Shown here: piece by piece, positions 1 to 62,029 of the stretch
Layout of the letters: every line of letters starts with the position of its first letter
Numbering within the stretch: position 1 is the first letter of the stretch
Assembly: GCA_964491125.1 (NCBI GenBank)
Contig: CAZBFJ010000002.1
Span: 1 to 62,029 of the forward strand
Length of the DNA: 62,029 nt
Reading direction: 5' to 3'
DNA from: an uncultured Myxococcales bacterium
Lineage (GTDB): Bacteria; Myxococcota_A; Polyangia; Fen-1088
The notes under the pieces: model-generated
Told to the model about the DNA's origin: nothing
The model's database searches: none
The model's input: only the letters and a program-made list of their open reading frames with translations
Made by a program: the position numbers and the translations under genes

Positions 1-57
1 ACGCCTCTTGTTGCAGCCAGGAGGTGAGACCATGACCCAGCACTTGTTCGTCGGTCG

Positions 58-1419
58 ATGTCTGCAAAGCGCGGTCTGGCGTTGTCGGGCGGAGCCCGCC
101 AACGCCTACGCGGTGTGATGGGAACCCCTCGGGACAGGGCAGAGAGGGCAGGTTATGATGCCGCCGCCATGAGCGAACCGCGGCGGCCCACCGAGCACTT
201 GCACTTCCTCCGCCAGCTCCGGCTGTTTCTCGAGGAGCTGTGCTGCGAGATCGCGCGCTTCGAGGTGGTGGGCCACCACGACCTCGGGGCCGAGGAGGTC
301 ACCGTCGCCCGCGAGGTGGATCTCGGCGTGCCGGGGGCCTTCGCGGACGTGGTGGTGCGGGCTCCCGGTCGCGCGCCTTTCTTCGTCGAGGTGAAATACG
401 GGTACGCGACCGATCGCATGGTCGAGCACTTCGTACGCAAGTACCAGGAGCCTTCGCCGGCGGTCCCGGGCGCCGACCGCGTCATCGTGGTGGTGGATCG
501 GGAGGGCCGTGCCGACTGGCGACAGCTCGAAACGCGGCTGCGCAAGGTGACGCATCGGGGGCTCGGGCTCGAGCTGTGGGACGAGGCCCGCCTGCGCGAG
601 CTGATCTTCGCCTGCTTCGGGGTGAGCCTGGGGCCGATGACGAGCGAGGGTCTCTCCGAGCTGCGCCAGGCCATCGACGACATCAAGTGGCGATGGGCCT
701 TCGGCGAGCGTCACGTCGAGAACCCCCTCAAGACCTCGCTGCTCTGGCACTTCGGATACTCGCGCCTCCTCCAGCTCCACAAGCTTCACAAGCTCGCGCC
801 GGAGGAGATCCTGCCGCCGCGGCGCCTCCGCAACGCCGTGGTCCTGCTCGCCGATCTCTCGTCGTTCTCGAGCTTCGTGCGCGACACGCGCGACGACGAG
901 GTCATGCGCAACGCCCTCACCACCTTCTACTCGAACTCCCGCTACGCGGTCATCAACACCGGCGGGATGATGTCGCAGTTCGTGGGCGACGAAGTGCTGG
1001 CCCTGTTCGGCGTCCCCGACGTACAAGACGGCTACGCCAAGCGCGCCCTCGACTGCGCGCGCGCTCTCCTGCATATCGGCAGCTCGGTCTCCAATCGCTG
1101 GCAGCGCGAGATCGACCGCGTGCAACCGTCGGGCGGCGTGCACATCGGCATGGCGATGGGTGACATCCAGTCCGTGCTGTTCCGGCCCTTCTCGCGCAGT
1201 CACGTCGGCATCGTCGGCGACGCGGTCAATCTGGCGGCCCGTTTGCTCGCGCAAGCCGCGACCAACGAGATCGTCGTCTCGAACGCCTACTTCCAGACGC
1301 TGCCCGATCGCGAGCAGGCCTCGTTCCAGGAGATGGAGCCGCTCGAGGCCAAGAACGTCGGCCTCATCAAGTGCTGGAAGCTCGAGCAGCAGTCGAGCTA
1401 CTCGACGAGGGGCGCCTGA
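58..1419 (+). CDS. Class III adenylate/guanylate cyclase with N-terminal PD-(D/E)xK nuclease-like domain
   Basis: 453-codon ORF. The C-terminal half has class III cyclase motifs: VLLADLSSFS, GDEVLALFG and GDAVNLAARL. The N-terminal ~190 aa shows a D...ExK pattern (FADVVVRAPGRAPFFVEVKYG). The start is uncertain (ATG 58, 118 or 169). Confidence 0.8.
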   Translation: MSAKRGLALSGGARQRLRGVMGTPRDRAERAGYDAAAMSEPRRPTEHLHFLRQLRLFLEELCCEIARFEVVGHHDLGAEEVTVAREVDLGVPGAFADVVVRAPGRAPFFVEVKYGYATDRMVEHFVRKYQEPSPAVPGADRVIVVVDREGRADWRQLETRLRKVTHRGLGLELWDEARLRELIFACFGVSLGPMTSEGLSELRQAIDDIKWRWAFGERHVENPLKTSLLWHFGYSRLLQLHKLHKLAPEEILPPRRLRNAVVLLADLSSFSSFVRDTRDDEVMRNALTTFYSNSRYAVINTGGMMSQFVGDEVLALFGVPDVQDGYAKRALDCARALLHIGSSVSNRWQREIDRVQPSGGVHIGMAMGDIQSVLFRPFSRSHVGIVGDAVNLAARLLAQAATNEIVVSNAYFQTLPDREQASFQEMEPLEAKNVGLIKCWKLEQQSSYSTRGA

Positions 1420-1427
1420 GGGGCGGG

Positions 1428-1949
1428 TCAGCGCTCCTTGGCGATCACACCGCAGGCGATGCGGTCGCCGGCGTTCCCGGCCGGGTCGGTCTTCATGTCG
1501 TCGGGCTTCTCATGGACGATGAGAGAGGTGCCGCCGTCGGCGTAGAGTGAGTGGGGGTCCGAGCCGAGCGTGACCTCTTTGTTCATGATGCTGGCCTTGG
1601 CCACGCCCTTGGCGTCGGCAGTGAAGTTGAGCATGTCGCCCGCATGCGCTCCGGCCGGGTTCTCGAGGCCGTGCTGGCGCCCGTGGGGGTTGAAATGCGG
1701 GCCCGCCGACTTGAAGTCCGGTCCCTCGCACTTGGGGTGTTGGTGGAAGTGAATCGCGTGCTCGCCGGGGGTGAGCCCCTTGAGGTCGAGCTTCAAGGTG
1801 ACGCCCACCCGCGCGGGCTTGATGCTCACCGTGCCGACCTCGGCTCCCTTGGCGTCTCTCAGCGTGACCTTGACCCCCTTGCTCTTGGCGTGAACGGAGG
1901 GCGGCAGCAGCGCCGCCAGAAAGAACGACAACACCATGACCTTGCGCAT
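1428..1949 (-). CDS. sodC: Periplasmic Cu/Zn superoxide dismutase
   Basis: Signal peptide ([21 protein letters not shown]). Cu/Zn-SOD His ligand pattern [20 protein letters not shown], plus the C-terminal GDRIACGVI. Confidence 0.95.
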
Positions 1950-1996
1950 GGGTCACAGCATAGCGCTCGCGGCCGCCGGTGCCAGCCGCGCCGGCC

Positions 1997-4390
<2,394 letters not shown>

Positions 4391-4567
4391 GGGCCGAGAG
4401 TAACAGCCGAGTGCCGGCCTGTCAGCAATGTGGCGCCCGCCGGGCCGGTGTTGAAAGACCGACAGCAGACCTGTTGAGCTCCTGACACCTACCAGCCCGC
4501 ACCTCTGCCGTGCCGAGTATTTTCCAGCACTTACAGTCTCGCGCGGCCTGGATCGCCCATTGCTGCA

Positions 4568-5314
4568 ATGCCCTCTGCAATGGAAAGTCTCGCCACCACC
4601 AGCCGCCAGACCAGCCGAGCTTACACGCCAAGCCGCCCCGCGCCGACCCTGGCTCTGCCCAAGGTGCTGCTCTGCGACCTCGACGGCACGCTCATCGATA
4701 CCATGCCGGTCCTCGCGGACCTGGCCACCGAGGTGATGGCTGGGGTGTACGACCTGCCGAAGACGTTCGGGCGCGAGCTCTACCTCGCCACGTGCGGCCT
4801 GCCCTTCATCCAGCAGCTTGGCGAGATCTTTCCGGGCGACGCGCGCAACCCGACGGCGTCCGACCTCTTCGAGGCCGCCAAGCCTGCGCGCTGCAACGCC
4901 GCCCGTATGCCGGCCGACACCCGCATCGCCCTCGCGGAGCTGCAGCGCCGGGGTGTGCGCATCGCGGTCTCGTCGAACAACGGCCGCACCAACGTCGAGA
5001 CCTTCGCCGCGGGCTCGGGTTTCCCGTTCGACCTGGTCATGGGCTACGGGGACGGGCTCGCCAAGGGCCGCCCGCACGTCGAGCTGGTCGAGCGGACGTT
5101 CGGCCTCGGGCGCGCCGAGATGCTCTTCATCGGCGACTCGCTCCACGACGGTGAGATCGCGGCCGCGGAAGGCCTGTCGTTCGTCGGAGTCGCCGGGACC
5201 TTCTCGAAGGAGAGCTTCCTCTTGCGCTTCCCCGGTCAGCCGGTGGTGCACCGGTTCGCCGAGCTGCTCGATCTCTTCGACGGGACCCCGGCGGTGGCCG
5301 CCGCGAGCTCCTGA
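4568..5314 (+). CDS. HAD-superfamily hydrolase (phosphoglycolate phosphatase-like)
   Basis: HAD motif I is LLCDLDGTLIDT, motif II is AVSSNN, and motifs III/IV are K...FIGDSLHDGE. The start may be internal (the N-terminal 30 aa are not typical). Confidence 0.8.
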   Translation: MPSAMESLATTSRQTSRAYTPSRPAPTLALPKVLLCDLDGTLIDTMPVLADLATEVMAGVYDLPKTFGRELYLATCGLPFIQQLGEIFPGDARNPTASDLFEAAKPARCNAARMPADTRIALAELQRRGVRIAVSSNNGRTNVETFAAGSGFPFDLVMGYGDGLAKGRPHVELVERTFGLGRAEMLFIGDSLHDGEIAAAEGLSFVGVAGTFSKESFLLRFPGQPVVHRFAELLDLFDGTPAVAAASS

Positions 5315-5315
5315 G

Positions 5316-6119
5316 ATGGCCGTTCCCGACGGCCCTCCGGCCGCGCCGGCCCGTGGCGACGCGGGGCCAGGAACGGCGGCGTCCGACCTGCAAGTCGTGC
5401 TCCTCGCCGCTGGCCTTGGCAGCCGGCTCGGGTCGCTCACGCGCGAGCTGCCGAAGGCGCTCATCGAGGTGGGCGGCCAGCCGCTCCTGGCGCACGCGCT
5501 CTCCTTCGCGCGCCGGCTCGAGCCGGCGCGCATCGTCGTCGTGGGTGGGTTCTGCTTCCCGCAGGTCGAGCGGGCGCTGGCGGGCTTCGCGGTGGGATTG
5601 CCCGTCGAGCTGGTCGAGAACGGCAGCTTCCGCGACGGCAATCTCGTCTCGCTGCTCTGCGCGAGGCCGCGCCTCGGCGCGGGCTTCCTGGTCATGAACG
5701 TCGACCACATCTATCGGCCGAGCATTGCGCGCGTGGTGGCCCCCTCGGTCGAGCGGGTTACCGCCTTCATCGACACCGATCGGCGGCTCGGTGACGACGA
5801 CATGAAGGTCGAGCGCGCGCCGGACGGCCGCGTGGTCGCCATCGGCAAGACGCTGACCCGCTTCGACTGCGGCTACGTGGGAATGACGCGCGTGCCGACG
5901 CTCCTTCTCGACCGCTACTGGCGCGAGGCCGAGCGAGCGCTCGACGAGGAAGGCCGTGCCATCCACGTCGAGAGGATCCTTGCCCGCCTGGCGCGGACGG
6001 CCGACGCCCCCGCGTGCCGCGATGTGAGCGGACACGGCTGGCTCGAGGTCGACACCCCCGCCGAGCGCGCCACCGCCGAGGCCGCGCTCGCGAGCGAGGG
6101 ATGGCGCGCGGGCCGGTAG
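5316..6119 (+). CDS. Sugar/phospho-alcohol nucleotidyltransferase (NTP_transferase family)
   Basis: N-terminal LLAAGLGSRLG..LPKALIEVGG signature of nucleotidyltransferases. ATG 5316 lies 1 nt after the HAD stop, and the longer ORF 4818.. overlaps the HAD gene. Confidence 0.8.
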   Translation: MAVPDGPPAAPARGDAGPGTAASDLQVVLLAAGLGSRLGSLTRELPKALIEVGGQPLLAHALSFARRLEPARIVVVGGFCFPQVERALAGFAVGLPVELVENGSFRDGNLVSLLCARPRLGAGFLVMNVDHIYRPSIARVVAPSVERVTAFIDTDRRLGDDDMKVERAPDGRVVAIGKTLTRFDCGYVGMTRVPTLLLDRYWREAERALDEEGRAIHVERILARLARTADAPACRDVSGHGWLEVDTPAERATAEAALASEGWRAGR

Positions 6120-6650
6120 CCGAGGTCCGCAGCGAGGGAACGCAGCTCGACAGTCGAGAGGGCCCCGCCGGGCTCGACGCGGTCGGGTTACCTGCCCCGG
6201 ACCTGGTTGCCAGCGCGTAACTGCGCGGGCCGTCGACGGGTCGGGGCACCGCGCGGAACGGGACGGAATACCCGCGGTCTTGCGCGTTCGCGGCCTCTGC
6301 GCGGGGGACGACGGCTCGGCACCGTTCGTGAATAGGAGTGGCTCGGTCAGCCTAGCCTAGGGGGGATGCAGCGGGTATCCAGAAGCTTTTCTTAGCGTAT
6401 CGAGGAAACCTCACGAGCCGAAAGGGCCGCGGCGAAGCGCCGAACAGGGGAGGCATCGAGCCAGCGGCGAGGTGTCGGACGATTCAGCCGACCCGCCCCG
6501 AGGAGATCGAGAGGACGTCCGCGATGCGCTCGGGCCGGTGCGACGAGGCGCCACGGTGGCGCTTCGTCACTCCGGTCTTTCTTTTGTCCGGCGGCCGCGT
6601 GGCCCATCCCTTGAATAGGCCGGGACGCAAACCGCCCGAGAGGAACGAAC

Positions 6651-6857
6651 ATGACCCACGAGACCGACGCCTACGACGACAGCGCGCTCACCACCATGGA
6701 GCACAAGCTCCGTGAATCGCTTGCTCGCGCGCAGGCCAGCGCCGAGGGCCGCCTGCAGGGGCTTTCGACCCGGCTGCTCAAGCATCCACTGGCCTCCCTC
6801 GTGGTGGCATTCCTCGCCGGCCTTGGCGTGGCCCGGCTACTGCAGAAGCTCGAATAG
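6651..6857 (+). CDS. Small C-tail-anchored membrane protein, YqjD/ElaB (DUF883)-like
   Basis: 68 aa with a helical N-part and a single C-terminal TM (PLASLVVAFLAGLGVARLL). GAGAGGA lies upstream of the ATG. Confidence 0.6.
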   Translation: MTHETDAYDDSALTTMEHKLRESLARAQASAEGRLQGLSTRLLKHPLASLVVAFLAGLGVARLLQKLE

Positions 6858-6859
6858 CC

Positions 6860-7162
6860 ATGAAGACCAGAGGCGCCATGAGGAAGCATCCGGCCGAGAA
6901 GCTCGACCCGGCGCTCGGCCCGACGGACCCCCGCGGCCGTTTCGCCGAGATTCGCGCGCGCGTCGTCGCGCGCTTCAAGGAGAGCCCACTGCTGTATGCG
7001 GGCATCGCGGCCGGCGCCGGCTTCGTCCTGGGCGGGGGCCTCGCGACACCGACGGCTCTGCGGGTCTTCCGCAAGAGCGCGCTGCTCGCCCTGCAAGCGA
7101 CCGTGGTGCCGTTGCTGTTGTCTCGGCTGCAGGACGCGGTCTCGGCGAACGCGGAGGAGTAG
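6860..7162 (+). CDS. Hypothetical small membrane protein
   Basis: 100-codon ORF immediately after the previous gene, with a Gly/Ala-rich TM segment (LLYAGIAAGAGFVLGGGLA). Confidence 0.5.
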   Translation: MKTRGAMRKHPAEKLDPALGPTDPRGRFAEIRARVVARFKESPLLYAGIAAGAGFVLGGGLATPTALRVFRKSALLALQATVVPLLLSRLQDAVSANAEE

Positions 7163-7187
7163 GCCGTCGCGCCTTCGCGAGCGGGTC

Positions 7188-8399
7188 ATGGCGCAAGCAG
7201 GAACAGAGGCCACGAAGCCGCGCCGCCGGCGCCGACGGTGGCTCATCGCGAGCGCGGTGGTGGTGGGCTCCCTCGTGGTCCTGGCGGTGGTGGTTCGCCT
7301 GCTGCTCGATCCCATCGCGACCCGGCAGACCCGGCAGGCGCTCGACGAGCTCGAGGGGTTCACCGGGGACTTCGAGCGCGTCCACGTGACCATCCTCCCG
7401 CCGGGCTACGAGATCGAAAACCTCAAGCTGTTCGAAGGAGAGCGCGCCCCCAAGAACCCGGAGGGGGCACGCGGGCCGGCGCCGCTCGTGTTCGCGAAGC
7501 AAGCGCGGGTCGACCTCGACTGGCGCGCGCTGTTCCGGCTACGCCTCGCGGCGAGCTTGCGGGTGGTCGAACCGAAGCTGACCGTCGTCCAGCGCCCGAC
7601 GAAAGCGCCCGAGCCCCGGCCGGCGAAGCGGGTCCCTGATCTGTCGACGCAGCTCGAGAAGGTCTTGCCGGCGAAAGTGAACCGGGTGGAGGTTCTGGAC
7701 GGCGAGATCCTGTTCCGCCACGTGAGCGAAGGAGAAGATCCCAAGCTGTGGATTCACGAGCTCGCCGTGACCGCCGAGAACTTCGCCACGCGACGAGAGC
7801 TCATGCAGGGGCGCCCCGCGACCATCGCCGTGCGAGGCACGGTCGGCCGGAGCGGGGCGCTGATGGTGTTCGTCTCCGCCGATCCGCTGGCGAGCCCACT
7901 CGCGTTTTCGGGGGAGGCCAAGCTCGAGGGACTGCGCGCCTCCGAGCTCCATGCGTTCTTGGCGGACGCGGCGAAGCTCCAGGCCACCAAGGGAACGATC
8001 GATCTCTTCGCCAGCTTCACGTCGAAGGAAGGGCTCGTCACCGGCGGCGTGAAGCCGGTGCTCAAGAACCTCGAGATCCGCCCCGCGAGCGACGGAGTCT
8101 TCACCGCCGTCAAGGCGTGGCTTGCGGACCAGACCGTCGAGCTCGCCTCCGATCGGGTGCCCGGACGCAATGCGGTCGCCACCACGATCCCCATCAAGGG
8201 CAAGCTGCTGGCTCCCGATGTGCAGCTCGTCCCCGCGATCCTCGGCGTCGTGCGGAACGCATTCGTCGAAGGGTTGGTCTCCGGGTTCGCCAACCTTCCT
8301 CCGGAGACCGCGCCGGAGAAGGAGGGGCTGTGGAAGCAAGCCGCGAACGCGCTGCAAGAGGAGGAGGGGCCGCCGCGCGCCCAGCCTCGCAAGGACTGA
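7188..8399 (+). CDS. N-terminally anchored membrane protein, DUF748/AsmA-like
   Basis: Basic N-terminus plus TM (RRRRRRWLIASAVVVGSLVVLAVVV) and a long beta-rich ectodomain. The family call is tentative. Confidence 0.55.
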   Translation: MAQAGTEATKPRRRRRRWLIASAVVVGSLVVLAVVVRLLLDPIATRQTRQALDELEGFTGDFERVHVTILPPGYEIENLKLFEGERAPKNPEGARGPAPLVFAKQARVDLDWRALFRLRLAASLRVVEPKLTVVQRPTKAPEPRPAKRVPDLSTQLEKVLPAKVNRVEVLDGEILFRHVSEGEDPKLWIHELAVTAENFATRRELMQGRPATIAVRGTVGRSGALMVFVSADPLASPLAFSGEAKLEGLRASELHAFLADAAKLQATKGTIDLFASFTSKEGLVTGGVKPVLKNLEIRPASDGVFTAVKAWLADQTVELASDRVPGRNAVATTIPIKGKLLAPDVQLVPAILGVVRNAFVEGLVSGFANLPPETAPEKEGLWKQAANALQEEEGPPRAQPRKD

Positions 8400-8403
8400 C
8401 GCC

Positions 8404-8937
8404 ATGAAGCAGCCTGGAACCTTCGCGCTCGTGACCTCGGCCATCGTCTTGGCTCTGCTGCAGGCGTGCGGCCATGCGCGTACCGCCACCGACGACGGGC
8501 CGCCGCGCCCCGAGGGGCACGCCGGCGACGAGCGTCGGGCCGAGGGCTCGCGCGGTGACGAGCCCCCGCGCGACGACCCGGACGACCAGGGCCAGGAAGC
8601 CACGACGAAGGCGAAGGCGAGCGAGCCGAGGCGCGACGGCCGAGGCAGAGCCGCGCAGACCCGTGAGCGGGAGCGCGGCGACGGCCCGGCGTTGCCGATG
8701 CGCCCCGCCGGGCTGCTGCGCGACGGGGCCGCGGCGAAGATCCGGGACCGTTTGGCCGAGCGCGGCTACCTGCGGGACAGGGGCCGGTCGGACCGGCTCG
8801 ACGCGGAGACGCAGAAGGCCCTGGCCGACTTCCAGCGCGCCAGCGGCATGCCGCCGACCGGTCTGCCCGACGATCGCACCATCGAGGGGCTTGGTCTGCA
8901 GCCCGGCGCCATCTTCGAGTCGACGGAGAAGCCATGA
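8404..8937 (+). CDS. Lipoprotein with C-terminal peptidoglycan-binding domain
   Basis: Lipobox LALLQAC. The C-terminus (AAKIRDRLAERGYL..DAETQKALADFQRASGMPPTGLPDDRT) matches the PG_binding_1 pattern. Confidence 0.75.
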   Translation: MKQPGTFALVTSAIVLALLQACGHARTATDDGPPRPEGHAGDERRAEGSRGDEPPRDDPDDQGQEATTKAKASEPRRDGRGRAAQTRERERGDGPALPMRPAGLLRDGAAAKIRDRLAERGYLRDRGRSDRLDAETQKALADFQRASGMPPTGLPDDRTIEGLGLQPGAIFESTEKP

Positions 8938-9003
8938 GCTGAAGTCCGTTACGCACAGCGGCTGGTACGGAGTTTGATTGCACAACAAGAGCAGGAGGTC
9001 ACC

Positions 9004-9531
9004 TTGGACAAGGCAAGAGACAATCGGAACCCCGTGTGCCTGCCGGCGCCGTCGCAAGCCGCCAAGAGAGTGCCACGCGCACCCGAGGCAATCGGGCCGC
9101 CCTCGCTGGCTCAGGGCGCGAACGCGTCGGCGCTGGCTGCAGCGCTGCCGCCGAGCGCCCAGGACCTCTCGACCGTCGAGCTGGTCAAGAGCATCACGTC
9201 GGAGATGGGGCACCTCGTGCGCAAGCAGGTGGAGCTCGCGAAGACCGAGGTCAAGGCCGACCTCAAGGCCGAGGCGAAGGTGCTGGGCGGCCTCGGCATC
9301 GCGGCGCTCGCCGCTTTGGTGACCTTGAACCTCGTGTTCGTCACGGCCGTGCTGGCGCTCGGACAAGCGATGCCGGGCTGGGCCGCGGCGCTCGTGGTGG
9401 CGGCGGTCACCGCGCTCGCGAGCGCGGTGGTGGCTTCCGTCGCCTGGCGTAAGCGTGTCCGTTCGCCGCTGGCCAGGACCGGGCGAACGCTGCGGGAAGA
9501 CTTCCAGTGGACAAAGGAACGATTGGCGTGA
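9004..9531 (+). CDS. Phage-holin-family / YqjE-like membrane protein
   Basis: The motif VELVKSITSEMGHLVRKQVELAKTEVK is followed by two TM helices. AGGAGG lies 5 nt upstream of an in-frame TTG at 9004 (the track ORF starts at 8974). Confidence 0.7.
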   Translation: MDKARDNRNPVCLPAPSQAAKRVPRAPEAIGPPSLAQGANASALAAALPPSAQDLSTVELVKSITSEMGHLVRKQVELAKTEVKADLKAEAKVLGGLGIAALAALVTLNLVFVTAVLALGQAMPGWAAALVVAAVTALASAVVASVAWRKRVRSPLARTGRTLREDFQWTKERLA

Positions 9532-9959
9532 GCGAGCTCGACGCGAACGACCGGGCGGCGGTCATCGAGAAAGAGATCCAGGCGATCCGCGGAAACCTGG
9601 ACGGTCTGGTGAGGGAACTCGACCATCGCCGGCATCAGCTCCATCCCCTGCGAGCGTTTCGCAACCATCCGCTCGCGTTCGTCATCGCGGGCGTCGTGGT
9701 CGCGGCCGCGGTGACCGCCGGCGTTTCGATCGGGCGCGCCCGACGACGGGAGCAGAGCTCCTGGCGAGCACGGGGAAAGCGCCTGGGGTCGGCACTGGGC
9801 CGATGGGTCGAGAGACGGCCGGCGGAGGTGATTGTCCAGAAGCCGGGCCTTGGCACCAAGGTGCTCGGGGCGGCGGCCAGCGCGACCGCCGCCATGGTGG
9901 CTCGCCGCTTGGCCGCGAAGCTCCTCGAACCGCGCCAGGCTCGCGTTTCCGGGCAGTGA
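9528..9959 (+). CDS. DUF3618-like membrane protein
   Basis: The GTG start overlaps the upstream stop (GTGA). An N-terminal helical IEKEIQAIRGNLDGLVRELDHR segment is followed by a TM helix. Confidence 0.55.
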   Translation: MSELDANDRAAVIEKEIQAIRGNLDGLVRELDHRRHQLHPLRAFRNHPLAFVIAGVVVAAAVTAGVSIGRARRREQSSWRARGKRLGSALGRWVERRPAEVIVQKPGLGTKVLGAAASATAAMVARRLAAKLLEPRQARVSGQ

Positions 9960-10040
9960 CCTGCCGCCGCGCGGTTACCGCGGAGTAACCGCACGCGGCG
10001 ACGTGCCACCGCGGTGTCTCGTGCCCGGGCGCCCGGGCGC

Positions 10041-10056
10041 TGGCTCGCTTCTGGCA
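10041..10056 (+). promoter_or_regulatory. Candidate sigma54 (-24/-12) promoter
   Basis: TGGCTCGCTTCTGGCA has the GG and GC dinucleotides with canonical spacing. It lies 57 nt upstream of the glsB-like ATG. Confidence 0.4.
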
Positions 10057-10111
10057 AGAGACGCTCGCGCGGGACGACAGATCCCGCCTGGTCTACCGAA
10101 AAGGAGAACCC

Positions 10112-10372
10112 ATGCACATCCTGTGGACGCTGATTGTCGGCCTGGTCGTCGGAGCCCTGGCCAAGCTCATCATGCCGGGTCGCGACCCCGGCGGAATCAT
10201 CCTGACCATGGTGCTCGGCATCGTCGGGGCGTTCGTCGCGCGCTTGCTGGGCAATGCCGTCGGCCTCTATCGCGAAGACGCCACGGGACCTGGCCTGGTT
10301 GCCTCGGTGATCGGTGCGCTCATCGTGCTCGGGATCTACCGGCTGGCGGTCCGCCGCCGTCGGCTCACCTGA
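10112..10372 (+). CDS. GlsB/YeaQ/YmgE family stress-response membrane protein
   Basis: MHILWTLIVGLVVGALAKLIMPGRDPGGIILTMVLGIVGAFV is the typical transglycosylase-associated family sequence. GGAGAA RBS present. Confidence 0.9.
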   Translation: MHILWTLIVGLVVGALAKLIMPGRDPGGIILTMVLGIVGAFVARLLGNAVGLYREDATGPGLVASVIGALIVLGIYRLAVRRRRLT

Positions 10373-10383
10373 CCGAGGCGTTC

Positions 10384-10716
10384 ATGCCCAACTACACCAA
10401 CTCGCTGTGGACGCTGACGCCGGAGAGTCGCGTCTATCCCGCGTTCCAGGGGACTCTCTCGGTCGATGTCGCCGTCATCGGCGGCGGCATCACCGGCGTC
10501 ACGGCGGCCCGCTTGCTCAAGGACGCCGGGCTGCGGTGCCACGTGCGCTGGAACACGACGGAGAAGAGTTGGGACTGCCCGTGCCACGGCAGTCGCTTCG
10601 ATTCACGGGGGAGGGGGTTGAATGGCCCGGCGGTCGCACCGCTGGCGGTTCGCAACGACGTCCTGCTCGAGGAGGAGTCGGCCAAGCCGGTGCCTCGCCG
10701 CTCGCAATCGCGGTAG
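10384..10716 (+). pseudogene. Remnant of an FAD-dependent oxidoreductase / Rieske fusion gene with a large in-frame internal deletion
   Basis: The FAD dinucleotide fold start (DVAVIGGGITGVTAARLLKDAGL) is joined directly to the distal Rieske half-motif (RCHVRWNTTEKSWDCPCHGSRF). The whole catalytic domain and the first Cys-x-His box are absent. Confidence 0.65.
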
Positions 10717-10762
10717 TCAGTGAGACGTTGACGCGACCAGCGAGCGGGAGCATCAAAGGGGC

Positions 10763-11839
10763 ATGGGTACAGGTCGAGCGTCCCGTCGCTTCTTCTTCAT
10801 CCTTCTCATCGCGGCCGCGATTCTCTTCGCCTATATCGTCCGGCCCATCGCGAGCGCGCTCTTCCTGGCCGCCACGCTGGCAGGGGTGCTCTGGCCCGTC
10901 CAGCGTCGCCTCTCGCGCCGGCTGCGCGGCCGGCGGGGGTTGTCGGCGGGGATCCTCGTGGTCGGCCTGATCGTGATCATCATCGGGCCGACCGTCGCCC
11001 TGTCCTCGGTGGTCATCAGCGAGGGCCGCCGGGGGGTGGCCTTCATCTCGCGCATCGTGCGCAGCGAGAGCATCGGCGACGTGCTCTCGCGCTTGCCACC
11101 CGCGGTGGGCAAGCCGGCCAAGCGCATGCTCGACCGCCTGCCGGTCGAGGACGAGCAGCTGACGGAACAGCTACGGGAAAAGGTGGTGGCCCAGGGGGGC
11201 AACGCCGCCGCTGCCGTGGGTGCCACGCTGTCCGCCACGGGGAGCATCCTGTTTCACACGGCCATGATGCTCATCGCCTTCTACTTCCTGCTGCTCCAAG
11301 GAGACCAGCTCGTCGGGTGGATCGACGATCTGTCGCCCCTTCGGCAGGGACAGACGCGCGAGCTTCTGGCCGAGTTCAAGCGCGTCTCCTATGCCGTCAT
11401 CCTGTCGACCATCCTCACCGCGTGCGTTCAGGCCATCGCGGCGCTCGTCGGCTACCTCATCGCCCAGGTTCCGAACCCGCTGTTCTTCACCGCGATCACG
11501 TTCGTCGTCGCGTTCATTCCCGCCATCGGCGCGGGCTCGGTGTGCCTCCTCGTCGCATTGCTCGTGTTGCTGACGGGCCATCCCTACGCGGCGGCATTCC
11601 TCGCCATCTGGGGCCTGACGGTGGTCGCCTTGGTCGACAACTTGATCAAGCCGCTGCTCATCAAAGCCGGCATGCAGATGAACGGCGCCGTCGTCTTCTT
11701 TTCCCTGATCGGTGGACTCGCCGCCTTCGGGGCCGTGGGCCTCCTCCTCGGCCCGCTCATCGTTGCCTTGCTGCTCTCCCTTCTGCGCATGTACCAAAGG
11801 GACAGGGCGACGATCGACGCCGACGCGACGCCGTCCTAG
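10763..11839 (+). CDS. AI-2E family transporter (PerM/UPF0118)
   Basis: 358 aa polytopic membrane protein with the family-typical FYFLLLQGDQL..., AFIPAIGAG and DNLIKPLL segments. Confidence 0.85.
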   Translation: MGTGRASRRFFFILLIAAAILFAYIVRPIASALFLAATLAGVLWPVQRRLSRRLRGRRGLSAGILVVGLIVIIIGPTVALSSVVISEGRRGVAFISRIVRSESIGDVLSRLPPAVGKPAKRMLDRLPVEDEQLTEQLREKVVAQGGNAAAAVGATLSATGSILFHTAMMLIAFYFLLLQGDQLVGWIDDLSPLRQGQTRELLAEFKRVSYAVILSTILTACVQAIAALVGYLIAQVPNPLFFTAITFVVAFIPAIGAGSVCLLVALLVLLTGHPYAAAFLAIWGLTVVALVDNLIKPLLIKAGMQMNGAVVFFSLIGGLAAFGAVGLLLGPLIVALLLSLLRMYQRDRATIDADATPS

Positions 11840-12046
11840 CGCTACTGATTGAGATTCGCCTTCGAGAGGCGGGCGATAAGCCGGGGCGGGGGCAAGGAGG
11901 GCCGAGAACCGGACCGGAATGTACTGCCGTACTTGAGGACCGGAAGCGCAGGCCCGACGCCGCCCCCGACCCGGATCATCGCCCGTCGGTGATTCGAAGA
12001 ATTGAACCAGTAGTGCTAGCCCCGAGAGCCGCGCCATTCCGTGCGG

Positions 12047-12331
12047 TCAGGAGCGGGAACGACTCTTGCGCGCGCGGGTCGTGTCCTTCTCCTCCGTCGT
12101 GGCCCGCGCGCGGAGCGCCTTGCCCACGCGACCCTTCCCGCCGACCTTCACGCCGTCCTGGCGCGCCTTGGACAACCCGATGGCGATGGCTTGCCTGCGC
12201 GACTTCGCCGAGCCCTGTCCGCGTTTCAGCTTTCGGACCTGCTCGCGGACGAAGGGCCCGGCCTGGGTGCTCGGGCGCTGGCCGCGGCGTTTACGGGAGC
12301 GCGATTGCCGCCTGGTGTTCTCCTTGGGCAT
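12047..12331 (-). CDS. Small highly basic protein, DUF6496-like
   Basis: 94 aa containing PSTQAGPFVREQV...AKSRRQAIAIGLSKARQDGVKV. A strong GGAGG lies upstream of the ATG at 12331. The rest of the 532-aa track ORF is antisense to the sigma54 activator gene. Confidence 0.65.
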   Translation of the reverse strand: MPKENTRRQSRSRKRRGQRPSTQAGPFVREQVRKLKRGQGSAKSRRQAIAIGLSKARQDGVKVGGKGRVGKALRARATTEEKDTTRARKSRSRS

Positions 12332-12374
12332 GGTTGAGCCTCCTTGGTTGTGGCCAATTTGGCGGTTTGGCCAA

Positions 12375-12390
12375 TGCAAGCCGCCTACCA
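12375..12390 (-). promoter_or_regulatory. Candidate sigma54 (-24/-12) promoter
   Basis: The minus strand reads TGGTAGGCGGCTTGCA. It lies ~45 nt upstream of the ATG of the small basic protein gene. Confidence 0.55.
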
Positions 12391-12496
12391 AGTGGACTGG
12401 GGCTCGCCGCGCGATTGCTTCGGCCTGGTTTCGCATCAGGACTTCGCCCGTGCTTGCCGCCGATCGACGTGCTACATCTTCGACTCGGTGGCGATC

Positions 12497-13948
12497 ATGA
12501 AGGTACTGGTCATCGACGATGAGGCGTCCTTGCGCTCCGCGATCGCGGAGGTCGTGCGCGACGCGGGCCACGAGGTCGTCGAAGCTGGCGATGAAGGCGG
12601 TGTGGCGCAAGAGCTCGTCGATCGCGGGGATTTCGATCTCGTGATCAGCGACGTGCGTATGCCGGGTCTCGACGGCATGGCCCTCTTCCGACGCGCTCGC
12701 ACGGTTGCCCCTTTCATGGACTTCATCCTCATGACGGCGTTTGGAGACGTCGCGCAGGCGGTGGCCGCACTCAAGGAAGGCGCCGCGGACTACCTCACCA
12801 AGCCCTTCGACGTGGACGAGCTTCTGCATCAGATCAGCCGCATCGAAAGCGCCCGCCTGATGCGCGCCGAGCTGACGCAGGCCCGGCAAGCCTTGGCCCA
12901 GCGCCCGCCACGCAACCGCTTGGTCGGCGAGTCGCCGCAGATGCTCAAGCTCCAGTCGCGCATCGAGATGGTGGCGCAGAGTGAAGCCGCCGCGCTGGTG
13001 CATGGCGAAAGTGGCACGGGCAAGGAGCTGGTCGCGCGGTTGTTGCACGATCGTGGCCCACGGGCCGCCGGGCCGTTCATCGCGGTCAACTGCGGCGCCT
13101 TCCCCGAGACGTTGATCGAGGCCGAGCTCTTCGGGTTCGAGCGCGGGGCCTTCACCGGCGCGGTCAAGCGCCGAGATGGACGCTTCAAGGCGGCCGATCG
13201 TGGCACCCTGTTTCTCGACGAGGTTGCCGAGCTGCCGCTCTCGGCCCAGGCCAAGCTCTTGCGTGTCCTCGAGGAGGGGACCTTCGAGCCCATCGGCACC
13301 AACACGACCGTCAAGGTCGACGTCAGGCTGATCTCGGCGACCCACCGTGACCTGCGCCAACGTACGGCGGCCGGGCTCTTCCGCGAGGATCTCTTCTACC
13401 GCATCAACGTGCTCGACCTGTCGTTGCCCCCCCTGCGCGAGCGGGAGGGCGATCTGCCGCTGCTCATCCAGTTCTTCCTCGACGGGTTCGGCAACGGCTC
13501 GGGCCGGCGCAGGGCGCCCAGACTGTCCCCGGACGCGTTCACCGCACTCACCGCGTACTCGTACCCGGGAAACGTCCGCGAGCTCGCGCACGCCATCGAG
13601 CACGCGGTGGTGCTGGCCGGCGGCGGCACCATCACGCTCGACCACCTACCGGGCCCCATCGCCGAGGCTGCGAACCTGAATCCGCGGGTCGAGCCGCAGG
13701 CCCCCGCCAGCAGCGTGTCGGCCGCGACGCCCACGCGGCTCGCCGATGCGGTGCGGGAGTTCGAGAAGGCGCACCTGCGACGGGTGCTGGCCGCGGCGGG
13801 CGGCAAGCGCGTGCGCGCCGCCGAGATGCTGGGTATCTCGCGCAAGACACTGTGGGAGCGACTGCGCGACTACGAGGTCGAGGAAGCGCAGAGCCGGGCG
13901 AGCGGGGGCGAAGGCGCCATGAACGGCGCCCCGACCTCCACCTCCTGA
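12497..13948 (+). CDS. Sigma54-dependent response regulator (NtrC-type enhancer-binding protein)
   Basis: Receiver domain (MKVLVIDDE..ISDVRMPGLDG..KP). AAA+ sigma54-interaction domain (GESGTGKE and the GAFTGA loop in ERGAFTGAV). C-terminal Fis-type HTH (RAAEMLGISRKTLWERL). Confidence 0.92.
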   Translation: MKVLVIDDEASLRSAIAEVVRDAGHEVVEAGDEGGVAQELVDRGDFDLVISDVRMPGLDGMALFRRARTVAPFMDFILMTAFGDVAQAVAALKEGAADYLTKPFDVDELLHQISRIESARLMRAELTQARQALAQRPPRNRLVGESPQMLKLQSRIEMVAQSEAAALVHGESGTGKELVARLLHDRGPRAAGPFIAVNCGAFPETLIEAELFGFERGAFTGAVKRRDGRFKAADRGTLFLDEVAELPLSAQAKLLRVLEEGTFEPIGTNTTVKVDVRLISATHRDLRQRTAAGLFREDLFYRINVLDLSLPPLREREGDLPLLIQFFLDGFGNGSGRRRAPRLSPDAFTALTAYSYPGNVRELAHAIEHAVVLAGGGTITLDHLPGPIAEAANLNPRVEPQAPASSVSAATPTRLADAVREFEKAHLRRVLAAAGGKRVRAAEMLGISRKTLWERLRDYEVEEAQSRASGGEGAMNGAPTSTS

Positions 13949-13968
13949 TGTGCGGGGACCCCCGCTTC

Positions 13969-16473
13969 CTACGCACCAGCCTTGGCGGCGTCCACCAGCT
14001 CCAGCACGTCGCGACCCAGGCCTTGCTGGACATCGGGTAGCTCGCGCCAGGGGTCCTTGCGCCGGAGGCGCTCGGCGACGTTCAGGACCGAGTAGGGGGC
14101 GCCGGGGTCGAACGCGGCGAGCTCGTTCCACGCGAGGGGCACCGACACGGGGGCGCCAGGCCGGGAGCGGGGCGAGTAGGCTGCCACCGCGGTGGCACCG
14201 CGCGCGTTGCGCAGGTGATCGACGTAGATCCTGCCCGCGCGCTTGGCCTTGGTGGCGACGGCCAGGTAGCGCCTGGGGCTGTCCGCGGCCATGGCTTGCG
14301 CCACCGCCTTGCAGAAGGCTCGTGCCGGCTGCCAGCCGAAGCGCGCGCCGTCGCGCCGCAGGGGCACCACTACGTGGAGTCCCTTGCCGCCCGTGCTCTT
14401 GACGAAGCTTTCGAGGCCGAGGCGGCGCATCCGCTCGCGCACCTCCTGGGCGGCCTCCACGACCGCGGGCCACGCGACGTCGGGAGCGGGATCGAGATCG
14501 AAGACCAGGCGGTCGGGCGCCTCGGGCTCGTCGGCGAGCGCGCCCCAGACGTGTACCTCGAGGACGCCGAGCTGGGCCAGACCCACCAAGCCGGCGGCGT
14601 CACGGAGGAAGAAGTGCTGGGCCGTCTTGCCGTCGGCGCGGATGGACACGGGCACGAGCCCCGGAACGCGGTCGCGCTGGAGGTGTTTTTGGTAGAAGCA
14701 GCTCCGGTGTTGTCCGTCGGGGCAACGGACCAGCGTCAACGGACGGTTCGCGACGTGCGGGAGCATGGCGGACGCGACCTTCCGGTAGTAGTCCGCGAGT
14801 TGACCCTTGGTGATGCCCACGTCGGGATAGAGCACCCGCTCGGGGTGGGTGATGGCGGGCGCGTCGGCCACCGACTCGACGGGCTGGGCCGGCTCGGGCC
14901 TGACCTCCTTGGCCGGCTTGTCCTCGCGCAGGCCGTGGAACACCGCCTGGCGGACCTTGCCGTCGTCGGTGAAGCCGGCGAACGCGATCTCCGCGACCAG
15001 CGTCGGCTCGAGCCAGCGCACGCCGCGGGCCGCAACGCCACGGGGTGGGTCGGCGAACGGCGGATCCTTTCGCTCGAGGGGCGCCAGCTTGCGTTCGAGC
15101 TCGCGCAGCGAGGCCTCCGAGAAGCCCGTCCCCACCTTGCCCGCGTAGCGCAGCTCGCCCTTTCGGTAGACCCCGAGCAGGAGGGCCCCGAGGTGTTGCC
15201 GAGAGCCGCGCGGGGCGCTGAAGCCGCCGACCACGAGCTCTTGCCGAGCCGCGCACTTGGCCTTGAGCCAGGCGTCGCCCCGGCCGGCGCGGTAGGTGGC
15301 GTCCCGCCGCTTCGACACGAGCCCCTCGAGCCCGAGCTGGCAAGCCTGTGCGTGGGCGGCGGGCCCGTTGCCGACGAGGTGGTCGGAGTAGCGGATCGCG
15401 GCGGAGGCTCGCACGGCGAGCAGCTCGCGCAGAAGCTCCTTGCGCCGGTCCAGCCGGCAGCCCCGCAGATCCCAGCCGTCGAGGTACAGGAGGTCGAAGA
15501 CGAAGTACGCGAGCTCGGCGGCGCGCGTGTCCTCGGCGAGGGCATTCTGCAGCGCCTGGAAGCTGCTGTGGCCGCGTTCGTCGAGGGCCACCATCTCGCC
15601 GTCGAGGACGGCCTGGCCAAGCCGAGCCTTGGCGAGAGCGCGCGCCAGGGTGGCGAAGCGTGCCGTCCAGTCGAGTCCGTTGCGCGTGAAAAGCTCGACC
15701 TTGTCCCCTTCGACGTGCGCCAGGATGCGGTACCCGTCGAGCTTGATCTCGTGGAACCAGGAGTCCCCGTCGGGAACCTTGAGGGTCGGCCGGGCGAGCT
15801 GACAGGGCAGCGCCGCGTCTGGAAAGGAAGCGCGCCGGGCGCCTGCGATGGTGGCGAGATCGGGCGGCGCATCCTTGGCCCGCGGATTGGCGGGCGTGCC
15901 GCGATCGGCCTGGCGAGCGATCGCCGGCATGGTTCGTCCCGAGACCACGCTCGCGTCCTCCTGGGTGATGTCGCGTGTGGTGCTCGCCTCGTCGTCGCTA
16001 CCCTTGAAGAGGAGCCACGACGGCTTGTCGCCGCCGGCCTTGCCTGTCCCCTTCGTGCGCACGAGGTGCCAGGAGCCTCGCAGGCGCTTGCCCTCGAGGC
16101 GAAACTTGAGGACCCCGTTGCGGTAGCTCTCGCGTGCATCCCCCTCGGGGATCCAGCGTCCCTGGTCCCAGATCATCACCGTGCCGCCGCCATACTCACC
16201 CTGCGGGATGGTGCCCTCGAACCCCCCGTATTCGACCGGGTGGTCCTCGGTCTGTACCGCGAGGCGTTTGACCTTGGGATCGAGGCTCGGGCCCTTGGGG
16301 ACGGCCCAGCTGAGGAGCACGCCATCGAGCTGGAGGCGGAAGTCGTAGTGCAAGCGCCGCGCGGCGTGTTTCTGCACCACGAAGGAGAAGCCTTCGCCGG
16401 CGGCGAGGCGGCCGCGCGGCTCGCGCGTCTTCCCGAAGCTGCGCTTCTTCCGGTAGGTCGCCAGCGAGGGCAT
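13969..16473 (-). CDS. ligD: ATP-dependent DNA ligase D (phosphoesterase-ligase-polymerase)
   Basis: N-terminal PE domain (FVVQKHAARRLHYDFRLQLDG). Ligase KxDG motif (EIKLDGYRI). C-terminal primase-polymerase domain (LVRCPDG...). Confidence 0.95.
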   Translation of the reverse strand: MPSLATYRKKRSFGKTREPRGRLAAGEGFSFVVQKHAARRLHYDFRLQLDGVLLSWAVPKGPSLDPKVKRLAVQTEDHPVEYGGFEGTIPQGEYGGGTVMIWDQGRWIPEGDARESYRNGVLKFRLEGKRLRGSWHLVRTKGTGKAGGDKPSWLLFKGSDDEASTTRDITQEDASVVSGRTMPAIARQADRGTPANPRAKDAPPDLATIAGARRASFPDAALPCQLARPTLKVPDGDSWFHEIKLDGYRILAHVEGDKVELFTRNGLDWTARFATLARALAKARLGQAVLDGEMVALDERGHSSFQALQNALAEDTRAAELAYFVFDLLYLDGWDLRGCRLDRRKELLRELLAVRASAAIRYSDHLVGNGPAAHAQACQLGLEGLVSKRRDATYRAGRGDAWLKAKCAARQELVVGGFSAPRGSRQHLGALLLGVYRKGELRYAGKVGTGFSEASLRELERKLAPLERKDPPFADPPRGVAARGVRWLEPTLVAEIAFAGFTDDGKVRQAVFHGLREDKPAKEVRPEPAQPVESVADAPAITHPERVLYPDVGITKGQLADYYRKVASAMLPHVANRPLTLVRCPDGQHRSCFYQKHLQRDRVPGLVPVSIRADGKTAQHFFLRDAAGLVGLAQLGVLEVHVWGALADEPEAPDRLVFDLDPAPDVAWPAVVEAAQEVRERMRRLGLESFVKSTGGKGLHVVVPLRRDGARFGWQPARAFCKAVAQAMAADSPRRYLAVATKAKRAGRIYVDHLRNARGATAVAAYSPRSRPGAPVSVPLAWNELAAFDPGAPYSVLNVAERLRRKDPWRELPDVQQGLGRDVLELVDAAKAGA

Positions 16474-16482
16474 GCCGCAAGC

Positions 16483-17403
16483 CTAGGCGGTGCGCCGAAG
16501 GCGTCGCGACCGGCCGCGCGCCGAGCTCACGCGCCGGGTGCTGCGGGTCTCGGCGCGTGCGGGCGTCGCTGCCTCGGAGGCCCGCGGTGCCTCGTTCCGG
16601 CCCCCTCGCTTGCGGACCTCGACGCTTTGGCGCAATAGGGACATCAGATCGACGACGCCCTCGCGCTCGCGCCGCGGGGGCGGCGGCTCGCTGCCCTCGG
16701 TGACCGAATTGATCTGGCCCGCGGCCACCTTCTCCTCGATGAGCTTCATCAGGTCCTCGCGATAGGTGTCGTGGTACTTCTCGGGCGTCCAGGGTCCGCT
16801 CATGCCCTCGATGAGCTGCTCGGCCATCGCCTGCTCCTGCGGCGTGACCGCCGGGATGCGGCCGAGGTCGCCGACCGTCTCCTCCTTGGTCCGCAGCTCG
16901 TCCGAGAAGCGGAGCAGCTCGAGCACCAACCCGTCCGGTTCGGCGAGCAGCGCGGCGAGGTGTTGCCGCGAGTGCAGCACCAACGTGGCGATGCCGGCGC
17001 GCTCCGTGCGCTCGAGGGCCGCGCGCAAGACCTCATAGGCCTTGGCCCCCTGCTTCTTCGGCTTCACGAAGTAGGGGCGGTCGAAGTACGTGGGGGAGAT
17101 GTCTTTCCTCGGCACGAAATCCTGGATGTCGATGGTCTGCGTGGCTTCGACGTTGGCTTTCAGGAAGTCCGCAGGCGTCACGACCACGAACTCGCCTTTG
17201 GCGTGCTCGTGACCCTTGACGATGTTGTCGTAGGGCACGAGCTCTCCCGTCTTCTTGTTGATGCGCTGGTAGCCGACCGGCGACAAGTCCCGCTTGTCGA
17301 GCAGGGTGAAGGACAGCTCGCGCCGCTCCTCGCCCGGGTAGAGCTCCACCGGAATCTGCACGAGCCCGAAACTGATCCCGCCGTTCCATGTCGCGCGAGG
17401 CAT
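16483..17403 (-). CDS. ku: Ku DNA end-binding protein (NHEJ)
   Basis: The MPRATWNGGISFGLVQIPVELYPG start and the Ku core are present. It lies 9 nt upstream of ligD on the same strand. Confidence 0.95.
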   Translation of the reverse strand: MPRATWNGGISFGLVQIPVELYPGEERRELSFTLLDKRDLSPVGYQRINKKTGELVPYDNIVKGHEHAKGEFVVVTPADFLKANVEATQTIDIQDFVPRKDISPTYFDRPYFVKPKKQGAKAYEVLRAALERTERAGIATLVLHSRQHLAALLAEPDGLVLELLRFSDELRTKEETVGDLGRIPAVTPQEQAMAEQLIEGMSGPWTPEKYHDTYREDLMKLIEEKVAAGQINSVTEGSEPPPPRREREGVVDLMSLLRQSVEVRKRGGRNEAPRASEAATPARAETRSTRRVSSARGRSRRLRRTA

Positions 17404-17419
17404 AGGGATTCATGTCCAA

Positions 17420-17435
17420 AGCAAGCCGCGTTCCA
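17420..17435 (-). promoter_or_regulatory. Candidate sigma54 (-24/-12) promoter for ku-ligD
   Basis: The minus strand reads TGGAACGCGGCTTGCT. The -12 GC lies ~18 nt upstream of the ku ATG, and no Shine-Dalgarno is visible, which would give a near-leaderless mRNA. Confidence 0.55.
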
Positions 17436-17574
17436 GTTCCCGTCCAAATGTGGAGCACGCCGCTCCTCGCTACTGCCCGGGGATTGATGCTCGCGGGCAC
17501 ACGCGCGTTACCTCCCCCTCGCTTTACGTTACCGATCCGGGACAAGCTTGGCGGTCGGGGCTGGCTGAGGCGCG

Positions 17575-17590
17575 GGGCACGGCGGTTGCA
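17575..17590 (+). promoter_or_regulatory. Candidate sigma54 (-24/-12) promoter for the YflT-like stress gene
   Basis: GGGCACGGCGGTTGCA matches TGGCACG-N4-TTGCA at 15 of 16 defined/spaced positions. It lies ~100 nt upstream of ATG 17691. Confidence 0.6.
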
Positions 17591-17690
17591 CCTTGGGCGG
17601 ATTCCGCTCTTCGACCGTTGCGCGCGCCCGAAGGGCGGAGCGTTTGGGCGCCGCGCTGTCCATCCACCACATAACACGGGAGAAGACACC

Positions 17691-18263
17691 ATGGCCGGAA
17701 AGAACACCGTCGTATACGGGATGTGCAACAACCTTCCTCAGCTCGAAACTGCCGTCGATGCTTTGCGGCTGGCGGGATTCCGCAGGGACGACATCTCGAC
17801 CCTGTTCCCCGACAAGAAGTCCTCGCGTGACTTCGCGATCGAGAGCAAGACGAAGGCACCCGAAGGTGCCGCGACCGGCGGCGCCTCCGGCATCGTCGCG
17901 GGCGGCGCGCTCGGCTGGCTGGTCGGGATCGGGGCCCTCGCGATTCCCGGGCTCGGTCCCTTCGTTGCCGCGGGTCCGCTGGTGGCGGCCTTGGCCGGCG
18001 CCGGGGCCGGCGGGGCTCTGGGGGGCCTGGCCGGCGCATTGGTCGGCCTTGGTATGCCCGAGCTCGAGGCTCGCCGATACGAGGGGCTGCTCAAGCGCGG
18101 CGGCATCTTGCTGTCGGTCCACGCGGACGACTCGGAGTGGGCCAGCCGCGCCAAGAGGATCCTCGAGGAGTGCCAGCTTTCCGACATCTCGTCGGCAGGC
18201 GAGGCGCCCGCGGACACCAAGTCACCGATCGGCGACCCGAGCGTCCGCTCGTCGGCCCGCTGA
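17691..18263 (+). CDS. General stress protein (YflT-like N-domain plus glycine-zipper membrane segment)
   Basis: N-terminus VVYGMCNNLPQLETAVDALRLAGFRRDDISTLFPDK. A Gly/Ala-rich zipper (GGASGIVAGGALGWLVGIGALAIPGLGPFVAAGPL) follows. GGGAGA RBS present. Confidence 0.7.
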   Translation: MAGKNTVVYGMCNNLPQLETAVDALRLAGFRRDDISTLFPDKKSSRDFAIESKTKAPEGAATGGASGIVAGGALGWLVGIGALAIPGLGPFVAAGPLVAALAGAGAGGALGGLAGALVGLGMPELEARRYEGLLKRGGILLSVHADDSEWASRAKRILEECQLSDISSAGEAPADTKSPIGDPSVRSSAR

Positions 18264-18324
18264 ATCCGCCAGGGGGCGCGGACGGGCTTTCGAGCTCGCC
18301 CGCGCCCGCGTTCTGCCGTCGCGC

Positions 18325-19455
18325 CTACCGCGACGGCGGTTGCACGTTGATCGTCTTTGGCTTGCCGTGGCTGGGCAGCGTCCGCGACTGCGCCCGGGTG
18401 GGCCGCGGCTCGTCCTCGGCGCCCGTTCGCACGGTCACGGGTGCGTTGCGCTTCGCCGATTCGTGGATGGCCTCGATGATCCGCAGATCGGCCAGCCCGT
18501 CGCGGCCCGAGGGCTCGGGGTCCTGATCGCGACGGATGCACTTGGCGAAGTAGCTGATCTCGGCGGCGATCTGATCGCGCTTGCGGAAGTCCTTCCCCTT
18601 CGTCTCCCCCTTCGTTCCGCGCGTGACCTCGAGGCGCAGCGGCCGCGCGTGGTCATAGGCCGGATCGAGGCGTAACCGCCCCTCGGTGCACACCACGTCG
18701 TAGACGCTTTCCTTGGCAGCGCCGAAGCCGCACACGAACGAGGCCAGGCGCTCGTCCGGAAAGCGCATGACCACCGCCATCTGCTCGTCCACCTCGCGAA
18801 AGCGCTCGTCGCCCGGCAGGCTCGCGCGCATGGCCATCACCTGGGTCGGGTCGGTTCCGAAGAGGTATCGGGCTGCGTTGATACAGTAGATCCCGATGTC
18901 GTAGATGGGCCCGCCGCCGCGCTCGGCGGAGATCCGGATGTTCCCTTCGGTCACCTGCTGCGAGAACGCGGACGAGAAGTACCGCGCCTCGCCGAGCTCC
19001 CTGTCCTTGATGAGCTCCACCGCCGCCAGGTTGGCCTCGTCGAAATGGAGCCGGTACGCGATCATCAGCTTCACGCCGGCGCTGTCGCAGGCCGCGATCA
19101 TTCGTTCGCCCTCCTGGCTCGTGACCGCCATGGGCTTCTCGCACAGAACGTGTACCTTGCGGGCGGCGGCACGTACCGTGTACTCGCAGTGCAGGTCGTT
19201 CGGCAGCGCGATGAACACGGCGTCGACCCCCCCTCGCTCGAGGTACGCGTCGTACTCCTCGTACGGCAGGGCGTCCTTGATCCGGTAGCGCTTCTTCATC
19301 TCGGCGAGCTTGGTGGCATCGCTCGAGAAGAGAGCCACCAGCTGCGCCGGCTTCGCCGTCGCAAAGGCGGGCAGGATCGCCGTTTGCGCGAAGTGCCCGA
19401 GCCCCACCACGGCGAAGCGCACGGCTTCTCCCGTCCCATTTCGTTGGTTGCTCAT
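18325..19455 (-). CDS. Gfo/Idh/MocA family NAD(P)-dependent oxidoreductase
   Basis: Rossmann start VRFAVVGLGHFAQ and the EKPMA motif (VLCEKPMAV). GGAG RBS precedes ATG 19455. Confidence 0.85.
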   Translation of the reverse strand: MSNQRNGTGEAVRFAVVGLGHFAQTAILPAFATAKPAQLVALFSSDATKLAEMKKRYRIKDALPYEEYDAYLERGGVDAVFIALPNDLHCEYTVRAAARKVHVLCEKPMAVTSQEGERMIAACDSAGVKLMIAYRLHFDEANLAAVELIKDRELGEARYFSSAFSQQVTEGNIRISAERGGGPIYDIGIYCINAARYLFGTDPTQVMAMRASLPGDERFREVDEQMAVVMRFPDERLASFVCGFGAAKESVYDVVCTEGRLRLDPAYDHARPLRLEVTRGTKGETKGKDFRKRDQIAAEISYFAKCIRRDQDPEPSGRDGLADLRIIEAIHESAKRNAPVTVRTGAEDEPRPTRAQSRTLPSHGKPKTINVQPPSR

Positions 19456-19483
19456 GAGTCCGTCTCCTTTGCGGCCGGCCCGA

Positions 19484-19499
19484 TGCAAGCGCGGGTCCA
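19484..19499 (-). promoter_or_regulatory. Candidate sigma54 (-24/-12) promoter
   Basis: The minus strand reads TGGACCCGCGCTTGCA. It lies ~30 nt upstream of the oxidoreductase ATG. Confidence 0.5.
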
Positions 19500-19710
19500 T
19501 CAGGCCGAACGTGGAGCAGCGCGGTCCGCCGCGCCCGCGCACCCGCGCACGCCCCCGTTACGGTGACGTGACGGGCTTCGTCCAGAGATCGCTACCTCCC
19601 TCTCCCGATTGTCGTGCCGCGGAACGTGGGTTTCGCGTGACCGCCCGCATAGCGGCTGCTTACGACGCTGAGCTCACGTCGGCACGCATCTTGAAGAATG
19701 CCGGGCACGC

Positions 19711-21784
19711 ATGCCCCTGGCCAAGCCGCTTCCGACCGCCCAGCTCGTTCGCGCCGGCTGGACGAAGGGCGATCCTCCCGAGGCCTGCGCGGAGCGCGAG
19801 TGGCTGGTCACCAACGGTCTCGGCGGCTACGCCTCCGGCACGATCGCCGGCGTGGCGACCCGTCGCCACCACGCCTTGCTGGTCGCCGCCCTGCCAAACC
19901 CGTGGGGGCGCACCGTGGTGTTCGACCACCTGTCGGAAACCGTGCGCCTGTCCGACGGCAAGGAGCTCGCGCTTCCGGCCGACCCGTGCGAGGGCGTGTC
20001 TTCGGACGCGGCCCACGCGCTCGATCGCTTCTACCTCGAGGCCGGATTGCCCGTGTGGCTCTATCGCGCGGGTGACTTGCTCGTCGAGAAGCGCGTCGTG
20101 CTCGCCTATCGGCAGAACACGGTCTTTCTCCGCTACCGGGTGTTGGCCGTCGCGGGAACCGATCCGGAGGGACTGATCTTGACCCTGCGGCCGGCCATGT
20201 GTTTTCGCCGGCACGACGCTCCCCTGTCGCCCTCTCTCGACACGTACACCCTCTCGCTCACGGGCGATCGCTTCGAGGTGTCCACGCCCGCGGCGCTCCC
20301 GTCGCTGAAGATGCGCGTCGAGGGCGACGCTCCCACCTTTCGCGCCTTTCCCGCCTGCCAAGACACCGTCGACTACCGCTGGGAGGCGGCACGCGGCTAC
20401 GAGGCGCGAGGCGCGTGGTGGAGCCCGGGCTACTTCGAGGTTCGCCTGACCTCCGAAACCCCGGCTTTCCTCGTCGCCTCGAGTGAGACCTGGGAGATCA
20501 TGAACGGCGTCCCGCCCGCCCGTGCCTGGGACTACGAGGCGCAGCGCCGCGCGCGTCTCCTGCATGCCGTCCCGGCGGCCGCGGGCGATCCCGTGGTGGC
20601 CGAGCTCGCCCTCGCCGCCGACGCGTTCGTCATCGTGCCCGCCGGTCGCGTCGAGGACGCGGCCCGCGCTCGGGCGCGCGGTCTCGATCTGCGCTCGGTG
20701 ATTGCCGGCTATCACTGGTTCACCGACTGGGGGCGCGACACCATGATCAGCCTCGAAGGGCTGACCCTGGTACCTGGCCGTTTTCCGGCGGCGCGCTTCG
20801 TGCTACACACCTTCGCTCACTACGTGCGGCAGGGCCTGGTGCCGAACCTCTTCCCGGAGGGGGCGCGGGAAGGGCGCTACAACACGGCCGACGCCAGCTT
20901 GTGGTTCTTCCACGCGGTCGACCGGTACCTGGCTTACACCGACGATCGCGAAACCCTGCGCTTGCTGCTGCCCACGCTCGAGGCCATCGCGCGGGCGCAT
21001 GTCGATGGCACCGCCTTCGGCATCCACGTCGATCCCACGGATGGCCTCCTGTCACAGGGCCAGGACGGCTACGCCCTCACCTGGATGGACGCCCTCTGCG
21101 ACGGCTGGGTGGTGACGCCCCGACGGGGCAAGGCGGTCGAGATCAACGCCCTTTGGTTCAATGCCTTGACCTTGCTCGCCGACTGGGTGGGGACCGAGCG
21201 CGACGGGGACGCGTCCTGGTACCGCGAGCTGGCCGGGCGGGCACGCGCATCGTTCAACCGGTCGTTCTGGGACGCGGAGCGTGGCTACCTCGTCGACGTG
21301 ATCGGGCTCGACGGCGCGGCGGATCCCGCCCTGCGACCGAACCAGCTCTTCGCCATCTCGCTGGCGAACCCAATCTTGGATTCGTCGCGCTGGCAGGCGG
21401 TGGTCGACAAGGTGGGCGCGGAGCTCCTTACGCCCTTCGGGCTCCGCAGCCTTGCCGCCGACCATCCCGACTTCAAGCCCACCTACCATGGCGACCTGCG
21501 CACGCGGGACGCCGCCTACCATCAAGGCACGGTGTGGAGTTGGCTCCTCGGCCCTTACATCGACGCCTTCCTCAAGGTTTATCCCGGCGAGCGACGACGA
21601 GCCCGCTCGTTCCTCGCGGGTCTGCGCGAGCACCTCGGGCAGGCGTGCATCGGCCAGGTTTCCGAGATCTTCGATGCCACTCCTCCGTTCCTGCCGCGCG
21701 GCTGCGTCGCGCAGGCCTGGGGCGTGGCGGAGCTCCTGCGCGCTTGGCGCATCACCTCCGAGCCACCCGAGAAAGACGAACACC

Positions 21785-21798
<14 letters not shown>
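19711..21798 (+). CDS. Amylo-alpha-1,6-glucosidase / archaeal-type glycogen debranching enzyme
   Basis: The N-terminal EWLVTNGLGGYASGTIAGVATRRHHALLV (GDE_N) pattern and a C-terminal (alpha/alpha)6 GDE_C region (GYHWFTDWGRDTMISL). Confidence 0.85.
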
Positions 21799-23991
<2,193 letters not shown>

Positions 23992-23995
<4 letters not shown>

Positions 23996-26862
23996 CCCCG
24001 GCGCGGCGGGTGCCGGTTGCCACCTACCGCCTGCAGCTCCGACGCGAGCTCGGGCTGGCGGCGGCGCGCGCCCTGCTGCCGTATCTGCATCGTCTCGGGA
24101 TCTCCGATCTCTACCTTTCGCCGGTGTCGCTGGCCCGGCCCGGGAGCGTGCACGGCTACGACGTCGTCGACCACGAGCAGCTCAACCCGGAGCTCGGCAC
24201 CCCCGACGATCTCCAGGCCCTCCTCGACGACGCGGCCGGGCTCGGGATGGGGGTGATCTTCGACGTGGTCCCGAACCACATGTGCATCGCCGACCCCGCC
24301 AATCGCAAGTGGCGCCAGGTCCTCGAGGATGGCCCCACGGCGGCCGAGGCCACGACCTTCGACATCGACTGGCGTCCCCCCAAGGAGGAGCTGGCTGCCA
24401 AGATCCTGCTGCCGTTTCTGGAAGACCAGTACGGTCGGGTGCTCGAGACGTCACTCGCAGTCGCGTTCGTGGACGGCGAGCTTCTCGTCTCGTGGGGCGG
24501 CGGCACCGTGCCGTTGGCGCCGGAGACCTGGGTGCAGGTCCTCGCCCTCGCTCTCGAGGAGCTGCGCTCCGCGACGACTAGCCCGGAGGAGCCCGCGCTC
24601 CTCGAGCTCGAGAGCATCGTCCGCTCCCTGACCTATACCCTGCCTGCGCTCAGGGCCCCCGAGCTGCGCGCGGCCCGCCGCCACGAGAAGCAGGCCGTCC
24701 GCCGCCGCTTGCTCAGGCTGGCTGGCGCCCATCCCGCGGCTCGTCAGGCCATCGCCCGGGCCGTCGAGCGGATCAACGGCGTCCGGGGTGAACCCGAGAG
24801 CTTCGATGGCCTCGAGCGCCTCATGAACGCCCAGGTGTACCGCCTGACCCACTGGCGGGTGGCCGCGCACGAGGTCAACTACCGGCGCTTCTTCGACGTC
24901 AACGAGCTGGCCGCGGTGCGGGTCGAGGACCCCGCGGTGTTTGCCTGGGTCCACGCTCTACCCATGTCCTTCGCCGCTCACCCGGCCTGCACCGGCTTTC
25001 GCATCGACCACCTCGACGGGCTGGCCGACCCACGCCAGTACCTCGACGACGTGGTGACCATGTGGCGCGAGCGCGTCGGCCAACCGGGGAACGGGTCGAG
25101 GCCCTACCTCATCGCCGAGAAGATCCTGACGACGGGCGAGACCCTGCCGCCCGACCTCGTGGCGGACGGGACCACCGGGTACGACTTCATTCCGCTCGCG
25201 GCGGGCCTGTTGCTCCGCGGGGACGGTGCGGCTCCGTTGCGCGCGGCCGCCGCGGAGGTCGGCGGATCCGCCCCGTCCTTCTCGGAGACGGCCACGGCGT
25301 GCAAGCTTCTCGTCCTCGAAACGACCCTGGCCGCGGAGCTGACCGTGCTGGCGCGGCGGCTCGACCGGGTCTCCGAGCAGCACCGCTACTCGCGCGACTT
25401 CACCCTGAGTCAGCTCCACGCCACCCTGTCGCAGGTGGTGGCGAGCTTCTCCGTGTACCGGACCTACATCCGCGAGCACGAGGATCCGGTGTCGCCCGCC
25501 GACACCTCGGCCATCAAGAATGCCGTGGCCCGCGCCCGCCGGGGCAGCCCGCTGCTCAACCGCTCGCTCTTCGACTTTCTCGAGGGTGTCCTCCTACATC
25601 AGGATCCGCCAGGGTTGGCGCCGGCCGCGCGCCCGTCTCGCCGCGCGCTCGTCACCCGCTTTCAGCAGCTCACCTCGGCGGTGTTCGCCAAGGGCGTCGA
25701 GGACACCGCATTCTATCGTCACCTGCCGCTCGTGGCGCTCAACGAGGTGGGTGGCGCTCCGACGCGCTGGCAGATCCCCGACGAGGAGCTGCACGCCGCT
25801 CTGGCGGCCCGGCAGGCAGGCACTCCCCACACCTTGTCGGCGACAGCGACCCACGACACCAAGCGGGGCGAGGACGCCCGCGCGCGGCTGTACGTGCTCT
25901 CCGAGATCCCGGACGCCTGGCTCGCGGCGTGCAAGCACTGGGCGGCGATGAACCAGCGCTGGAAGACCACGGTCGACGGGGCGCCCGCGCCGGACGCGAG
26001 CGAGGAGTACCTGCTCTACCAGGCCATGGTCGGGGCTTGGCCGCTCGCGGGTTGGGCGAGCGAGCCCGGGCTCGGCGAGCGGCTGGTGGCCTACATGAGC
26101 AAGGCTCGCCACGAGGCCAAGCGCTTCACGAGCTACATCAACCCCCATCCTCCCTACGAGCGAGCCGCCGACGACTTCGTGGCGGCCGTCCTCGATCCCG
26201 AGCGCAGCCGGCCCCTGCTCGACGACGTCGACCGATTCGTGGCCGAGCTGTCCCAGGCCGGCGTGTGCAACAGCCTGGCGCAGCTCGTGCTGAAGCTGGC
26301 CGCGCCCGGCGTGCCCGACTTCTTCCAAGGCCGCGAGCGCTGGGACTTCTCGCTCGTGGATCCCGACAACCGGCGCCTCGTCGACTTCGCCGCGTGCGCG
26401 GCGACGCTGCGGGAAGCGTCGGACGAGATCGAGCGGCGGGGCGCGGTCGCCGTCGAGGATTGGCTGCGAGCGCCCGGGGACGGGCGCCTCAAGCTCTGGG
26501 TCACCGCCGCGGGGTTGCGCCTGCGCCGCGCGCGGGCCGCGCTCTTCGCGAAGGGAGCCTACCGGCCGCTCGAGGTCCAAGGGCCCGCGGCCGCCTCGGT
26601 GTTCGCCTTTGGCCGCGAAGCCGACGGTGACGCCGTCATCGCGGTCCTCGGCAGGCAGCTCACCCGGCTGGGACCGGTGCCGCCCCGGCCAGAGGCCTGG
26701 CGGGGGACGTCGGTGCCGTTGCCCGCCGAGCTCCGCGGCCGGAGCCTGGTCGATGTCCTGACCGGTCGCGCGCTCGGCGATACGGACACTCGGCTCGACC
26801 TCGAAGACGTCTTCCACAGCCTGCCCGTCGCGCTCTTGGAGACCCCTCATGAAGCCCAATGA
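23992..26862 (+). CDS. treY: Malto-oligosyltrehalose synthase
   Basis: The N-terminal ATYRLQL...LGISDLYLSPV pattern and DVVPNHM. The ATGA overlap with the glgX stop indicates coupling. Confidence 0.92.
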
Positions 26863-28753
26863 ACATCGCAAGTACTCGCAAGGTGTCGAGCTCGTGGCCG
26901 GAGGTGCCAGTTTCCGCGTTTGGGCCCCGGAGCACCATCGCGTCGAGGTGGTGCTCGACGGAGGGCAGACGCCCGTACCCTTGCACGAGGAAGAGGGCGG
27001 TTACTTCGCCGGCCTGGTCGACGGCGTTCGCGCCGGGGCTCGCTACCGCTACCGCATCGATGGCCAGGCCCCCGACTACCCCGATCCGGTCGCGCGCTTC
27101 CTGCCCGAGGGCCCGCACGGCCCGGCCGAGATCGTCGACCCGAAAACCTTCGCGTGGTCCGACGAGGGATGGGCGGGCGTTCCCCTCGAACGCGCCGTGG
27201 TCTACGAGCTGCACATCGGAACGTTCTCGCCACGCGGAGACTTCGCGGGGGTGGTCGAGCGGCTGCCCTGGCTGCGCGAGCTTGGGGTCAACGTCCTCGA
27301 GCTGATGCCGGTCGCCGAATTCGACGGGGCCTTTGGCTGGGGGTACGACGGCGTGGCCTGGTACGCCCCGAGCCGCCTCTACGGGACGCCAGACGGCTTG
27401 CGCGCGCTCGTCGACGAAGCGCACCGTCTCGGGCTCGCGGTGATCCTCGACGTGGTCTACAACCACTGGGGCGGCTCCGGCGACTATTCGGGCAAGTTCT
27501 CCCGCCACTACCAGAACGACGCCAAGACCGAGTGGGGCTCGGCCTTCAACTTCGACGGCCCGCACGCCCACGGGCTGCGCTCGCTGCTCGTCGACAACGC
27601 CGCCTACTGGATCGACGAGTTCCACTTCGACGGGCTCCGCCTCGACGCCATCCAGGCCATCGAGGACAGCTCGCGCGAGCACGTCGTCACCGCGCTCGCG
27701 CGGCGGGCGCGCGCGGCGGCGCCGGGCCGGCGGCTCCTGCTCGTCGGAGAGAACGAGCCGGAGGACGCGCGGCTGCTGCGCGAGCACGACGAGCCCGCGG
27801 TGGGGAGCGGCCTCGATGCCTTGTGGAACGACGACTTCCATCACAGCGCGGTGGTGGCCCTCACGGGGCGCCGCCAGGCGTACTACAGCGACTTCGGCGG
27901 GCGCGCGTCCGAATGGAGCATCCCGACGACCCGAGGCTTCTTCTTCCAGGGACAGCACTCGGCCTGGCAGCGCAAACCGCGCGGGCGGCCCACGGAGGGC
28001 CTGCCCATGCGCGCCTTCATCACCTTCCTCGAGAACCATGACCAGGTGGCGAACTCCCTCTGGGGGTCCCGCCTCTGGCAGGAGTCGAGCCCGGCGCAGT
28101 ACCGAGCCATGACCGCGCTCCTCTTGCTCGGCCCGTGGACGCCGATGCTGTTTCAGGGGCAGGAGTGGGGCTCGTCGGCGCCCTTTCAATACTTCGCCGG
28201 TCATGCACCCGAGCTCGCTCGCCTGGTCAAGGAGGGCCGCGCCGGTTTCATGTCGCAGTTCCCGGGCTGCGCGCGCCATCCCGAGCTCCTTCCCGATCCG
28301 GCGGATCCGGAGACCTTCGCCCGTTGCCAGCTCCGTTGGGACGAGATCGACGCCTTGCCGCACGCACGAGCCCTGCGCCTGCACCGCGACCTTCTGCGCC
28401 TGCGGGCCACCGAGAGAGCACTCGCCGCGGGCGTCCCCGAAAGCGCCGGCTGGCAGACCTCGAACCCAAGCGCGGCCTGTGCCGTGTTCCGCCACGGTGT
28501 GGGCGGCGGTGCGCGCGTGCCTGACCGCGAGCGTCTCTTGCTCGTGAACCTGGGCCCCGACCTCGAGATCCCGCCTCCCACGGAGCCGCTCCTCGCGTCC
28601 TCCTCGATCGAGGCGTTCCCCTTCTGGCGCACGATGTGGGCGAGCGAGGATCCGGCGTACGGGGGCCATGGCGCCAGCGAGCCCATGGGCAAGGACGGAG
28701 CCTGGCGCATTCCCGGCGCCGCGGCCTACCTTCTCGCACCTTCGAAGACCTGA
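26849..28753 (+). CDS. treZ: Malto-oligosyltrehalose trehalohydrolase
   Basis: GH13 motifs DVVYNHWG and GLRLDA, in the context FRVWAP...YELHIGTF. The start overlaps treY by 14 nt. Confidence 0.92.
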   Translation: MKPNEHRKYSQGVELVAGGASFRVWAPEHHRVEVVLDGGQTPVPLHEEEGGYFAGLVDGVRAGARYRYRIDGQAPDYPDPVARFLPEGPHGPAEIVDPKTFAWSDEGWAGVPLERAVVYELHIGTFSPRGDFAGVVERLPWLRELGVNVLELMPVAEFDGAFGWGYDGVAWYAPSRLYGTPDGLRALVDEAHRLGLAVILDVVYNHWGGSGDYSGKFSRHYQNDAKTEWGSAFNFDGPHAHGLRSLLVDNAAYWIDEFHFDGLRLDAIQAIEDSSREHVVTALARRARAAAPGRRLLLVGENEPEDARLLREHDEPAVGSGLDALWNDDFHHSAVVALTGRRQAYYSDFGGRASEWSIPTTRGFFFQGQHSAWQRKPRGRPTEGLPMRAFITFLENHDQVANSLWGSRLWQESSPAQYRAMTALLLLGPWTPMLFQGQEWGSSAPFQYFAGHAPELARLVKEGRAGFMSQFPGCARHPELLPDPADPETFARCQLRWDEIDALPHARALRLHRDLLRLRATERALAAGVPESAGWQTSNPSAACAVFRHGVGGGARVPDRERLLLVNLGPDLEIPPPTEPLLASSSIEAFPFWRTMWASEDPAYGGHGASEPMGKDGAWRIPGAAAYLLAPSKT

Positions 28754-28884
28754 GCCGCGGGCCGGCGGGAGTCGCGGCCACGATCGCCCTCTGAGATCCG
28801 GCGCACACGGGGCGTAGAGCCGGAAGGCTTGCTTTGTGCGTGGCGGGAGGCTCACAATCAGAGAGCACGCCGGTTGAGAACTGC

Positions 28885-30087
28885 ATGAAAGGCTCTCTTG
28901 GACTCTGCCTCCTCGCCATCGGCGCGTTCAGCGGCTGCTCCGTCGATCTGGGCAATCTGCGGGCCTTGGGCGGCGGGGACGCGGGCGCGGCGGACGTTGC
29001 CCGGGACCTCGCATCCGACACCGGCGCCGGCCAGACGGCCGACGGGAACGTGCCCGACGTGTCCCCCGATGTCGGCGCCGTCGCCGAGGCCGGCCGGGAG
29101 GTCGCGCCGGACATCGGCGACGTGGTCGAGCAGCCGGACCTCGCGCAGGCGGATGCTGTCGCCGACGCAGCATCCGATCCCGCGCGCGGCGACGATGCTT
29201 CCACCTCGTCGGATCTCGCCCTGGACGCCCGCCACGTTCCGACGGACGCCCGCGATCTGCCCCCGCTCGGGCCCGACCTCGCCCCCGAGGTCGCTTCCGA
29301 TCTGAAGGCGGAGTCGCCGGATGTCGGCCTCGCGGAGGTCGAGGACGCGGCCACCTTCGATGCCCGCCCCGAGGTTGGCGACGTGGCCGGCGTGGAGGAT
29401 CTCGCGTCCCCCGGCGACACGAGGGAGGTCGGTGGGCGACCGAATGGCGCCTCCTGCAGCGGCCCGGAGGACTGCCAGTCAGGCTACTGCATCGGGCAGC
29501 CGGCTCGCTGCTGCGCCGGGAGCTGCGCGGGTGCCTGCTACCGGACGAACCAATGCTCCTTGAGCGGCGCGTGCGTGCCGGTCGCCGGCGCGATCACGTG
29601 TGGCGAGCAGCACGCGGCTTGCGGACTCGACGTCGACGACTATGCGAACGTCCGCGAGTGGTCCTTGCAGTCGCAGTTGCGGGTTGGGCTCGAGGCGACG
29701 GGGAGCGACCCGCACGTCCTCTCCGGGGTACCCGACGAGCTCGAGGGCTCGCCGTGGATTCGTCCGTCGCGCTATTCGAAGTCCACGATGTCGAATCCGC
29801 TCGTGACCTTCAGCTTGAGCGCCGAGGCCGACGTCTACGTGGGCATCGATACGCGGATCTCCGCGCCGTCGTGGCTGTCGGGTTGGAGCGACTCCGGTCT
29901 CGACCTCTCGTACCTCGTGTACTCTTCGTCCGAACCGAACAGCACGGTGACCCAGCGGCTCTACCAGGCACGCTTCCCCGCCGGCGAGGTGAGCCTCGGT
30001 CCCCTCGGCTGCTACTCGACCTCGAACTGCAGCATGTACCTGACCGTCATCCACTTCGTCGAGCCGCCGGGCGAGGCCTGCCGGTAA
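28885..30087 (+). CDS. Lipoprotein with acidic degenerate repeats, a Cys-rich module and a C-terminal beta-rich domain
   Basis: Lipobox GAFSGC. About 150 aa of D/P/V/A-rich degenerate repeats are followed by the CSGPEDCQSGYCIGQPARCCAGSCAGACY module. Function unknown. Confidence 0.6.
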   Translation: MKGSLGLCLLAIGAFSGCSVDLGNLRALGGGDAGAADVARDLASDTGAGQTADGNVPDVSPDVGAVAEAGREVAPDIGDVVEQPDLAQADAVADAASDPARGDDASTSSDLALDARHVPTDARDLPPLGPDLAPEVASDLKAESPDVGLAEVEDAATFDARPEVGDVAGVEDLASPGDTREVGGRPNGASCSGPEDCQSGYCIGQPARCCAGSCAGACYRTNQCSLSGACVPVAGAITCGEQHAACGLDVDDYANVREWSLQSQLRVGLEATGSDPHVLSGVPDELEGSPWIRPSRYSKSTMSNPLVTFSLSAEADVYVGIDTRISAPSWLSGWSDSGLDLSYLVYSSSEPNSTVTQRLYQARFPAGEVSLGPLGCYSTSNCSMYLTVIHFVEPPGEACR

Positions 30088-30185
30088 GAGACCCGGCCTC
30101 CCCGCTTCTTCGCATCCGAGGGTTGACGCGGGCATTCCCGTCGGACAGGCTGAAGCCAGCCATCACTCCTGGGGGAGAGAACGCC

Positions 30186-30683
30186 ATGATCGCAAAGAAA
30201 ATCACGGACGCGCTCAACGCGCAGATCAACGTGGAACAGTACTCCGCTCAGCTCTACCTGGCGATGAGCGCGCACTGCGAGGCCAGGAGCTTGCGGGGTT
30301 TCGCGCATTGGCTGCGCGTGCAGGCGGCGGAGGAGAACAAGCATGCCATGAAGCTGGTCGAGTTCGTGCTCGACCGCGGCGGCAAGCTCGAGCTCGGCGC
30401 CATCGCCGCTCCGCCCCCCGATTTCGGGACGGTCACGCAGATCTTCGAGCAGGTCCTCGCGCACGAGCAGGGCAACACCGCCAAGATCAACGCGCTCTTC
30501 GTGCTGTCGCGGGCCGAGAAAGACTACGCGACCGAGATCGCCCTCCAGTGGTACGTCACCGAGCAGGTCGAGGAGGAAGCGAACGTTGGCCGGATCCTCG
30601 ACCAGCTCAAGGCCGTCGGCGAGGACGGCGACGGGATCTGGTTCCTCGACTCGAAGATGGGCGAGCGCAAGGCCGAGCCCTAG
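30186..30683 (+). CDS. ftn: Non-haem ferritin
   Basis: The ferritin ferroxidase-site pattern is present: NAQINVEQYSAQLYLAMS, AEENKHAMKLVEF and HEQ..T. Confidence 0.9.
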   Translation: MIAKKITDALNAQINVEQYSAQLYLAMSAHCEARSLRGFAHWLRVQAAEENKHAMKLVEFVLDRGGKLELGAIAAPPPDFGTVTQIFEQVLAHEQGNTAKINALFVLSRAEKDYATEIALQWYVTEQVEEEANVGRILDQLKAVGEDGDGIWFLDSKMGERKAEP

Positions 30684-30925
30684 CCCGCCCCGTGCGCCCG
30701 CCGCGCTTCCCAGGCCCCCGTGCGCGGGAGCCCGCGGCCCCTTGGCACGGCGGGTCCAGCTCGCCGGGGTCGCGAGTTGCAGAGGTAAGTGCCCGATAAA
30801 ATTGGCGTTTGACCGGGTTGACTGGCACTCTCGGCCCTCGCTTGACAGAAGCCGGCCCGTGCATAACCTTGCGCCTGTTCGAATTCCAGGCTGGAAACCC
30901 GCAAACCTCAGACGTCGAGCGACAG

Positions 30926-31255
30926 ATGCCCATCTACGAATACGAATGCCAGGCGTGCGCACACCGCTTCGAAGAATGGCAGAAGATGTCCGACAAGCCG
31001 ATCAAGACCTGCCCGAAGTGCAAGGCGCGCAAGGTGGAGAAGCTCATCAGCCACACCTCGTTCCAGCTCAAGGGCGGGGGCTGGTACAGCGACCTGTACG
31101 CCAGCGCCAAGCCCGGGGCGGCTTCGTCCGCCGAGGGCGCGGGCTCCGGTTCGGAGAAGGCTGCGCCCGCCGCGAGCGGTGACGCCGCGAGCGCAAAGCC
31201 AAAGGACGAAACCAAGACCAAGGCCAAGGGCGGGGCGAAGGCAGCCGCGGCATAA
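30926..31255 (+). CDS. FmdB-family zinc-ribbon protein
   Basis: MPIYEYECQACAHRFE....CPKCK is the canonical CxxC..CxxC FmdB N-terminus. The tail is low-complexity. Confidence 0.8.
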   Translation: MPIYEYECQACAHRFEEWQKMSDKPIKTCPKCKARKVEKLISHTSFQLKGGGWYSDLYASAKPGAASSAEGAGSGSEKAAPAASGDAASAKPKDETKTKAKGGAKAAAA

Positions 31256-31333
31256 GAGGTGCGGCCGTCGCCTGCGCGCCCGGCGGACCTCCGGGTGCGA
31301 GCGGAGGCACTTTTCGACAAAGGAGAAAGAACG

Positions 31334-31621
31334 ATGAAAGTCAGACCCCTGTACGATCGCATCCTCGTCAAGCGCGTCGAGGAGGAAACCAAGACCGCCG
31401 GTGGCCTCTACATTCCGGACACCGCCAAGGAGAAGCCGCAGAAGGGACTCGTGGTCGCCGTGGGTAACGGCAAGATCCAGGAGGACGGTTCCGTGCGCAA
31501 GCTCGACGTCAAGGAAGGCGACAAGGTCCTCTTCGCGAAGTACTCCGGCAACGACATCAAGATCGACGGTGTCGAGCACCTGATTCTGCGTGAGGACGAT
31601 GTCCTCGCGATCCTCGATTAG
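31334..31621 (+). CDS. groES: Co-chaperonin GroES
   Basis: [45 protein letters not shown] present. Confidence 0.97.
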
Positions 31622-31634
31622 AAAGGACCGCACC

Positions 31635-33293
<1,659 letters not shown>

Positions 33294-33334
33294 ACCGCCT
33301 CGTGACGGGGCCGAGGACGCTCCGTGACTTGCGA

Positions 33335-33366
33335 CGCCCGGTGAGGCCTCCTCACCGGGCGTTTTT
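33335..33366 (+). terminator. Rho-independent terminator after groEL
   Basis: A perfect 12-bp stem (CGCCCGGTGAGG / CCTCACCGGGCG) with a 3-nt loop is followed by TTTTT. Confidence 0.8.
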
Positions 33367-33405
33367 GTTGGTCGGGGCCGCGGGGCCTGTGCCTACAATG
33401 GAACC

Positions 33406-33798
33406 GTGCCGCAGGAAACCACCAACCGCCGTCGCAGCCCCCGCATCGAGGTCTTCGCCCAGGCCGAGGTCAAGGGCCAGGAGGTGCGCATCATGGAGGT
33501 GCGCAACGTGTCCTCGGGCGGCATCTACCTCGTGGGAACGCCCGAGGAGTACCCCGATCTGGCGCCCGGCGTCGACCTCGACCTCGTCATCTTCGGCAGC
33601 GAGGAGGGGCTCGGGGACGACCCCGACTTCAACATCTCCTGCCAGGCCCGCATCATCCGGATCGACGCCGGCAATCCCGGTAAGCGCCCACCCGGCTTTG
33701 GCGCGACCATCGATCCCGCGGACGAGGACCACCGCGAGCGGTTGACCAGACTCCTGCTGCGTGCCGACCACTACCGGGTTGGCGACCCGCGACGCTGA
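33406..33798 (+). CDS. PilZ domain protein (c-di-GMP receptor type)
   Basis: RRRSPRI (RxxxR) and NVSSGG (D/NxSxxG) motifs. GTG start. Confidence 0.8.
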   Translation: MPQETTNRRRSPRIEVFAQAEVKGQEVRIMEVRNVSSGGIYLVGTPEEYPDLAPGVDLDLVIFGSEEGLGDDPDFNISCQARIIRIDAGNPGKRPPGFGATIDPADEDHRERLTRLLLRADHYRVGDPRR

Positions 33799-33850
33799 CT
33801 CCCTCCGGAGGGAAAGTTGGCGACTTTCCCCGGCGGTGCTAACTAGAGGC

Positions 33851-34201
33851 ATGTTTCGGCTCTTGCGGCTGCTCATCTACCTCGGGGTGATGGTCGGGGT
33901 CTTCTGGTTCGGGTCGACGGTGAAGCTCGGCAAGTACACGCTCGTCGAGCACGTCCAGAACATCTGGAGGACGAACGAATCCCGTGAGCTGGTGGACGGC
34001 ACGAAGGGCAAGGTGGGCGACCTCGTCAACCGCGCCAGCGACAAGGTCGTCAATCGCATGGGCAAGAGCGTCACCGCCCCGGCGACCTCGCGAGGAGAAT
34101 CGGCGGACCCGCCCGGCGCGGCGCCGCTGGAAGACGTCCAGAACGAAGACCGGAAGGCGCTGCGCGACCTGATCGGCAAGAAGACCAAGCTGGAGCCATG
34201 A
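33851..34201 (+). CDS. Hypothetical N-terminally anchored membrane protein
   Basis: TM at the N-terminus (LLRLLIYLGVMVGVFWF). The stop overlaps the cyaY start (ATGA). Confidence 0.5.
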   Translation: MFRLLRLLIYLGVMVGVFWFGSTVKLGKYTLVEHVQNIWRTNESRELVDGTKGKVGDLVNRASDKVVNRMGKSVTAPATSRGESADPPGAAPLEDVQNEDRKALRDLIGKKTKLEP

Positions 34202-34521
34202 CCGAGGCCGCTTTTCGCCAGAGCGTGGATGAGCTGCTCGCGCGCCTCGATGCCGCCTTCGCCGACGCCGACCCCGATCTCGCGGAGTCCGACTACGCGC
34301 AAGGCACGCTGGTCGTCACCTTCCGGCAAGCACAGAAGCTCGTCATCTCACCTCAGGCGCCGCTGCGGCAGGTTTGGGCCGCCTTTCGCGACCGCGCCTG
34401 GCACTTTCGCCGGGACGAGCCGAGCGGACGGTGGCTCGACGACAAGGGGCAGGGGCAGGAGCTCATCGCCCTGGTCGTATCCCTCGCGCGCGAGCACGCC
34501 GGCGTCGCGCTCACGCCGTGA
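34198..34521 (+). CDS. cyaY: Frataxin-like iron donor protein CyaY
   Basis: 107 aa showing the CyaY pattern: acidic N-terminal helix, then ...GTLVVTF....[15 protein letters not shown].....HF. Confidence 0.8.
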
Positions 34522-36157
34522 GGTCGTGGCCCTCGCGCCACAGCGCGTGTTCCACCGCGGCCAGGAGCGGTAGCACCGTCTTGCGGTCGAGGGCGCTGAT
34601 GGCGAGGTTGCGGCCACCCGCGGACAGGATCTCGCGCTCCTCGGGCAGCAGGCGGTCGACCTTGTTGTAGACCAGCAGGCGCGGGGTCTCCGCCAGCTCG
34701 AGATCCTTCAGGATGCGTTCCACGGCCGCGATGTGAGCGTCACGGTCGGGATCGGCGCCGTCGACCACGTGCAGCAGGAGGTCGGCACCCTCCAGCTCCT
34801 CGAGGGTGGCGTGGAAGGCCTGCGCGAGATCCTTCGGGAGATCGCGGATGAACCCGACGGTGTCCGCCAGAATCAGCTCGCGCTCGCGCGGGAAGCGCAG
34901 GCGCCGGGTGGTCGGGTCCAAGGTGGCGAAGAGCTTGTCCTCGACCAGGACGTCGCTGCCGGTCAGGCCGTTGAGCAGCGTCGACTTGCCGGCGTTGGTG
35001 TAGCCGACGATGGCGACGAGCGGCAGGCCGCGCTGCTCGCGGTTGGCCCGCCGGCCGCGCCGCTGCCGCCGGGTCTCCTCGATGTCCTTCTCCAGGCGAC
35101 GCAGGCGCTCGCGCGCGCGCCGGCGGCCGATCTCGAGCTTGGTCTCGCCCGGGCCGCGCCCGCCGATGCCGCCGACCAGGCGGCTCATCATCGTGTTCTC
35201 TTCCTGCAGGCGAGGGAGGCGATAGCGGAGCTGCGCCAGCTCGACCTGGAGCTTGGCGTCCCGGCTCCTCGCCCGCTGGGCGAAGATGTCGAGGATCAGG
35301 ATGGTGCGATCGATGACCTTGAGATCGGTGAACGACGCAATGGCGTGCGCCTGTCCCGGCGAGAGATCCGGGTCGAAGACCAGCAGCCCGGCGTCGTACT
35401 GCATGGCCCGCACCAGGACGTCCTCGAGCTTGCCCCGGCCGATGAGATAGCGAGGATCCGGCTCGGGGCGGCGCTGGATCGCGACGTCCGCGATGTCGAT
35501 ACCGGCCGTGCGGCACAGCTCGCGCAGCTCGTGCACGCGCCGCTCGGCCTGGCCGCGCGGTTTGCCCAGCTCGGCCACCACCAAGAGGGCGCGCTCGACC
35601 GCTCGCGTCTTGCGGCTCGAGGGAAGCACGCGCTCGAACTCGTCCTCGAGCGCGGACACCAGCGCGGCGCAATCGAGCTTGGCGCGGTGAAAGGGCACGG
35701 CCGGGAGCGACACCCAGGGCGCCTTGCCTTCGCGGGGAGGAACGAGGTGCGCCACGTGGAGGTCGGCCGGACGCCCCTCGTGGTTCACGCCCACCGCCGC
35801 GACGAGGTCGAGCCGCAACAGGGCCAGGTCGACGAGATCGTCGCGGGTGAGCGCCTCGTTGCGCAGGTGGGTGTGCACCAGGCGCAGTCCGCGGAAGCGA
35901 CCGTGTCCGGCTCGTAGGCGGCCCACCTCGGGGACGACGATGCGAGACGCATCGCCGACGAACACGTTCTCGACGGTGCCTTGGCGGGAAAGCAGCACCC
36001 CGACCTGGCGGCCTATCTGGTGCGACAGCTCGCAGAGGAACGCCCCAAGCTCCTCCGAGACCACATCCTCCGCGGCCACGCGGCGGCGATAGACCCGCTC
36101 CAGGCTGGCGAGCTCGGAGGGCTTGAGACCGGCCCGGTTCCCGGTGATGTCACGCAT
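34511..36157 (-). CDS. hflX: GTPase HflX
   Basis: HflX N-domain plus G-domain ([23 protein letters not shown]). The tail overlaps cyaY by 11 nt (convergent). Confidence 0.93.
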
Positions 36158-36181
36158 ACGGCGTCGGCGAGGCGGCGGGTG

Positions 36182-38731
36182 CTAGCCCTGGCCCTGAGGC
36201 TGGCCCTGGCCGGGCTGGCCTTGCGGCTCGTCTCCCGTTCGCGCGGGCGGCGGGCTTCCGCCCCGTTCATCGAGCAGGGTGAGCGCCACGGAAACCGCGC
36301 GCTTCGCCTTGTCGATGGTCTTCTCGTCGTCCTTGATACGGCGGTAGGCGCGGAGCGCTTGGTCCTCGAGGTCGGCCGTCTTGCCCTCGAGCTCGGTGAC
36401 CCGGTCGCGAACCTGGCCCAGCTTGACCTCGCGATCGCGCACATCCGAGCGAGCGGTATCCAGCTCGCCCTCGACGCGCAGGAGCCGCCGGTGCGTCTCG
36501 GCCAGCTCCTCGTTGCGCGCCGTGAGCTCGGCCTCGACCTCGGTGACCCGGGCATGGGCCTGCTCGAGCTCCTGGCGCTGCCGCTCCGCGGCCTCGGTCT
36601 TCTCGCTCAGGTTGCGCCGCTCGAGCTCCGCGGTCGCGGCGTGGTGTTGTTCGTCTCGGGCCTGCAGCTCCGTGCGCCGGCGGGCGTCGGCGGCGTCGAG
36701 ATCGGCCGTGCGCTTGGCCTCCGCTTCCTCGAGCTCGCGCCGGCGCCGGTCCTCGGCCGCAGCCAGCGCGCTCTCGTGGTTGCGGCGCAGCTCGCCGCTC
36801 TCGTTCTTGCTGTCGCGATCCTTGGCTTCCAGGGCCGCCTGGTGCGCGTGCTTCTCGGCCTCCAGGGCGGCCGTTTGCTCCTCGCGCAGCGCGAGCAAGG
36901 CCTTCTCGTGCTCGCGGCGGACGCGCGCCAGCTCGATCTCGTGCGCGTCCTCGAGCCCGGCCTTCTCCTCGGCGTGCCTTTTGCCCAGGAGCTCGAGCTC
37001 GCTCGTGTGGCTGGCGCTCAGCTTGCCGAGCGCGGCCTGCAGCTCGCCCTCGCGCGAGGCCTTCTCCGCGTCGCGGTCCTCACGCAGGCGCGCAACCTCT
37101 TCCTTGTGGGCCTCCTCCTCCTCGGTCAGACGCGCCTCGAGATCGTGCCGGACCCGATCGAGCTCGAGCCGCGCGCGATCCTCGACGGTGGCGAGGCGCT
37201 TCTTCAGGAGGTCGAGCTCGTCGTGGGTCTTGCCGATCTCGGTGTGTGCGTCCTCGAGGCGGACCTTGAGGCCCCGCTCGCGCTCGATGGCCTTCTCCTT
37301 GTCCTGCGCGAGCGCGATGACCTTCTCGTTCGCGTGCATCAGGTTCTTCTCGAAGGCGAGCATCTTCTCCTCGAGGTCCCGGCGCGCGCGCTCGTGCTCG
37401 CGCATCCGGTCCTTCTGGTCGAGGATCTGCCGGTCCTTGGCATCGAGCGCGTCCCGCAGATCGAGGATGTCCTTTTCCTTCCGATTGATGGTCTCGCGCA
37501 GGCCGAGGAGATCCTTTTCCTTGTGCAGCGGCTGCGATTGCAGGTGCGAGCGCAGATCGTCGATCACCGCGGCCAGCTCGCGCTTCTCGTCCTCGAGCTC
37601 GTGGATGCGCTTCTGCAGGTCGCTGAAGACGGGATCGTTCGCCGCCAGGGTCGCGTAGGAGACCACCGAGGTGCTCCGGACCTCGTCGGGCATCGGCAGC
37701 TCGTCGGACTCCTCCGGGCGGCGCAGCAGCTCGGGGTCGCCCTCGACCTCGGCGGGCGGCGGCGGCGTTTCCTCGGCGGTCTCGATCTCGGGCGGGAAGA
37801 CGGCCGCCGGGACGGCCTCGAGCTCCGACTCGGGAGCCGGGGCGGGTGCCGGTTCCGGCTCCGGTTCACCCATCGCCCCGCGCATTTGCTCGAGCTGGAA
37901 GCTGACCGGGGCGGCACGTGTCGCGCCGTCCTCGGTCCACCCGTCGGAGTCACTCGCGGCGGCCACCTCGTCCGGCTGGGCCGCGGCGGCCGGCTCGGGC
38001 GGAGGCGCCATCGGCTCGACGGGCGGCGGCGTGATCACGTCGATCATGCTCCGGCCCGGCACCGTCTTGCGGAGGTCCGCCTCGCCGCCGAGCGGCAGCG
38101 GCGCGGAGATCTCGAGGGCGTCGAAGGCCGCGTCCGCTTCCTTGTCGAACATGGCGTCGAGCATGGGGTTGCCGAGCGGATCGGCCGAGGTCTGGGTCGG
38201 CCCGCCGTCGAGGTCCACCGGCTCTTGCGGCGGCGGCGTGCTCAGGCGCGACTCGTCGACGATGTCGTCCGCGTCGATGGCGATCTCGGATGACACCACG
38301 TCGGTGCCCATGAAGATCTCCGACGACAGCGACGGCGTCCCGCCGCCCTCGGGCTCGTCGAGCCCGACGAGGACGTTGACCTTCCGCATGAGCTCGTGCC
38401 GGTCGAGCGGCTTGAACATGTAGTCGTCGGCGTGCAGCTTGAAGGTCCGGTGCTGGTCGAACTTCTCGGGCGATTCCTCGGCGGAGGTCAGGACGAGTGG
38501 AATGTCCCGCAGCTCCGCGCTGCGCTTGATCTTGTTGCAGATCGCATAGCCGGCCTTCTTCGGCTCGACCGATACCAGCATCAGCGTCGGCCGGTTCTTC
38601 TTTGCCCATTCGACGACTTGATCGCCGTTGGTGATGTTCCTGACCTCGAAGCCATAGGGCTCGAGCGTTCCGGTAATGACGCTCAGGGCAGCTTCATCCG
38701 GCTCGACACACAGAAGTGTTCTCGTCGCCAT
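36182..38731 (-). CDS. FrzS/AglZ-family protein: pseudo-receiver domain plus long coiled coil
   Basis: The N-terminal receiver fold has Ser in place of the phospho-acceptor Asp (PTLMLVSVEPKKAGY), while T/S and K (YMFKP) are retained. An acidic/Pro linker follows, then ~450 aa of heptad-rich E/R/A/L sequence. Confidence 0.8.
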   Translation of the reverse strand: MATRTLLCVEPDEAALSVITGTLEPYGFEVRNITNGDQVVEWAKKNRPTLMLVSVEPKKAGYAICNKIKRSAELRDIPLVLTSAEESPEKFDQHRTFKLHADDYMFKPLDRHELMRKVNVLVGLDEPEGGGTPSLSSEIFMGTDVVSSEIAIDADDIVDESRLSTPPPQEPVDLDGGPTQTSADPLGNPMLDAMFDKEADAAFDALEISAPLPLGGEADLRKTVPGRSMIDVITPPPVEPMAPPPEPAAAAQPDEVAAASDSDGWTEDGATRAAPVSFQLEQMRGAMGEPEPEPAPAPAPESELEAVPAAVFPPEIETAEETPPPPAEVEGDPELLRRPEESDELPMPDEVRSTSVVSYATLAANDPVFSDLQKRIHELEDEKRELAAVIDDLRSHLQSQPLHKEKDLLGLRETINRKEKDILDLRDALDAKDRQILDQKDRMREHERARRDLEEKMLAFEKNLMHANEKVIALAQDKEKAIERERGLKVRLEDAHTEIGKTHDELDLLKKRLATVEDRARLELDRVRHDLEARLTEEEEAHKEEVARLREDRDAEKASREGELQAALGKLSASHTSELELLGKRHAEEKAGLEDAHEIELARVRREHEKALLALREEQTAALEAEKHAHQAALEAKDRDSKNESGELRRNHESALAAAEDRRRRELEEAEAKRTADLDAADARRRTELQARDEQHHAATAELERRNLSEKTEAAERQRQELEQAHARVTEVEAELTARNEELAETHRRLLRVEGELDTARSDVRDREVKLGQVRDRVTELEGKTADLEDQALRAYRRIKDDEKTIDKAKRAVSVALTLLDERGGSPPPARTGDEPQGQPGQGQPQGQG

Positions 38732-38816
38732 GGGAATGCCGGACGTTACTACGGATAGGCGCCCAGGACCAGGCCTAGCCCAACGCGTCGCAAGTGCTGC
38801 CCGCGCGCGAGTGCTG

Positions 38817-39596
38817 CTATCTGCGGGTCAGGTACGCCGTCTCGACCCAGCTCGCGAGGGCGTCCTCGTCCAGATCCGCGGTGAAGACGTAGTCGAGGCC
38901 GCCCGGCTCCCGGAAGGTCACGGTCGACACGCCCCGCTGGTGGTCCACGAAGACGCGGTGGCCGCGCAAGACGCGCTGGCGCGAGCCCGCCAGGGGCTCG
39001 CTGTCCGACGGGGCCACCATGACGCCGAGGCGGCGGCCCGCCGGCACCTGATAGACGACGTAGGCCCCGATGCGATCGCGCACGTTGACCAGGCGGCCGC
39101 CCTGACAACGCCCGCCGAGATCGAGGGCGGCCGGTCGCAACGCGAAGTCCACCTTGCCGCGGAACCAGTCCGAAACCTTGGCGCAGCTATCGGACAGCAC
39201 GTCGAGCGGCAGATCGTGGTGGAAGGTGGAGACGGCCTGCTCGAGCATCACCGAGCGGGTGGCGCGCGGACGGTTGCTGACGAAGAGCAACAGCGCGGCG
39301 GCCGCGGCCGCGGCGACCGTGAAGGCGCGTGGATGCGATTGCCAGGGCCAGGGGCGCCTCGGGGCCGGCGCCGCGGCCAGGGCGCCTTCGATGCGCGCGC
39401 GCAGCCCCACGGGCAGCGGGGGCCTGGGCAAGTGCCCGCGAACCGCGGCCTTGAAGCGTGCCTGGAAACGGCTCGCGTGCGTGCACTGCTCGCAGGTGCG
39501 CAGGTGCGCTTCGTACGCCTGCCGATCCGTGTCGGCGAGCTCGCCGTCGACGTAGGCTTGCAGGAAGGTGTCGGCCTCGGCGCAGTTCATGGTCAT
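38817..39596 (-). CDS. Anti-sigma factor (zf-HC2 type) with one TM segment
   Basis: HLRTCEQC is the H-x3-C-x2-C motif. A TM helix follows (AFTVAAAAAAALLLFV). The ATGA overlap with the sigma factor stop indicates coupling. Confidence 0.75.
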   Translation of the reverse strand: MTMNCAEADTFLQAYVDGELADTDRQAYEAHLRTCEQCTHASRFQARFKAAVRGHLPRPPLPVGLRARIEGALAAAPAPRRPWPWQSHPRAFTVAAAAAAALLLFVSNRPRATRSVMLEQAVSTFHHDLPLDVLSDSCAKVSDWFRGKVDFALRPAALDLGGRCQGGRLVNVRDRIGAYVVYQVPAGRRLGVMVAPSDSEPLAGSRQRVLRGHRVFVDHQRGVSTVTFREPGGLDYVFTADLDEDALASWVETAYLTRR

Positions 39597-40249
39597 GCGG
39601 CGCCTCCCTCCTTCCGCTTGCGCAGGTAAGGCTCGAGCTCGACCACCTTCGGTGAGGCAGGCTCGTCGGCGCCCGGCGAGCCGCCGTCGGTTGCCCCGCT
39701 GGGCTGCGCGGCCGCGTAGTCGGAGAGGCGCTTTTGCAGCAGGCGGCGCCCCCGAAAGAGCCGGCTCATCACGGTTCCCGCCGGGCATTCCATGATGTCG
39801 GCGATCTCCTTGTACGAGAGGTCTTCGAGGTCGGCCAGGATCACGGGCAGGCGGAACTCCGGCGGCAAGGTGGCGAGCGCGCGCTCGACGTCGCGCGAGA
39901 GCATGCGCCCGAAGAGGGCGCTCTCCGCGTCCCGCGGAGCCGACCCCTGGAACTGGCCGAGGTTGGCGGCGCTCGACTCCGCCTCGCCCAGGACCTCCTG
40001 CTCGCGGGCACGCTCCCGGTACCGGTTCCGGAAGACGTTCGTCAGGATGCGCATCAGCCAGGCACGGCAGTTCGAGCCCGCCGTGTATCCGTCCCAGAAG
40101 CGGTAGGCGCGCAGGATGGTGTCCTGCACCAGATCCTCGGCGTCACCCTCGGAGCGGGTCATGCGCAGCGCCACGCCGTAGAGCGCCTGGAGGTGTGGCA
40201 TCACTTCGTGCTCGAAGTCGCTGCTCGGTTTGTTGCGGCGGAGAAACAC
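39593..40249 (-). CDS. ECF-type RNA polymerase sigma factor
   Basis: Region 2 (DAEDLVQDTILRAYRFW) and region 4 (LSYKEIADIMECPAGTVMSRLFRGR). Confidence 0.9.
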   Translation of the reverse strand: MFLRRNKPSSDFEHEVMPHLQALYGVALRMTRSEGDAEDLVQDTILRAYRFWDGYTAGSNCRAWLMRILTNVFRNRYRERAREQEVLGEAESSAANLGQFQGSAPRDAESALFGRMLSRDVERALATLPPEFRLPVILADLEDLSYKEIADIMECPAGTVMSRLFRGRRLLQKRLSDYAAAQPSGATDGGSPGADEPASPKVVELEPYLRKRKEGGAA

Positions 40250-40307
40250 GGTTTGCTGCCTAGAACCGGCGGTCCGGCGGCCCTATTCCCGGGGACGCCT
40301 CGCGATC

Positions 40308-41552
40308 CTAGGGCAGGGCAGCGGGGCTGTCGATGCGCATGAAGTAGCGCTTGGTGACGCGGGTCTCGCCCTCCTTGACCCGGTCGGTGTACGTCACGTA
40401 AACGGCGGCATCCGGGCCCACCCAGGCCGACACGGGGCCGGCATCGCCGTCGGCGGTGCGGAGGTGTAGGGCCGCCCCATGCTTGACCGCGTCATAGCGA
40501 TAGCGCACCACCTGCGGGCCGGCCTTCCGCGTCAATCCGATGAGCACGTCCGTCCCCGGCGAGGTCACCCAGGCGGGTGTCGGCATGTTGCTGGGGACGC
40601 CAAAGAAGACCTCCGGCATGACCGGGTGGTGGGTCGTCACGTTGCCGTCTTTGGTCGGGTCGATGGGCGGGTAGTACGTGGCGAAATCGATGGCCGTGGT
40701 GTCGTTCCAGATCCCCGTGAAGGCCATGTGGTATCTGCCCTCGGGAGCCGAGGAGCCCACGATGGCACAATTCTTCACGCCCGCGCGGAGCTGGTAGACC
40801 ATGTGGCTCGGGTTTCCCATCTCGGGGATGGTAAGGACCTGGAAGTCCGAGGCGCCGCCGAGCGAGCTGCTGGCGGTCACGACGCCGATGCCGAAGGCCG
40901 TCGGCGTCGACTGGACGGACAGGCAAGCCCACGCCGGCACGTTGGCGGGATTGTCGTCGTCGAGGAAGGTGGACGGCGTGGGCGCGGCGCGCGCGTCGGC
41001 GGGTAGGGCGAGGTAGCGCACGGGGATGCCGGGGACGCGTGTGCCCCAGGCTACGAAGCCGAGCTTGCCGCTCGGCGCGGCCCCGGCGACGAGGTCGATG
41101 GTCGCGGGATCGGTCCCGGCGGGCAGGGCGGCGAGCGGGATGGGCTCCGCGGACGCCGCGGCTCCGGCCGTGTGCACGATGGCCACCAGATCGTAGCCGT
41201 CGATGACCTGGGTGCTCGGGACCACGGAGAGCGCGACGAGTTGGTCGCCCGGGGCGCCTTTCCCGGTGGCCGCGAGCACGGGACCGACCACGGGCGGGGC
41301 GAGGGCGAAGCTCGCCTCTTGCGTTACGGTTCCGTCGAGGCCGAGCCGCGCCCACCACACGGTGGCCGCGGCGGCGTCGTAGCCCGCGAGGGTGAAGGCG
41401 TCACCGGCGCGCTGGAGCGACGCGTTCGGCAGCCGCGCCAGCGGCGAATCGGGGAGAGTCCGGTCGAGACCGAGGCTTGCTCCCGGCGGTGTGTCCGACC
41501 CGCACGCCCCCACCATCGACACGACCCAGGCCGCGGTTCGAAGCTTGCCCAT
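40308..41552 (-). CDS. Hypothetical lipoprotein
   Basis: Lipobox VSMVGAC after MGKLRTAAWV. 414 aa of beta-rich sequence with no recognised family. Confidence 0.6.
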   Translation of the reverse strand: MGKLRTAAWVVSMVGACGSDTPPGASLGLDRTLPDSPLARLPNASLQRAGDAFTLAGYDAAAATVWWARLGLDGTVTQEASFALAPPVVGPVLAATGKGAPGDQLVALSVVPSTQVIDGYDLVAIVHTAGAAASAEPIPLAALPAGTDPATIDLVAGAAPSGKLGFVAWGTRVPGIPVRYLALPADARAAPTPSTFLDDDNPANVPAWACLSVQSTPTAFGIGVVTASSSLGGASDFQVLTIPEMGNPSHMVYQLRAGVKNCAIVGSSAPEGRYHMAFTGIWNDTTAIDFATYYPPIDPTKDGNVTTHHPVMPEVFFGVPSNMPTPAWVTSPGTDVLIGLTRKAGPQVVRYRYDAVKHGAALHLRTADGDAGPVSAWVGPDAAVYVTYTDRVKEGETRVTKRYFMRIDSPAALP

Positions 41553-41618
41553 GTCGCGGATCTTAATGGGGAAGCGTCGATTCGCCAAGCGGATGGGCGC
41601 TGGCCCGGCGCCGCGGAC

Positions 41619-44624
<3,006 letters not shown>

Positions 44625-44783
44625 AGGGGTCCTTCCGTCCGCACAAGGCGGGACCTGCTAACCTAAAGTGGCGAGGCTCCCCCTGCAAGGGCGAAGGCGA
44701 AAGGGGCGGGAGGACCGATTGGGGTGGGCGGCGCCCGGCCCGCGGGGCACCGGGGCCCGGTCGTCGGAGAGACGTGGCGGGCG

Positions 44784-45416
44784 CTACTGCCGGGCAAACG
44801 TCAGGATGCCGTGGCTCGTCCGGTGAATCGCCGCGTGCTGGGTCATCGTCGCGCCGCTTACACAGAAGTCGTAGCTCGCCCCGCCGCTCTCGGTGATGGT
44901 GGCGTCGGTGACGGCGTAGCTCTTGACCGACGTGTCGGCCGACACGCTGGTCACGGTGCAGTCGCAGGTCGTGCCCGCGTACGTGCAGGAGCCGGTCGCC
45001 TCCGGATCCCCGGGGGTGGGTGCGAACGTGGCGCAGCCGGCGCTATCCGCCGCCACGTTCGGTCGCAGGGCCGTCATGCAGGCCGTCGTGTAGGCGATGC
45101 TCGATTCGGAGCGGGTGGTCATGTCGTAGGTGACGGTACCGGCGCGGTAGGCGAGCGTGCCCCCGATGGTCAAGGTCGCCGCCTTCACCGCGCCCGCGCA
45201 GGCGGGCGCGTTTGCGGTCAACCCCTCGTCGAGGACCTGCACCAGCGCCTTGTCGAAGCAGGCCCCGGTCACTTCCCACGAGCCCTCCGGATCGCCGCCA
45301 CAAGCCGCGAAGCTGCCGGCGCAGATGCCAGCCTCGGTGCCACCGCCGCCTGTGCACCCGGCGGCCGCGAGCGCGGTCGCCGCCAGGGACAGCGAGAACA
45401 CCCGGGATTTCATCAT
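44784..45416 (-). CDS. Hypothetical Cys-rich lipoprotein
   Basis: Lipobox LAAAGC after MMKSRVFSLSLAATA. Function unknown. Confidence 0.55.
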   Translation of the reverse strand: MMKSRVFSLSLAATALAAAGCTGGGGTEAGICAGSFAACGGDPEGSWEVTGACFDKALVQVLDEGLTANAPACAGAVKAATLTIGGTLAYRAGTVTYDMTTRSESSIAYTTACMTALRPNVAADSAGCATFAPTPGDPEATGSCTYAGTTCDCTVTSVSADTSVKSYAVTDATITESGGASYDFCVSGATMTQHAAIHRTSHGILTFARQ

Positions 45417-45500
45417 CACCGCATGCTCGCACGCCGGCCGGCACCCGGCAAGCACGCGCCCTCCACCATGGTCCCGCGCGGGATCACGGTGAGGGACCGC

Positions 45501-46700
45501 TCATCGGCCACGGCGACGAGCGCGGCGCGGAACGACGGCGGCGAGCGCCTGCTCGAGGTCGGCGACCAGATCTTCGGTGTTCTCGATCCCGGCCGAGACG
45601 CGCACGTTGGCTCCGGTGATGCCGGCGGCCCGTCGTGCCTCCGGGGTCATGGAGGCGTGGCTCATGGTCTCGGGGTGCTCGACGAGCGACTCGACGCCCC
45701 CCAGGGACTCGGCGAAGCTGAAGATGCGCAACCGCGAGATGACCTCGAAGGCCGCCGCCTGGCCGCCTCGTAGATCGAAGGACAGCATGCCGCCGAAGCC
45801 TTGCATCTGCCGGCGGGCCAGGCGGTGTTGCGGGTGCGAGCGCAGGCCGGGGTAGTAAACCCGCTCGACGGCGGGATGGCCAGACAAGAGCTCGGCGAGG
45901 GTGGCGGCGTTCTTCGCGTGCGCGGCCATGCGGCACGGCAGGGTGCGGATGCCGCGCAAGACCAGCCAGGCGTCGAAGGGCGAGCAGCAGGTGCCGAGCG
46001 CGTTGACCATGGCGGCCACCCGCGCCGCGTCCTCCGGCCGGCGTGACACGATGGCGCCGCCGACCACGTCGCTGTGGCCGTTCAGGTACTTGGTCGTCGA
46101 GTGGACCACGAAGTCGGCGCCGAGGGCGAGGGGGCGCTGGAAGACCGGCGACAGGAAGGTGTTGTCGACGATGGTCGCCTGGCCATGGCGCCTCGCCAGG
46201 GCGCAGATGGCGGCGATGTCGACGACGTTGAGGAGCGGGTTCGAGGGCGTCTCGATCCAGATGGCTCGCGTCTCGGGCAGGAGGGCGTCCCTGACGTGGC
46301 GGGGATCCGACATGTCGACGAAGGAGAAACGCAGGCCGCGGGTCGCCAGGATCTGGGCGAAGAGCCGGTACGTACCGCCGTAGATGTCGTGCCCGGCCAC
46401 GATATGACTCCCCGCAGGGAAGAGCGCCATGATCGAGGTCTCCGCCGCCATGCCGGTGGCGGTGGCCGTGGCGCCGGCGCCGCCCTCGAGGGCTGCCAGA
46501 CACGCCTCGAGCGCCGCGCGCGTCGGGTTGGCGGTGCGGCTGTAGTCGTAGCCCTTGGTCTTGCCGGGGGCCTCGAAGGCGAAGGTCGAGGTGGCGTAGA
46601 TGGGCACCGCTACCGAGTTGAACGTGGTGTCCTGACGGGTCCCCGCCTGAACGCAGACGGTTTCAGTCCGATATGGGTGCGCGCCGGCCAGCTTCTTCAT
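45501..46700 (-). CDS. PLP-dependent trans-sulfuration enzyme (cystathionine gamma-synthase/lyase family)
   Basis: Cys/Met-metabolism PLP family, with the lysine motif HSTTKYLNGHSDVVGG. Confidence 0.9.
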   Translation of the reverse strand: MKKLAGAHPYRTETVCVQAGTRQDTTFNSVAVPIYATSTFAFEAPGKTKGYDYSRTANPTRAALEACLAALEGGAGATATATGMAAETSIMALFPAGSHIVAGHDIYGGTYRLFAQILATRGLRFSFVDMSDPRHVRDALLPETRAIWIETPSNPLLNVVDIAAICALARRHGQATIVDNTFLSPVFQRPLALGADFVVHSTTKYLNGHSDVVGGAIVSRRPEDAARVAAMVNALGTCCSPFDAWLVLRGIRTLPCRMAAHAKNAATLAELLSGHPAVERVYYPGLRSHPQHRLARRQMQGFGGMLSFDLRGGQAAAFEVISRLRIFSFAESLGGVESLVEHPETMSHASMTPEARRAAGITGANVRVSAGIENTEDLVADLEQALAAVVPRRARRRGR

Positions 46701-46757
46701 GCATCCTCCGAGCGGAGAAGCTAACGCGCGAAACCGCGAGGCGCCAGGCGAGCCGGC

Positions 46758-47420
46758 TCAGTCGAGCGGCTTTATCGACAGGTTGTCGAAGGAAACCTCG
46801 GACTCCCACCCGCTGAAGGCGAAGTACTCGTGGCCGGGGCCTTGCAGTGGGGTCGGGTCGTCCCAGCTCAAGTACGCCGCGCCGTCGAGCTTCCAGTCGA
46901 CGCGACCGCCCTTCCGCGTGATGGCGAAGTGGTAGGTACGTCCGGGCACGGCCACCGGCTCGTCGTTCTCCCGGGTGCGGAACGTCTTGACGAAACCCTC
47001 GTGCTCGCCGAGCCGGCCGAGAATGCTCTTGGTGTTGTCCCACCCCCCGAGCACGACCACGTAGCTCGTGGGGAGGTAGGTCGAGCCAGACGAATCGAAC
47101 GATTCGCCGTCGCCGTAGAGCTCGACCTTGAGGTCGCCCGCCGCGCTGTGGGTGGTGGCGTCGAACTCGATGACGGCGTTGCGCGGGAGCTTGCGGCGCA
47201 ACCAGACGGGGTGGTTGTAGGCGCGCGCGAGCACGAGCCGGCCGTCCTTGATGCGGGCGGTGCGACCGGTGTCGAGCCAGTCGGAACCGAGGACGTCGCG
47301 CCCGAAGCCGTCGGAGAAAGGCGCCATCAGAGCGGGGGCTCGGGGTTTGCAGCCGGGGGCAGCGACCAACAGGCCAAGGACCACCGCGACGGCACCGGGC
47401 AATATCCGCATGAGGAGCAT
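46758..47420 (-). CDS. Lipoprotein with concanavalin-A/LamG-like jelly-roll domain
   Basis: Lipobox VAAPGC. Pattern W..TG...IKDGRLVL....V.L......NAVIEFD, ending in ...FDNLSIKPL. The fold call is tentative. Confidence 0.55.
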   Translation of the reverse strand: MLLMRILPGAVAVVLGLLVAAPGCKPRAPALMAPFSDGFGRDVLGSDWLDTGRTARIKDGRLVLARAYNHPVWLRRKLPRNAVIEFDATTHSAAGDLKVELYGDGESFDSSGSTYLPTSYVVVLGGWDNTKSILGRLGEHEGFVKTFRTRENDEPVAVPGRTYHFAITRKGGRVDWKLDGAAYLSWDDPTPLQGPGHEYFAFSGWESEVSFDNLSIKPLD

Positions 47421-47566
47421 CGATTGTAGCGACGGCGGGGAGCCGCGGCAAGCATCGCGTCCGGATCGCGCCCGGAAACCGACGGTGGTTCGGACAAGCC
47501 GGGTCAGACGCACATGGCTTCCCCGAGCGTAGTGCGGGCAACCGGGATTGGGTACTATCGGCGGGG

Positions 47567-49357
47567 ATGGCTCCGAGGCGCGATGCGAAGACGGCGCACG
47601 GGATTGGCGCGGCTACCTTCGTGGCCTTCCTGGCCTCGTTCTTCATCCTGCTCAACTGGCATTTCCCGGCCGTCGGCCACGACTATGGCTTCGTCCTGGC
47701 CGGGCTCCTCGAAGGGTCCTGGCACTTCCACCATCAGGGGCTCTCGATTCCGCGCTACGCGCTTCACCTGTGCGGCGGCAGCGTGCTCTACGGTCATCCG
47801 CTCGACCAGTTCTACTCGCCCACCCAGGCGCTCGCGCTCGTCATGGATCCGTGGATCGCCATCAACTTCACCCTCGGTCTCGCGCTGGTCGTCGGCTACC
47901 TCGGCTGGTACCGAGCCGGCAGCACGATCCTCGGGCTGGCGAAGGAATGGGCACACGTCCTCGCGCTGGTCATGGCGGCGCACGGATTCTACTTCGTGCA
48001 CGTGTTCGCCGGGCACTTCACGTATCACGCGTTCTCGTTGGTCGGCTGGTTCTTCCTGTTGCTGTTCCAGCGAAGCCAGGCGACCGGGTGGCTCCGCGTC
48101 AGGGAGACGGCGGCGTTCGCCCTCCTGTGTGGCTACGTCTTCTATTCGGGCAATTGGTTTGTCTTCTACCTGTGCGCCATCGCCTGGGCCCTGGCGCTGC
48201 CGCTCGACCTCTACCTGTCGCGACAGCCGCGTCGCCGATTGGCGGAGCTCGCGCGCCGTCTCGCGCTCTTCGGGCTCGCTGCCCTGGCCGTCATGGCCAG
48301 CAAGCTCGTGGCGATCGCCAGCTTCCTGCGCTTCTTTCCGCGGACCTTCGCACCGGACTACCAGGATCCCGAGCGCTCCACCCTGGCGTACATCGTCAAG
48401 GCTCTGTGGGCCATCCCGCAACCCAATGCGCGGTTCGAGGGAATTCCAGGGAACGTCCAGGAGAAGAGCTTCCTGCTCGGCCCGATCACGGCCGTCGGCG
48501 TCGTGCTCGGCTTCGTCCATCTCGCGCGGAGCGCCCGTCGGCGCCGGGGCTGGGAGCGGGCGGGGCTCGTCGGCTTCGCGGCGGTCTACGGCGGCGTCTC
48601 GCTGCTCGCGATGGTGCACCTGGTGCAGGGGTACGGCTGGCTCGCGGAGCTCGTGCATCGCTTGCCGGTGGCTTCCTCGCAACACGTGTCGACCCGCTAT
48701 CTCTACCCCTTCTCGTTGCTGCTCGCCGTGGCGGGCGTCTGGTCCGTGGCGCGGGCGATGCGCTCGCTCGATCGCCGCTGGAATCGGGTAGCCACCGTGC
48801 TCGCCGGTCTCACGACCGTGGCGGCGTTCGTGCTCGCCTACGCTCGCGTCCTGCCCGAGATCGAGCTGCTGACCAACGTCGAGCAACACCGAATGATGGT
48901 GAAGCGCTTCGATCCTTCGGTGCCCGTGACGACGGTGGTGGAGGAGACCGACTTCGTCGCTGGCACCCCACGCACGTGCTACGACCCGATTCTCAACTTC
49001 TCGGACAACCCGTTTCACGTGCTCCACAGAGGCTCGGTCTGGGATCGCAGCGACGGGTACTTCAACCTCATGAATCCGGCCTGCTATCAGTACCCGGAGG
49101 AGAACGGCTGCAACCCCGGCCAGCGCATCGCCGTGGACGACGCCGAGAATCTGTCGCGCTTCGTGAGCGGCCGGCCGGTCACCTGGAGGATCTCGACGGC
49201 CCAGCGAATCGCGGATGTCGTGAGCCTGCTCGCGGTGCTGGCGGTGCTCGCGCTTCTGGTGGCGTTTCGGTACGCGAGGCCCCGGGCGGGCTCGCGGGAA
49301 GACGCGAACGAAGCCTCAGCATCGGGTGGACGGGCGGCGGAATCTGGGGAACCATAG
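47567..49357 (+). CDS. Large polytopic membrane protein, GT-C-like putative glycosyltransferase
   Basis: 596 aa with more than 10 predicted TM helices, a soluble loop region near the C-terminus and a final TM. The family is not identified. Confidence 0.55.
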   Translation: MAPRRDAKTAHGIGAATFVAFLASFFILLNWHFPAVGHDYGFVLAGLLEGSWHFHHQGLSIPRYALHLCGGSVLYGHPLDQFYSPTQALALVMDPWIAINFTLGLALVVGYLGWYRAGSTILGLAKEWAHVLALVMAAHGFYFVHVFAGHFTYHAFSLVGWFFLLLFQRSQATGWLRVRETAAFALLCGYVFYSGNWFVFYLCAIAWALALPLDLYLSRQPRRRLAELARRLALFGLAALAVMASKLVAIASFLRFFPRTFAPDYQDPERSTLAYIVKALWAIPQPNARFEGIPGNVQEKSFLLGPITAVGVVLGFVHLARSARRRRGWERAGLVGFAAVYGGVSLLAMVHLVQGYGWLAELVHRLPVASSQHVSTRYLYPFSLLLAVAGVWSVARAMRSLDRRWNRVATVLAGLTTVAAFVLAYARVLPEIELLTNVEQHRMMVKRFDPSVPVTTVVEETDFVAGTPRTCYDPILNFSDNPFHVLHRGSVWDRSDGYFNLMNPACYQYPEENGCNPGQRIAVDDAENLSRFVSGRPVTWRISTAQRIADVVSLLAVLAVLALLVAFRYARPRAGSREDANEASASGGRAAESGEP

Positions 49358-49366
49358 CGCCTGAGG

Positions 49367-49999
49367 ATGGAGACCACGTCGGGCCTTGACGGCGACCAGC
49401 CGGCGACGTCGAACGTCGTGCGCGCGTCTTGGTGGGCGCGCGACCGGCTCTTGCGGCTGGTGGCCGGGGTGGTGGCGGCGGCGTGGCTTCTGGGTCTGCT
49501 GCTCTTGTGGCTGGGGCCACGCTCGCTGGCGGCGATGGGGTGCGTGGGCCCGCTGTCGGGTGCCACGCTCGAGCACCTGGGTCGCTGCGACCGGGGTGTC
49601 CGGGTGAGCGCCAGCACCCAGGACCTCGCCATCGGCCAGCATGCATTGTGGGCCGTCGATGGACGGGTGGGCGGCCGACTCGAAAAATGGACGAGTCGCG
49701 GGGGAGACCCGAGGCCGTGGCTGCTTCTCGAATGGGCCCACCCTGTGCGTGTGGGGCGCGTCGTCATCCACCACGGAGGCGAGCGCGAGGGCCCCGAGCA
49801 TACCGTTCGCGACTTCACCCTGTCGGCGCGTCTGCCGGACGGCTGGAAGCTGCTCGCGGAGATCAGGGGCAACGAAGCCCCGGTCTCGGTCGTCGGGTTC
49901 AGCGCGGTTTCCACCACCGCGCTCAAGCTGCAGGTGCTCAAAGGCGACGACGCCACGTCGTGCGCGCGGGTCTACGAGGTCGAGGTCCATGAGCACTGA
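49367..49999 (+). CDS. Membrane-anchored F5/8 type C (discoidin)-like domain protein
   Basis: An N-terminal TM is followed by AVDG...KWTS....PWLLLEW..PVRVGRVVI....DFTLSARLPDGW....ALKLQV....ARVYEVEV. Confidence 0.55.
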   Translation: METTSGLDGDQPATSNVVRASWWARDRLLRLVAGVVAAAWLLGLLLLWLGPRSLAAMGCVGPLSGATLEHLGRCDRGVRVSASTQDLAIGQHALWAVDGRVGGRLEKWTSRGGDPRPWLLLEWAHPVRVGRVVIHHGGEREGPEHTVRDFTLSARLPDGWKLLAEIRGNEAPVSVVGFSAVSTTALKLQVLKGDDATSCARVYEVEVHEH

Positions 50000-51413
50000 A
50001 GGCCCGCGCGCCCTGCCGCTGCCTTGGCTCTTGCTCCTGCTGGCGCTCCTCGCCCGGCTCTTCGCCTGGGGGCAGTGGTGCGGCGGAATGGTCTGGCCGG
50101 ACGAGATCTTCCAGTCCGTGGAGCCCGCGCACCACCTCGCCTTTGGCCTCGGGGCGCTGGCCTGGGAGTGGGACGCGGGCGCGCGGAGCTGGCTGCCTCC
50201 GCTCTTCTTTGCGGTGCCCTTTCGCCTGCAGGCGGCCCTCGGCCTGGACGGAGCGGGGCAGTTGCTGTGGGGGGCTCGTCTTCTCAGCCTGCTGGTCTCG
50301 CTGATGATGGTGTGGGGGGCATGGCGCATCGGCCAGCGCGAGGGTGGCAAGCTCGGCGCCTGGCTGGCGGGTGTCGCCGCGGCGCTCTCTCCTCCCTTGC
50401 TGTTCTACGCGCCGCGGACCCTCAACGACGGGCCAGCCGCCGCGCTCGTGGTCTGGGGGCTGGTCCTCGCGGGCGAGACGGAAAAGAGCGCACGGCACGA
50501 GCGCGCCGCCCTGTTGGCGGGCCTGCTCGCCGGGCTCGCCTACATCTTCCGCTACACGTCGGTGATCTTCTTCCTCGTCCCGGGGGGCTACCTGCTGCTC
50601 AGTCGCCGGTTCCGCGATGCCCGCGCCATGCTCCTGGGTTTTGGGACGGTGGCGGTCGCTGGCGGCCTCGTGGACTGGCTCACGTGGGGGAAGCCCTTCC
50701 AGTCGATCTGGGTCAACTTGAAGTTCAACCTCATCGACGGCCTCGGCGCCCAGCTCTTCGGCGCGGCTCCCTTCGGGTACTATGCCGGCATCCTGCACCG
50801 GGATCTTGGCGTGCTGGCCTTGGTCGCGGTGGTCGTGGCCGTGGTGGGTGGCCGGGCGCTCCCGGCGCTCGCGCTTTCGGTAGCCGTGGCGCTCATCTTG
50901 ATGTCGCTCACCCAGCACAAGGAAGAGCGCTTCCTGCTGCCGATCTGGGCGCTCATGCCGCCGTTGCTGGCACTCGGTTGCGAGCGCCTCTCTCGCCGAC
51001 TCCCGCGGGGGCGGGGGCCGGCCGCGGTGGCCGGCCTGGCCCTGCTGCTTGCGAGTCAGGCCTGGGCGCTCGGCAAGTCGAGCTGGTCGCCCCAGAGCAA
51101 GGACCTGTTCGAGGCGATGGACTTCATCGCCCGTCAGAACGACGTCCGAGGGATTGCTGCCCATCACATGTGGACCACGACCAGCGGGTTCGTCGGGCTC
51201 CACGACAAGAACGTCCCCCTCGTCGCCAACGAGAGTCTGTTCGAGCTCGAGGGCGGGGGGGACCTCGTTCGCCACGAGCTCATCAACTACATCATCGCGG
51301 ACAGCGCGGCCCAGCCGGGCCTGCGCGCCATCATTCCGGATGCCTCGCTCCTGGCGATCGCGAGGTTTGGTGACGTCGTCGTCTGGCGGAAGGCGCCTCT
51401 CACGCCGCCGTGA
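49989..51413 (+). CDS. GT22-like (ALG9/PIG-B-type) membrane mannosyltransferase
   Basis: The N-terminal loop motif WPDEIFQSVEPAHHLAFG resembles the HPDEHFQ motif of the GT22 family. The protein is polytopic, and its start overlaps the previous gene by 11 nt. Confidence 0.65.
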   Translation: MSTEGPRALPLPWLLLLLALLARLFAWGQWCGGMVWPDEIFQSVEPAHHLAFGLGALAWEWDAGARSWLPPLFFAVPFRLQAALGLDGAGQLLWGARLLSLLVSLMMVWGAWRIGQREGGKLGAWLAGVAAALSPPLLFYAPRTLNDGPAAALVVWGLVLAGETEKSARHERAALLAGLLAGLAYIFRYTSVIFFLVPGGYLLLSRRFRDARAMLLGFGTVAVAGGLVDWLTWGKPFQSIWVNLKFNLIDGLGAQLFGAAPFGYYAGILHRDLGVLALVAVVVAVVGGRALPALALSVAVALILMSLTQHKEERFLLPIWALMPPLLALGCERLSRRLPRGRGPAAVAGLALLLASQAWALGKSSWSPQSKDLFEAMDFIARQNDVRGIAAHHMWTTTSGFVGLHDKNVPLVANESLFELEGGGDLVRHELINYIIADSAAQPGLRAIIPDASLLAIARFGDVVVWRKAPLTPP

Positions 51414-51443
51414 TCCCGTGGGCGTTGGACGGCGGGCACTCTC

Positions 51444-52556
51444 TCACAGCTGTGTCTTGAGGGCACGGCGGGCGCGGCGGCGCTCGATGGCGAGGTCGAT
51501 GAGCCGGCTCACCAGTTGCTTGACGGGCATGCCCGACGCTTCCCACATCTTGGGGTACATCGAGATGGCGGTGAAGCCGGGGATGGTGTTGACCTCGTTG
51601 ACGAAGAGCTCGTCGCGGAGACGGTCGAGAAAGAAGTCGACCCGGGCCATGCCGGCCAGCTCCAGGGCGCGGAAGGTGTCGATGGCGAGCGCCTGCACCC
51701 GGAGCGCGGTGTCGGGTGCCAGCTCCGCGGGGATCTTCGCGTCGGCGCCGCTCGCGTCCACGTACTTGGCATCGTAGGAGTAGAAGCCATCCTTGTGGTG
51801 CACCACGATCTCCGCCGGCGCGGAGGCCATGGGCTCGTCGTTGCCGAGCACCGCGCATTCGATCTCGCGCGCGTGCACGGCCTCCTCGACCAGCACCTTG
51901 GTGTCGAAAGCGAAAGCGGACAGCAGCGCGGGCTCGAGCTCGGCGGTGCTGCTCGCCTTGCTGACCCCGACCGAGGAGCCGGCGTTGGCGGGCTTGACGA
52001 AGACCGGGAACCCGAGCTCGGCGGCCTGCGCGACGCAGCGGCCGGCGTCCTTCTTCATGGCGTGCGCGGTGATCAGGCGCCACGGCACGACGGGGATGCC
52101 GGCCTGCGCGAGCAGGCGCTTGGCGATGTCCTTGTCCATGCCGATGGCCGACCCGAGGTGGCCCGGACCCACGTAGGCCACGTCGGCCAGCTCGAGGAGG
52201 CCCTGCACCGTGCCGTCCTCGCCGTAGGTTCCGTGCAAGACGGGAAAGACCACGTCGTCCGCCGTCAAGATGGGACGGCCGTCGTCCCGTTTCGCCACCG
52301 ACGGGGTGTCCGGGTGCACCGGGACGGCGAGGGCCTGGCCGGACGCCGCCAGCTTGAGCAGACGAGGGTCCCCGGTGGCGCCGAGGAGCGTCTGCTCCGG
52401 CTCGATGCGCCAGCGCCCGCGCTTGTCGATGCCGACCAGCACGGGCTCGAAGCGCTCGCGGTCGAGAGCCAGAAAGACGTTGCGGGCGGAGAGCAGGGAC
52501 ACCTCGTGCTCGGCCGAGCGGCCGCCGAAGAGGACGATGACGCGGGTCTTTTTCAC
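51444..52556 (-). CDS. ddl: D-alanine--D-alanine ligase
   Basis: KKTRVIVLFGGRSAEHEVSLLSA at the N-terminus and an ATP-grasp core. GTG start at 52556 with GAAGGAAG upstream. The longer track ORF is an N-terminal artefact. Confidence 0.93.
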   Translation of the reverse strand: MKKTRVIVLFGGRSAEHEVSLLSARNVFLALDRERFEPVLVGIDKRGRWRIEPEQTLLGATGDPRLLKLAASGQALAVPVHPDTPSVAKRDDGRPILTADDVVFPVLHGTYGEDGTVQGLLELADVAYVGPGHLGSAIGMDKDIAKRLLAQAGIPVVPWRLITAHAMKKDAGRCVAQAAELGFPVFVKPANAGSSVGVSKASSTAELEPALLSAFAFDTKVLVEEAVHAREIECAVLGNDEPMASAPAEIVVHHKDGFYSYDAKYVDASGADAKIPAELAPDTALRVQALAIDTFRALELAGMARVDFFLDRLRDELFVNEVNTIPGFTAISMYPKMWEASGMPVKQLVSRLIDLAIERRRARRALKTQL

Positions 52557-52582
52557 GTGGAGGCTTCCTTCGAGGACGGGGT

Positions 52583-54673
<2,091 letters not shown>

Positions 54674-54679
54674 TTCCTA

Positions 54680-56038
54680 TCACGCCCTCCCGGCCATGAG
54701 GCGCTTGACGACGGGCGAGAGCGCGAGCAAGCCGAGGCCGGCGGTGAACGTCGATACCACGAACATCAGGAAGAAGTCGGCCTGGCCGCCGAGCACCCGG
54801 AAGAAGTGCCCCTGCTCGACCTTCTCGACGGTCCCGGCCAGGAGACCGGCCGAGAGGTCGGCGACGAACATGGCGAGGAACCAGGCGCCCATCGCCAGCG
54901 AGGCGAAGCGCTTGGGCGCGAGCTTGGTGACCATGGACAGGCCGATGGGCGAGAGGCACAGCTCGCCGCAGGTGTGGAGCACGTAGGTCACGATGAGCCA
55001 CAGCGGGCTCACCCGGATACCTCCGTCGGAGAGGCGCGCCCCCACCACGAGCACGATGAAGCCCGACCCGAGGAGGAACAAGCCGAGCGCGAAGCGCACC
55101 GGGGTGCTCGGCGCCCAGCCCCGGGTCTCGAGCCGCGTCCACATCCACGCGAACACCGGCGCGAGCGTGATGACCGCGATCGGATTGACGGACTGGAAGT
55201 AGGGCGCGAGAAACACGATGCCGAGGAAGTCGCGGCGGGTGCGCTCCTCCGCGAAGAAGGTCATGGACGAGCCGGCCTGTTCGAAGGCCATCCAGAAGAA
55301 GATGTTGAAGAAGGCCAGGATGGCGATGGCGGCGAGGCCCTGCTTCTCGAGCGAGGTCAGCGGCTGCTTGATGGCGGGCTGGTCGGCCGCGAGGCGGCGG
55401 CTCGCCGGCAGGTCGCCGATCGAGCCGAGGAAGCGCCGCTTGAGGAGCAGGTAGACGATGAGGCCGAGCACCATGCCGAAGCCCGCGGCGGAGAACCCGA
55501 TGTGCCAGTTGTAGCGGTAGGCGAGCTTCGGGCAGACGATCTGGCCGATGGCCGCGCCGAGATTGATGCCCATGTAGAAAATCGTGAAGGCGGCGTCCCG
55601 GCGCCGGTCGCCCTCGCTGTAGAGCTGGCCGACCATGGTCGAGATGTTCGACTTGAAGAAGCCGGTGCCGACGATGATGAGCCCGAGGCCCAGGAAGAAG
55701 GTCGACTGCGCCGGGATGGCCAGGCAGAAATGCCCCGAGGCGATGACGATGCCGCCGATGATGATCGACCGGTGCGTGCCGAGGAAGCGATCGGCGAGGT
55801 AGCCGCCGAGGAGTGGCGTCAGGTAGACGAGGCCCTGGTACCAGCCGTAGAGGTGGCTCGCCTGCTCCTTGCTCCAACCGAAGCCGCCGGTGGTGCTGAT
55901 GAGGAACAGGGTGAGGAAGGCCCGCATCCCGTAGTACGAGAAGCGCTCCCACATCTCGACGCCGAACAGCAGGAACAAGCCAGGCGGCTGCCGGGCCGGA
56001 TTGACCGAGGCTGGGGCGGTCGCGGGCTCGCGCTGCAT
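54680..56038 (-). CDS. Proton-dependent oligopeptide transporter (POT/PTR2 family)
   Basis: FGVEMWERFSYYGMRAFLTLFL and GGYLADRFLG are the PTR2 signatures. Confidence 0.9.
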   Translation of the reverse strand: MQREPATAPASVNPARQPPGLFLLFGVEMWERFSYYGMRAFLTLFLISTTGGFGWSKEQASHLYGWYQGLVYLTPLLGGYLADRFLGTHRSIIIGGIVIASGHFCLAIPAQSTFFLGLGLIIVGTGFFKSNISTMVGQLYSEGDRRRDAAFTIFYMGINLGAAIGQIVCPKLAYRYNWHIGFSAAGFGMVLGLIVYLLLKRRFLGSIGDLPASRRLAADQPAIKQPLTSLEKQGLAAIAILAFFNIFFWMAFEQAGSSMTFFAEERTRRDFLGIVFLAPYFQSVNPIAVITLAPVFAWMWTRLETRGWAPSTPVRFALGLFLLGSGFIVLVVGARLSDGGIRVSPLWLIVTYVLHTCGELCLSPIGLSMVTKLAPKRFASLAMGAWFLAMFVADLSAGLLAGTVEKVEQGHFFRVLGGQADFFLMFVVSTFTAGLGLLALSPVVKRLMAGRA

Positions 56039-56137
56039 CCCCGCGACGATTCAACGCCGAAGGGCGTTTTGCAATGCGCTTTTTCGTCCCCGCCACCCGC
56101 CCCCGCAGAAGCCGAGCGCCGCTCTGCTGCAACCAAT

Positions 56138-56297
56138 CTAAGGCACCCCGAAGAGCGCGCGGGAGAAGAGGCCCGTGCCGAGGCTCGCCGCGTTCGCCAG
56201 GAGCGCCCACGCCCAGGCGCGGCGACGGCGAAACAGCACGGCGAAGTAGGCGCTCTCCACGGCGACCGCGAAGATCTCGGCCACCACCGTGAGCCAC
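56138..56297. repeat. 160-bp direct repeat, copy A (partner 61568-61727)
   Basis: Base-by-base comparison gives 159/160 identity in the same orientation. The single C/T difference is at 56147/61577. Confidence 0.95.
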
Positions 56298-56347
56298 GCT
56301 CGTTTGGCCCCAAGGGCAAAAGTGATGATGGCTGCGCCGTCGGTCAT
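56138..56347 (-). pseudogene. Displaced 3' fragment of the small membrane-protein gene (copy of 61568-61727) fused to unrelated 5' sequence
   Basis: The last 52 codons plus stop match the intact gene at 61568-61897 at 159/160 nt. The first 17 codons (MTDGAAIITFALGAKRA) are unrelated. No RBS is visible. Confidence 0.6.
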
Positions 56348-56468
56348 GGCTCGTACGAGCTATGAACCGGGACACGAGCTCCGCGTCTAGTGATTTTGTG
56401 ACGCCGCGGCCCGGGGCGCGTCTCCCTGCGCGAGCGCGACCTGGCCCGCGATGAGGTGCGGCCACGGC

Positions 56469-56557
56469 AGGTCAGTTCAGCAAGTCCCCATCCTCACCAG
56501 CAGAGTGCGTGGGCGGAGGGCGCGCCGGGCGTGCGGGACGGAGCTTGGGCGGCTCGG
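56469..56557. repeat. 89-bp direct repeat, copy A (partner 61479-61567)
   Basis: 88/89 identity in the same orientation (T/C difference at 56506/61516). Confidence 0.95.
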
Positions 56558-56586
56558 TGGGCAGGCCCATGGCCGACAGAATTCTC

Positions 56587-56677
56587 TTGCCCAGCCCCGG
56601 TCAGCCTCCCCCTGGTTCCCTCCCATCCTCCCATCCTCCCTGTTCATCCCGTCACGCAAGGCGCGCGCTCACCGCGT
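56587..56677 (-). repeat. Purine-rich E element, copy 1 (purine strand is minus)
   Basis: The minus strand reads TGACGGGATGAACAGGGAGGATGGGAGGATGGGAGGG...GAGGCTGACCGGGGCTGGGCAA. It is co-linear with copy 4, including a 7-codon dehydrogenase gene tail. Confidence 0.85.
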
Positions 56678-56727
56678 TCAGGCCGGCGCTATTGCGGCAG
56701 CTCTGGTTCTCGGGCAACGTGGCCGCC

Positions 56728-58269
56728 ATGGGGCGATGCAAGGACGGCTCCCCGTCTTCCGGTCTCGACCGCCGTGCGTTTCTCGGCCTGACGGCAACGG
56801 GGGCCGCGGGCCTGGCGCTGCCGGGGTGCGGTGGGCTGGGACCGGCCGCGCCGGCCGCGCCACCCAATGTTCTCTTCGTGCTTCCCGACCAGCTGCGCGC
56901 GAACGTGTGCGGCGTCTACGGCGGACGGAACATCACCACGCCGAACATCGACCGCCTGGCGACGGAGGGCGTGGTGTTCACCAATTCGGTGTCGACCACT
57001 CCGCTATGTACGCCCTACCGCGGGATGCTGCAGACTGGGCGCTACCCCACCCATTCCGGGATCATCATCAACTTCGTCGAGGCCAGTCCGGCGCAGAACC
57101 CCCACTGCCTGGCGGACGTGTTCGGTGCCGCCGGCTACGCGACGGGATACATCGGCAAGTGGCATCTGGCCGCCGGCGTGAACAAGGACGCCCGCTTCGG
57201 CGGCGGCCACGCGCGTTGTACCGAGCCCGTCGATCCCGAGTACGACTTCGTCGCTCCCGGGCCGCGACGACTGGGCTACCAGCACTGGCAGGCCTACAAC
57301 TTCCACTACAAGTACCACGACTACTGGTACTACGAGGACGAGCCGGAGAAGCGCTACTCCGATCGGTACGAAACCGATACCGAGACCGACCAGGCCATGG
57401 CCTTCATGGAGCGGTGCCGGCAGTCCGGGCGTCCGTTCTTCGTGACCGTCGCTCCGCACCCTCCGCATCCACCCTTCGCCCCCGCGTACGCCCCGGCGGG
57501 CTATCTGGAACGCACGCCGCCGACGCCATGGTGGCCGCCCAACGTTCCCGCCGACTATCCCCGCACCGACGAAGAGCTGCGCTGCTACCTGGCCATGATC
57601 CAGAACGTGGACGACAACCTCGGCCGGCTGCTCGACTATCTGGACGCGTCGGGCTTGGCCAGAAACACCATCGTGGTCTTCACGTCCGATCATGGCGAGA
57701 TGCTCGGCAGCCAGGGACGCATCCAGAAGATGGTGCCCTACGCCGAGTCCATCGACGTTCCGCTGGTCATGCGCTGGCCCAGGCGAATCACGCCGGGCGC
57801 CCGGGTCGACGCCCTGCAGACCCCCATCGACCACTTCCCCACGCTGTGCGGACTGGCGGGCTTGCCGGTTCCGAGCGAGGTCGACGGCGTGGACCTGAGC
57901 GACATCGTGACCGGCCGGCATCCTGGCGAGCGCGAGGAAGTACTGCTCGCACACTACAGCTCCGGCGAGCTGTCGTTCGCGACCGGCACCACCTGGCCCG
58001 AGTGGCGCGGCGTCCGGACCAAGCAGCACACCTACGTGCGTTGGCTCACCGGAGCGGAGGAGCTCTACGACAACCTGGCGGATCCGTACCAGATGACGAA
58101 CCTGGCCGGAAATGGCGCCGAGCCGGAAACGCTGCTGCGCCTGCGCGGCCGCCTCGCGGATTTGCTCTCGGCCGCGCACGACGACTTCCGGCCGGGCACG
58201 GATTACAGCGACTGGTACGACGATTGTCGCAACCTGCTCCGCACCGCGCTCGGGCCGGTGCCCGGTTGA
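56728..58269 (+). CDS. Cys-type sulfatase, Tat-signal lipoprotein
   Basis: Twin-arginine signal DRRAFLGL with lipobox LPGC. Sulfatase N-terminus VLFVLPDQLRA and the FGly motif LCTPYRG (CxPxR). Confidence 0.9.
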   Translation: MGRCKDGSPSSGLDRRAFLGLTATGAAGLALPGCGGLGPAAPAAPPNVLFVLPDQLRANVCGVYGGRNITTPNIDRLATEGVVFTNSVSTTPLCTPYRGMLQTGRYPTHSGIIINFVEASPAQNPHCLADVFGAAGYATGYIGKWHLAAGVNKDARFGGGHARCTEPVDPEYDFVAPGPRRLGYQHWQAYNFHYKYHDYWYYEDEPEKRYSDRYETDTETDQAMAFMERCRQSGRPFFVTVAPHPPHPPFAPAYAPAGYLERTPPTPWWPPNVPADYPRTDEELRCYLAMIQNVDDNLGRLLDYLDASGLARNTIVVFTSDHGEMLGSQGRIQKMVPYAESIDVPLVMRWPRRITPGARVDALQTPIDHFPTLCGLAGLPVPSEVDGVDLSDIVTGRHPGEREEVLLAHYSSGELSFATGTTWPEWRGVRTKQHTYVRWLTGAEELYDNLADPYQMTNLAGNGAEPETLLRLRGRLADLLSAAHDDFRPGTDYSDWYDDCRNLLRTALGPVPG

Positions 58270-58286
58270 CGGGCCGGAGGCGCCAG

Positions 58287-58341
58287 CCCTTTCAAGGTGT
58301 CGAAGGCCACGAGGGATGGAAGAACAGGGAGAAACGGAGGG
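58287..58341 (+). repeat. Purine-rich E element, copy 2 (purine strand is plus)
   Basis: CCCTTTCAAGG...GGATGGAAGAACAGGGAGAAACGGAGGG lies immediately 5' of GTGCGAC. It is inverted relative to copy 3. Confidence 0.7.
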
Positions 58342-59520
58342 TGCGACCAGGCAAGAAGTGCCCACCGAGGCGGGTCGCGCAGCAAGGGACGACCGGAGCG
58401 GCGACCGAAGAAGGCGAGACGTCGGAGGGCCGAATAGTAGCGGTGACGACGGGGAACGACCGGCAATCGGACCCGGCTGAGCGAAGGCGGCCCGTGTCGA
58501 GATGAGCCTCAGGAGGGAACCATGGGCAACGCGAAGACGTTGCAGGACGTGTTACCGAAACTAATGAGGGTAGCGGAGAGAGCGAAACGGGAACCCGAAG
58601 CCCGGATACTCTCGCTCGCGCACCTGGTGGACGTGGACCTGATGAAGGAGGCGTACCGGCGCATCCGCAAGGGAGCGGCGGTGGGCGTCGACGGCGTGAC
58701 CAAGGAGCAGTACGGGAGGCAGCTCGAGGACAACCTCCGGCGGCTGCACACGCGGATGCGGGAGGGGCGATACCGCCACCAGCCGATCCGTCGGGTGCAT
58801 ATCCCGAAGGCACCCGGGAAGACGCGGCCGATCGGGATCTCGACCATCGAGGACAAAGTCGTGCAGAACGCGCTGACGATGGTGCTGGAGATACTGTACG
58901 AGCCGGTCTTCCTGGACTGCTCGTACGGCTTCCGGCCCGGGAGGAGCGCGCACGATGCGCTGCGGACCGTGAACGCGGCGTGCATGCGGGGCGAGGTGAG
59001 CTGGGTGCTGGAGGCGGACATCGAGTCCTTCTTCGACAGCATCGACCGCAAGAAGCTGATGGAGAAGCTCCGGCAGCGGGTGAACGACGAGGACTTCGCA
59101 CGCCTCGTCGGCAAGTGCCTCCACGTGGGAGTGCTCGACGGCGCGGAATACACCGAGCCGGACGTGGGAACGGCACAAGGGTCGGCGCTGTCGCCGATGC
59201 TCGGCAACATCTACCTGCACCACGTGCTCGACGTGTGGCTCGACCGACAGGTGCGGCCGCAGCTACGAGGCAAAACCTGCCTCGTGCGTTACGCGGACGA
59301 CCTGGTCATCGGCTTCGAACGACGCGAAGACGCCGAGATGGTGATGGCGATGTTGCACGCGCGGATGGCAGCGTGCGGTCTGCGTCTGCACCCGGAGAAG
59401 ACCCGGCTCGTGCCCTTCGACCGGCCGGCACCACGGCAGGACGGAGGCAAGGGACCGGGGACCTTCGACTTTCTGGGCTTCACGCTGTTGTGGCGGAAGA
59501 CCCGGAACGGACCCTGGGCT
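58341..59520 (+). mobile_element. Group II intron remnant (5' GUGCG end, shortened 5' RNA part, RT ORF lacking the thumb/X domain and domains V-VI)
   Basis: GTGCGAC at 58341 matches the group II 5' consensus GUGYG. Only ~180 nt precede the RT ATG. RT homology ends near 59520. Confidence 0.6.
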
Positions 59521-59715
59521 ACCCGACAAGGGAGGGATCCAGGGGAGAGCAGGCTGCTATCCCCCTCTCCCTCCGTCCTCTGTTCCCTCCCTTCCTCCCT
59601 GTTCATCCTCCGGCTCCGCCTGACCGCTCAGGACCTTGAAAGGGGTGGCCGGGGCCCTATCGCGCCGTTTGGTCAGCGCGCTACCCCGGCGGCGCTGCCT
59701 GCCCCTCCGTCTTGA
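58522..59715 (+). CDS. Group II intron-type reverse transcriptase, C-terminally truncated (likely non-functional)
   Basis: RT0-RT7 motifs are present: GAAVGVDGVT, IPKAPGKTRPIGISTIEDKVVQ, YGFRPGRSAHDAL, EADIESFFDSI, GTAQGSALSPMLGNIYL, RYADDLVIGF, LHPEKT and FDFLGFT. After ..WRKTRNGPW the frame runs into repeat E3 and the antisense of the anSME 3' end. Confidence 0.75.
   Translation: MGNAKTLQDVLPKLMRVAERAKREPEARILSLAHLVDVDLMKEAYRRIRKGAAVGVDGVTKEQYGRQLEDNLRRLHTRMREGRYRHQPIRRVHIPKAPGKTRPIGISTIEDKVVQNALTMVLEILYEPVFLDCSYGFRPGRSAHDALRTVNAACMRGEVSWVLEADIESFFDSIDRKKLMEKLRQRVNDEDFARLVGKCLHVGVLDGAEYTEPDVGTAQGSALSPMLGNIYLHHVLDVWLDRQVRPQLRGKTCLVRYADDLVIGFERREDAEMVMAMLHARMAACGLRLHPEKTRLVPFDRPAPRQDGGKGPGTFDFLGFTLLWRKTRNGPWATRQGRDPGESRLLSPSPSVLCSLPSSLFILRLRLTAQDLERGGRGPIAPFGQRATPAALPAPPS
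59561..59645 (-). repeat. Purine-rich E element, copy 3 (purine strand is minus)
   Basis: The minus strand reads CCCCTTTCAAGG...GGATGAACAGGGAGGAAGGGAGGGAACAGAGGACGGAGGGAGAGGGGG. Confidence 0.8.
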
Positions 59716-60805
59716 GCTCCTCGGCCAGGCGCTCGAGGCGCGGAAGCGCGTGGGCGTAGAAGGCCTTCCAGCCCTCGCACAGGACGCTGCCCGCTCGGCC
59801 GTCGCCGCCGGCGCGGCGAAACTTCGGGCAGTCGCCGTGACAAAGCGGCAGCCACGGACAGGAACGGCACTCGTCGTCCCAGGCCGCCTTGCGCAGCCCG
59901 AACCGCCGATAGAGCGGCGAGGCGAGGAGCTCCTTCCAGCTCCCACGCCCGATGTCGCCAAGCCGCCACTCGTCGCGGACGAAGAAGTCGCAGGGGTAGA
60001 TGCCGCCGTCGTGCTCGACGACGAAGTACTGGCGACAGTCCGTTCCCATGGTGCAAGCATTGCGCCTGCCCGTGACCAGGTACTCGAGAAGGGAATCGAA
60101 CAGGCGGATCGACACCCGACGCACGTCGCCGGCCACCCACTGATCGAAGATCTCGCAGAGGAAGCGCCCCCATGCCGCTCCGGACACCGAATACGGCAGA
60201 AGCTGCCCGCGGTCGTCGAATTCCACGCAGGGGACGTATTGCTGGTGGAACAGGCCGTGGTTCTTGAAGTAGCCGTAGATCTGCCGCGGCTGCTTGACCG
60301 TCCGGTCGTTCACCAGCGCGAGAACGTTGACGTCGACGCCGCGCCTGCGCAGCCGGTCGATGCCCTTCCGCACCAGCGCGTGGGTCGGTTGGCCGGCGGT
60401 GGTCTTGCGATAATGGTCGTGCACCTGGGCTGGCCCGTCGAGGCTGACCCCGCAAAGGAACTTGTATTCGGCGAAGAAGGCCGCGAGCTCGTCCGTGATC
60501 AAGGTGCCGTTGGTCTGGAAGCCGTTGCACACGACAGCGCCCGGCGGGGCGTGGCGCCGCTCGAGCTCGACCGCCTTCTCGAAGAACGGCAGGCCCATCA
60601 AGCCGGGCTCGCCGCCCTGCCAGCTGAAGGTGTAGGCCACCGTCTGGCGGGACCCCATGTAGCTGGCGATCACCCGCTCCAGGGTTTCGTAGGTCATCCG
60701 TGGATGCGCCGAGGTCGACGCCCGCCGGCCCAGATAGAAGCAGTAGGCACAGCGCAGATTGCAGTCCGCCGCCGAGGGTTTGATGAGCAGAGAGAAGTCA
60801 CTCAT
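59681..60805 (-). CDS. Radical SAM / SPASM anaerobic sulfatase-maturating enzyme (anSME)
   Basis: The CNLRCAYCF radical SAM cluster motif and C-terminal SPASM cysteines (CRSCPWLPLCHGDCP). It is convergent with the sulfatase gene. Confidence 0.88.
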   Translation of the reverse strand: MSDFSLLIKPSAADCNLRCAYCFYLGRRASTSAHPRMTYETLERVIASYMGSRQTVAYTFSWQGGEPGLMGLPFFEKAVELERRHAPPGAVVCNGFQTNGTLITDELAAFFAEYKFLCGVSLDGPAQVHDHYRKTTAGQPTHALVRKGIDRLRRRGVDVNVLALVNDRTVKQPRQIYGYFKNHGLFHQQYVPCVEFDDRGQLLPYSVSGAAWGRFLCEIFDQWVAGDVRRVSIRLFDSLLEYLVTGRRNACTMGTDCRQYFVVEHDGGIYPCDFFVRDEWRLGDIGRGSWKELLASPLYRRFGLRKAAWDDECRSCPWLPLCHGDCPKFRRAGGDGRAGSVLCEGWKAFYAHALPRLERLAEELKTEGQAAPPG

Positions 60806-60837
60806 GAAGCGGCCCCCGCGGCGATCTGAGCATTGTG

Positions 60838-60937
60838 TTGGCCAGCCCCGGCCAGCCTCTGCCCTCGCTTCCTCGCTTCCTCCCCTCCTCCCCTTCCTCC
60901 CTGTTCATCCCGTCACGCAAGGCGTGCGATCACCGCG
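60838..60937 (-). repeat. Purine-rich E element, copy 4 (purine strand is minus)
   Basis: The minus strand reads TGACGGGATGAACAGGGAGGAAGGGGAGGAGGGGAGGAAGCGAGGAAGCGAGGG...GAGGCTGGCCGGGGCTGGCCAA. It ends ~30 nt before the anSME ATG. Confidence 0.85.
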
Positions 60938-61314
60938 TCCGCGAATTCGAGCGTGCGCAGCGAGCCACCGAGATCGCGCGTCTTCTCCCCCTCCCGGAGC
61001 GCGCGATCATAGCCGGCCCGGATGCGCCCGGCGGCGGCGCGACAGGCCTCGTCCTTGCGGGACTCGGCCAGGTAGTTGAGCATCATCACGGCGCTCATGA
61101 GCAACGCCAGCGGATTGGCCAGGCCCTGCCCCGCGATGTCCGGCGCCGAGCCGTGCACCGCCTCGAACACCGCGCCTGCCTCGCCGATGTTGGCGCCCGG
61201 CGACACCCCGAGACCGCCGACCAGGCCCGCGCAGAGGTCCGAAACAATGTCGCCGTAGAGATTCTCGCAAAGCAAGATGTGGCCATAGTCATTTCGAAGT
61301 GGTTTTGTGCGCAT
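60913..61314 (-). pseudogene. 3' fragment of an isocitrate/isopropylmalate dehydrogenase-family gene
   Basis: Only the C-terminal ~125 aa are present (ENLYGDIVSDLCAGLVGGLGVSPGANIG...FEAVHGSAPDIAGQGLANPLALLMSAVMML). The N-terminal two thirds are absent, and the 5' junction (~61262-61310) is unusually AT-rich. Confidence 0.8.
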
Positions 61315-61478
61315 CGGAGAACCTTGGTGGAACGCGGCATCAGGGCATCAGGACCACGGCCGCATGCACGGAGGGCGCAGGCCGGGGTTTTCTCGGGGGT
61401 TCTCGGGTCTGACGAAGGTCTGACGAGGGTGTCTGGAACACTCTCGGCAGTCTACCCCCATCCCGCCTGGTCAACGCG

Positions 61479-61567
61479 AGGTCAGTTCAGCAAGTCCCCA
61501 TCCTCACCAGCAGAGCGCGTGGGCGGAGGGCGCGCCGGGCGTGCGGGACGGAGCTTGGGCGGCTCGG
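61479..61567. repeat. 89-bp direct repeat, copy B
   Basis: See the partner at 56469-56557. This copy directly abuts the 160-bp repeat. Confidence 0.95.
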
Positions 61568-61727
61568 CTAAGGCACTCCGAAGAGCGCGCGGGAGAAGAG
61601 GCCCGTGCCGAGGCTCGCCGCGTTCGCCAGGAGCGCCCACGCCCAGGCGCGGCGACGGCGAAACAGCACGGCGAAGTAGGCGCTCTCCACGGCGACCGCG
61701 AAGATCTCGGCCACCACCGTGAGCCAC
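61568..61727. repeat. 160-bp direct repeat, copy B
   Basis: See the partner at 56138-56297. This copy forms the 3' end of the intact ORF 61568-61897. Confidence 0.95.
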
Positions 61728-61897
61728 CCGTGGGAGAGCGGCAGCAACGGGAAGAGCACGAACCAGACGATGGGGTGCGTGAGGGCGCTGGCCCCGAAGG
61801 CGGCCGGGATGGTGGCGCGCAGCCCGACCGCGTAGATGGGCACCTCCACCAGCTGGGTGAAGACGAAGGCCGCGAGCCAGGCCTCGAGGTAGTCCAT
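61568..61897 (-). CDS. Small hydrophobic membrane protein (unknown function)
   Basis: 109 codons with three to four hydrophobic helices. Its 3' third is duplicated at 56138-56297. Confidence 0.6.
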   Translation of the reverse strand: MDYLEAWLAAFVFTQLVEVPIYAVGLRATIPAAFGASALTHPIVWFVLFPLLPLSHGWLTVVAEIFAVAVESAYFAVLFRRRRAWAWALLANAASLGTGLFSRALFGVP

Positions 61898-61971
61898 CGG
61901 GGCCTAGCCCGTCCTGAGCCAGTCTGTTCTCGTGTTTCCGTCGATGGGTCGGTCCTCGCGAAGAATGCGGG

Positions 61972-62029
61972 CTAGCGGCGGCGGCGGGCGAAGAGGAACA
62001 GCAAGGAGAACGAGGCGGCCAGCAGCCAC
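61972..62029 (-). CDS. 3' end of a CDS running off the window (hydrophobic helix plus RRRR C-terminus)
   Basis: The minus strand reads ..WLLAASFSLLFLFARRRR-stop. This resembles the TM-plus-arginine end of MYXO-CTERM/PEP-CTERM-type sorting tails. Only 18 codons are visible. Confidence 0.3.
   Translation of the reverse strand, partial: WLLAASFSLLFLFARRRR

Follow-up and report, generated by a model that had tools for sequence, protein, structure and literature searches.

The window, the whole 62,029-nt stretch of DNA analysed, comes from a soil myxobacterium-like bacterium of the class Polyangia (Myxococcota). It carries a gene for an NtrC-family response regulator of the enhancer-binding protein (EBP) type, ku and ligD, a trehalose operon and several genes for small proteins. 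Sigma-54-type promoter sites stand before many of these genes, and copies of a 16-bp dyad lie in some of their control regions. The features are as follows.

4549-4564, plus strand: sigma-54-type site TGGATCGCCCATTGCT, 14.3 bits, intergenic and oriented, 100 nt before HAD hydrolase and NTP-transferase genes (4664-6119)
6600-6615, plus strand: GA-type site TGGCCCATCCCTTGAA, 8.3 bits, before the gene (6651-6857) for a 68-aa membrane-anchored protein
8963-8978, plus strand: GA-type sigma-54 promoter TGGTACGGAGTTTGAT before a holin-X family gene (9004-9531) and 9507-9959, conserved in related locus L118
9974-9989, no strand: perfect dyad GTTACCGCGGAGTAAC, proposed UAS of the glsB promoter, 51 nt upstream of the latter
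10041-10056, plus strand: sigma-54-type promoter TGGCTCGCTTCTGGCA, 10.7 bits, intergenic and oriented, before glsB (10112-10372)
12375-12390, minus strand: strong sigma-54-type promoter TGGTAGGCGGCTTGCA, 15.5 bits, before the DUF6496 gene (12047-12331)
12497-13948, plus strand: EBP gene, proposed activator of the regulon
17420-17435, minus strand: sigma-54-type promoter TGGAACGCGGCTTGCT, 16.3 bits, before ku (16483-17403) and ligD (13969-16473)
17507-17543, no strand: proposed UAS consisting of a dyad and an additional half-site, GTTAC-N16-GTTACCGATCCGGGAC, in the intergenic region from which ku and the 17692 gene diverge
17575-17590, plus strand: sigma-54-type promoter GGGCACGGCGGTTGCA, 13.4 bits, before the gene (17692-18263) for a 190-aa glycine-rich protein
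19484-19499, minus strand: sigma-54-type promoter TGGACCCGCGCTTGCA, 10.0 bits, before a GFO/IDH/MocA oxidoreductase (GFO) gene (18325-19455)
19557-19572, no strand: dyad GTTACGGTGACGTGAC, proposed UAS common to the divergent GFO and GDE/trehalose promoters
19680-19695, plus strand: GA-type sigma-54 promoter CGGCACGCATCTTGAA, 15 nt before the GDE gene, with a dyad 107 nt upstream
Trehalose operon: GDE (19711-21798), glgX (21845-23995), treY (23992-26862) and treZ (26948-28753)

Pfam confirms several gene identities that an earlier note had read from the letters, namely GlsB (Transgly_assoc), Ku, a three-domain LigD, the GFO/IDH/MocA oxidoreductase and the holin-X family protein, and also assigns GDE, GlgX, TreY and DUF6496. 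The labels "YflT-like" (17692-18263) and "yqjD-like" (6651-6857) are unconfirmed, as neither protein has a Pfam or NCBIfam match. The 6651 gene is followed by a gene at 6860-7162 and then by a DUF748 gene (about 7257-8399); its product shows 40% identity to that of the first gene in the ytxH operon of L118, an operon equipped with both a sigma-54 promoter and a dyad. A search of the window for Rfam families returned none.

All five GG-N10-GC 16-mers proposed earlier read letter for letter on the strands described, and each is intergenic and faces the next gene. Their distance to the start codon, previously given as 18-100 nt, measures 16-101 nt from the 3ʹ end of the 16-mer (55, 43, 16, 101 and 28 nt for 10041 plus, 12390 minus, 17435 minus, 17575 plus and 19499 minus, respectively). 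The weakest are the 10041 promoter, with a -12 region of TGGCA rather than TTGCA, and the 19499 promoter. Chance does not account for the sites. TGG-N8-TTGC occurs 16 times in the window against 5.3 expected. With a sigma-54 matrix whose frequencies approximate the published consensus, five oriented intergenic matches of at least 13 bits were observed against 0.15 expected in dinucleotide-preserving shuffles of the intergenic regions (n = 300), none of which reached five. At a threshold of at least 10 bits, six were observed against 0.92 expected. Two strong oriented sites, 4549 plus (upstream of the HAD gene) and 47336 plus, are thereby added to the earlier five. The three TTGA sites that had been set apart as weaker are indeed present (6600, 8963 and 19680); they are not a weak fringe but belong to the commonest conserved form.

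The promoters of ku, the glycine-rich protein gene, GFO and holin-X are conserved among relatives, both in location and in sequence, amid intergenic DNA that has otherwise diverged. Before ku, the site reads TGGAACGGGAATTGCT in L109 (15 nt from the start), TGGAATGAACCTTGCT in L110 (15 nt) and TGGAACGGGACTTGCT in L111 (13 nt), and the spacer alone varies. In L109, where the orthologue of the 17692 protein is 78% identical, its gene is preceded at about 100 nt from the start by GGGCACGCTGGATGCA, and the L109 hemerythrin-GFO operon has CGGCCTGCGCCTTGCT and a dyad. L109, which was retrieved through Ku alone, carries an EBP orthologue, orthologues of the GFO and glycine-rich protein genes, and ku-ligD. 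Several of the promoters, those of ku and GDE included, lie 12-16 nt from the start codon, so their mRNAs are predicted to be leaderless or nearly so; the leaders predicted for ku (about 6 nt) and GDE, of about 5-6 nt, are unusual and contain no ribosome-binding site.

The dyad, GTYAC-N6-GTRAC, is conserved around EBP orthologue genes at about 20 loci. It occurs 18 times in the 270-kb orthologous set and twice in 1.04 Mb of control loci, a density about 35 times higher, and 66 loci around other EBPs are nearly devoid of it; the related loci are all metagenome assemblies chosen via the EBP or Ku, so these comparisons incompletely separate regulon-specific from clade-wide promoter preferences. 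When k-mers were ranked upstream of 19 GA-type sites, without any motif chosen beforehand, CGTAAC and CGTTAC came first, each at 9 of the 19 with about one expected. In the orthologous loci, pairs of GTWAC have no spacings other than 11, 20-21 and 31-32 bp, against a flat distribution in the 1.04 Mb of controls. The usual position of the dyad is 30-110 nt upstream of sigma-54-type promoters, with gaps clustering at 71-72 nt in L114-L116, and it directly adjoins the EBP gene in L005, L010, L109, L114-L116 and L118.

With a dyad matrix trained on other loci and the window left out, the top three matches in the window are at 19557 (17.8 bits), 9974 (16.1 bits) and 17528 (15.2 bits); all three lie in control regions, which belong to four of the five promoters of the earlier note and to the trehalose operon. 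The glsB promoter has a second, weaker dyad at 9945-9960 (10.3 bits). In the ku UAS, the second half-site of the 17528 dyad is degenerate (GGGAC); the 21 + 11 bp arrangement recurs in L005, L007 and L010, and L109 has a GT(T/G)AC...GATC element at a similar position. The divergent region of L109 that corresponds to 19557 contains GTCACGTGGATGTGAC. The L118 holin-X gene is preceded at 51 nt by TGGTACGTTTCTTGAA, which has a dyad next to it, and the 8963 promoter region of the window has a GTTAC half-site only, at 8948. Near the 6600 site there are weak dyad-like elements only, at 6187 and 6206. For DUF6496, which the earlier note had counted among the targets, no dyad of at least 8 bits lies in the upstream region (12332-12496) and the gene adjoins the EBP gene in no relative; because of these two results, a link between DUF6496 and the EBP is unsupported.

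The 12497-13948 product is an NtrC-family EBP with an intact GAFTGA loop, as first described: Pfam finds a REC domain, an AAA+ sigma-54 interaction domain and a Fis-type HTH (HTH_8), and the translation contains Asp52, the Walker A motif GESGTGKE, GAFTGA and the HTH. It scores under every NCBIfam equivalog cut-off. Orthologues of 53-82% identity occur in many Polyangia assemblies and form a large, uncharacterised orthogroup of that class; the best 80 genome matches are all MAGs, and none at orthologue-level identity is named Myxococcus. No histidine kinase or rpoN was found among the called genes of the window, in keeping with the earlier note. It is the layout of this genome that makes the EBP an orphan: elsewhere, its orthologues have MEDS-PAS, REC-PAS(-GAF) or CHASE3 histidine kinases as neighbours. 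In L005, GDE-treY-treZ come directly after the EBP orthologue; in L007 and L118, the orthologue is close to DUF748/holin-X. For the EBP gene of the window, neither a promoter nor a dyad can be recognised; several orthologues have them, and that of L109 stands behind a GA-type promoter with a dyad.

Together, the conserved promoters, the dyad that tracks the EBP orthologues and the gene co-occurrence in L109 support the local sigma-54 regulon of stress genes and ku-ligD proposed in the earlier note. With a probability of roughly three in four, the region belongs to a stress or dormancy-type regulon that depends on sigma-54 and is switched by the 12497-13948 EBP. A kinase with its gene in another part of the genome would phosphorylate the EBP, which would bind the dyads at 9974, 17528 (with the extra half-site at 17507) and 19557. 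Once oligomerised on these sites, it would open sigma-54 holoenzyme complexes, at the expense of ATP, at promoters lying 30-110 nt from the dyads. Of the three dyad regions, two would each serve a divergent promoter pair. The genes predicted to respond are glsB; ku-ligD together with the glycine-rich protein gene that diverges from it; and GFO with the divergent GDE-glgX-treY-treZ. Conservation makes the holin-X and 6651/DUF748 operons probable further members. The promoters take two forms, the canonical one with TTGC and one with TTGA at -12, which is the more frequent across the orthogroup.

Among the alternatives, the one that survives best, though it is unlikely, takes the sigma-54 promoters as real and the EBP as a mere neighbour, the dyad being bound by another factor (a repressor or co-regulator) or each promoter being served by a different EBP. 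EBPs are very numerous in Myxococcota (PMC12316311), the strong sites at 12390, 4549 and 47336 have no dyad, and the window's EBP gene lacks one. Moreover, in L007, L008, L009 and L021 the GTWAC repeats come after the promoter, close to the start codon, a placement that would fit a repressor. A protein co-inherited with the EBP could also be what binds the dyad. Against this stand the association of the dyad with one EBP orthogroup and not with other EBPs, its enhancer-like distances with the recurring gap, and its place directly beside the EBP gene in several relatives. Furthermore, the EBP-orthologue loci share no other gene for a DNA-binding protein with any consistency.

Slightly less likely still is that the TTGA sites are read by a specialised factor, such as a second RpoN paralogue paired with the EBP, so that TTGC and TTGA promoters would form two circuits. 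The dyad is strongly linked to GA/GT-type sites (18/36 vs 2/73 in controls) and weakly to GC-type sites (4/27 vs 2/55), and GA-type sites are rare around other EBPs, other Myxococcota loci included. Several rpoN genes occur in about 5% of genomes, with functional specialisation in Rhodobacter/Cereibacter (PMC12316311). However, the GA-type sites have a fully canonical -24 element and spacing, and their information is limited to the -24 and -12 positions. They share with the canonical promoter (TGGCAC-N5-TTGCW) the GG and the -12 TTG at fixed spacing, with TGGCAC or TGGTAC at -24. The ordinary sigma-54 of P. putida transcribes from TTGAAT -12 motifs in vitro, although its strongest promoters have TTGCAT only (PMC11997794), whereas TTGA(A/T) is the commonest natural form across the conserved regulon here. 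Dyads also serve GC-type promoters, namely those of ku, the glycine-rich protein gene, L118 ytxH (17.4 bits) and the rpoH-like genes of L008 and L021.

That the sites are chance GG-N10-GC in GC-rich intergenic DNA, with unrecognised sigma-70 or ECF promoters as the real ones, is very improbable and already largely refuted: GG-N10-GC alone is common at 70% GC, the consensus with three mismatches allowed matches at the chance rate (126 against 117 expected), the scores of two of the five sites are no more than about 10 bits and an ECF sigma/anti-sigma pair is encoded at 38817-40249, but the excess over composition-matched shuffles, the constant start-codon distances of orthologous promoters despite varying spacers and the co-occurrence with the dyad all speak against it, and searches found no sigma-70-type hexamer pairs in 4-20 kb of the window and no sigma-32 or sigma-70 -10 box after the TTGAA sites.

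A sigma-54 regulon under an EBP is a well-known type of control, of which this region would be a new example. In Bacillus subtilis, ykoU/ykoV are under forespore sigma-G control, and Sinorhizobium meliloti ku/ligD are under general-stress RpoE2/EcfG control. As in the present proposal, Ku/LigD in those species belong to a dormancy, desiccation or general-stress regulon and not to SOS; they use a sigma-70-family alternative sigma factor, whereas the regulon proposed here would use sigma-54 and an ATP-dependent activator. The literature searched contained no case of NHEJ under sigma-54 control. The Bacillus sigma-B and enterobacterial RpoS regulons are alike in content (YtxH, GlsB/YmgE-type, DUF883/YqjD-like, Dps and trehalose synthesis), but their regulatory machinery is unrelated and the analogy is functional only.

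The NmpR, Nla28 and Nla6 regulons of M. xanthus have the following in common with the one proposed here: an activator of the REC-AAA+-HTH type, promoters of the sigma-54 type, more than one enhancer site in the few hundred bp before the promoter (dyad-symmetric for NmpR), autoregulation (here in several orthologues) and starvation- or stress-related targets (PMC11841059, PMC9765219). The architecture of the dyad agrees with that of known NtrC-like sites, which have 5-bp half-sites with about 5-6 bp between them and occur in several copies (PMC11841059). The recognition sequence differs, being GTYAC-N6-GTRAC here versus GCGCA-N5-TGCGC for NmpR and CT[C/G]CG[C/G]AG for Nla28, and the target set (NHEJ, trehalose, GlsB, YtxH and an RpoH-like sigma) is not described for these regulators. 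If the proposed control is true, DNA end-joining repair, trehalose synthesis and small stress proteins would be grouped behind one response-regulator switch.

The five GG-N10-GC 16-mers that the earlier note read as a cluster of sigma-54 promoters were all recovered on the strands it had assigned to them, and each is intergenic and oriented to the next gene. Two further sites, at 4549 and 47336, were absent from its list. At all of these positions the GG (-24/-25) and GC (-12/-13) dinucleotides are separated by 10 bp, and the flanks resemble TGGCAC-N5-TTGCW.

Sigma-54-type sites of the window (start of the 16-mer, strand, sequence, gene, distance from 16-mer to start codon, matrix score)
10041, plus strand: TGGCTCGCTTCTGGCA, before glsB, 55 nt, about 10 bits
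12390, minus strand: TGGTAGGCGGCTTGCA, before the DUF6496 gene, 43 nt, 15.5 bits
17435, minus strand: TGGAACGCGGCTTGCT, before ku-ligD, 16 nt
17575, plus strand: GGGCACGGCGGTTGCA, before the gene at 17692, 101 nt
19499, minus strand: TGGACCCGCGCTTGCA, before the GFO oxidoreductase gene, 28 nt, about 10 bits
4549, plus strand: additional site, before a HAD/NTP-transferase gene pair, 14.3 bits
47336, plus strand: additional site, 13.1 bits

Enrichment of such sites is evident by both pattern counts and matrix scores. In the window, which has a GC content of about 70%, TGG-N8-TTGC has 16 matches where 5.3 would be expected. The matrix covers 16 positions, with frequencies that are the author's approximation to the published consensus; the sites at 10041 and 19499 score lowest of the five first reported. 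Six of the eight matches of at least 13 bits lie in the intergenic 11% of the window, and all six face a gene, a bias that agrees with the promoter reading. Oriented intergenic matches at this threshold number 5, compared with 0.15 expected, and none of 300 shuffles reached 5; because the intergenic regions alone were shuffled, with dinucleotides preserved, the lower GC of intergenic DNA is controlled for. A consensus search with three mismatches allowed was too loose to inform, returning 126 matches against 117 expected and thus no enrichment. No sigma-70-type promoter was detectable in a scan of 4-20 kb of the window, and no Rfam family matched anywhere across it.

The activator gene at 12497-13948 encodes a protein in which the GAFTGA loop is intact, as had been claimed, and so are Asp52, Walker A and the HTH. 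Pfam (Response_reg, Sigma54_activat, AAA_lid_14, HTH_8) places it in the response-regulator class of NtrC-family enhancer-binding proteins (EBPs). It falls below the cut-offs of the NCBIfam equivalogs AtoC (443 vs 714), NtrC (423 vs 559), ZraR, GlrR and NtrX, and therefore belongs to an unnamed subgroup. The best 80 genome matches to the activator place the window's closest relatives among metagenome-assembled Polyangia/Myxococcales genomes; 14 of these loci (L001-L013 and L021, the orthologous loci) carry activators of 53-65% identity, while matches below about 45% look like paralogues. Synteny around the orthologues is partial: the L005 orthologue is followed directly by GDE-treY-treZ, that of L007 lies near DUF748, holin-X and 9507-type genes, and that of L010 lies near treY. 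Closer relatives of the activator (72-74% identity) are found in loci L114-L118.

In the orthologous loci, the predominant promoter has a different -12 element. C at -12 is near-invariant in sigma-54 promoters. TGGYAY-N5-TTGAW nevertheless occurs 9 times in 270 kb (the 14 orthologous loci plus the window) and once in the control set (66 loci of other EBP genes, 1.04 Mb), whereas the canonical TTGCW form occurs once in the former set and 19 times in the controls. When the pattern is loosened, 19 GA- or GT-type sites are counted in the orthologous set, compared with 2 in other Myxococcota/deltaproteobacterial loci (329 kb), and GC-type sites are about equal (11 vs 10). The activator's own gene has a GA-type site upstream in five loci (L002, L007, L009, L010 and L012). 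Within the window, the sites at 6600, 8963 and 19680 have GA instead of GC at -12; the earlier note had recorded them as weaker, and they are indeed present, but they share the form that predominates in the orthologous loci. TTGAA could also be read as the -35 box of a sigma-32 or sigma-70 promoter. However, a matching -10 element follows only 2/19 and 0/19 of the sites, respectively, and their information content is limited to the -24 and -12 positions, which argues that the GA-type site is a sigma-54-type promoter.

A second element accompanies these promoters. A k-mer search without a preselected motif covered 220 nt of sequence ahead of each of the 19 GA-type sites; CGTAAC and CGTTAC ranked highest, each occurring at 9/19 sites against about 1 expected. 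Pairs of GTWAC in the orthologous loci are spaced by 11, 20-21 or 31-32 bp only, multiples of the helical repeat, whereas their spacing in control loci is flat. The resulting 16-bp dyad, GTYAC-N6-GTRAC, is found at 18 positions in the orthologous set and at 2 in the 1.04 Mb of controls, a density about 35 times higher in the former. Both control dyads adjoin EBP genes that are among the best-scoring outside the orthogroup (41-43% identity); they lie in two Caldimicrobium MAGs, at 13032 of L015 (GTTACCTTTTGGTAAC) and 14484 of L017 (GTTACCGAGAAGTAAC), and no other control locus has one. The same DNA specificity may extend to a wider family. Across all loci, a strong dyad lies at most 230 nt upstream of 18/36 GA/GT-type matches, compared with 2/73 in controls, and upstream of 4/27 GC-type matches, compared with 2/55. 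Dyad and promoter are mostly separated by 31-117 nt, most often by 71-72 nt. In L114-L118, the activator gene and a divergent ytxH-DUF5670-REC operon flank a perfect GTTAC-N6-GTAAC dyad that stands 71-72 nt from a sigma-54 promoter (99 nt in L118), and the module of dyad plus sigma-54 promoter is present again at the AI-2E operons of L114 and L116.

Dyad symmetry, position upstream of promoters and co-occurrence with the activator gene are the features of an upstream activating sequence, and binding by the activator is predicted on these grounds. The pairs might alternatively be -35 and -10 elements of an ECF-type promoter (GTAAC-N15/16-(C)GTTAC), a reading disfavoured by the palindromic N6 core, its occurrence in both orientations and the fixed 71-72 nt gap to sigma-54 sites. 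NtrC-like regulators similarly recognise half-sites of 5 bp, separated by about 5-6 bp and frequently present in multiple copies, but the sites of the Myxococcus xanthus regulators NmpR (GCGCA-N5-TGCGC) and Nla28 (CT[C/G]CG[C/G]AG) are unlike GTYAC-N6-GTRAC (PMC11841059, PMC9765219).

A dyad matrix trained on 24 instances from other loci, with the window left out, gave its three best matches in the whole 62-kb window at 19557 (17.8 bits), 9974 (16.1 bits) and 17528 (15.2 bits). The first lies in the control region of the GFO gene and the divergent GDE/trehalose operon, the second in that of glsB, and the third in that of ku and the divergent gene at 17692. The next-ranked matches, at 9945 and 6206, are likewise beside promoter regions. 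The proposal that the sites form a regulon of the embedded activator is thus supported for four of the five promoters first reported. It gains no support at the DUF6496 promoter, upstream of which the matrix finds no match. DUF6496 adjoins the activator gene in no relative examined, the closest EBP relatives having other neighbours, and no orthologous context was found in which its two elements could be compared. The sites at 4549 and 47336 also have no dyad. EBPs are numerous in Myxococcota (PMC12316311), and these three sites, too, are probably sigma-54 promoters, with activators other than this one.

Conservation of the ku promoter was evident when the contigs of closer Ku relatives (61-73% identity), drawn from a large protein collection, were compared. 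In 3/3 contigs with a divergent upstream region, a high-scoring sigma-54 site is kept in place amid otherwise diverged intergenic DNA.

Sigma-54-type sites of ku in relatives (locus, sequence, distance to ATG)
L109: TGGAACGGGAATTGCT, 15 nt
L110: TGGAATGAACCTTGCT, 15 nt
L111: TGGAACGGGACTTGCT, 13 nt

Between these sites and that of the window, the spacer alone varies. The same conservation of elements but not of spacer is found for the gene at 17692 and the GFO gene in L109, and for holin-X in L118, where TGGTACGTTTCTTGAA matches the window's 8963 site. The Ku and LigD genes are also paired in L109; the LigD genes of L110 and L111 end at contig ends. In L112, one operon behind TGGCACGCGGTTTGTA contains a Dps-type ferritin gene and, after it, ku-ligD. 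L109 additionally encodes an orthologue of the 17692 protein (78% identity), its gene preceded by GGGCACGCTGGATGCA at about the 100-nt distance seen in the window, and a GFO orthologue (67% identity) in a hemerythrin-GFO operon behind CGGCCTGCGCCTTGCT. This contig also carries a perfect GTCAC-N6-GTGAC dyad and a partial activator orthologue (56% identity) behind the GA-type site CGGCACGGCTCTTGAA. Because L109 was retrieved via Ku and not via the activator, it lends independent support to the link between the two. No dyads were found in Ku-anchored metagenome loci of at most 51% identity. Among distant Ku genes, those of L086, L087, L100, L102 and L107 have sigma-54-like sites near the start codon: GGCAC-N5-NTGCW stands exactly 12 nt upstream of ATG in L086, L087 and L100, and a perfect TGGCACGGTGGTTGCA 34 nt upstream in L102. 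Though without close kinship to the window, these sites are suggestive, and sigma-54 control of ku may reach beyond the clade through other activators.

The ku promoter and the GDE promoter (15 nt from its start codon) have predicted leaders of only about 5-6 nt, with no ribosome-binding site. Placement 12-16 nt from the start codon recurs in relatives, at a small membrane-protein gene in L001, a 67-aa gene in L002, the genes divergent from ku in L109-L111, the sigma-factor and 487-aa genes of L114, and the distant Ku loci L086, L087 and L100; this recurrence argues for function. Near-leaderless promoters and the predominance of TTGA at -12 are unusual features that would be compatible with a dedicated promoter class or RpoN paralogue. 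The EBP orthogroup would then have co-evolved with promoters distinguished by A for C at -12 and often leaderless mRNAs, read by that paralogue or using a weakened -12 'lock' with different activation kinetics. Such a second, parallel sigma-54 channel, which we consider unlikely, would be dedicated to dormancy/desiccation functions, including NHEJ, in Polyangia. In a high-throughput in vitro study of Pseudomonas putida sigma-54, TTGAAT was a functional -12 motif beside TTGCAT, the strongest promoters having TTGCAT only (PMC11997794); this use in vitro makes ordinary sigma-54 a plausible reader of the TTGA sites.

By function, the genes centre on protection in general stress, desiccation or dormancy. 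Pfam confirmed GlsB/Transgly_assoc, an AI-2E transporter, DUF6496, the REC-AAA+-HTH_8 activator, Ku, GFO/IDH/MocA oxidoreductase, GDE, GlgX, TreY, holin-X and DUF748 in the window, as well as a three-domain LigD (LigD_N, DNA_ligase_A_M/C, LigD_Prim-Pol) whose gene adjoins ku, completing an NHEJ module. The labels "YflT-like" (17692-18263) and "yqjD-like" (6651-6857) were not borne out, as neither protein matches Pfam, even at E = 1, or NCBIfam; the L118 ytxH operon begins with a gene whose product is 40% identical to the 6651 protein, and a faint DUF883_C match (E = 0.059) was obtained only for the neighbouring 6860-7162. Among the window's called genes no rpoN was found, in line with the earlier note, and no histidine kinase. 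Its description of the activator as an orphan is right for the window, where no kinase is a neighbour, but relatives' loci hold kinase genes behind such promoters: one MEDS-PAS histidine kinase, REC-PAS(-GAF) kinases and one CHASE3 kinase. The lack of a neighbouring kinase is thus a matter of layout in the window's genome only. Also behind relatives' promoters are single REC proteins, hemerythrin, AI-2E transporters, YtxH, small membrane-anchored proteins, holin-X with TamB/DUF748, and an RpoH-subfamily sigma factor (NCBIfam 264.5 bits, cut-off 241). Homologues of these kinases, the RpoH-like sigma factor and hemerythrin were sought in the window, and none was found.

Other stress-related genes flank the region. 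These encode a Cu/Zn superoxide dismutase (1428-1949, minus strand) and, downstream with treZ, a Dps-type ferritin (30186-30683, plus strand) and groES/groEL (31334-33293, plus strand); an ECF sigma factor and zf-HC2 anti-sigma factor are encoded at 38817-40249 (minus strand). No strong oriented sigma-54 site or dyad lies upstream of the dismutase, ferritin, groES/groEL or ECF genes. Near glsB, a 110-aa ORF (10384-10716, plus strand) fuses a flavoprotein N-terminal FAD/NAD-binding motif (aa 27-54) straight to a Rieske C-terminal end (aa 59-88) and looks like the remnant of a larger oxidoreductase gene after internal deletion; its N-terminal 49 aa have a match near the activator orthologue of L003. 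Between the convergent AI-2E and DUF6496 genes, a gap of 207 bp holds an imperfect inverted repeat (11870-11893/11962-11985; 24 nt, 88% complementary, 68-nt loop), perhaps a terminator acting in both directions or else a small repeat element. Farther away, each of two segments has a second copy about 5 kb off, in exchanged order (56138-56297/61568-61727, 160 nt, 99%; 56464-56557/61474-61567, 94 nt, 97%); the segments span the 3ʹ end and downstream flank of a 109-aa gene (61568-61897). A reverse transcriptase gene (RVT_1, 58522-59715) sits between the copies, but the mismatches are not adenine-specific, against a diversity-generating retroelement. The same region has three or four copies of a pyrimidine-rich motif ending in TCCTCCCTGTTCATCC (56591-56677, 59576-59608, 60852-60938), two running on into CGTCACGCAAGGCG; its minus-strand reading is a purine-rich leader (GGATGAACAGGGAGGA...) that several minus-strand genes may share. 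For a 120-aa ORF (60913-61275, minus strand), the match to isocitrate/isopropylmalate dehydrogenase is confined to the C-terminal third (profile 237-348 of 348), and the ORF is therefore probably a truncated gene fragment.

The sequence elements are established here, with their enrichment, conservation and co-occurrence with the activator gene; we infer use of the promoters by sigma-54, binding of the dyads by the activator, and the inducing signal. A kinase encoded elsewhere in the genome would phosphorylate Asp52 of the activator, which would then bind the dyads, oligomerise and spend ATP remodelling the sigma-54 holoenzyme at promoters 30-110 nt away; a divergent promoter pair would be served at two of the three dyad regions. 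The machinery is a standard bEBP/sigma-54 system, and what is new is the newly defined binding site and target set of this activator orthogroup. Neither trehalose nor any ligase appears in a 2025 comparative survey of sigma-54 regulons (PMC12316311), and the literature searched held no paper tying NHEJ or ligD to sigma-54.

To our knowledge, control of error-prone end-joining expression is known for few model species only. In those species it is tied to sporulation or general-stress sigma factors. For a large group of soil myxobacteria that is mostly uncultured, the window and about 20 related loci offer a concrete circuit open to testing. In this circuit, one phosphorylation-controlled activator and a defined 16-bp site would join Ku-LigD to trehalose synthesis and, in relatives, would also govern small membrane stress proteins, Dps and an RpoH-like sigma factor. 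The dyad and promoter model is directly usable for regulon prediction in any Polyangia genome, and TTGA at -12, together with promoters 12-16 nt from start codons, provides natural material on the -12 element and leaderless translation outside model organisms.

Follow-up and report, generated by a model that had tools for sequence, protein, structure and literature searches.

A 5.4-kb insertion of apparently rearranged chromosomal DNA behind a membrane-protein gene, with duplication of the gene's 3' end, in an uncultured Myxococcales bacterium

Introduction

In Escherichia coli, e14 (and phage 21) is inserted in icd such that the gene is kept intact and a truncated C-terminal copy, icdC, lies at the far end, and the direct repeats at this locus can recombine, deleting the insert (PMC13626634). 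Cis-mobilizable elements (CIMEs) are decayed remnants of ICEs or IMEs that carry attL and attR and have lost their genes for integration and transfer (PMC5704250). DNA is furthermore inserted at chromosome breaks: end joining inserts endogenous DNA, in pieces of 30 bp to 18.8 kb, at break sites in Streptomyces (PMC5869714), and capture of heterologous DNA at a break has been shown in Sinorhizobium (PMC6379672).

We analysed a stretch of 62,029 nucleotides from an uncultured Myxococcales bacterium (the window), in which the 3' end of a gene for a small membrane protein is found on both sides of a 5.4-kb block. An earlier note on this DNA had read the block as an element that integrated into the gene's 3' end and brought a replacement 3' end with it. 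With loci of the e14/icd type the window shares direct repeats of a 3' end with a reconstituted gene, and an unoccupied site in relatives. Neither a recombinase gene in the element (Pfam and NCBIfam searches of all cargo ORFs and 33 other ORFs of the window) nor a recurrence of the element or of a fixed att core at this target among 80 genome loci, nor an attP on a phage or plasmid, was found.

Results

The repeat that brackets the block, D1, spans positions 56138–56297 (D1-A) and 61568–61727 (D1-B), both on the minus strand, in direct orientation and with 159/160 identical nucleotides, and no further copy of it exists anywhere in the 62-kb window. The sole mismatch (56147 C vs 61577 T) reads GGG vs GGA in gene orientation and is synonymous, because both codons specify Gly. 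Identity ends at the TAG stop codon on one side and at 56297/8 on the other, and the sequence flanking the two copies is unrelated from the first base on both sides. D1-B comprises the final 52 codons and the TAG of an intact gene for a 109-aa membrane protein (61568–61897, minus strand), which has no Pfam or NCBIfam model and belongs to a conserved Myxococcota family (287 matches, 23 invariant residues); the gene's native upstream neighbour, with the C-terminus WLLAASFSLLFLFARRRR, is cut off by the contig end. D1-A, the displaced last 52 codons and stop, is part of a 69-aa fusion ORF (56138–56347, minus strand), in which 17 unrelated codons precede it across junction J4 (56297/56298) and which occurs in the protein collection only on this contig. 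A native spacer of 99 nt (56039–56137, minus strand) separates the stop codon of D1-A from a POT-family peptide transporter gene (54680–56038, minus strand; PF00854 3e-59, TIGR00924 7e-110), the native downstream neighbour of the membrane gene. The recomputed alignment agrees with the earlier note on the 160-bp direct duplication with its one synonymous difference, on its sharp limits, on copy B as the natural 3' end of an intact 109-codon ORF, and on the fusion of copy A to unrelated sequence 99 nt upstream of the POT gene.

An empty site, which the same note had proposed to look for in relatives, was found: in five contigs of close relatives (L002–L006) the membrane gene is directly followed by the POT gene, and the alignment is unbroken across the insertion point. 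In L002, the two genes are separated by 52 nt, the POT protein is 98% identical to that of the window at the amino acid level, and the contig aligns continuously with window positions 56296→54235 (94.8%) and separately with 61908→61568 (89.7%); D1-A is colinear with the spacer and the POT gene as in the empty site. Within the spacer, as aligned between the window, L089, L002, L004 and L006, conservation with the empty-site relative covers the 52 nt nearest to POT, and the 47 nt by the stop codon are lineage-specific. This shows that the ancestral order was membrane gene, short spacer and POT gene, and confirms the 5.4-kb block as a true insertion between two neighbouring genes, where 5,270 nt now sit exactly after the membrane gene's TAG and are followed by the second copy of the gene's last 160 nt.

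Among the loci of 80 related genomes no duplicated gene end was present, and in JGI metagenome contigs, scanned for the exact pattern of the gene end, there were 0 matches. Synteny around the membrane gene in 80 species-level genomes, judged from crude gene calls that were missing for many loci, is conserved on neither side, so that there is no hot-spot signal at that distance. Short ORFs holding only the C-terminal half of the membrane family, taken from a 50%-cluster library, were considered as marks of recurrent att-type insertions: P0381 (L094/L095), the only one with its context retrieved, some others being on contigs too short, stems not from an insertion but from a 1.9-kb deletion that fuses an upstream operon gene to the family's last 40 codons.

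Pfam and NCBIfam confirmed the cargo listed in the earlier note, that is, a sulfatase, a radical-SAM maturase, a retroelement remnant and a dehydrogenase fragment. The second, 89-bp repeat described there is real as well; its copies D2-A (56469–56557) and D2-B (61479–61567), both on the plus strand, are direct repeats identical at 88/89 positions, are spaced by 5010 nt and are nested within the D1 pair. Between D1-A and D2-A lies a filler of 171 nt (56298–56468) that matched nothing else in the window, none of 95 compared loci and no part of L091, the source-like contig described below. D2-A is followed by D4-A (56578–56677, minus strand), which consists of the last 8 codons of Iso_dh and a purine-rich repeat and is 81% identical to D4-B (60829–60938, minus strand), the 3' end of the Iso_dh fragment with the purine-rich intergenic repeat upstream of the maturase. 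The sulfatase gene (56728–58269, plus strand; PF00884 8e-60) encodes a Cys-type enzyme with the active-site motif CTPYR and, as read in translation, a twin-arginine (Tat)/lipobox leader.

Further inward lies an internal fragment of a group II intron (58306–59608, plus strand), bracketed by an inverted pair of the purine-rich repeat (58306–58346 / 59563–59608). Its RT ORF (58522–59575) matches positions 3–277 of the 353 of TIGR04416 with only 175 nt upstream of the ORF, the maturase end and the ribozyme domains are missing, and no Rfam group II match was obtained at E<=1; the fragment, about 66% identical to plasmid ltrA genes at the nucleotide level, was the only part of the block matched in plasmid and phage databases. 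To judge from these limits, the piece is a remnant. The anaerobic sulfatase maturase gene (radical SAM/SPASM; 59681–60805, minus strand; TIGR03942 4e-116, 388 bits) is intact. Of Iso_dh, a 3' fragment of about 120 codons (60913–61275, minus strand; PF00180 positions 234–348 of 348), contained in an ORF at 60913–61314 (minus strand), is cut at junction J2 (61275/61276), where a permuted segment (61276–61387, minus strand) adjoins it. A 91-nt piece (61388–61478), for which no match was found, leads from there to D2-B, which abuts the membrane gene's stop codon at junction J1 (61567/61568). D1 (159/160) and D2 (88/89) are equally young, and D4 (81%) is old.

The nearest source sequence found, contig L091 of a relative, carries an intact Iso_dh gene (341 aa), an anaerobic sulfatase maturase gene and a sulfatase gene, located among nuo genes, rsmB and PEPCK. 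L091 9541–11138 corresponds to window 61274→59671 (89%), with the Iso_dh fragment aligning to 9541–9904, and L091 11154–12848 corresponds to window 58284→56605 (92%). The maturase of the cargo is 91% identical in amino acid sequence to that of L091, where the maturase and sulfatase genes are only ~15 nt apart and the intron fragment is absent. The permuted segment provides a third block, L091 13752–13856 being homologous to window 61387→61276 (82–83%, E 1e-24 to 1e-25; 82% over this block), and lies ~0.9 kb beyond the sulfatase in L091, yet on the opposite side of the other two blocks in the window, from which a circular permutation relative to L091 follows. Read from the membrane gene, the cargo runs as D2, 91 nt, the far-side intergenic segment, a jump to the middle of Iso_dh, maturase, intron remnant, sulfatase, D2 and the 171-nt filler, and it carries host genes truncated at internal junctions. 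Judged by sequence comparison, the cargo looks like a rearranged, circularly permuted copy of a chromosomal accessory locus, of the own or a related strain, to which L091 is only ~90% identical. The D4 pair also brackets the maturase-sulfatase module in L091 (9882–9959 / 12781–12850), which rules it out as a product of this insertion; on the strength of this match, D4 is inherited from the source locus.

At J1, which joins the stop codon to D2 and whose two parent sequences are both in the window, 0 nt are shared, and at J2, which joins the intergenic segment to mid-Iso_dh, at most 3 nt, judged against the ~90%-identical proxy L091; microhomology is readable at only these two of the four novel junctions. 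Since four novel junctions are needed, the insertion event was complex. The same contig encodes the bacterial end-joining machinery, LigD and Ku (13969–17403, minus strand): LigD (13969–16473) has phosphoesterase, ligase and primase-polymerase domains (PF21686 6e-90, PF13298, PF01068, PF04679), and Ku (16483–17403) matches PF02735 at 4e-42.

The earlier note had recognised no integrase or recombinase inside the block, and Pfam and NCBIfam indeed detected no integrase, recombinase or transposase among 40 ORFs scanned across the 62-kb window. Neither terminal inverted repeats nor any inverted repeat linking the insert's two ends were seen, the region holds no Rfam RNA, and promoters and terminators scanned for in it did not exceed the expectation from shuffled sequence. 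A mobile element carrying its own machinery was therefore rejected, as no integrase, transposase, terminal inverted repeats or Rfam RNA had been found. A transposon or IS, including composite and MITE-like forms, was rejected as well, there being no transposase and no end-linking inverted repeat and the duplication measuring 160 nt rather than being short. An integron gene cassette was discarded on account of the missing integrase and of the boundary CTAAGGC (complementary strand, read by eye), which is without the GTT triplet of GTTRRRY.

Composition, which the earlier note had proposed to compare with the flanks, deviates in one respect only. GC and GC3 are inside the window's gene range (GC3 of 0.83–0.89 for cargo genes, 0.80–0.96 for all window genes), whereas the tetranucleotide correlation of the insert is 0.958 vs a minimum of 0.966 for 5.3-kb background windows, a mild outlier that plausibly reflects the high content of non-coding, repeat and RT sequence. 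A foreign island is thus unsupported by composition.

A sibling strain, 99% identical, carries a different cargo of 1.9 kb at the same nucleotide, with a duplication of 320 bp (L001/L089). This cargo, a patchwork too, comprises a piece of murG at its edge, a gene for a ParE toxin, a likely antitoxin ORF without a family match and a 228-aa ORF, and no integrase or other recombinase was found in it. L089, a SPAdes contig from another sample, runs from the cargo through a 320-nt gene copy and the spacer to POT, and D1-A is 100% identical to L001 2063–2222. The left breakpoint, right after TAG, is identical to the nucleotide in the window and in L001/L089, and the sequence right of this junction is unrelated in all three contexts compared. 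In favour of site-specific integration, both insertions begin at one and the same position behind the stop codon. Identical stretches of 30 nt stand at the two ends of L001, which corresponds to a path in the assembly graph that is circular (or tandem) and consists of the cargo and the gene fragment.

These data bear on whether the membrane gene's 3' end is an integration hot spot served in trans, i.e. an attachment site for a recombinase encoded elsewhere, where both cargos would be integrase-less, att-flanked decayed islands (CIME-like) or cassettes of cargo and a 3' gene fragment, which would insert exactly behind the stop codon and could excise as circles. Two different cargos at one site in strains 99% identical, both starting at the identical nucleotide and both with repeats ending at the stop codon, would suit such a site, as would the circular or tandem path of L001, the ParE toxin gene and likely antitoxin ORF, which are typical of mobile cassettes, and an architecture that matches e14/icd/icdC (PMC13626634) and the CIME definition (PMC5704250). 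We nevertheless consider this unlikely. No integrase was found in the window or either cargo, the inner repeat boundaries differ (160 vs 320 nt), and no conserved core spans the crossover, as the sequence right of the junction is unrelated in the three contexts; furthermore, the cargo, with its truncated host genes, appears to have been copied in permuted order from a chromosomal locus, no second gene-end copy was found in the 80 related genomes, no viral contig encodes the family, and no plasmid or phage match was obtained.

The 1/160 difference is likewise unlike an imported 3' end, the gene segment differing by 13% from that of the nearest empty-site relative, so that duplication of resident sequence or gene conversion fits better. 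Of the original proposal of integration at a 3' end, then, the insertion, the empty site and the absent integrase stand, whereas the replacement 3' end is not supported: besides this divergence and the host-gene content of the cargo, the sibling strain has another cargo and another inner boundary (320 bp), no element with this gene end was found in 80 related genomes, viral contigs, plasmids or phages, and no viral contig encodes the membrane-protein family.

The different repeat lengths would be accounted for by a Campbell-type event, in which a non-replicating circle entered the chromosomal gene by a RecA-dependent single crossover. An earlier illegitimate joining would have produced this circle, with 160 nt of the membrane gene on it, or 320 nt in the case of the sibling: repeat length would equal the fragment on the circle, the repeats would be near-perfectly identical, as they are, and both the circular path of L001 and the circular permutation of the cargo would fit. 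We regard this as improbable, because the junction of stop codon and cargo would still need an illegitimate origin, twice and at the same nucleotide, and the nested D2 repeat would be unexplained without a second event. Moreover, L001 is not independent evidence, as circles are an expected by-product of recombination between the repeats of an integrated block. More speculative, and in our judgement quite improbable, is that integrase-less cassettes dock at the nucleotide behind the stop codon, each consisting of cargo plus a 3' gene fragment as recombination site. They would move as circles, driven by a recombinase not yet recognised, an HUH-type nuclease or a similar enzyme whose gene lies elsewhere and which recognises the junction by its left side only. 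Two such cassettes would then be seen in the window and L001/L089, and an older one, at a different gene, in the 78-nt repeat of the Iso_dh end around the maturase-sulfatase module of L091.

We also asked whether the arrangement could be an assembly or phasing artefact, with real unique junctions and a wrong path through the 160-nt repeat, the chromosome having the empty site and the cargo belonging to a separate circle or to a co-existing strain. The window comprises an entire metagenome contig, whose end lies 302 nt beyond D1-B, and the Logan contigs of the source run, L088 and L090, are 100% identical but interrupted in or close to the repeats; the break in L088, 30 nt inside D1-A, implies that the sample contains this gene end in a second context as well. 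A 150-nt exact repeat cannot be phased in a short-read graph, and the phasing of the two D1 copies is putative. An artefact is nonetheless very improbable in our view, since J1, J2 and J4 are novel sequences that a repeat-induced misassembly cannot create, the independent L089 shows the integrated configuration for the sibling insertion, and C and T at the differing position each go with the downstream context that they have in the contig.

Discussion

Altogether, the block looks like an insertion made without an element's own recombinase and not like a self-mobile island. We give about an even chance to an origin in which copied chromosomal fragments were inserted illegitimately, in a recent, strain-specific and complex event that duplicated the target and proceeded by end joining or template switching. 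A circular or tandemly duplicated form of the locus, or two broken copies of it that overlapped, may have been the source, which would explain why D2 (89 nt) stands at both ends, 5,010 nt apart. The pieces would have been captured between chromosome ends broken at different positions, e.g. on sister chromosomes, one break lying directly behind the stop codon and the second in codon 57/58, and such staggered breaks would have duplicated the 160 nt between them. Ku/LigD end joining would be the most likely ligation route given the 0–3 nt of microhomology at the testable junctions; replicative template switching is an alternative route to the same product. Several observations count against this origin: a breakpoint shared by two independent insertions is not predicted by random breakage, the nearest source is only ~90% identical, the tetranucleotide profile of the insert is a mild outlier, four novel junctions are needed, and the circular path of L001 would also fit a cassette-like circle.

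As to consequences, the intact copy probably retains the function of the membrane gene, the POT gene its own upstream region, and the strain would gain a sulfatase-maturase pair, while the 99%-identical repeats would permit RecA-dependent gene conversion, loss or amplification of the block. If insertion of copied fragments at a break is the true origin, the window presents a clean natural case of a Ku/LigD bacterium patching its chromosome with copied chromosomal pieces, so far shown mainly for induced breaks in the laboratory. It also cautions against calling every repeat-bracketed, integrase-less block a decayed island. Only one feature, the breakpoint that recurs at the stop codon, could be a sign of a site-specific process not yet recognised.

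Among known systems, orphan modules of Rhs/CDI loci contain downstream, 5'-truncated gene copies whose retained length varies by strain and which lie next to variable cargo, and in this the window and its sibling appear alike. At Rhs/CDI loci, however, it is the C-terminal domain of the gene itself, together with an immunity gene, that varies, whereas in the window the repeat runs to the stop codon and the cargo consists of unrelated metabolic genes. Like e14 in icd, the block is inserted at the 3' end of a protein gene that is left intact, with a truncated C-terminal copy at the far end. Yet e14 encodes an integrase, and several positions distinguish its icd 3' end from icdC, whereas the window has no integrase, repeats identical at 159/160 positions, an apparently rearranged chromosomal cargo and a sibling with a different repeat length. 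Unlike in a CIME, the cargo holds no conjugation or mobilisation remnants, its only mobile-element trace being the internal group II intron fragment, and it matches a housekeeping-type chromosomal locus of a relative; furthermore, no cognate integrase-bearing element was found at the membrane gene in 80 genomes, and the inner boundaries of the repeats vary.

With capture of DNA by NHEJ, finally, the window has in common that Ku and LigD are encoded and that the size of the insert is within the 30 bp to 18.8 kb range of Streptomyces; the insert also looks like a patchwork of chromosomal fragments with truncated genes, and the two readable junctions, J2 through a proxy, suggest little or no microhomology. 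It differs in that the published cases concern laboratory-induced breaks, whereas this event is natural and has a 160-nt target duplication and a permuted donor, and, unlike in simple break capture, the same breakpoint recurs in a second strain.

Results and discussion

The outer repeat (56138-56297 and 61568-61727) is in direct orientation and matches at 159 of 160 positions. Its sole mismatch (56147 C vs 61577 T) is synonymous because it changes GGG to GGA in the orientation of the gene. The sequence outside the two copies is unrelated from the first flanking base on both sides, and no further copy lies elsewhere in the 62-kb window. The right copy is the 3' end, 52 codons and TAG, of an intact ORF of 109 codons (61568-61897, minus strand), and the left copy is joined to 17 unrelated codons, giving a 69-aa ORF, with a POT-family transporter gene beginning 99 nt downstream. 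The duplication, its gene-end nature and the fusion are thus as the earlier note had described them. Nested within this pair is a second repeat of 89 nt (56469-56557 and 61479-61567, 88/89 identical), whose right copy adjoins the stop codon of the membrane gene and whose left copy lies 171 nt away from the left outer repeat.

The 109-codon ORF encodes a small membrane protein from a well-conserved Myxococcota/Polyangiales family (287 database matches, 23 invariant residues), for which no Pfam or NCBIfam model matched. None of the 80 species-level genomes carrying the gene holds a second copy of its 3' end, no viral contigs encoding the family were found, and a scan of JGI metagenome contigs for the gene-end pattern was empty. 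Short ORFs holding only the C-terminal part of the family, taken from a 50%-cluster library, were considered as candidates for further insertions; the one with usable context proved to be a deletion fusion. This 99-aa ORF (P0381; L094 10001-10300, L095 1015-1314) takes its first ~58 codons from a gene lying ~1.9 kb upstream of the membrane gene in L006, L008, L009 and L012, and the remainder from the membrane gene's 3' end (last 40 codons). The conserved operon of L006 consists of a 135-aa gene, a 236-aa gene, a Thr-rich 253-aa gene and the membrane gene; L008, L009 and L012 likewise have its first gene ahead of the membrane gene.

In the closest relatives in public assemblies, the site is empty. 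Contig L002 has the membrane gene (89% aa identity), then 52 nt, the POT gene (98% aa) and the same prolyl oligopeptidase gene; its positions 192-2206 align uninterrupted with window 56296->54235 (94.8%), and 10-350 align with 61908->61568. Four further contigs (L003-L006) have the same gene order. Since these five show the empty site, the left repeat copy, spacer and POT gene represent the ancestral continuity, and 56298-61727 is therefore entirely extra. The insertion, together with the empty site that the earlier note had predicted, is thus confirmed. The same note had further envisaged an element bringing its own replacement 3' end, for which we found no evidence: the repeat copies differ at 1/160 positions, whereas the same segment diverges by 13% from the nearest empty-site relative. 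These divergences speak for duplication of the resident gene end, or for its homogenisation by conversion, and against import. As a separate observation, three lineages differ in the segment between the stop codon and a conserved element upstream of POT (GAAAAAGCGCATTGCAAAAC...GGCGTTGAATCG), where they have 47, 0 and ~37 nt that are unrelated in sequence (compared over window 56091-56137, L002 351-402 and L006 10331-10417); turnover immediately behind the stop codon has therefore been recurrent.

The gene content of the inserted block, hereafter the cargo, agrees with the earlier reading: a sulfatase (Tat/lipobox), a radical-SAM maturase (anaerobic sulfatase maturase), a retroelement remnant (group II intron RT fragment) and a dehydrogenase fragment (Iso_dh C-terminus). 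The nearest homologue of the maturase (91% aa) lies on the 99.8-kb contig L091 of a relative, in the order nuo genes, rsmB, intact 341-aa Iso_dh, maturase, convergent sulfatase, antitoxin-like ORF, nucleotidyltransferase-like stretch, HTH gene and PEPCK, where the antitoxin-like and nucleotidyltransferase-like assignments were read from translation and have no family match. Three blocks match the cargo at 82-92% nucleotide identity: L091 9541-11138 corresponds to window 61274->59671, 11154-12848 to 58284->56605, and 13752-13856 to 61387->61276. The third block lies ~0.9 kb past the sulfatase in L091 and on the opposite side of the cargo in the window, where it is joined at 61275/61276 to the middle of Iso_dh, creating the dehydrogenase fragment; the parent sequences, read in L091 as a ~90% identical proxy, have ≤3 nt in common at the join. 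The alignment thus shows a chromosomal locus copied into the cargo in circularly permuted order. One full turn of such a circle plus an 89-nt overlap would place the inner repeat copies at their spacing of 5,010 nt; the same structure would result if a piece were cut from a tandem duplication, or if two overlapping fragments were joined with their order swapped.

An older repeat within the cargo (56578-56677 and 60829-60938, 81% identical), consisting of the last 8 Iso_dh codons and a purine-rich repeat, was rejected as a product of the insertion event, as the same pair already brackets the maturase-sulfatase module in L091. There, the 2.9-kb module is flanked by a 78-nt direct repeat (9882-9959 and 12781-12850, 88-94% identical) that contains the same Iso_dh codons and purine-rich repeat, and so shows the same architecture, a gene-end duplication around an insert, at another gene. 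In other relatives, the module stands in a different context (L092) or is absent after Iso_dh, which is followed there by another gene (L093).

The purine-rich repeat (GGGATGAACAGGGAGGAAGGGAGG...) is, within the window, confined to the cargo (4 matches vs 0.12 expected; 56617-56649, 59563-59608, 60878-60910 and, inverted, 58306-58346); in L091, it occurs at 9912-9959, 12803-12850 and, inverted, ~12905-12950. It tends to form inverted, hairpin-like pairs, and one such pair encloses the RT piece (58347-59562), which has neither a maturase end nor any ribozyme domains and is absent from L091, where the convergent maturase and sulfatase genes are ~15 nt apart. This arrangement is reminiscent of introns that target hairpins or terminators.

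As the earlier note had observed, no integrase is recognisable: among the 40 ORFs scanned, which cover the window, there is no integrase, transposase or relaxase. The block ends carry no inverted repeats, no RNA family matched, and no phage or plasmid match was obtained apart from the RT (~66% identity to ltrA genes). In the comparison of composition proposed earlier, the GC3 of the cargo genes (0.83-0.89) falls within the range of the window's genes (0.80-0.96), and the tetranucleotide profile deviates only mildly as an outlier. The contig of the insertion also encodes a complete system for bacterial non-homologous end joining, with adjacent genes for Ku and a three-domain LigD (phosphoesterase, ligase, primase-polymerase) at 13969-17403 (minus strand). 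A 185-aa ORF (8974-9531, plus strand) matches Phage_holin_3_6 (PF07332, 5e-23), with no other phage genes nearby. Ordinary chromosomal genes lie elsewhere in the window (Cu/Zn SOD, Ser/Thr kinase, sigma-54 activator, glycogen debranching/alpha-amylase cluster, GroEL, HflX, SecA).

The most economical account, to which we assign an even chance, is that the insertion arose in one recent, complex illegitimate event. Several findings together lead to it: the inner repeat lies within the outer one and both are of equally recent origin; the donor sequence is permuted, with truncation of host genes at joints inside the block; a 171-nt filler has no traced source; the two junctions that could be judged are blunt or close to it (0 nt at 61567/61568, ≤3 nt at 61275/61276); no recombinase was found; and Ku/LigD is encoded. 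Two chromosome ends, for instance of sister chromosomes, would have broken at positions 160 nt from each other and captured pieces of the copied chromosomal locus between them, and such staggering would duplicate the stretch that separates the breaks. Replicative template switching could lead to the same product.

In a sibling strain, the locus is seen in a second state. There, two contigs assembled from other samples (L001 from Logan, 1-2222; L089 from an independent SPAdes assembly, 1-2005) carry the membrane gene at 99% nucleotide identity with a different, patchwork cargo of 1.9 kb, comprising an internal murG fragment, a gene for a ParE toxin, next to it a likely antitoxin ORF (no family match), and a 228-aa ORF. 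Next come 320 nt of the membrane gene, copied from codon 4 onwards, and then POT behind the same 99-nt spacer. L089 covers cargo, gene copy, spacer and POT, i.e. the integrated configuration; L001 represents a circular or tandem path, because its first and last 30 nt, the gene's end, are identical. The left junction falls at the same nucleotide as in the window, directly after TAG, and the sequences to its right differ from the first base (CAATCCC... vs CCGAGCC... in the cargos, ATTGGTT... in the native spacer).

Illegitimate joining leaves unexplained why the breakpoints of two independent insertions coincide to the nucleotide, and a site-specific reading therefore stays alive: integrase-less, att-flanked cassettes or CIME-like remnants (PMC5704250), served in trans, would account for the coincidence, yet we consider them unlikely. 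Slightly less likely still is a Campbell insertion, driven by homology, of a circle with a previously captured piece of the membrane gene; this would accommodate the variable repeat length but still requires the same coincident illegitimate junction. Two likenesses between the cargos were also seen. The 15-nt string GAAATGACTATGGCC is common to the sibling cargo (L001 1777-1791) and the permuted segment of the window cargo (61277-61291, minus strand; L091 13836-13850), 7 nt from the 61275/61276 join, with ~0.02 matches expected by chance on a rough estimate. Furthermore, the first ~77 nt past the stop codon, within the inner repeat (61491-61567, minus strand), align weakly with the start of the murG fragment (L001 36-113; ~66%, offset 5 nt), with a score of 22 vs 13 +/- 2.3 in 1000 shuffles, 0.3% of which reached it; the likeness may be fortuitous or may stem from a remote common origin of the two junctions.

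An error of assembly phasing is very improbable. The contig stops 302 nt past the right repeat copy, and short-read graphs of the source run SRR8925737 break at the repeats, as such an error would have it; the novel junctions themselves, however, cannot be assembly products, and L089, by analogy, supports the integrated form. Separately, a Logan contig of the source run (L088; 1-30 = window 56167-56138) breaks off 30 nt inside the left copy, although the C/T difference at 56147 should let a k=31 unitig extend to 56177. In that sample, the gene end with the G variant must consequently be followed by a second sequence context as well, owing to strain mixture, gene conversion or an array.

Altogether, the locus adds a new example to known kinds of genome plasticity, with the recurrent stop-codon breakpoint as its one unexplained feature. 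Bacterial end joining has been shown to insert DNA where chromosomes break: endogenous fragments between 30 bp and 18.8 kb long in Streptomyces (PMC5869714), heterologous DNA in Sinorhizobium (PMC6379672). At e14/icd, the replacement gene end is imported (PMC13626634); the near-identity of the outer repeats in the window argues against this for the present locus.

Follow-up and report, generated by a model that had tools for sequence, protein, structure and literature searches.

A probable remnant of an endonuclease-less group II intron in one arm of a palindromic repeat of an uncultured Myxococcales bacterium

Between the convergent genes for a sulfatase and an anaerobic sulfatase-maturase, an uncultured Myxococcales bacterium carries what is very probably a non-functional copy of an endonuclease-less (En-less) group II intron, lodged in a repeat-element target. 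The copy was found in a 62,029-nucleotide stretch of contig CAZBFJ010000002.1, hereafter the window, and its parts are listed in Table 1. Because it has suffered two deletions, it can, judging from its sequence, neither splice nor move, and its open reverse transcriptase (RT) frame appears to be a leftover. Such decay is commonplace among bacterial introns, and it involves no new kind of element and no new mechanism; bacterial group II intron copies are mostly truncated or inactivated and are located in mobile DNA (PMC4424553).

Table 1. Positions of the intron remnant, its flanking palindrome and the solo repeat cores in the window
Feature	Position	Strand	Description
E1, unoccupied solo purine-rich core	56578..56677	-	partial duplicate of E4; 81% to 60829-60938
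Left arm of the E palindrome (5' exon), upstream half of the putative homing site	58282..58340	+	outer repeat GCCAGCCCTTTCAAGGT, inner ...GAACAGGGAGAAACGGAGG; IBS1 = CGGAGG
Probable group II intron remnant	58341..59527	+	1187 nt; both termini kept, two internal deletions; blastn against L001
First 15 nt of the intron	58341..58355	+	GTGCGACCAGGCAAG; identical to intron starts of relatives
Stretch kept upstream of the ORF	58356..58521	+	corresponds to L001 746-911; end of the ribozyme 5' part and start of domain IV
RT ORF	58522..59715	+	397 aa; RT domain and ~65 unrelated residues (333-397)
Codons 1-332 of the intron-encoded protein	58522..59518	+	RT motifs 0-7, YADD intact; RVT_1, TIGR04416
Last 9 nt of the intron	59519..59527	+	CTACCCGAC; 3' strand of domain VI and 3' splice end
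Remaining E palindrome (3' exon)	59528..59649	+	inner left-arm part AAGGGAGGGATCCAGGGGAGAG, apex near 59550-59560, pyrimidine-rich right arm ending ACCTTGAAAGGGGTGGC
E4, unoccupied solo purine-rich core	60829..60938	-	between the dehydrogenase fragment and the sulfatase-maturase gene

The structure of the copy is best read against a full-length relative, L001, whose intron (positions 307-2327, 2021 nt) encodes a 441-aa protein. Window and L001 share three collinear matches: the 5' flank with the first 15 nt of the intron, a stretch of 1166 nt (58353-59518 against 743-1908 of L001, 96.9% identity by blastn), and the last intron nucleotides with the 3' flank. Identity to four other complete copies is 86-94%. 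The first deletion, with its junction at 58355/58356, took 424 nt (L001 322-745) comprising domains I-III with the EBS1 loop. The second, at about 59518/59519, took 410 nt (L001 1909-2318) comprising codons 333-441 of the intron-encoded protein (its maturase/thumb part), domain V and the 5' half of domain VI. Both junctions show 3 nt of microhomology, AAG and GGG respectively, and the lengths balance (2021 - 424 - 410 = 1187 nt). An earlier note, made from these letters alone, had described a truncated fragment with only ~180 nt ahead of its ORF, too little for a full intron. The short leader was correctly observed and is explained by the 424-nt deletion; parts are indeed missing, but the element is not truncated at an end.

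Both termini of the group II consensus, 5' GUGYG and 3' AY, are present and identical to those of full-length relatives, namely a 5' GTGCG at 58341 and a 3' ...CCGAC ending at 59527, the 3' end being placed after CCGAC, where the RF00029 model ends in the relatives. The 7-mer GTGCGAC occurs 6 times in the whole window against ~20 expected, and the motif alone is not significant. The earlier reading of the occurrence at 58341 as a group II 5' end gains from the match of 58341-58355 to the relatives over all 15 nt, and this occurrence is the authentic 5' end of the intron. In relatives, RF02005 (domains I-IV) lies upstream of the ORF at 95-156 bits and RF00029 (domains V-VI) downstream; in L001 the RF02005 match (384-610) falls inside the stretch deleted from the window copy. 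The Infernal-type check proposed earlier with group II models gave no match: no Rfam group II model reached its gathering score in the window and none matched at E<=10 in 56000-62029, while the same models match the relatives. RF00029 is absent and the claim that domains V and VI are missing holds, but the terminal 9-16 nt of the intron (..GGGCTACCCGAC), all that remains of domain VI, survive. Scans for promoter and terminator consensus sequences over 58100-59800 gave nothing informative.

The ORF, preceded by a Shine-Dalgarno GGAGG, had been described as a group II intron-type RT without a maturase or thumb domain, with resemblance to RTs ending near 59520, and both observations are upheld. 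Pfam RVT_1 matches residues 94-322 (E 1e-35), and NCBIfam TIGR04416, 'group II intron RT/maturase', is matched with 307.6 bits (cutoff 300) over profile positions 3-277 of 353, compared with 3-352 for the full-length relative P0003. Codons 1-332 contain 0 stops and 0 frameshifts and share 96-97% aa identity with the 441-aa proteins P0002 and P0003. The RT part stops after motif RT7, and nucleotide homology to full-length introns stops at 59518; codons 333-441 fall in the second deletion, leaving the RT domain present and the maturase (X/thumb) part absent. The tail of the ORF arises by read-through, first of the last intron bases, then of the palindrome and of the sulfatase-maturase gene's 3' end in antisense. 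Because Pfam GIIM fails to match the C-terminal part of even a full-length protein, the label 'thumb/maturase' rests on TIGR04416 profile coverage and position. Substitutions on the window branch number 11 synonymous and 5 non-synonymous, with no sign of relaxed constraint; either the decay is recent or the changes are too few to tell. In annotation, ORF 58522 should read group II intron remnant (pseudogene), not reverse transcriptase gene.

The sequences that bracket the remnant had been taken for two inverted copies, E2 and E3, of a repeat termed E. They are inverted purine- and pyrimidine-rich flanks sharing an 11-mer (CCCTTTCAAGG, present only at 58287 and, reverse-complemented, at 59634), but rather than separate copies they are the two arms of a single 181-nt palindromic repeat interrupted by the intron. 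An outer inverted repeat pairs 58282-58298 with 59633-59649 (17 nt, 94%) and an inner one pairs 58318-58341 with 59585-59608 (24 nt, 88%). Joined, with the intron removed, the exons fold as one long hairpin (-103.7 kcal/mol, z = -6.2). In L054, an intron-free palindrome, the counterpart of the left arm shows 93% identity and that of the right arm 89% over 94 nt; the 5' flank of the complete L001 intron is 84% identical to the left arm. Annotation should therefore present the flanking 'E' sequences as one split palindromic repeat. Rfam gave only chance miRNA-like matches on the window palindrome.

The E element has terminal inverted repeats and a small, non-coding body (181 nt without the intron). 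It is flanked by an imperfect candidate target-site duplication of ~10 nt (GGCCGGAGGC / GGCCGGGGCC, about 8/10 matching), so transposition of the palindrome is only putative.

Target recognition can be followed among the relatives, where EBS1 and the final six or seven exon bases covary. Five variants were found: CCTCTG/CGGAGG, ACTCTG/CGGAGT, TCTCTG/CAGAGA, CGTGTTC/GAACACG and CGTGAG/CTCACG. Covariation in five intron variants indicates that the purine-rich arm truly serves as a site of homing. In the window copy EBS1 itself has been lost, and the exon CGGAGG fits the EBS1 (CCTCTG) of its closest full copies. A complementarity search for EBS2/IBS2 among the relatives gave no convincing covarying block; in most copies, though not all, the +1 A has a possible pairing partner in a T 5' of EBS1. 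The earlier proposal that E is the insertion target thus finds support in this covariation, in empty homologues and in L001, which carries a complete intron at the identical site of this palindrome arm, beside a different gene.

The RT of the window has thousands of relatives, the closest of which (90-96% aa identity) have 441 aa, bear the name group II intron RT/maturase and are encoded mostly on contigs of ~2-2.4 kb and on a few longer ones. A search of genome contigs with the full protein gave 7 loci only, too few for a census, of which three are copies in one 'delta proteobacterium' metagenome-assembled genome (MAG), one lies in a Myxococcales bin and a few are distant. Inspection of the flanks of full-length relatives, as the earlier note had advised, shows purine-rich arm or palindrome motifs repeatedly. 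In addition to L001, the introns of L150-L152 lie in purine-rich arm motifs, to which L150 and L151 show an inverted, pyrimidine-rich counterpart downstream, and that of L144 lies within a small-palindrome family. The intron of L153 follows a purine-rich motif, its 24-nt 3' flank being too short to show a partner. Intron-free sites are represented by L054 (~258 nt, z = -8.4), which adjoins a ComF-like gene, and by ~19 other hairpins bearing the motif; Rfam found no known RNA family on 14 loci with E-like hairpins. A further copy, L141, has decayed independently, with a 245-nt deletion in domain I and a stop codon. At the closest related sulfatase/maturase locus, L146 (maturase 91% identical in aa, DNA 89-92%), the stretch 58282-59649 is wholly absent. 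The E element therefore shows presence/absence polymorphism as well as copies in unrelated contexts (L054, L001). L146 may be paralogous rather than orthologous, because the window block is rearranged: ~5 kb around the remnant contain direct repeats and a truncated dehydrogenase gene.

Absence of both palindrome and intron from L146 would also suit a composite arrival, in which an intron-bearing E palindrome was mobilised into the sulfatase/maturase spacer instead of the intron homing into a resident palindrome. Such an arrival would likewise account for the same-site occupation of two of the three palindromes of the window subtype, although only three were found (window, L001, L054) and the occupancy statistics are thin, and for the L005-type subfamily, in which the intron is conserved on many contigs along with ~95 nt upstream and ~87 nt downstream of it. 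Against it stand the known intron-free palindromes, the evidence from EBS1/IBS1 pairs that base-pair-guided homing is at work, and the lack of a clear target-site duplication at the E element; on balance, a composite arrival is rather unlikely. This alternative concerns the order of events only, not the identity of the element.

Both deletions could in principle be artefacts of assembling a multi-copy repeat in a MAG, the real locus holding a full intron. That relatives typically sit on isolated ~2-kb contigs indicates that assemblers struggle with this repeat, and the window, to judge by the sources of its nearest relatives, probably derives from a metagenome bin. However, the junction microhomologies of 3 nt are far below any assembly k-mer, a differently deleted copy was recovered twice in separate assemblies (L141, L142), and the retained sequence has private substitutions, so an artefact is very improbable.

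A free-standing RT that naturally lacks a thumb (of group II-like, retron, defence-associated or Abi type), an outcome that the earlier note had named as damaging to its own reading, hardly comes into consideration. The 332 intact RT codons with YADD, the mostly synonymous substitutions and weak matches to Drt3a, retron and AbiA models would agree with it. Yet the match to TIGR04416 passes the cutoff of that profile, those to all defence and retron models stay far below their cutoffs, and the DNA identity to a complete intron extends over untranslated ribozyme parts and both splice ends. Close relatives are all 441 aa long with ribozyme domains, a search of other assemblies for exactly the truncated protein turned up no second contig that encodes it, and its C-terminal tail is repeat DNA read through. 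Equally implausible is the earlier suggestion that inverted E copies recombined and so turned around or scrambled the intron, leaving an internal fragment bracketed by repeats: inverted E sequences do flank the remnant and the surrounding 5-kb block bears other rearrangements, but all retained segments are collinear with the complete intron and share its orientation, the exon sequences adjoining both true termini are those found in L001, the gaps are plain microhomology deletions that do not end in E sequence, and the same arms form an intact, intron-free palindrome in L054.

The window-type intron is En-less, with a 441-aa protein and an RF02005-type ribozyme. The protein shares 43-45% aa identity with those of plasmid introns from Halomonas, Rhizobium and Bradyrhizobium, which also have RF02005, and among PDB entries IIA, IIB and IIC proteins match it equally well, with no IIC preference. 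RF02005 found no match to the class D remnant in pRmeGR4b within the first 50 kb, and searches of the literature gave no intron class for RF02005. The RmInt1/RmInt2 protein, of 419 aa, is similar in size and likewise consists of RT/maturase only, without an endonuclease domain. RmInt1 and RmInt2 of Sinorhizobium meliloti are endonuclease-less class D introns that home into IS elements, their targets being ISRm2011-2 and, for RmInt2, the inverted repeats of ISRm17 (PMC5894124). Homing into a multi-copy mobile or repeated element is a feature in common with the window intron, as is the persistence of many fragmented or decayed genomic copies, such as FRE652 (PMC5894124). The RmInt introns differ in having an IS with a transposase as host, where the window intron has a short palindrome without coding sequence, and the losses of the window copy are internal, both ends surviving, instead of a one-sided truncation.

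Class C (IIC) introns are found behind intrinsic terminator stem-loops or within integron attC sites. Like the window intron, they are En-less, small and intergenic, usually downstream of genes, and lie near DNA hairpins or imperfect inverted repeats (PMC4424553). However, class C introns insert just past a stem-loop and recognise its shape, whereas the window intron lies inside one arm, ~30 nt from the apex; its EBS1/IBS1 pairing of 6-7 bp covaries with the exon, and its ribozyme matches RF02005.

Among bacterial repeats, ERIC/IRU and Correia are MITE-like imperfect palindromes, to which the E element bears an apparent likeness. Similar features are a length of 150-250 nt, a non-coding and intergenic nature, terminal inverted repeats, long hairpin potential and presence/absence polymorphism. 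Unlike those families, the E arms are strongly strand-asymmetric (purine- against pyrimidine-rich) and built of short words (GAACAGGGAGG, AACGGAGG), and the element belongs to no Rfam family. The literature on group II introns in MITEs, REPs and myxobacterial repeats yielded only a table entry for Pseudomonas putida, with 2/9 copies REP-associated.

Homing of an intron into a resident palindrome, the preferred reading, suggests the following history. A full 2021-nt intron with RF02005 and RF00029 domains and a 441-aa RT/maturase would have retrohomed downstream of the sulfatase gene in sense orientation, into the purine-rich left arm of a MITE-like intergenic palindrome of ~180 nt. Its EBS1 loop, CCTCTG in the closest full copies, would have chosen the target by pairing with the last six exon bases. 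Retrohoming presumably took the route known for En-less introns, by reverse splicing into DNA and priming at the replication fork. The two simple deletions at 3-nt microhomologies would have followed or accompanied insertion. We infer both the order of these events and the mobility of the palindrome itself.

Locus and relatives together offer a natural series that runs from an empty site through a full intron to two copies that decayed independently of each other. Combined with the five EBS1/IBS1 pairs, the series suggests an En-less lineage that retargets to host-specific repeats and then decays via internal deletion, and it may be of use in studies of intron population dynamics and in the choice of retargetable En-less introns. 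A wider reading, tentative at present, is that this En-less, RF02005-type lineage with its 441-aa protein, whose hosts are chiefly Myxococcota-like and other soil bacteria of high GC content, may be a specialist for homing into a single arm of MITE-like intergenic palindromes that are strand-asymmetric. EBS1 would then co-diversify with the abundant short-word repeats of the host (GGAGG-, CACGAA- or CTCACG-rich), and the palindromes could form an undescribed superfamily that serves as a safe haven for introns.

The core of E also occurs outside the split palindrome. The 15-mer CCTCCCTGTTCATCC is exact at E1, E3 and E4 and inverted with 2 mismatches at E2; at <=3 mismatches it has 8 matches against 1.9 expected. 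E1 contains the last ~25 nt of the isocitrate dehydrogenase gene. E1 and E4 share only the purine-rich core of ~40 nt. The position of E4 falls within an 89% alignment to the related locus L146, and an E1-like stretch matches there too.

The locus holds a decayed group II intron whose homing site is a repeat element, an ordinary phenomenon that is well documented in this case. Its reverse transcriptase (RT) ORF matches Pfam RVT_1 at residues 94-322 and scores above cutoff against NCBIfam TIGR04416 (group II intron RT/maturase), reaching only positions 3-277 of 353. Protein searches return thousands of relatives, and the closest (90-96% identity) are all 441 aa, are named group II intron RT/maturase by several sources and lie mostly on contigs of ~2.0-2.4 kb, as is usual for a collapsed repeat. 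The nearest relatives of the window, which has 69% G+C, come from Myxococcota-like bins (Polyangiaceae, Myxococcales, 'uncultured delta proteobacterium'). At the relatives' loci, Rfam places RF02005 (group-II-D1D4-6) 5′ of the ORF and RF00029 (domains V-VI) directly 3′. The full 441-aa protein matches TIGR04416 positions 3-352 and has no endonuclease domain; Pfam GIIM does not detect its C-terminal region, which is putatively named maturase/thumb only by position and the TIGR04416 profile. The closest complete copy, L001, extends from 307 (GTGCGACC...) to 2327 (...GGGCTACCCGAC), 2021 nt, with its 3′ end placed where the RF00029 match stops in relatives.

Features of the intron locus and its surroundings (window coordinates)
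Feature	Position	Strand	Counterpart	Identity	Remark
Sulfatase gene	ends 58269	+			converges with maturase gene on 1.4-kb spacer
Radical-SAM/SPASM anaerobic sulfatase-maturase gene	59681-60805	-			other border of 1.4-kb spacer
RT ORF	58522-59715				inside the spacer
5′ flank and first 15 intron bases	58274-58355		L001 240-321		blastn
Main retained piece	58353-59518		L001 743-1908	96.9%	blastn
Last intron bases and 3′ flank	59512-59549		L001 2312-2349		blastn
Inverted repeat, outer	58282-58298		59633-59649	94%	17 nt
Inverted repeat, inner	58318-58341		59585-59608	88%	24 nt
Direct repeat	56138-56297		61568-61727	99%	first copy is 3′ part of small membrane-protein gene
Direct repeat	56469-56557		61479-61567	99%	

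Alignment to L001 by blastn divides the window copy into three collinear pieces. Base-by-base inspection places the junctions at 58355/58356, with AAG common to both sides, and at ~59518/59519, with GGG common to both sides. Deletions of 424 and 410 nt leave 1187 of the 2021 nt (58341-59527). The first takes out domains I-III, including the loop (EBS1) that pairs with the last 5′ exon bases (IBS1) and the entire RF02005 match; the second takes out codons 333-441, domain V and the 5′ strand of domain VI. These losses explain why only ~180 nt precede the ORF and why the RT ends directly after WRKTRNGPW. The earlier note was right that the RT lacks a thumb region and that domains V/VI are absent: Rfam group II models have no match in the window at gathering score, nor at E ≤ 10 around the locus. 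It had called the intron truncated; pieces are indeed missing, but through internal deletion and not truncation. Its suggestion that recombination between inverted copies of the purine-rich E repeats scrambled the intron is not supported, since no piece is inverted or reordered relative to L001. With no catalytic core to fold and no maturase to encode, the window copy is non-functional as an intron. The deletions could have arisen after insertion by replication slippage at the microhomologies or, fitting the data equally well, by RT template switching during insertion. The window branch carries 11 synonymous and 5 non-synonymous substitutions, similar to the L001 branch (9 and 5), so either inactivation would be recent when set against the 3% divergence or the changes are too few to tell. 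Nine of these 11 synonymous changes (58522-59518) replace A/T by G/C in the third codon position, which fits a drift towards the 69% G+C of the host.

The inverted repeats said to flank the fragment are present as described; their shared outer 11-mer occurs only twice, once in each arm, and the enriched E core 15-mer is restricted to 56.6-60.9 kb. The flanking repeats E2 and E3 belong together as left and right arm of a single palindromic repeat, split by the intron. Joined, the exons (58282-58340 and 59528-59649; 181 nt) fold into one long hairpin (-103.7 kcal/mol, z = -6.2). In a metagenome scan, the arm motif GAACAGGGAGRAWSGGAGG had at least 123 matches; among those listed, none has an intron 3′ of the motif and ~19 form hairpins with an inverted partner. 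One match, L054, is a palindrome of the window type without an intron (fold z = -8.4), with the same terminal repeats (GGCAGCCCTTTCAAGG...), a left arm 93% identical to 58284-58340 and a right arm 89% identical to 59554-59647. In the window, L054 and L001 alike, the left arm can be told from the right, and each is conserved as a distinct sequence. Full-length copies were found elsewhere and their flanks inspected; the L001 intron occupies exactly the window's left-arm position, adjoining an unrelated gene. The closest related sulfatase/maturase locus, L146 (maturase 91% aa, DNA 89-92%), lacks 58282-59649 and is collinear once that stretch is removed. This makes the palindrome an insertion/deletion polymorphism, which a MITE-like element is expected to produce; transposition of the palindrome is not proven, because the flanking duplication (GGCCGGAGGC / GGCCGGGGCC) is imperfect. 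The repeats E1 and E4 share only a ~40-nt purine-rich core with the palindrome, lack an inverted partner and carry no intron; E4 lies within the alignment to L146. A ATGGGAACCCTG(A/G)G(A/C)GG motif, absent from the window, stands directly outside the palindrome's left end in L054 (810-835) and in L001 (145-250), where it has two copies spaced by 78 nt, one of them a small palindrome. It may represent a separate repeat or an extended version of the E element.

EBS1 lies in a conserved domain I hairpin loop, ~226-236 nt into the intron, whose sequence varies together with the last exon bases. The EBS1/IBS1 pairs are CCTCTG/CGGAGG in L001 and L144 (the IBS1 being the window's exon too), ACTCTG/CGGAGT in L150-L152, TCTCTG/CAGAGA in L153, CGTGTTC/GAACACG in L002 and L017, and CGTGAG/CTCACG in the L005 group. 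Such compensatory two-sided changes are the signature of EBS1-IBS1 recognition, and the purine-rich arm is a true homing site. The L144 intron lies in a smaller palindrome family (~150 nt) that also has the inner arm motif, those of L150 and L151 in purine-rich arms with a pyrimidine-rich partner 130-230 nt downstream, and those of more distant subfamilies in palindromes whose arms consist of CACGAA-like or CTCACG-like words. This covariation and the introns' position in palindrome arms therefore support the proposal that E is the insertion target.

In introns without an endonuclease (RmInt1, class C), EBS/IBS pairing selects the DNA site into which the spliced, protein-bound RNA inserts itself by reverse splicing, and cDNA synthesis is primed by the nascent strand at the replication fork (PMC4424553, PMC5894124). 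The window intron probably inserted likewise, into the palindrome's left arm at ...ACGGAGG|AA. Its target would be an intergenic sequence that is multi-copy, non-essential and probably transcribed. The intron has the sulfatase gene's orientation and starts 72 nt beyond that gene's stop, so intron RNA could have come from read-through transcription.

Among documented introns, the Sinorhizobium meliloti introns RmInt1 and RmInt2 behave most similarly: both home into IS elements, RmInt2 into the IS inverted repeats, and fragmented relatives persist too (PMC5894124). Class C introns are likewise hairpin-associated but insert after a stem-loop (PMC4424553), whereas the window intron lies within an arm. 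The best matches among plasmid-borne relatives reach no more than 43-45% identity, yet they have the same RF02005 ribozyme type; PDB matches do not discriminate between intron classes. Modestly new is the target, a strand-asymmetric, MITE-like palindrome family without an Rfam entry, and it is of some interest that EBS1 appears to have diversified together with host-specific repeat words. An independently decayed relative, L141 4649-6479 (also L142), was recovered from two assemblies, with a ~245-nt deletion within domain I and a premature stop in the C-terminal region (AACTAATTC for AACTACTTC) giving a 378-aa product. This fits the published statement that, in bacteria, the majority of group II intron copies have been truncated or inactivated (PMC4424553).

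The ~150-nt palindromes (L030, L055, L064, L067, L091, L096, L115) have terminal repeats of ~CCAATGCCGGTCACTTAAGG, inner arms GAACAGGGAGRAACGGAGGAACGGAG and a conserved centre, CCGGAGAATGATGGGTTTCC.AC.ACTTCAAGCCACC; they often directly follow stop codons in contigs of 66-72% G+C, have no Rfam match, and one member (L144) is occupied by an intron. In the 86-89% intron subfamily (L004-L013, L141, L145), ~95 nt of 5′ and ~87 nt of 3′ flank are conserved across many contigs. Some of these 5′ flanks begin CCCTTTAGGGTG, resembling the window's CCCTTTCAAGGTG, and the 3′ flank ends ...TTACCCGACAAG, like a second intron 3′ end, perhaps left over from an earlier copy. Bradyrhizobium japonicum plasmid pUSDA123-3 (L147, 74493-78131) carries two group II introns back to back, an RF02005-type intron with ltrA and, within ~80 nt, an RF02003-type ribozyme with a second ltrA.

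The ~5-kb sulfatase/maturase block is bordered by direct repeats (56138-56557 and 61474-61727). Beside the maturase, the isocitrate/isopropylmalate dehydrogenase (60913-61314) is a 133-aa C-terminal fragment of a gene that is complete (341 aa) in L146, and 61276-61381 matches L146 11759-11856, beyond the sulfatase there (region compared, 6877-11856). Together this resembles a copy of the block that arose by duplication or transposition.
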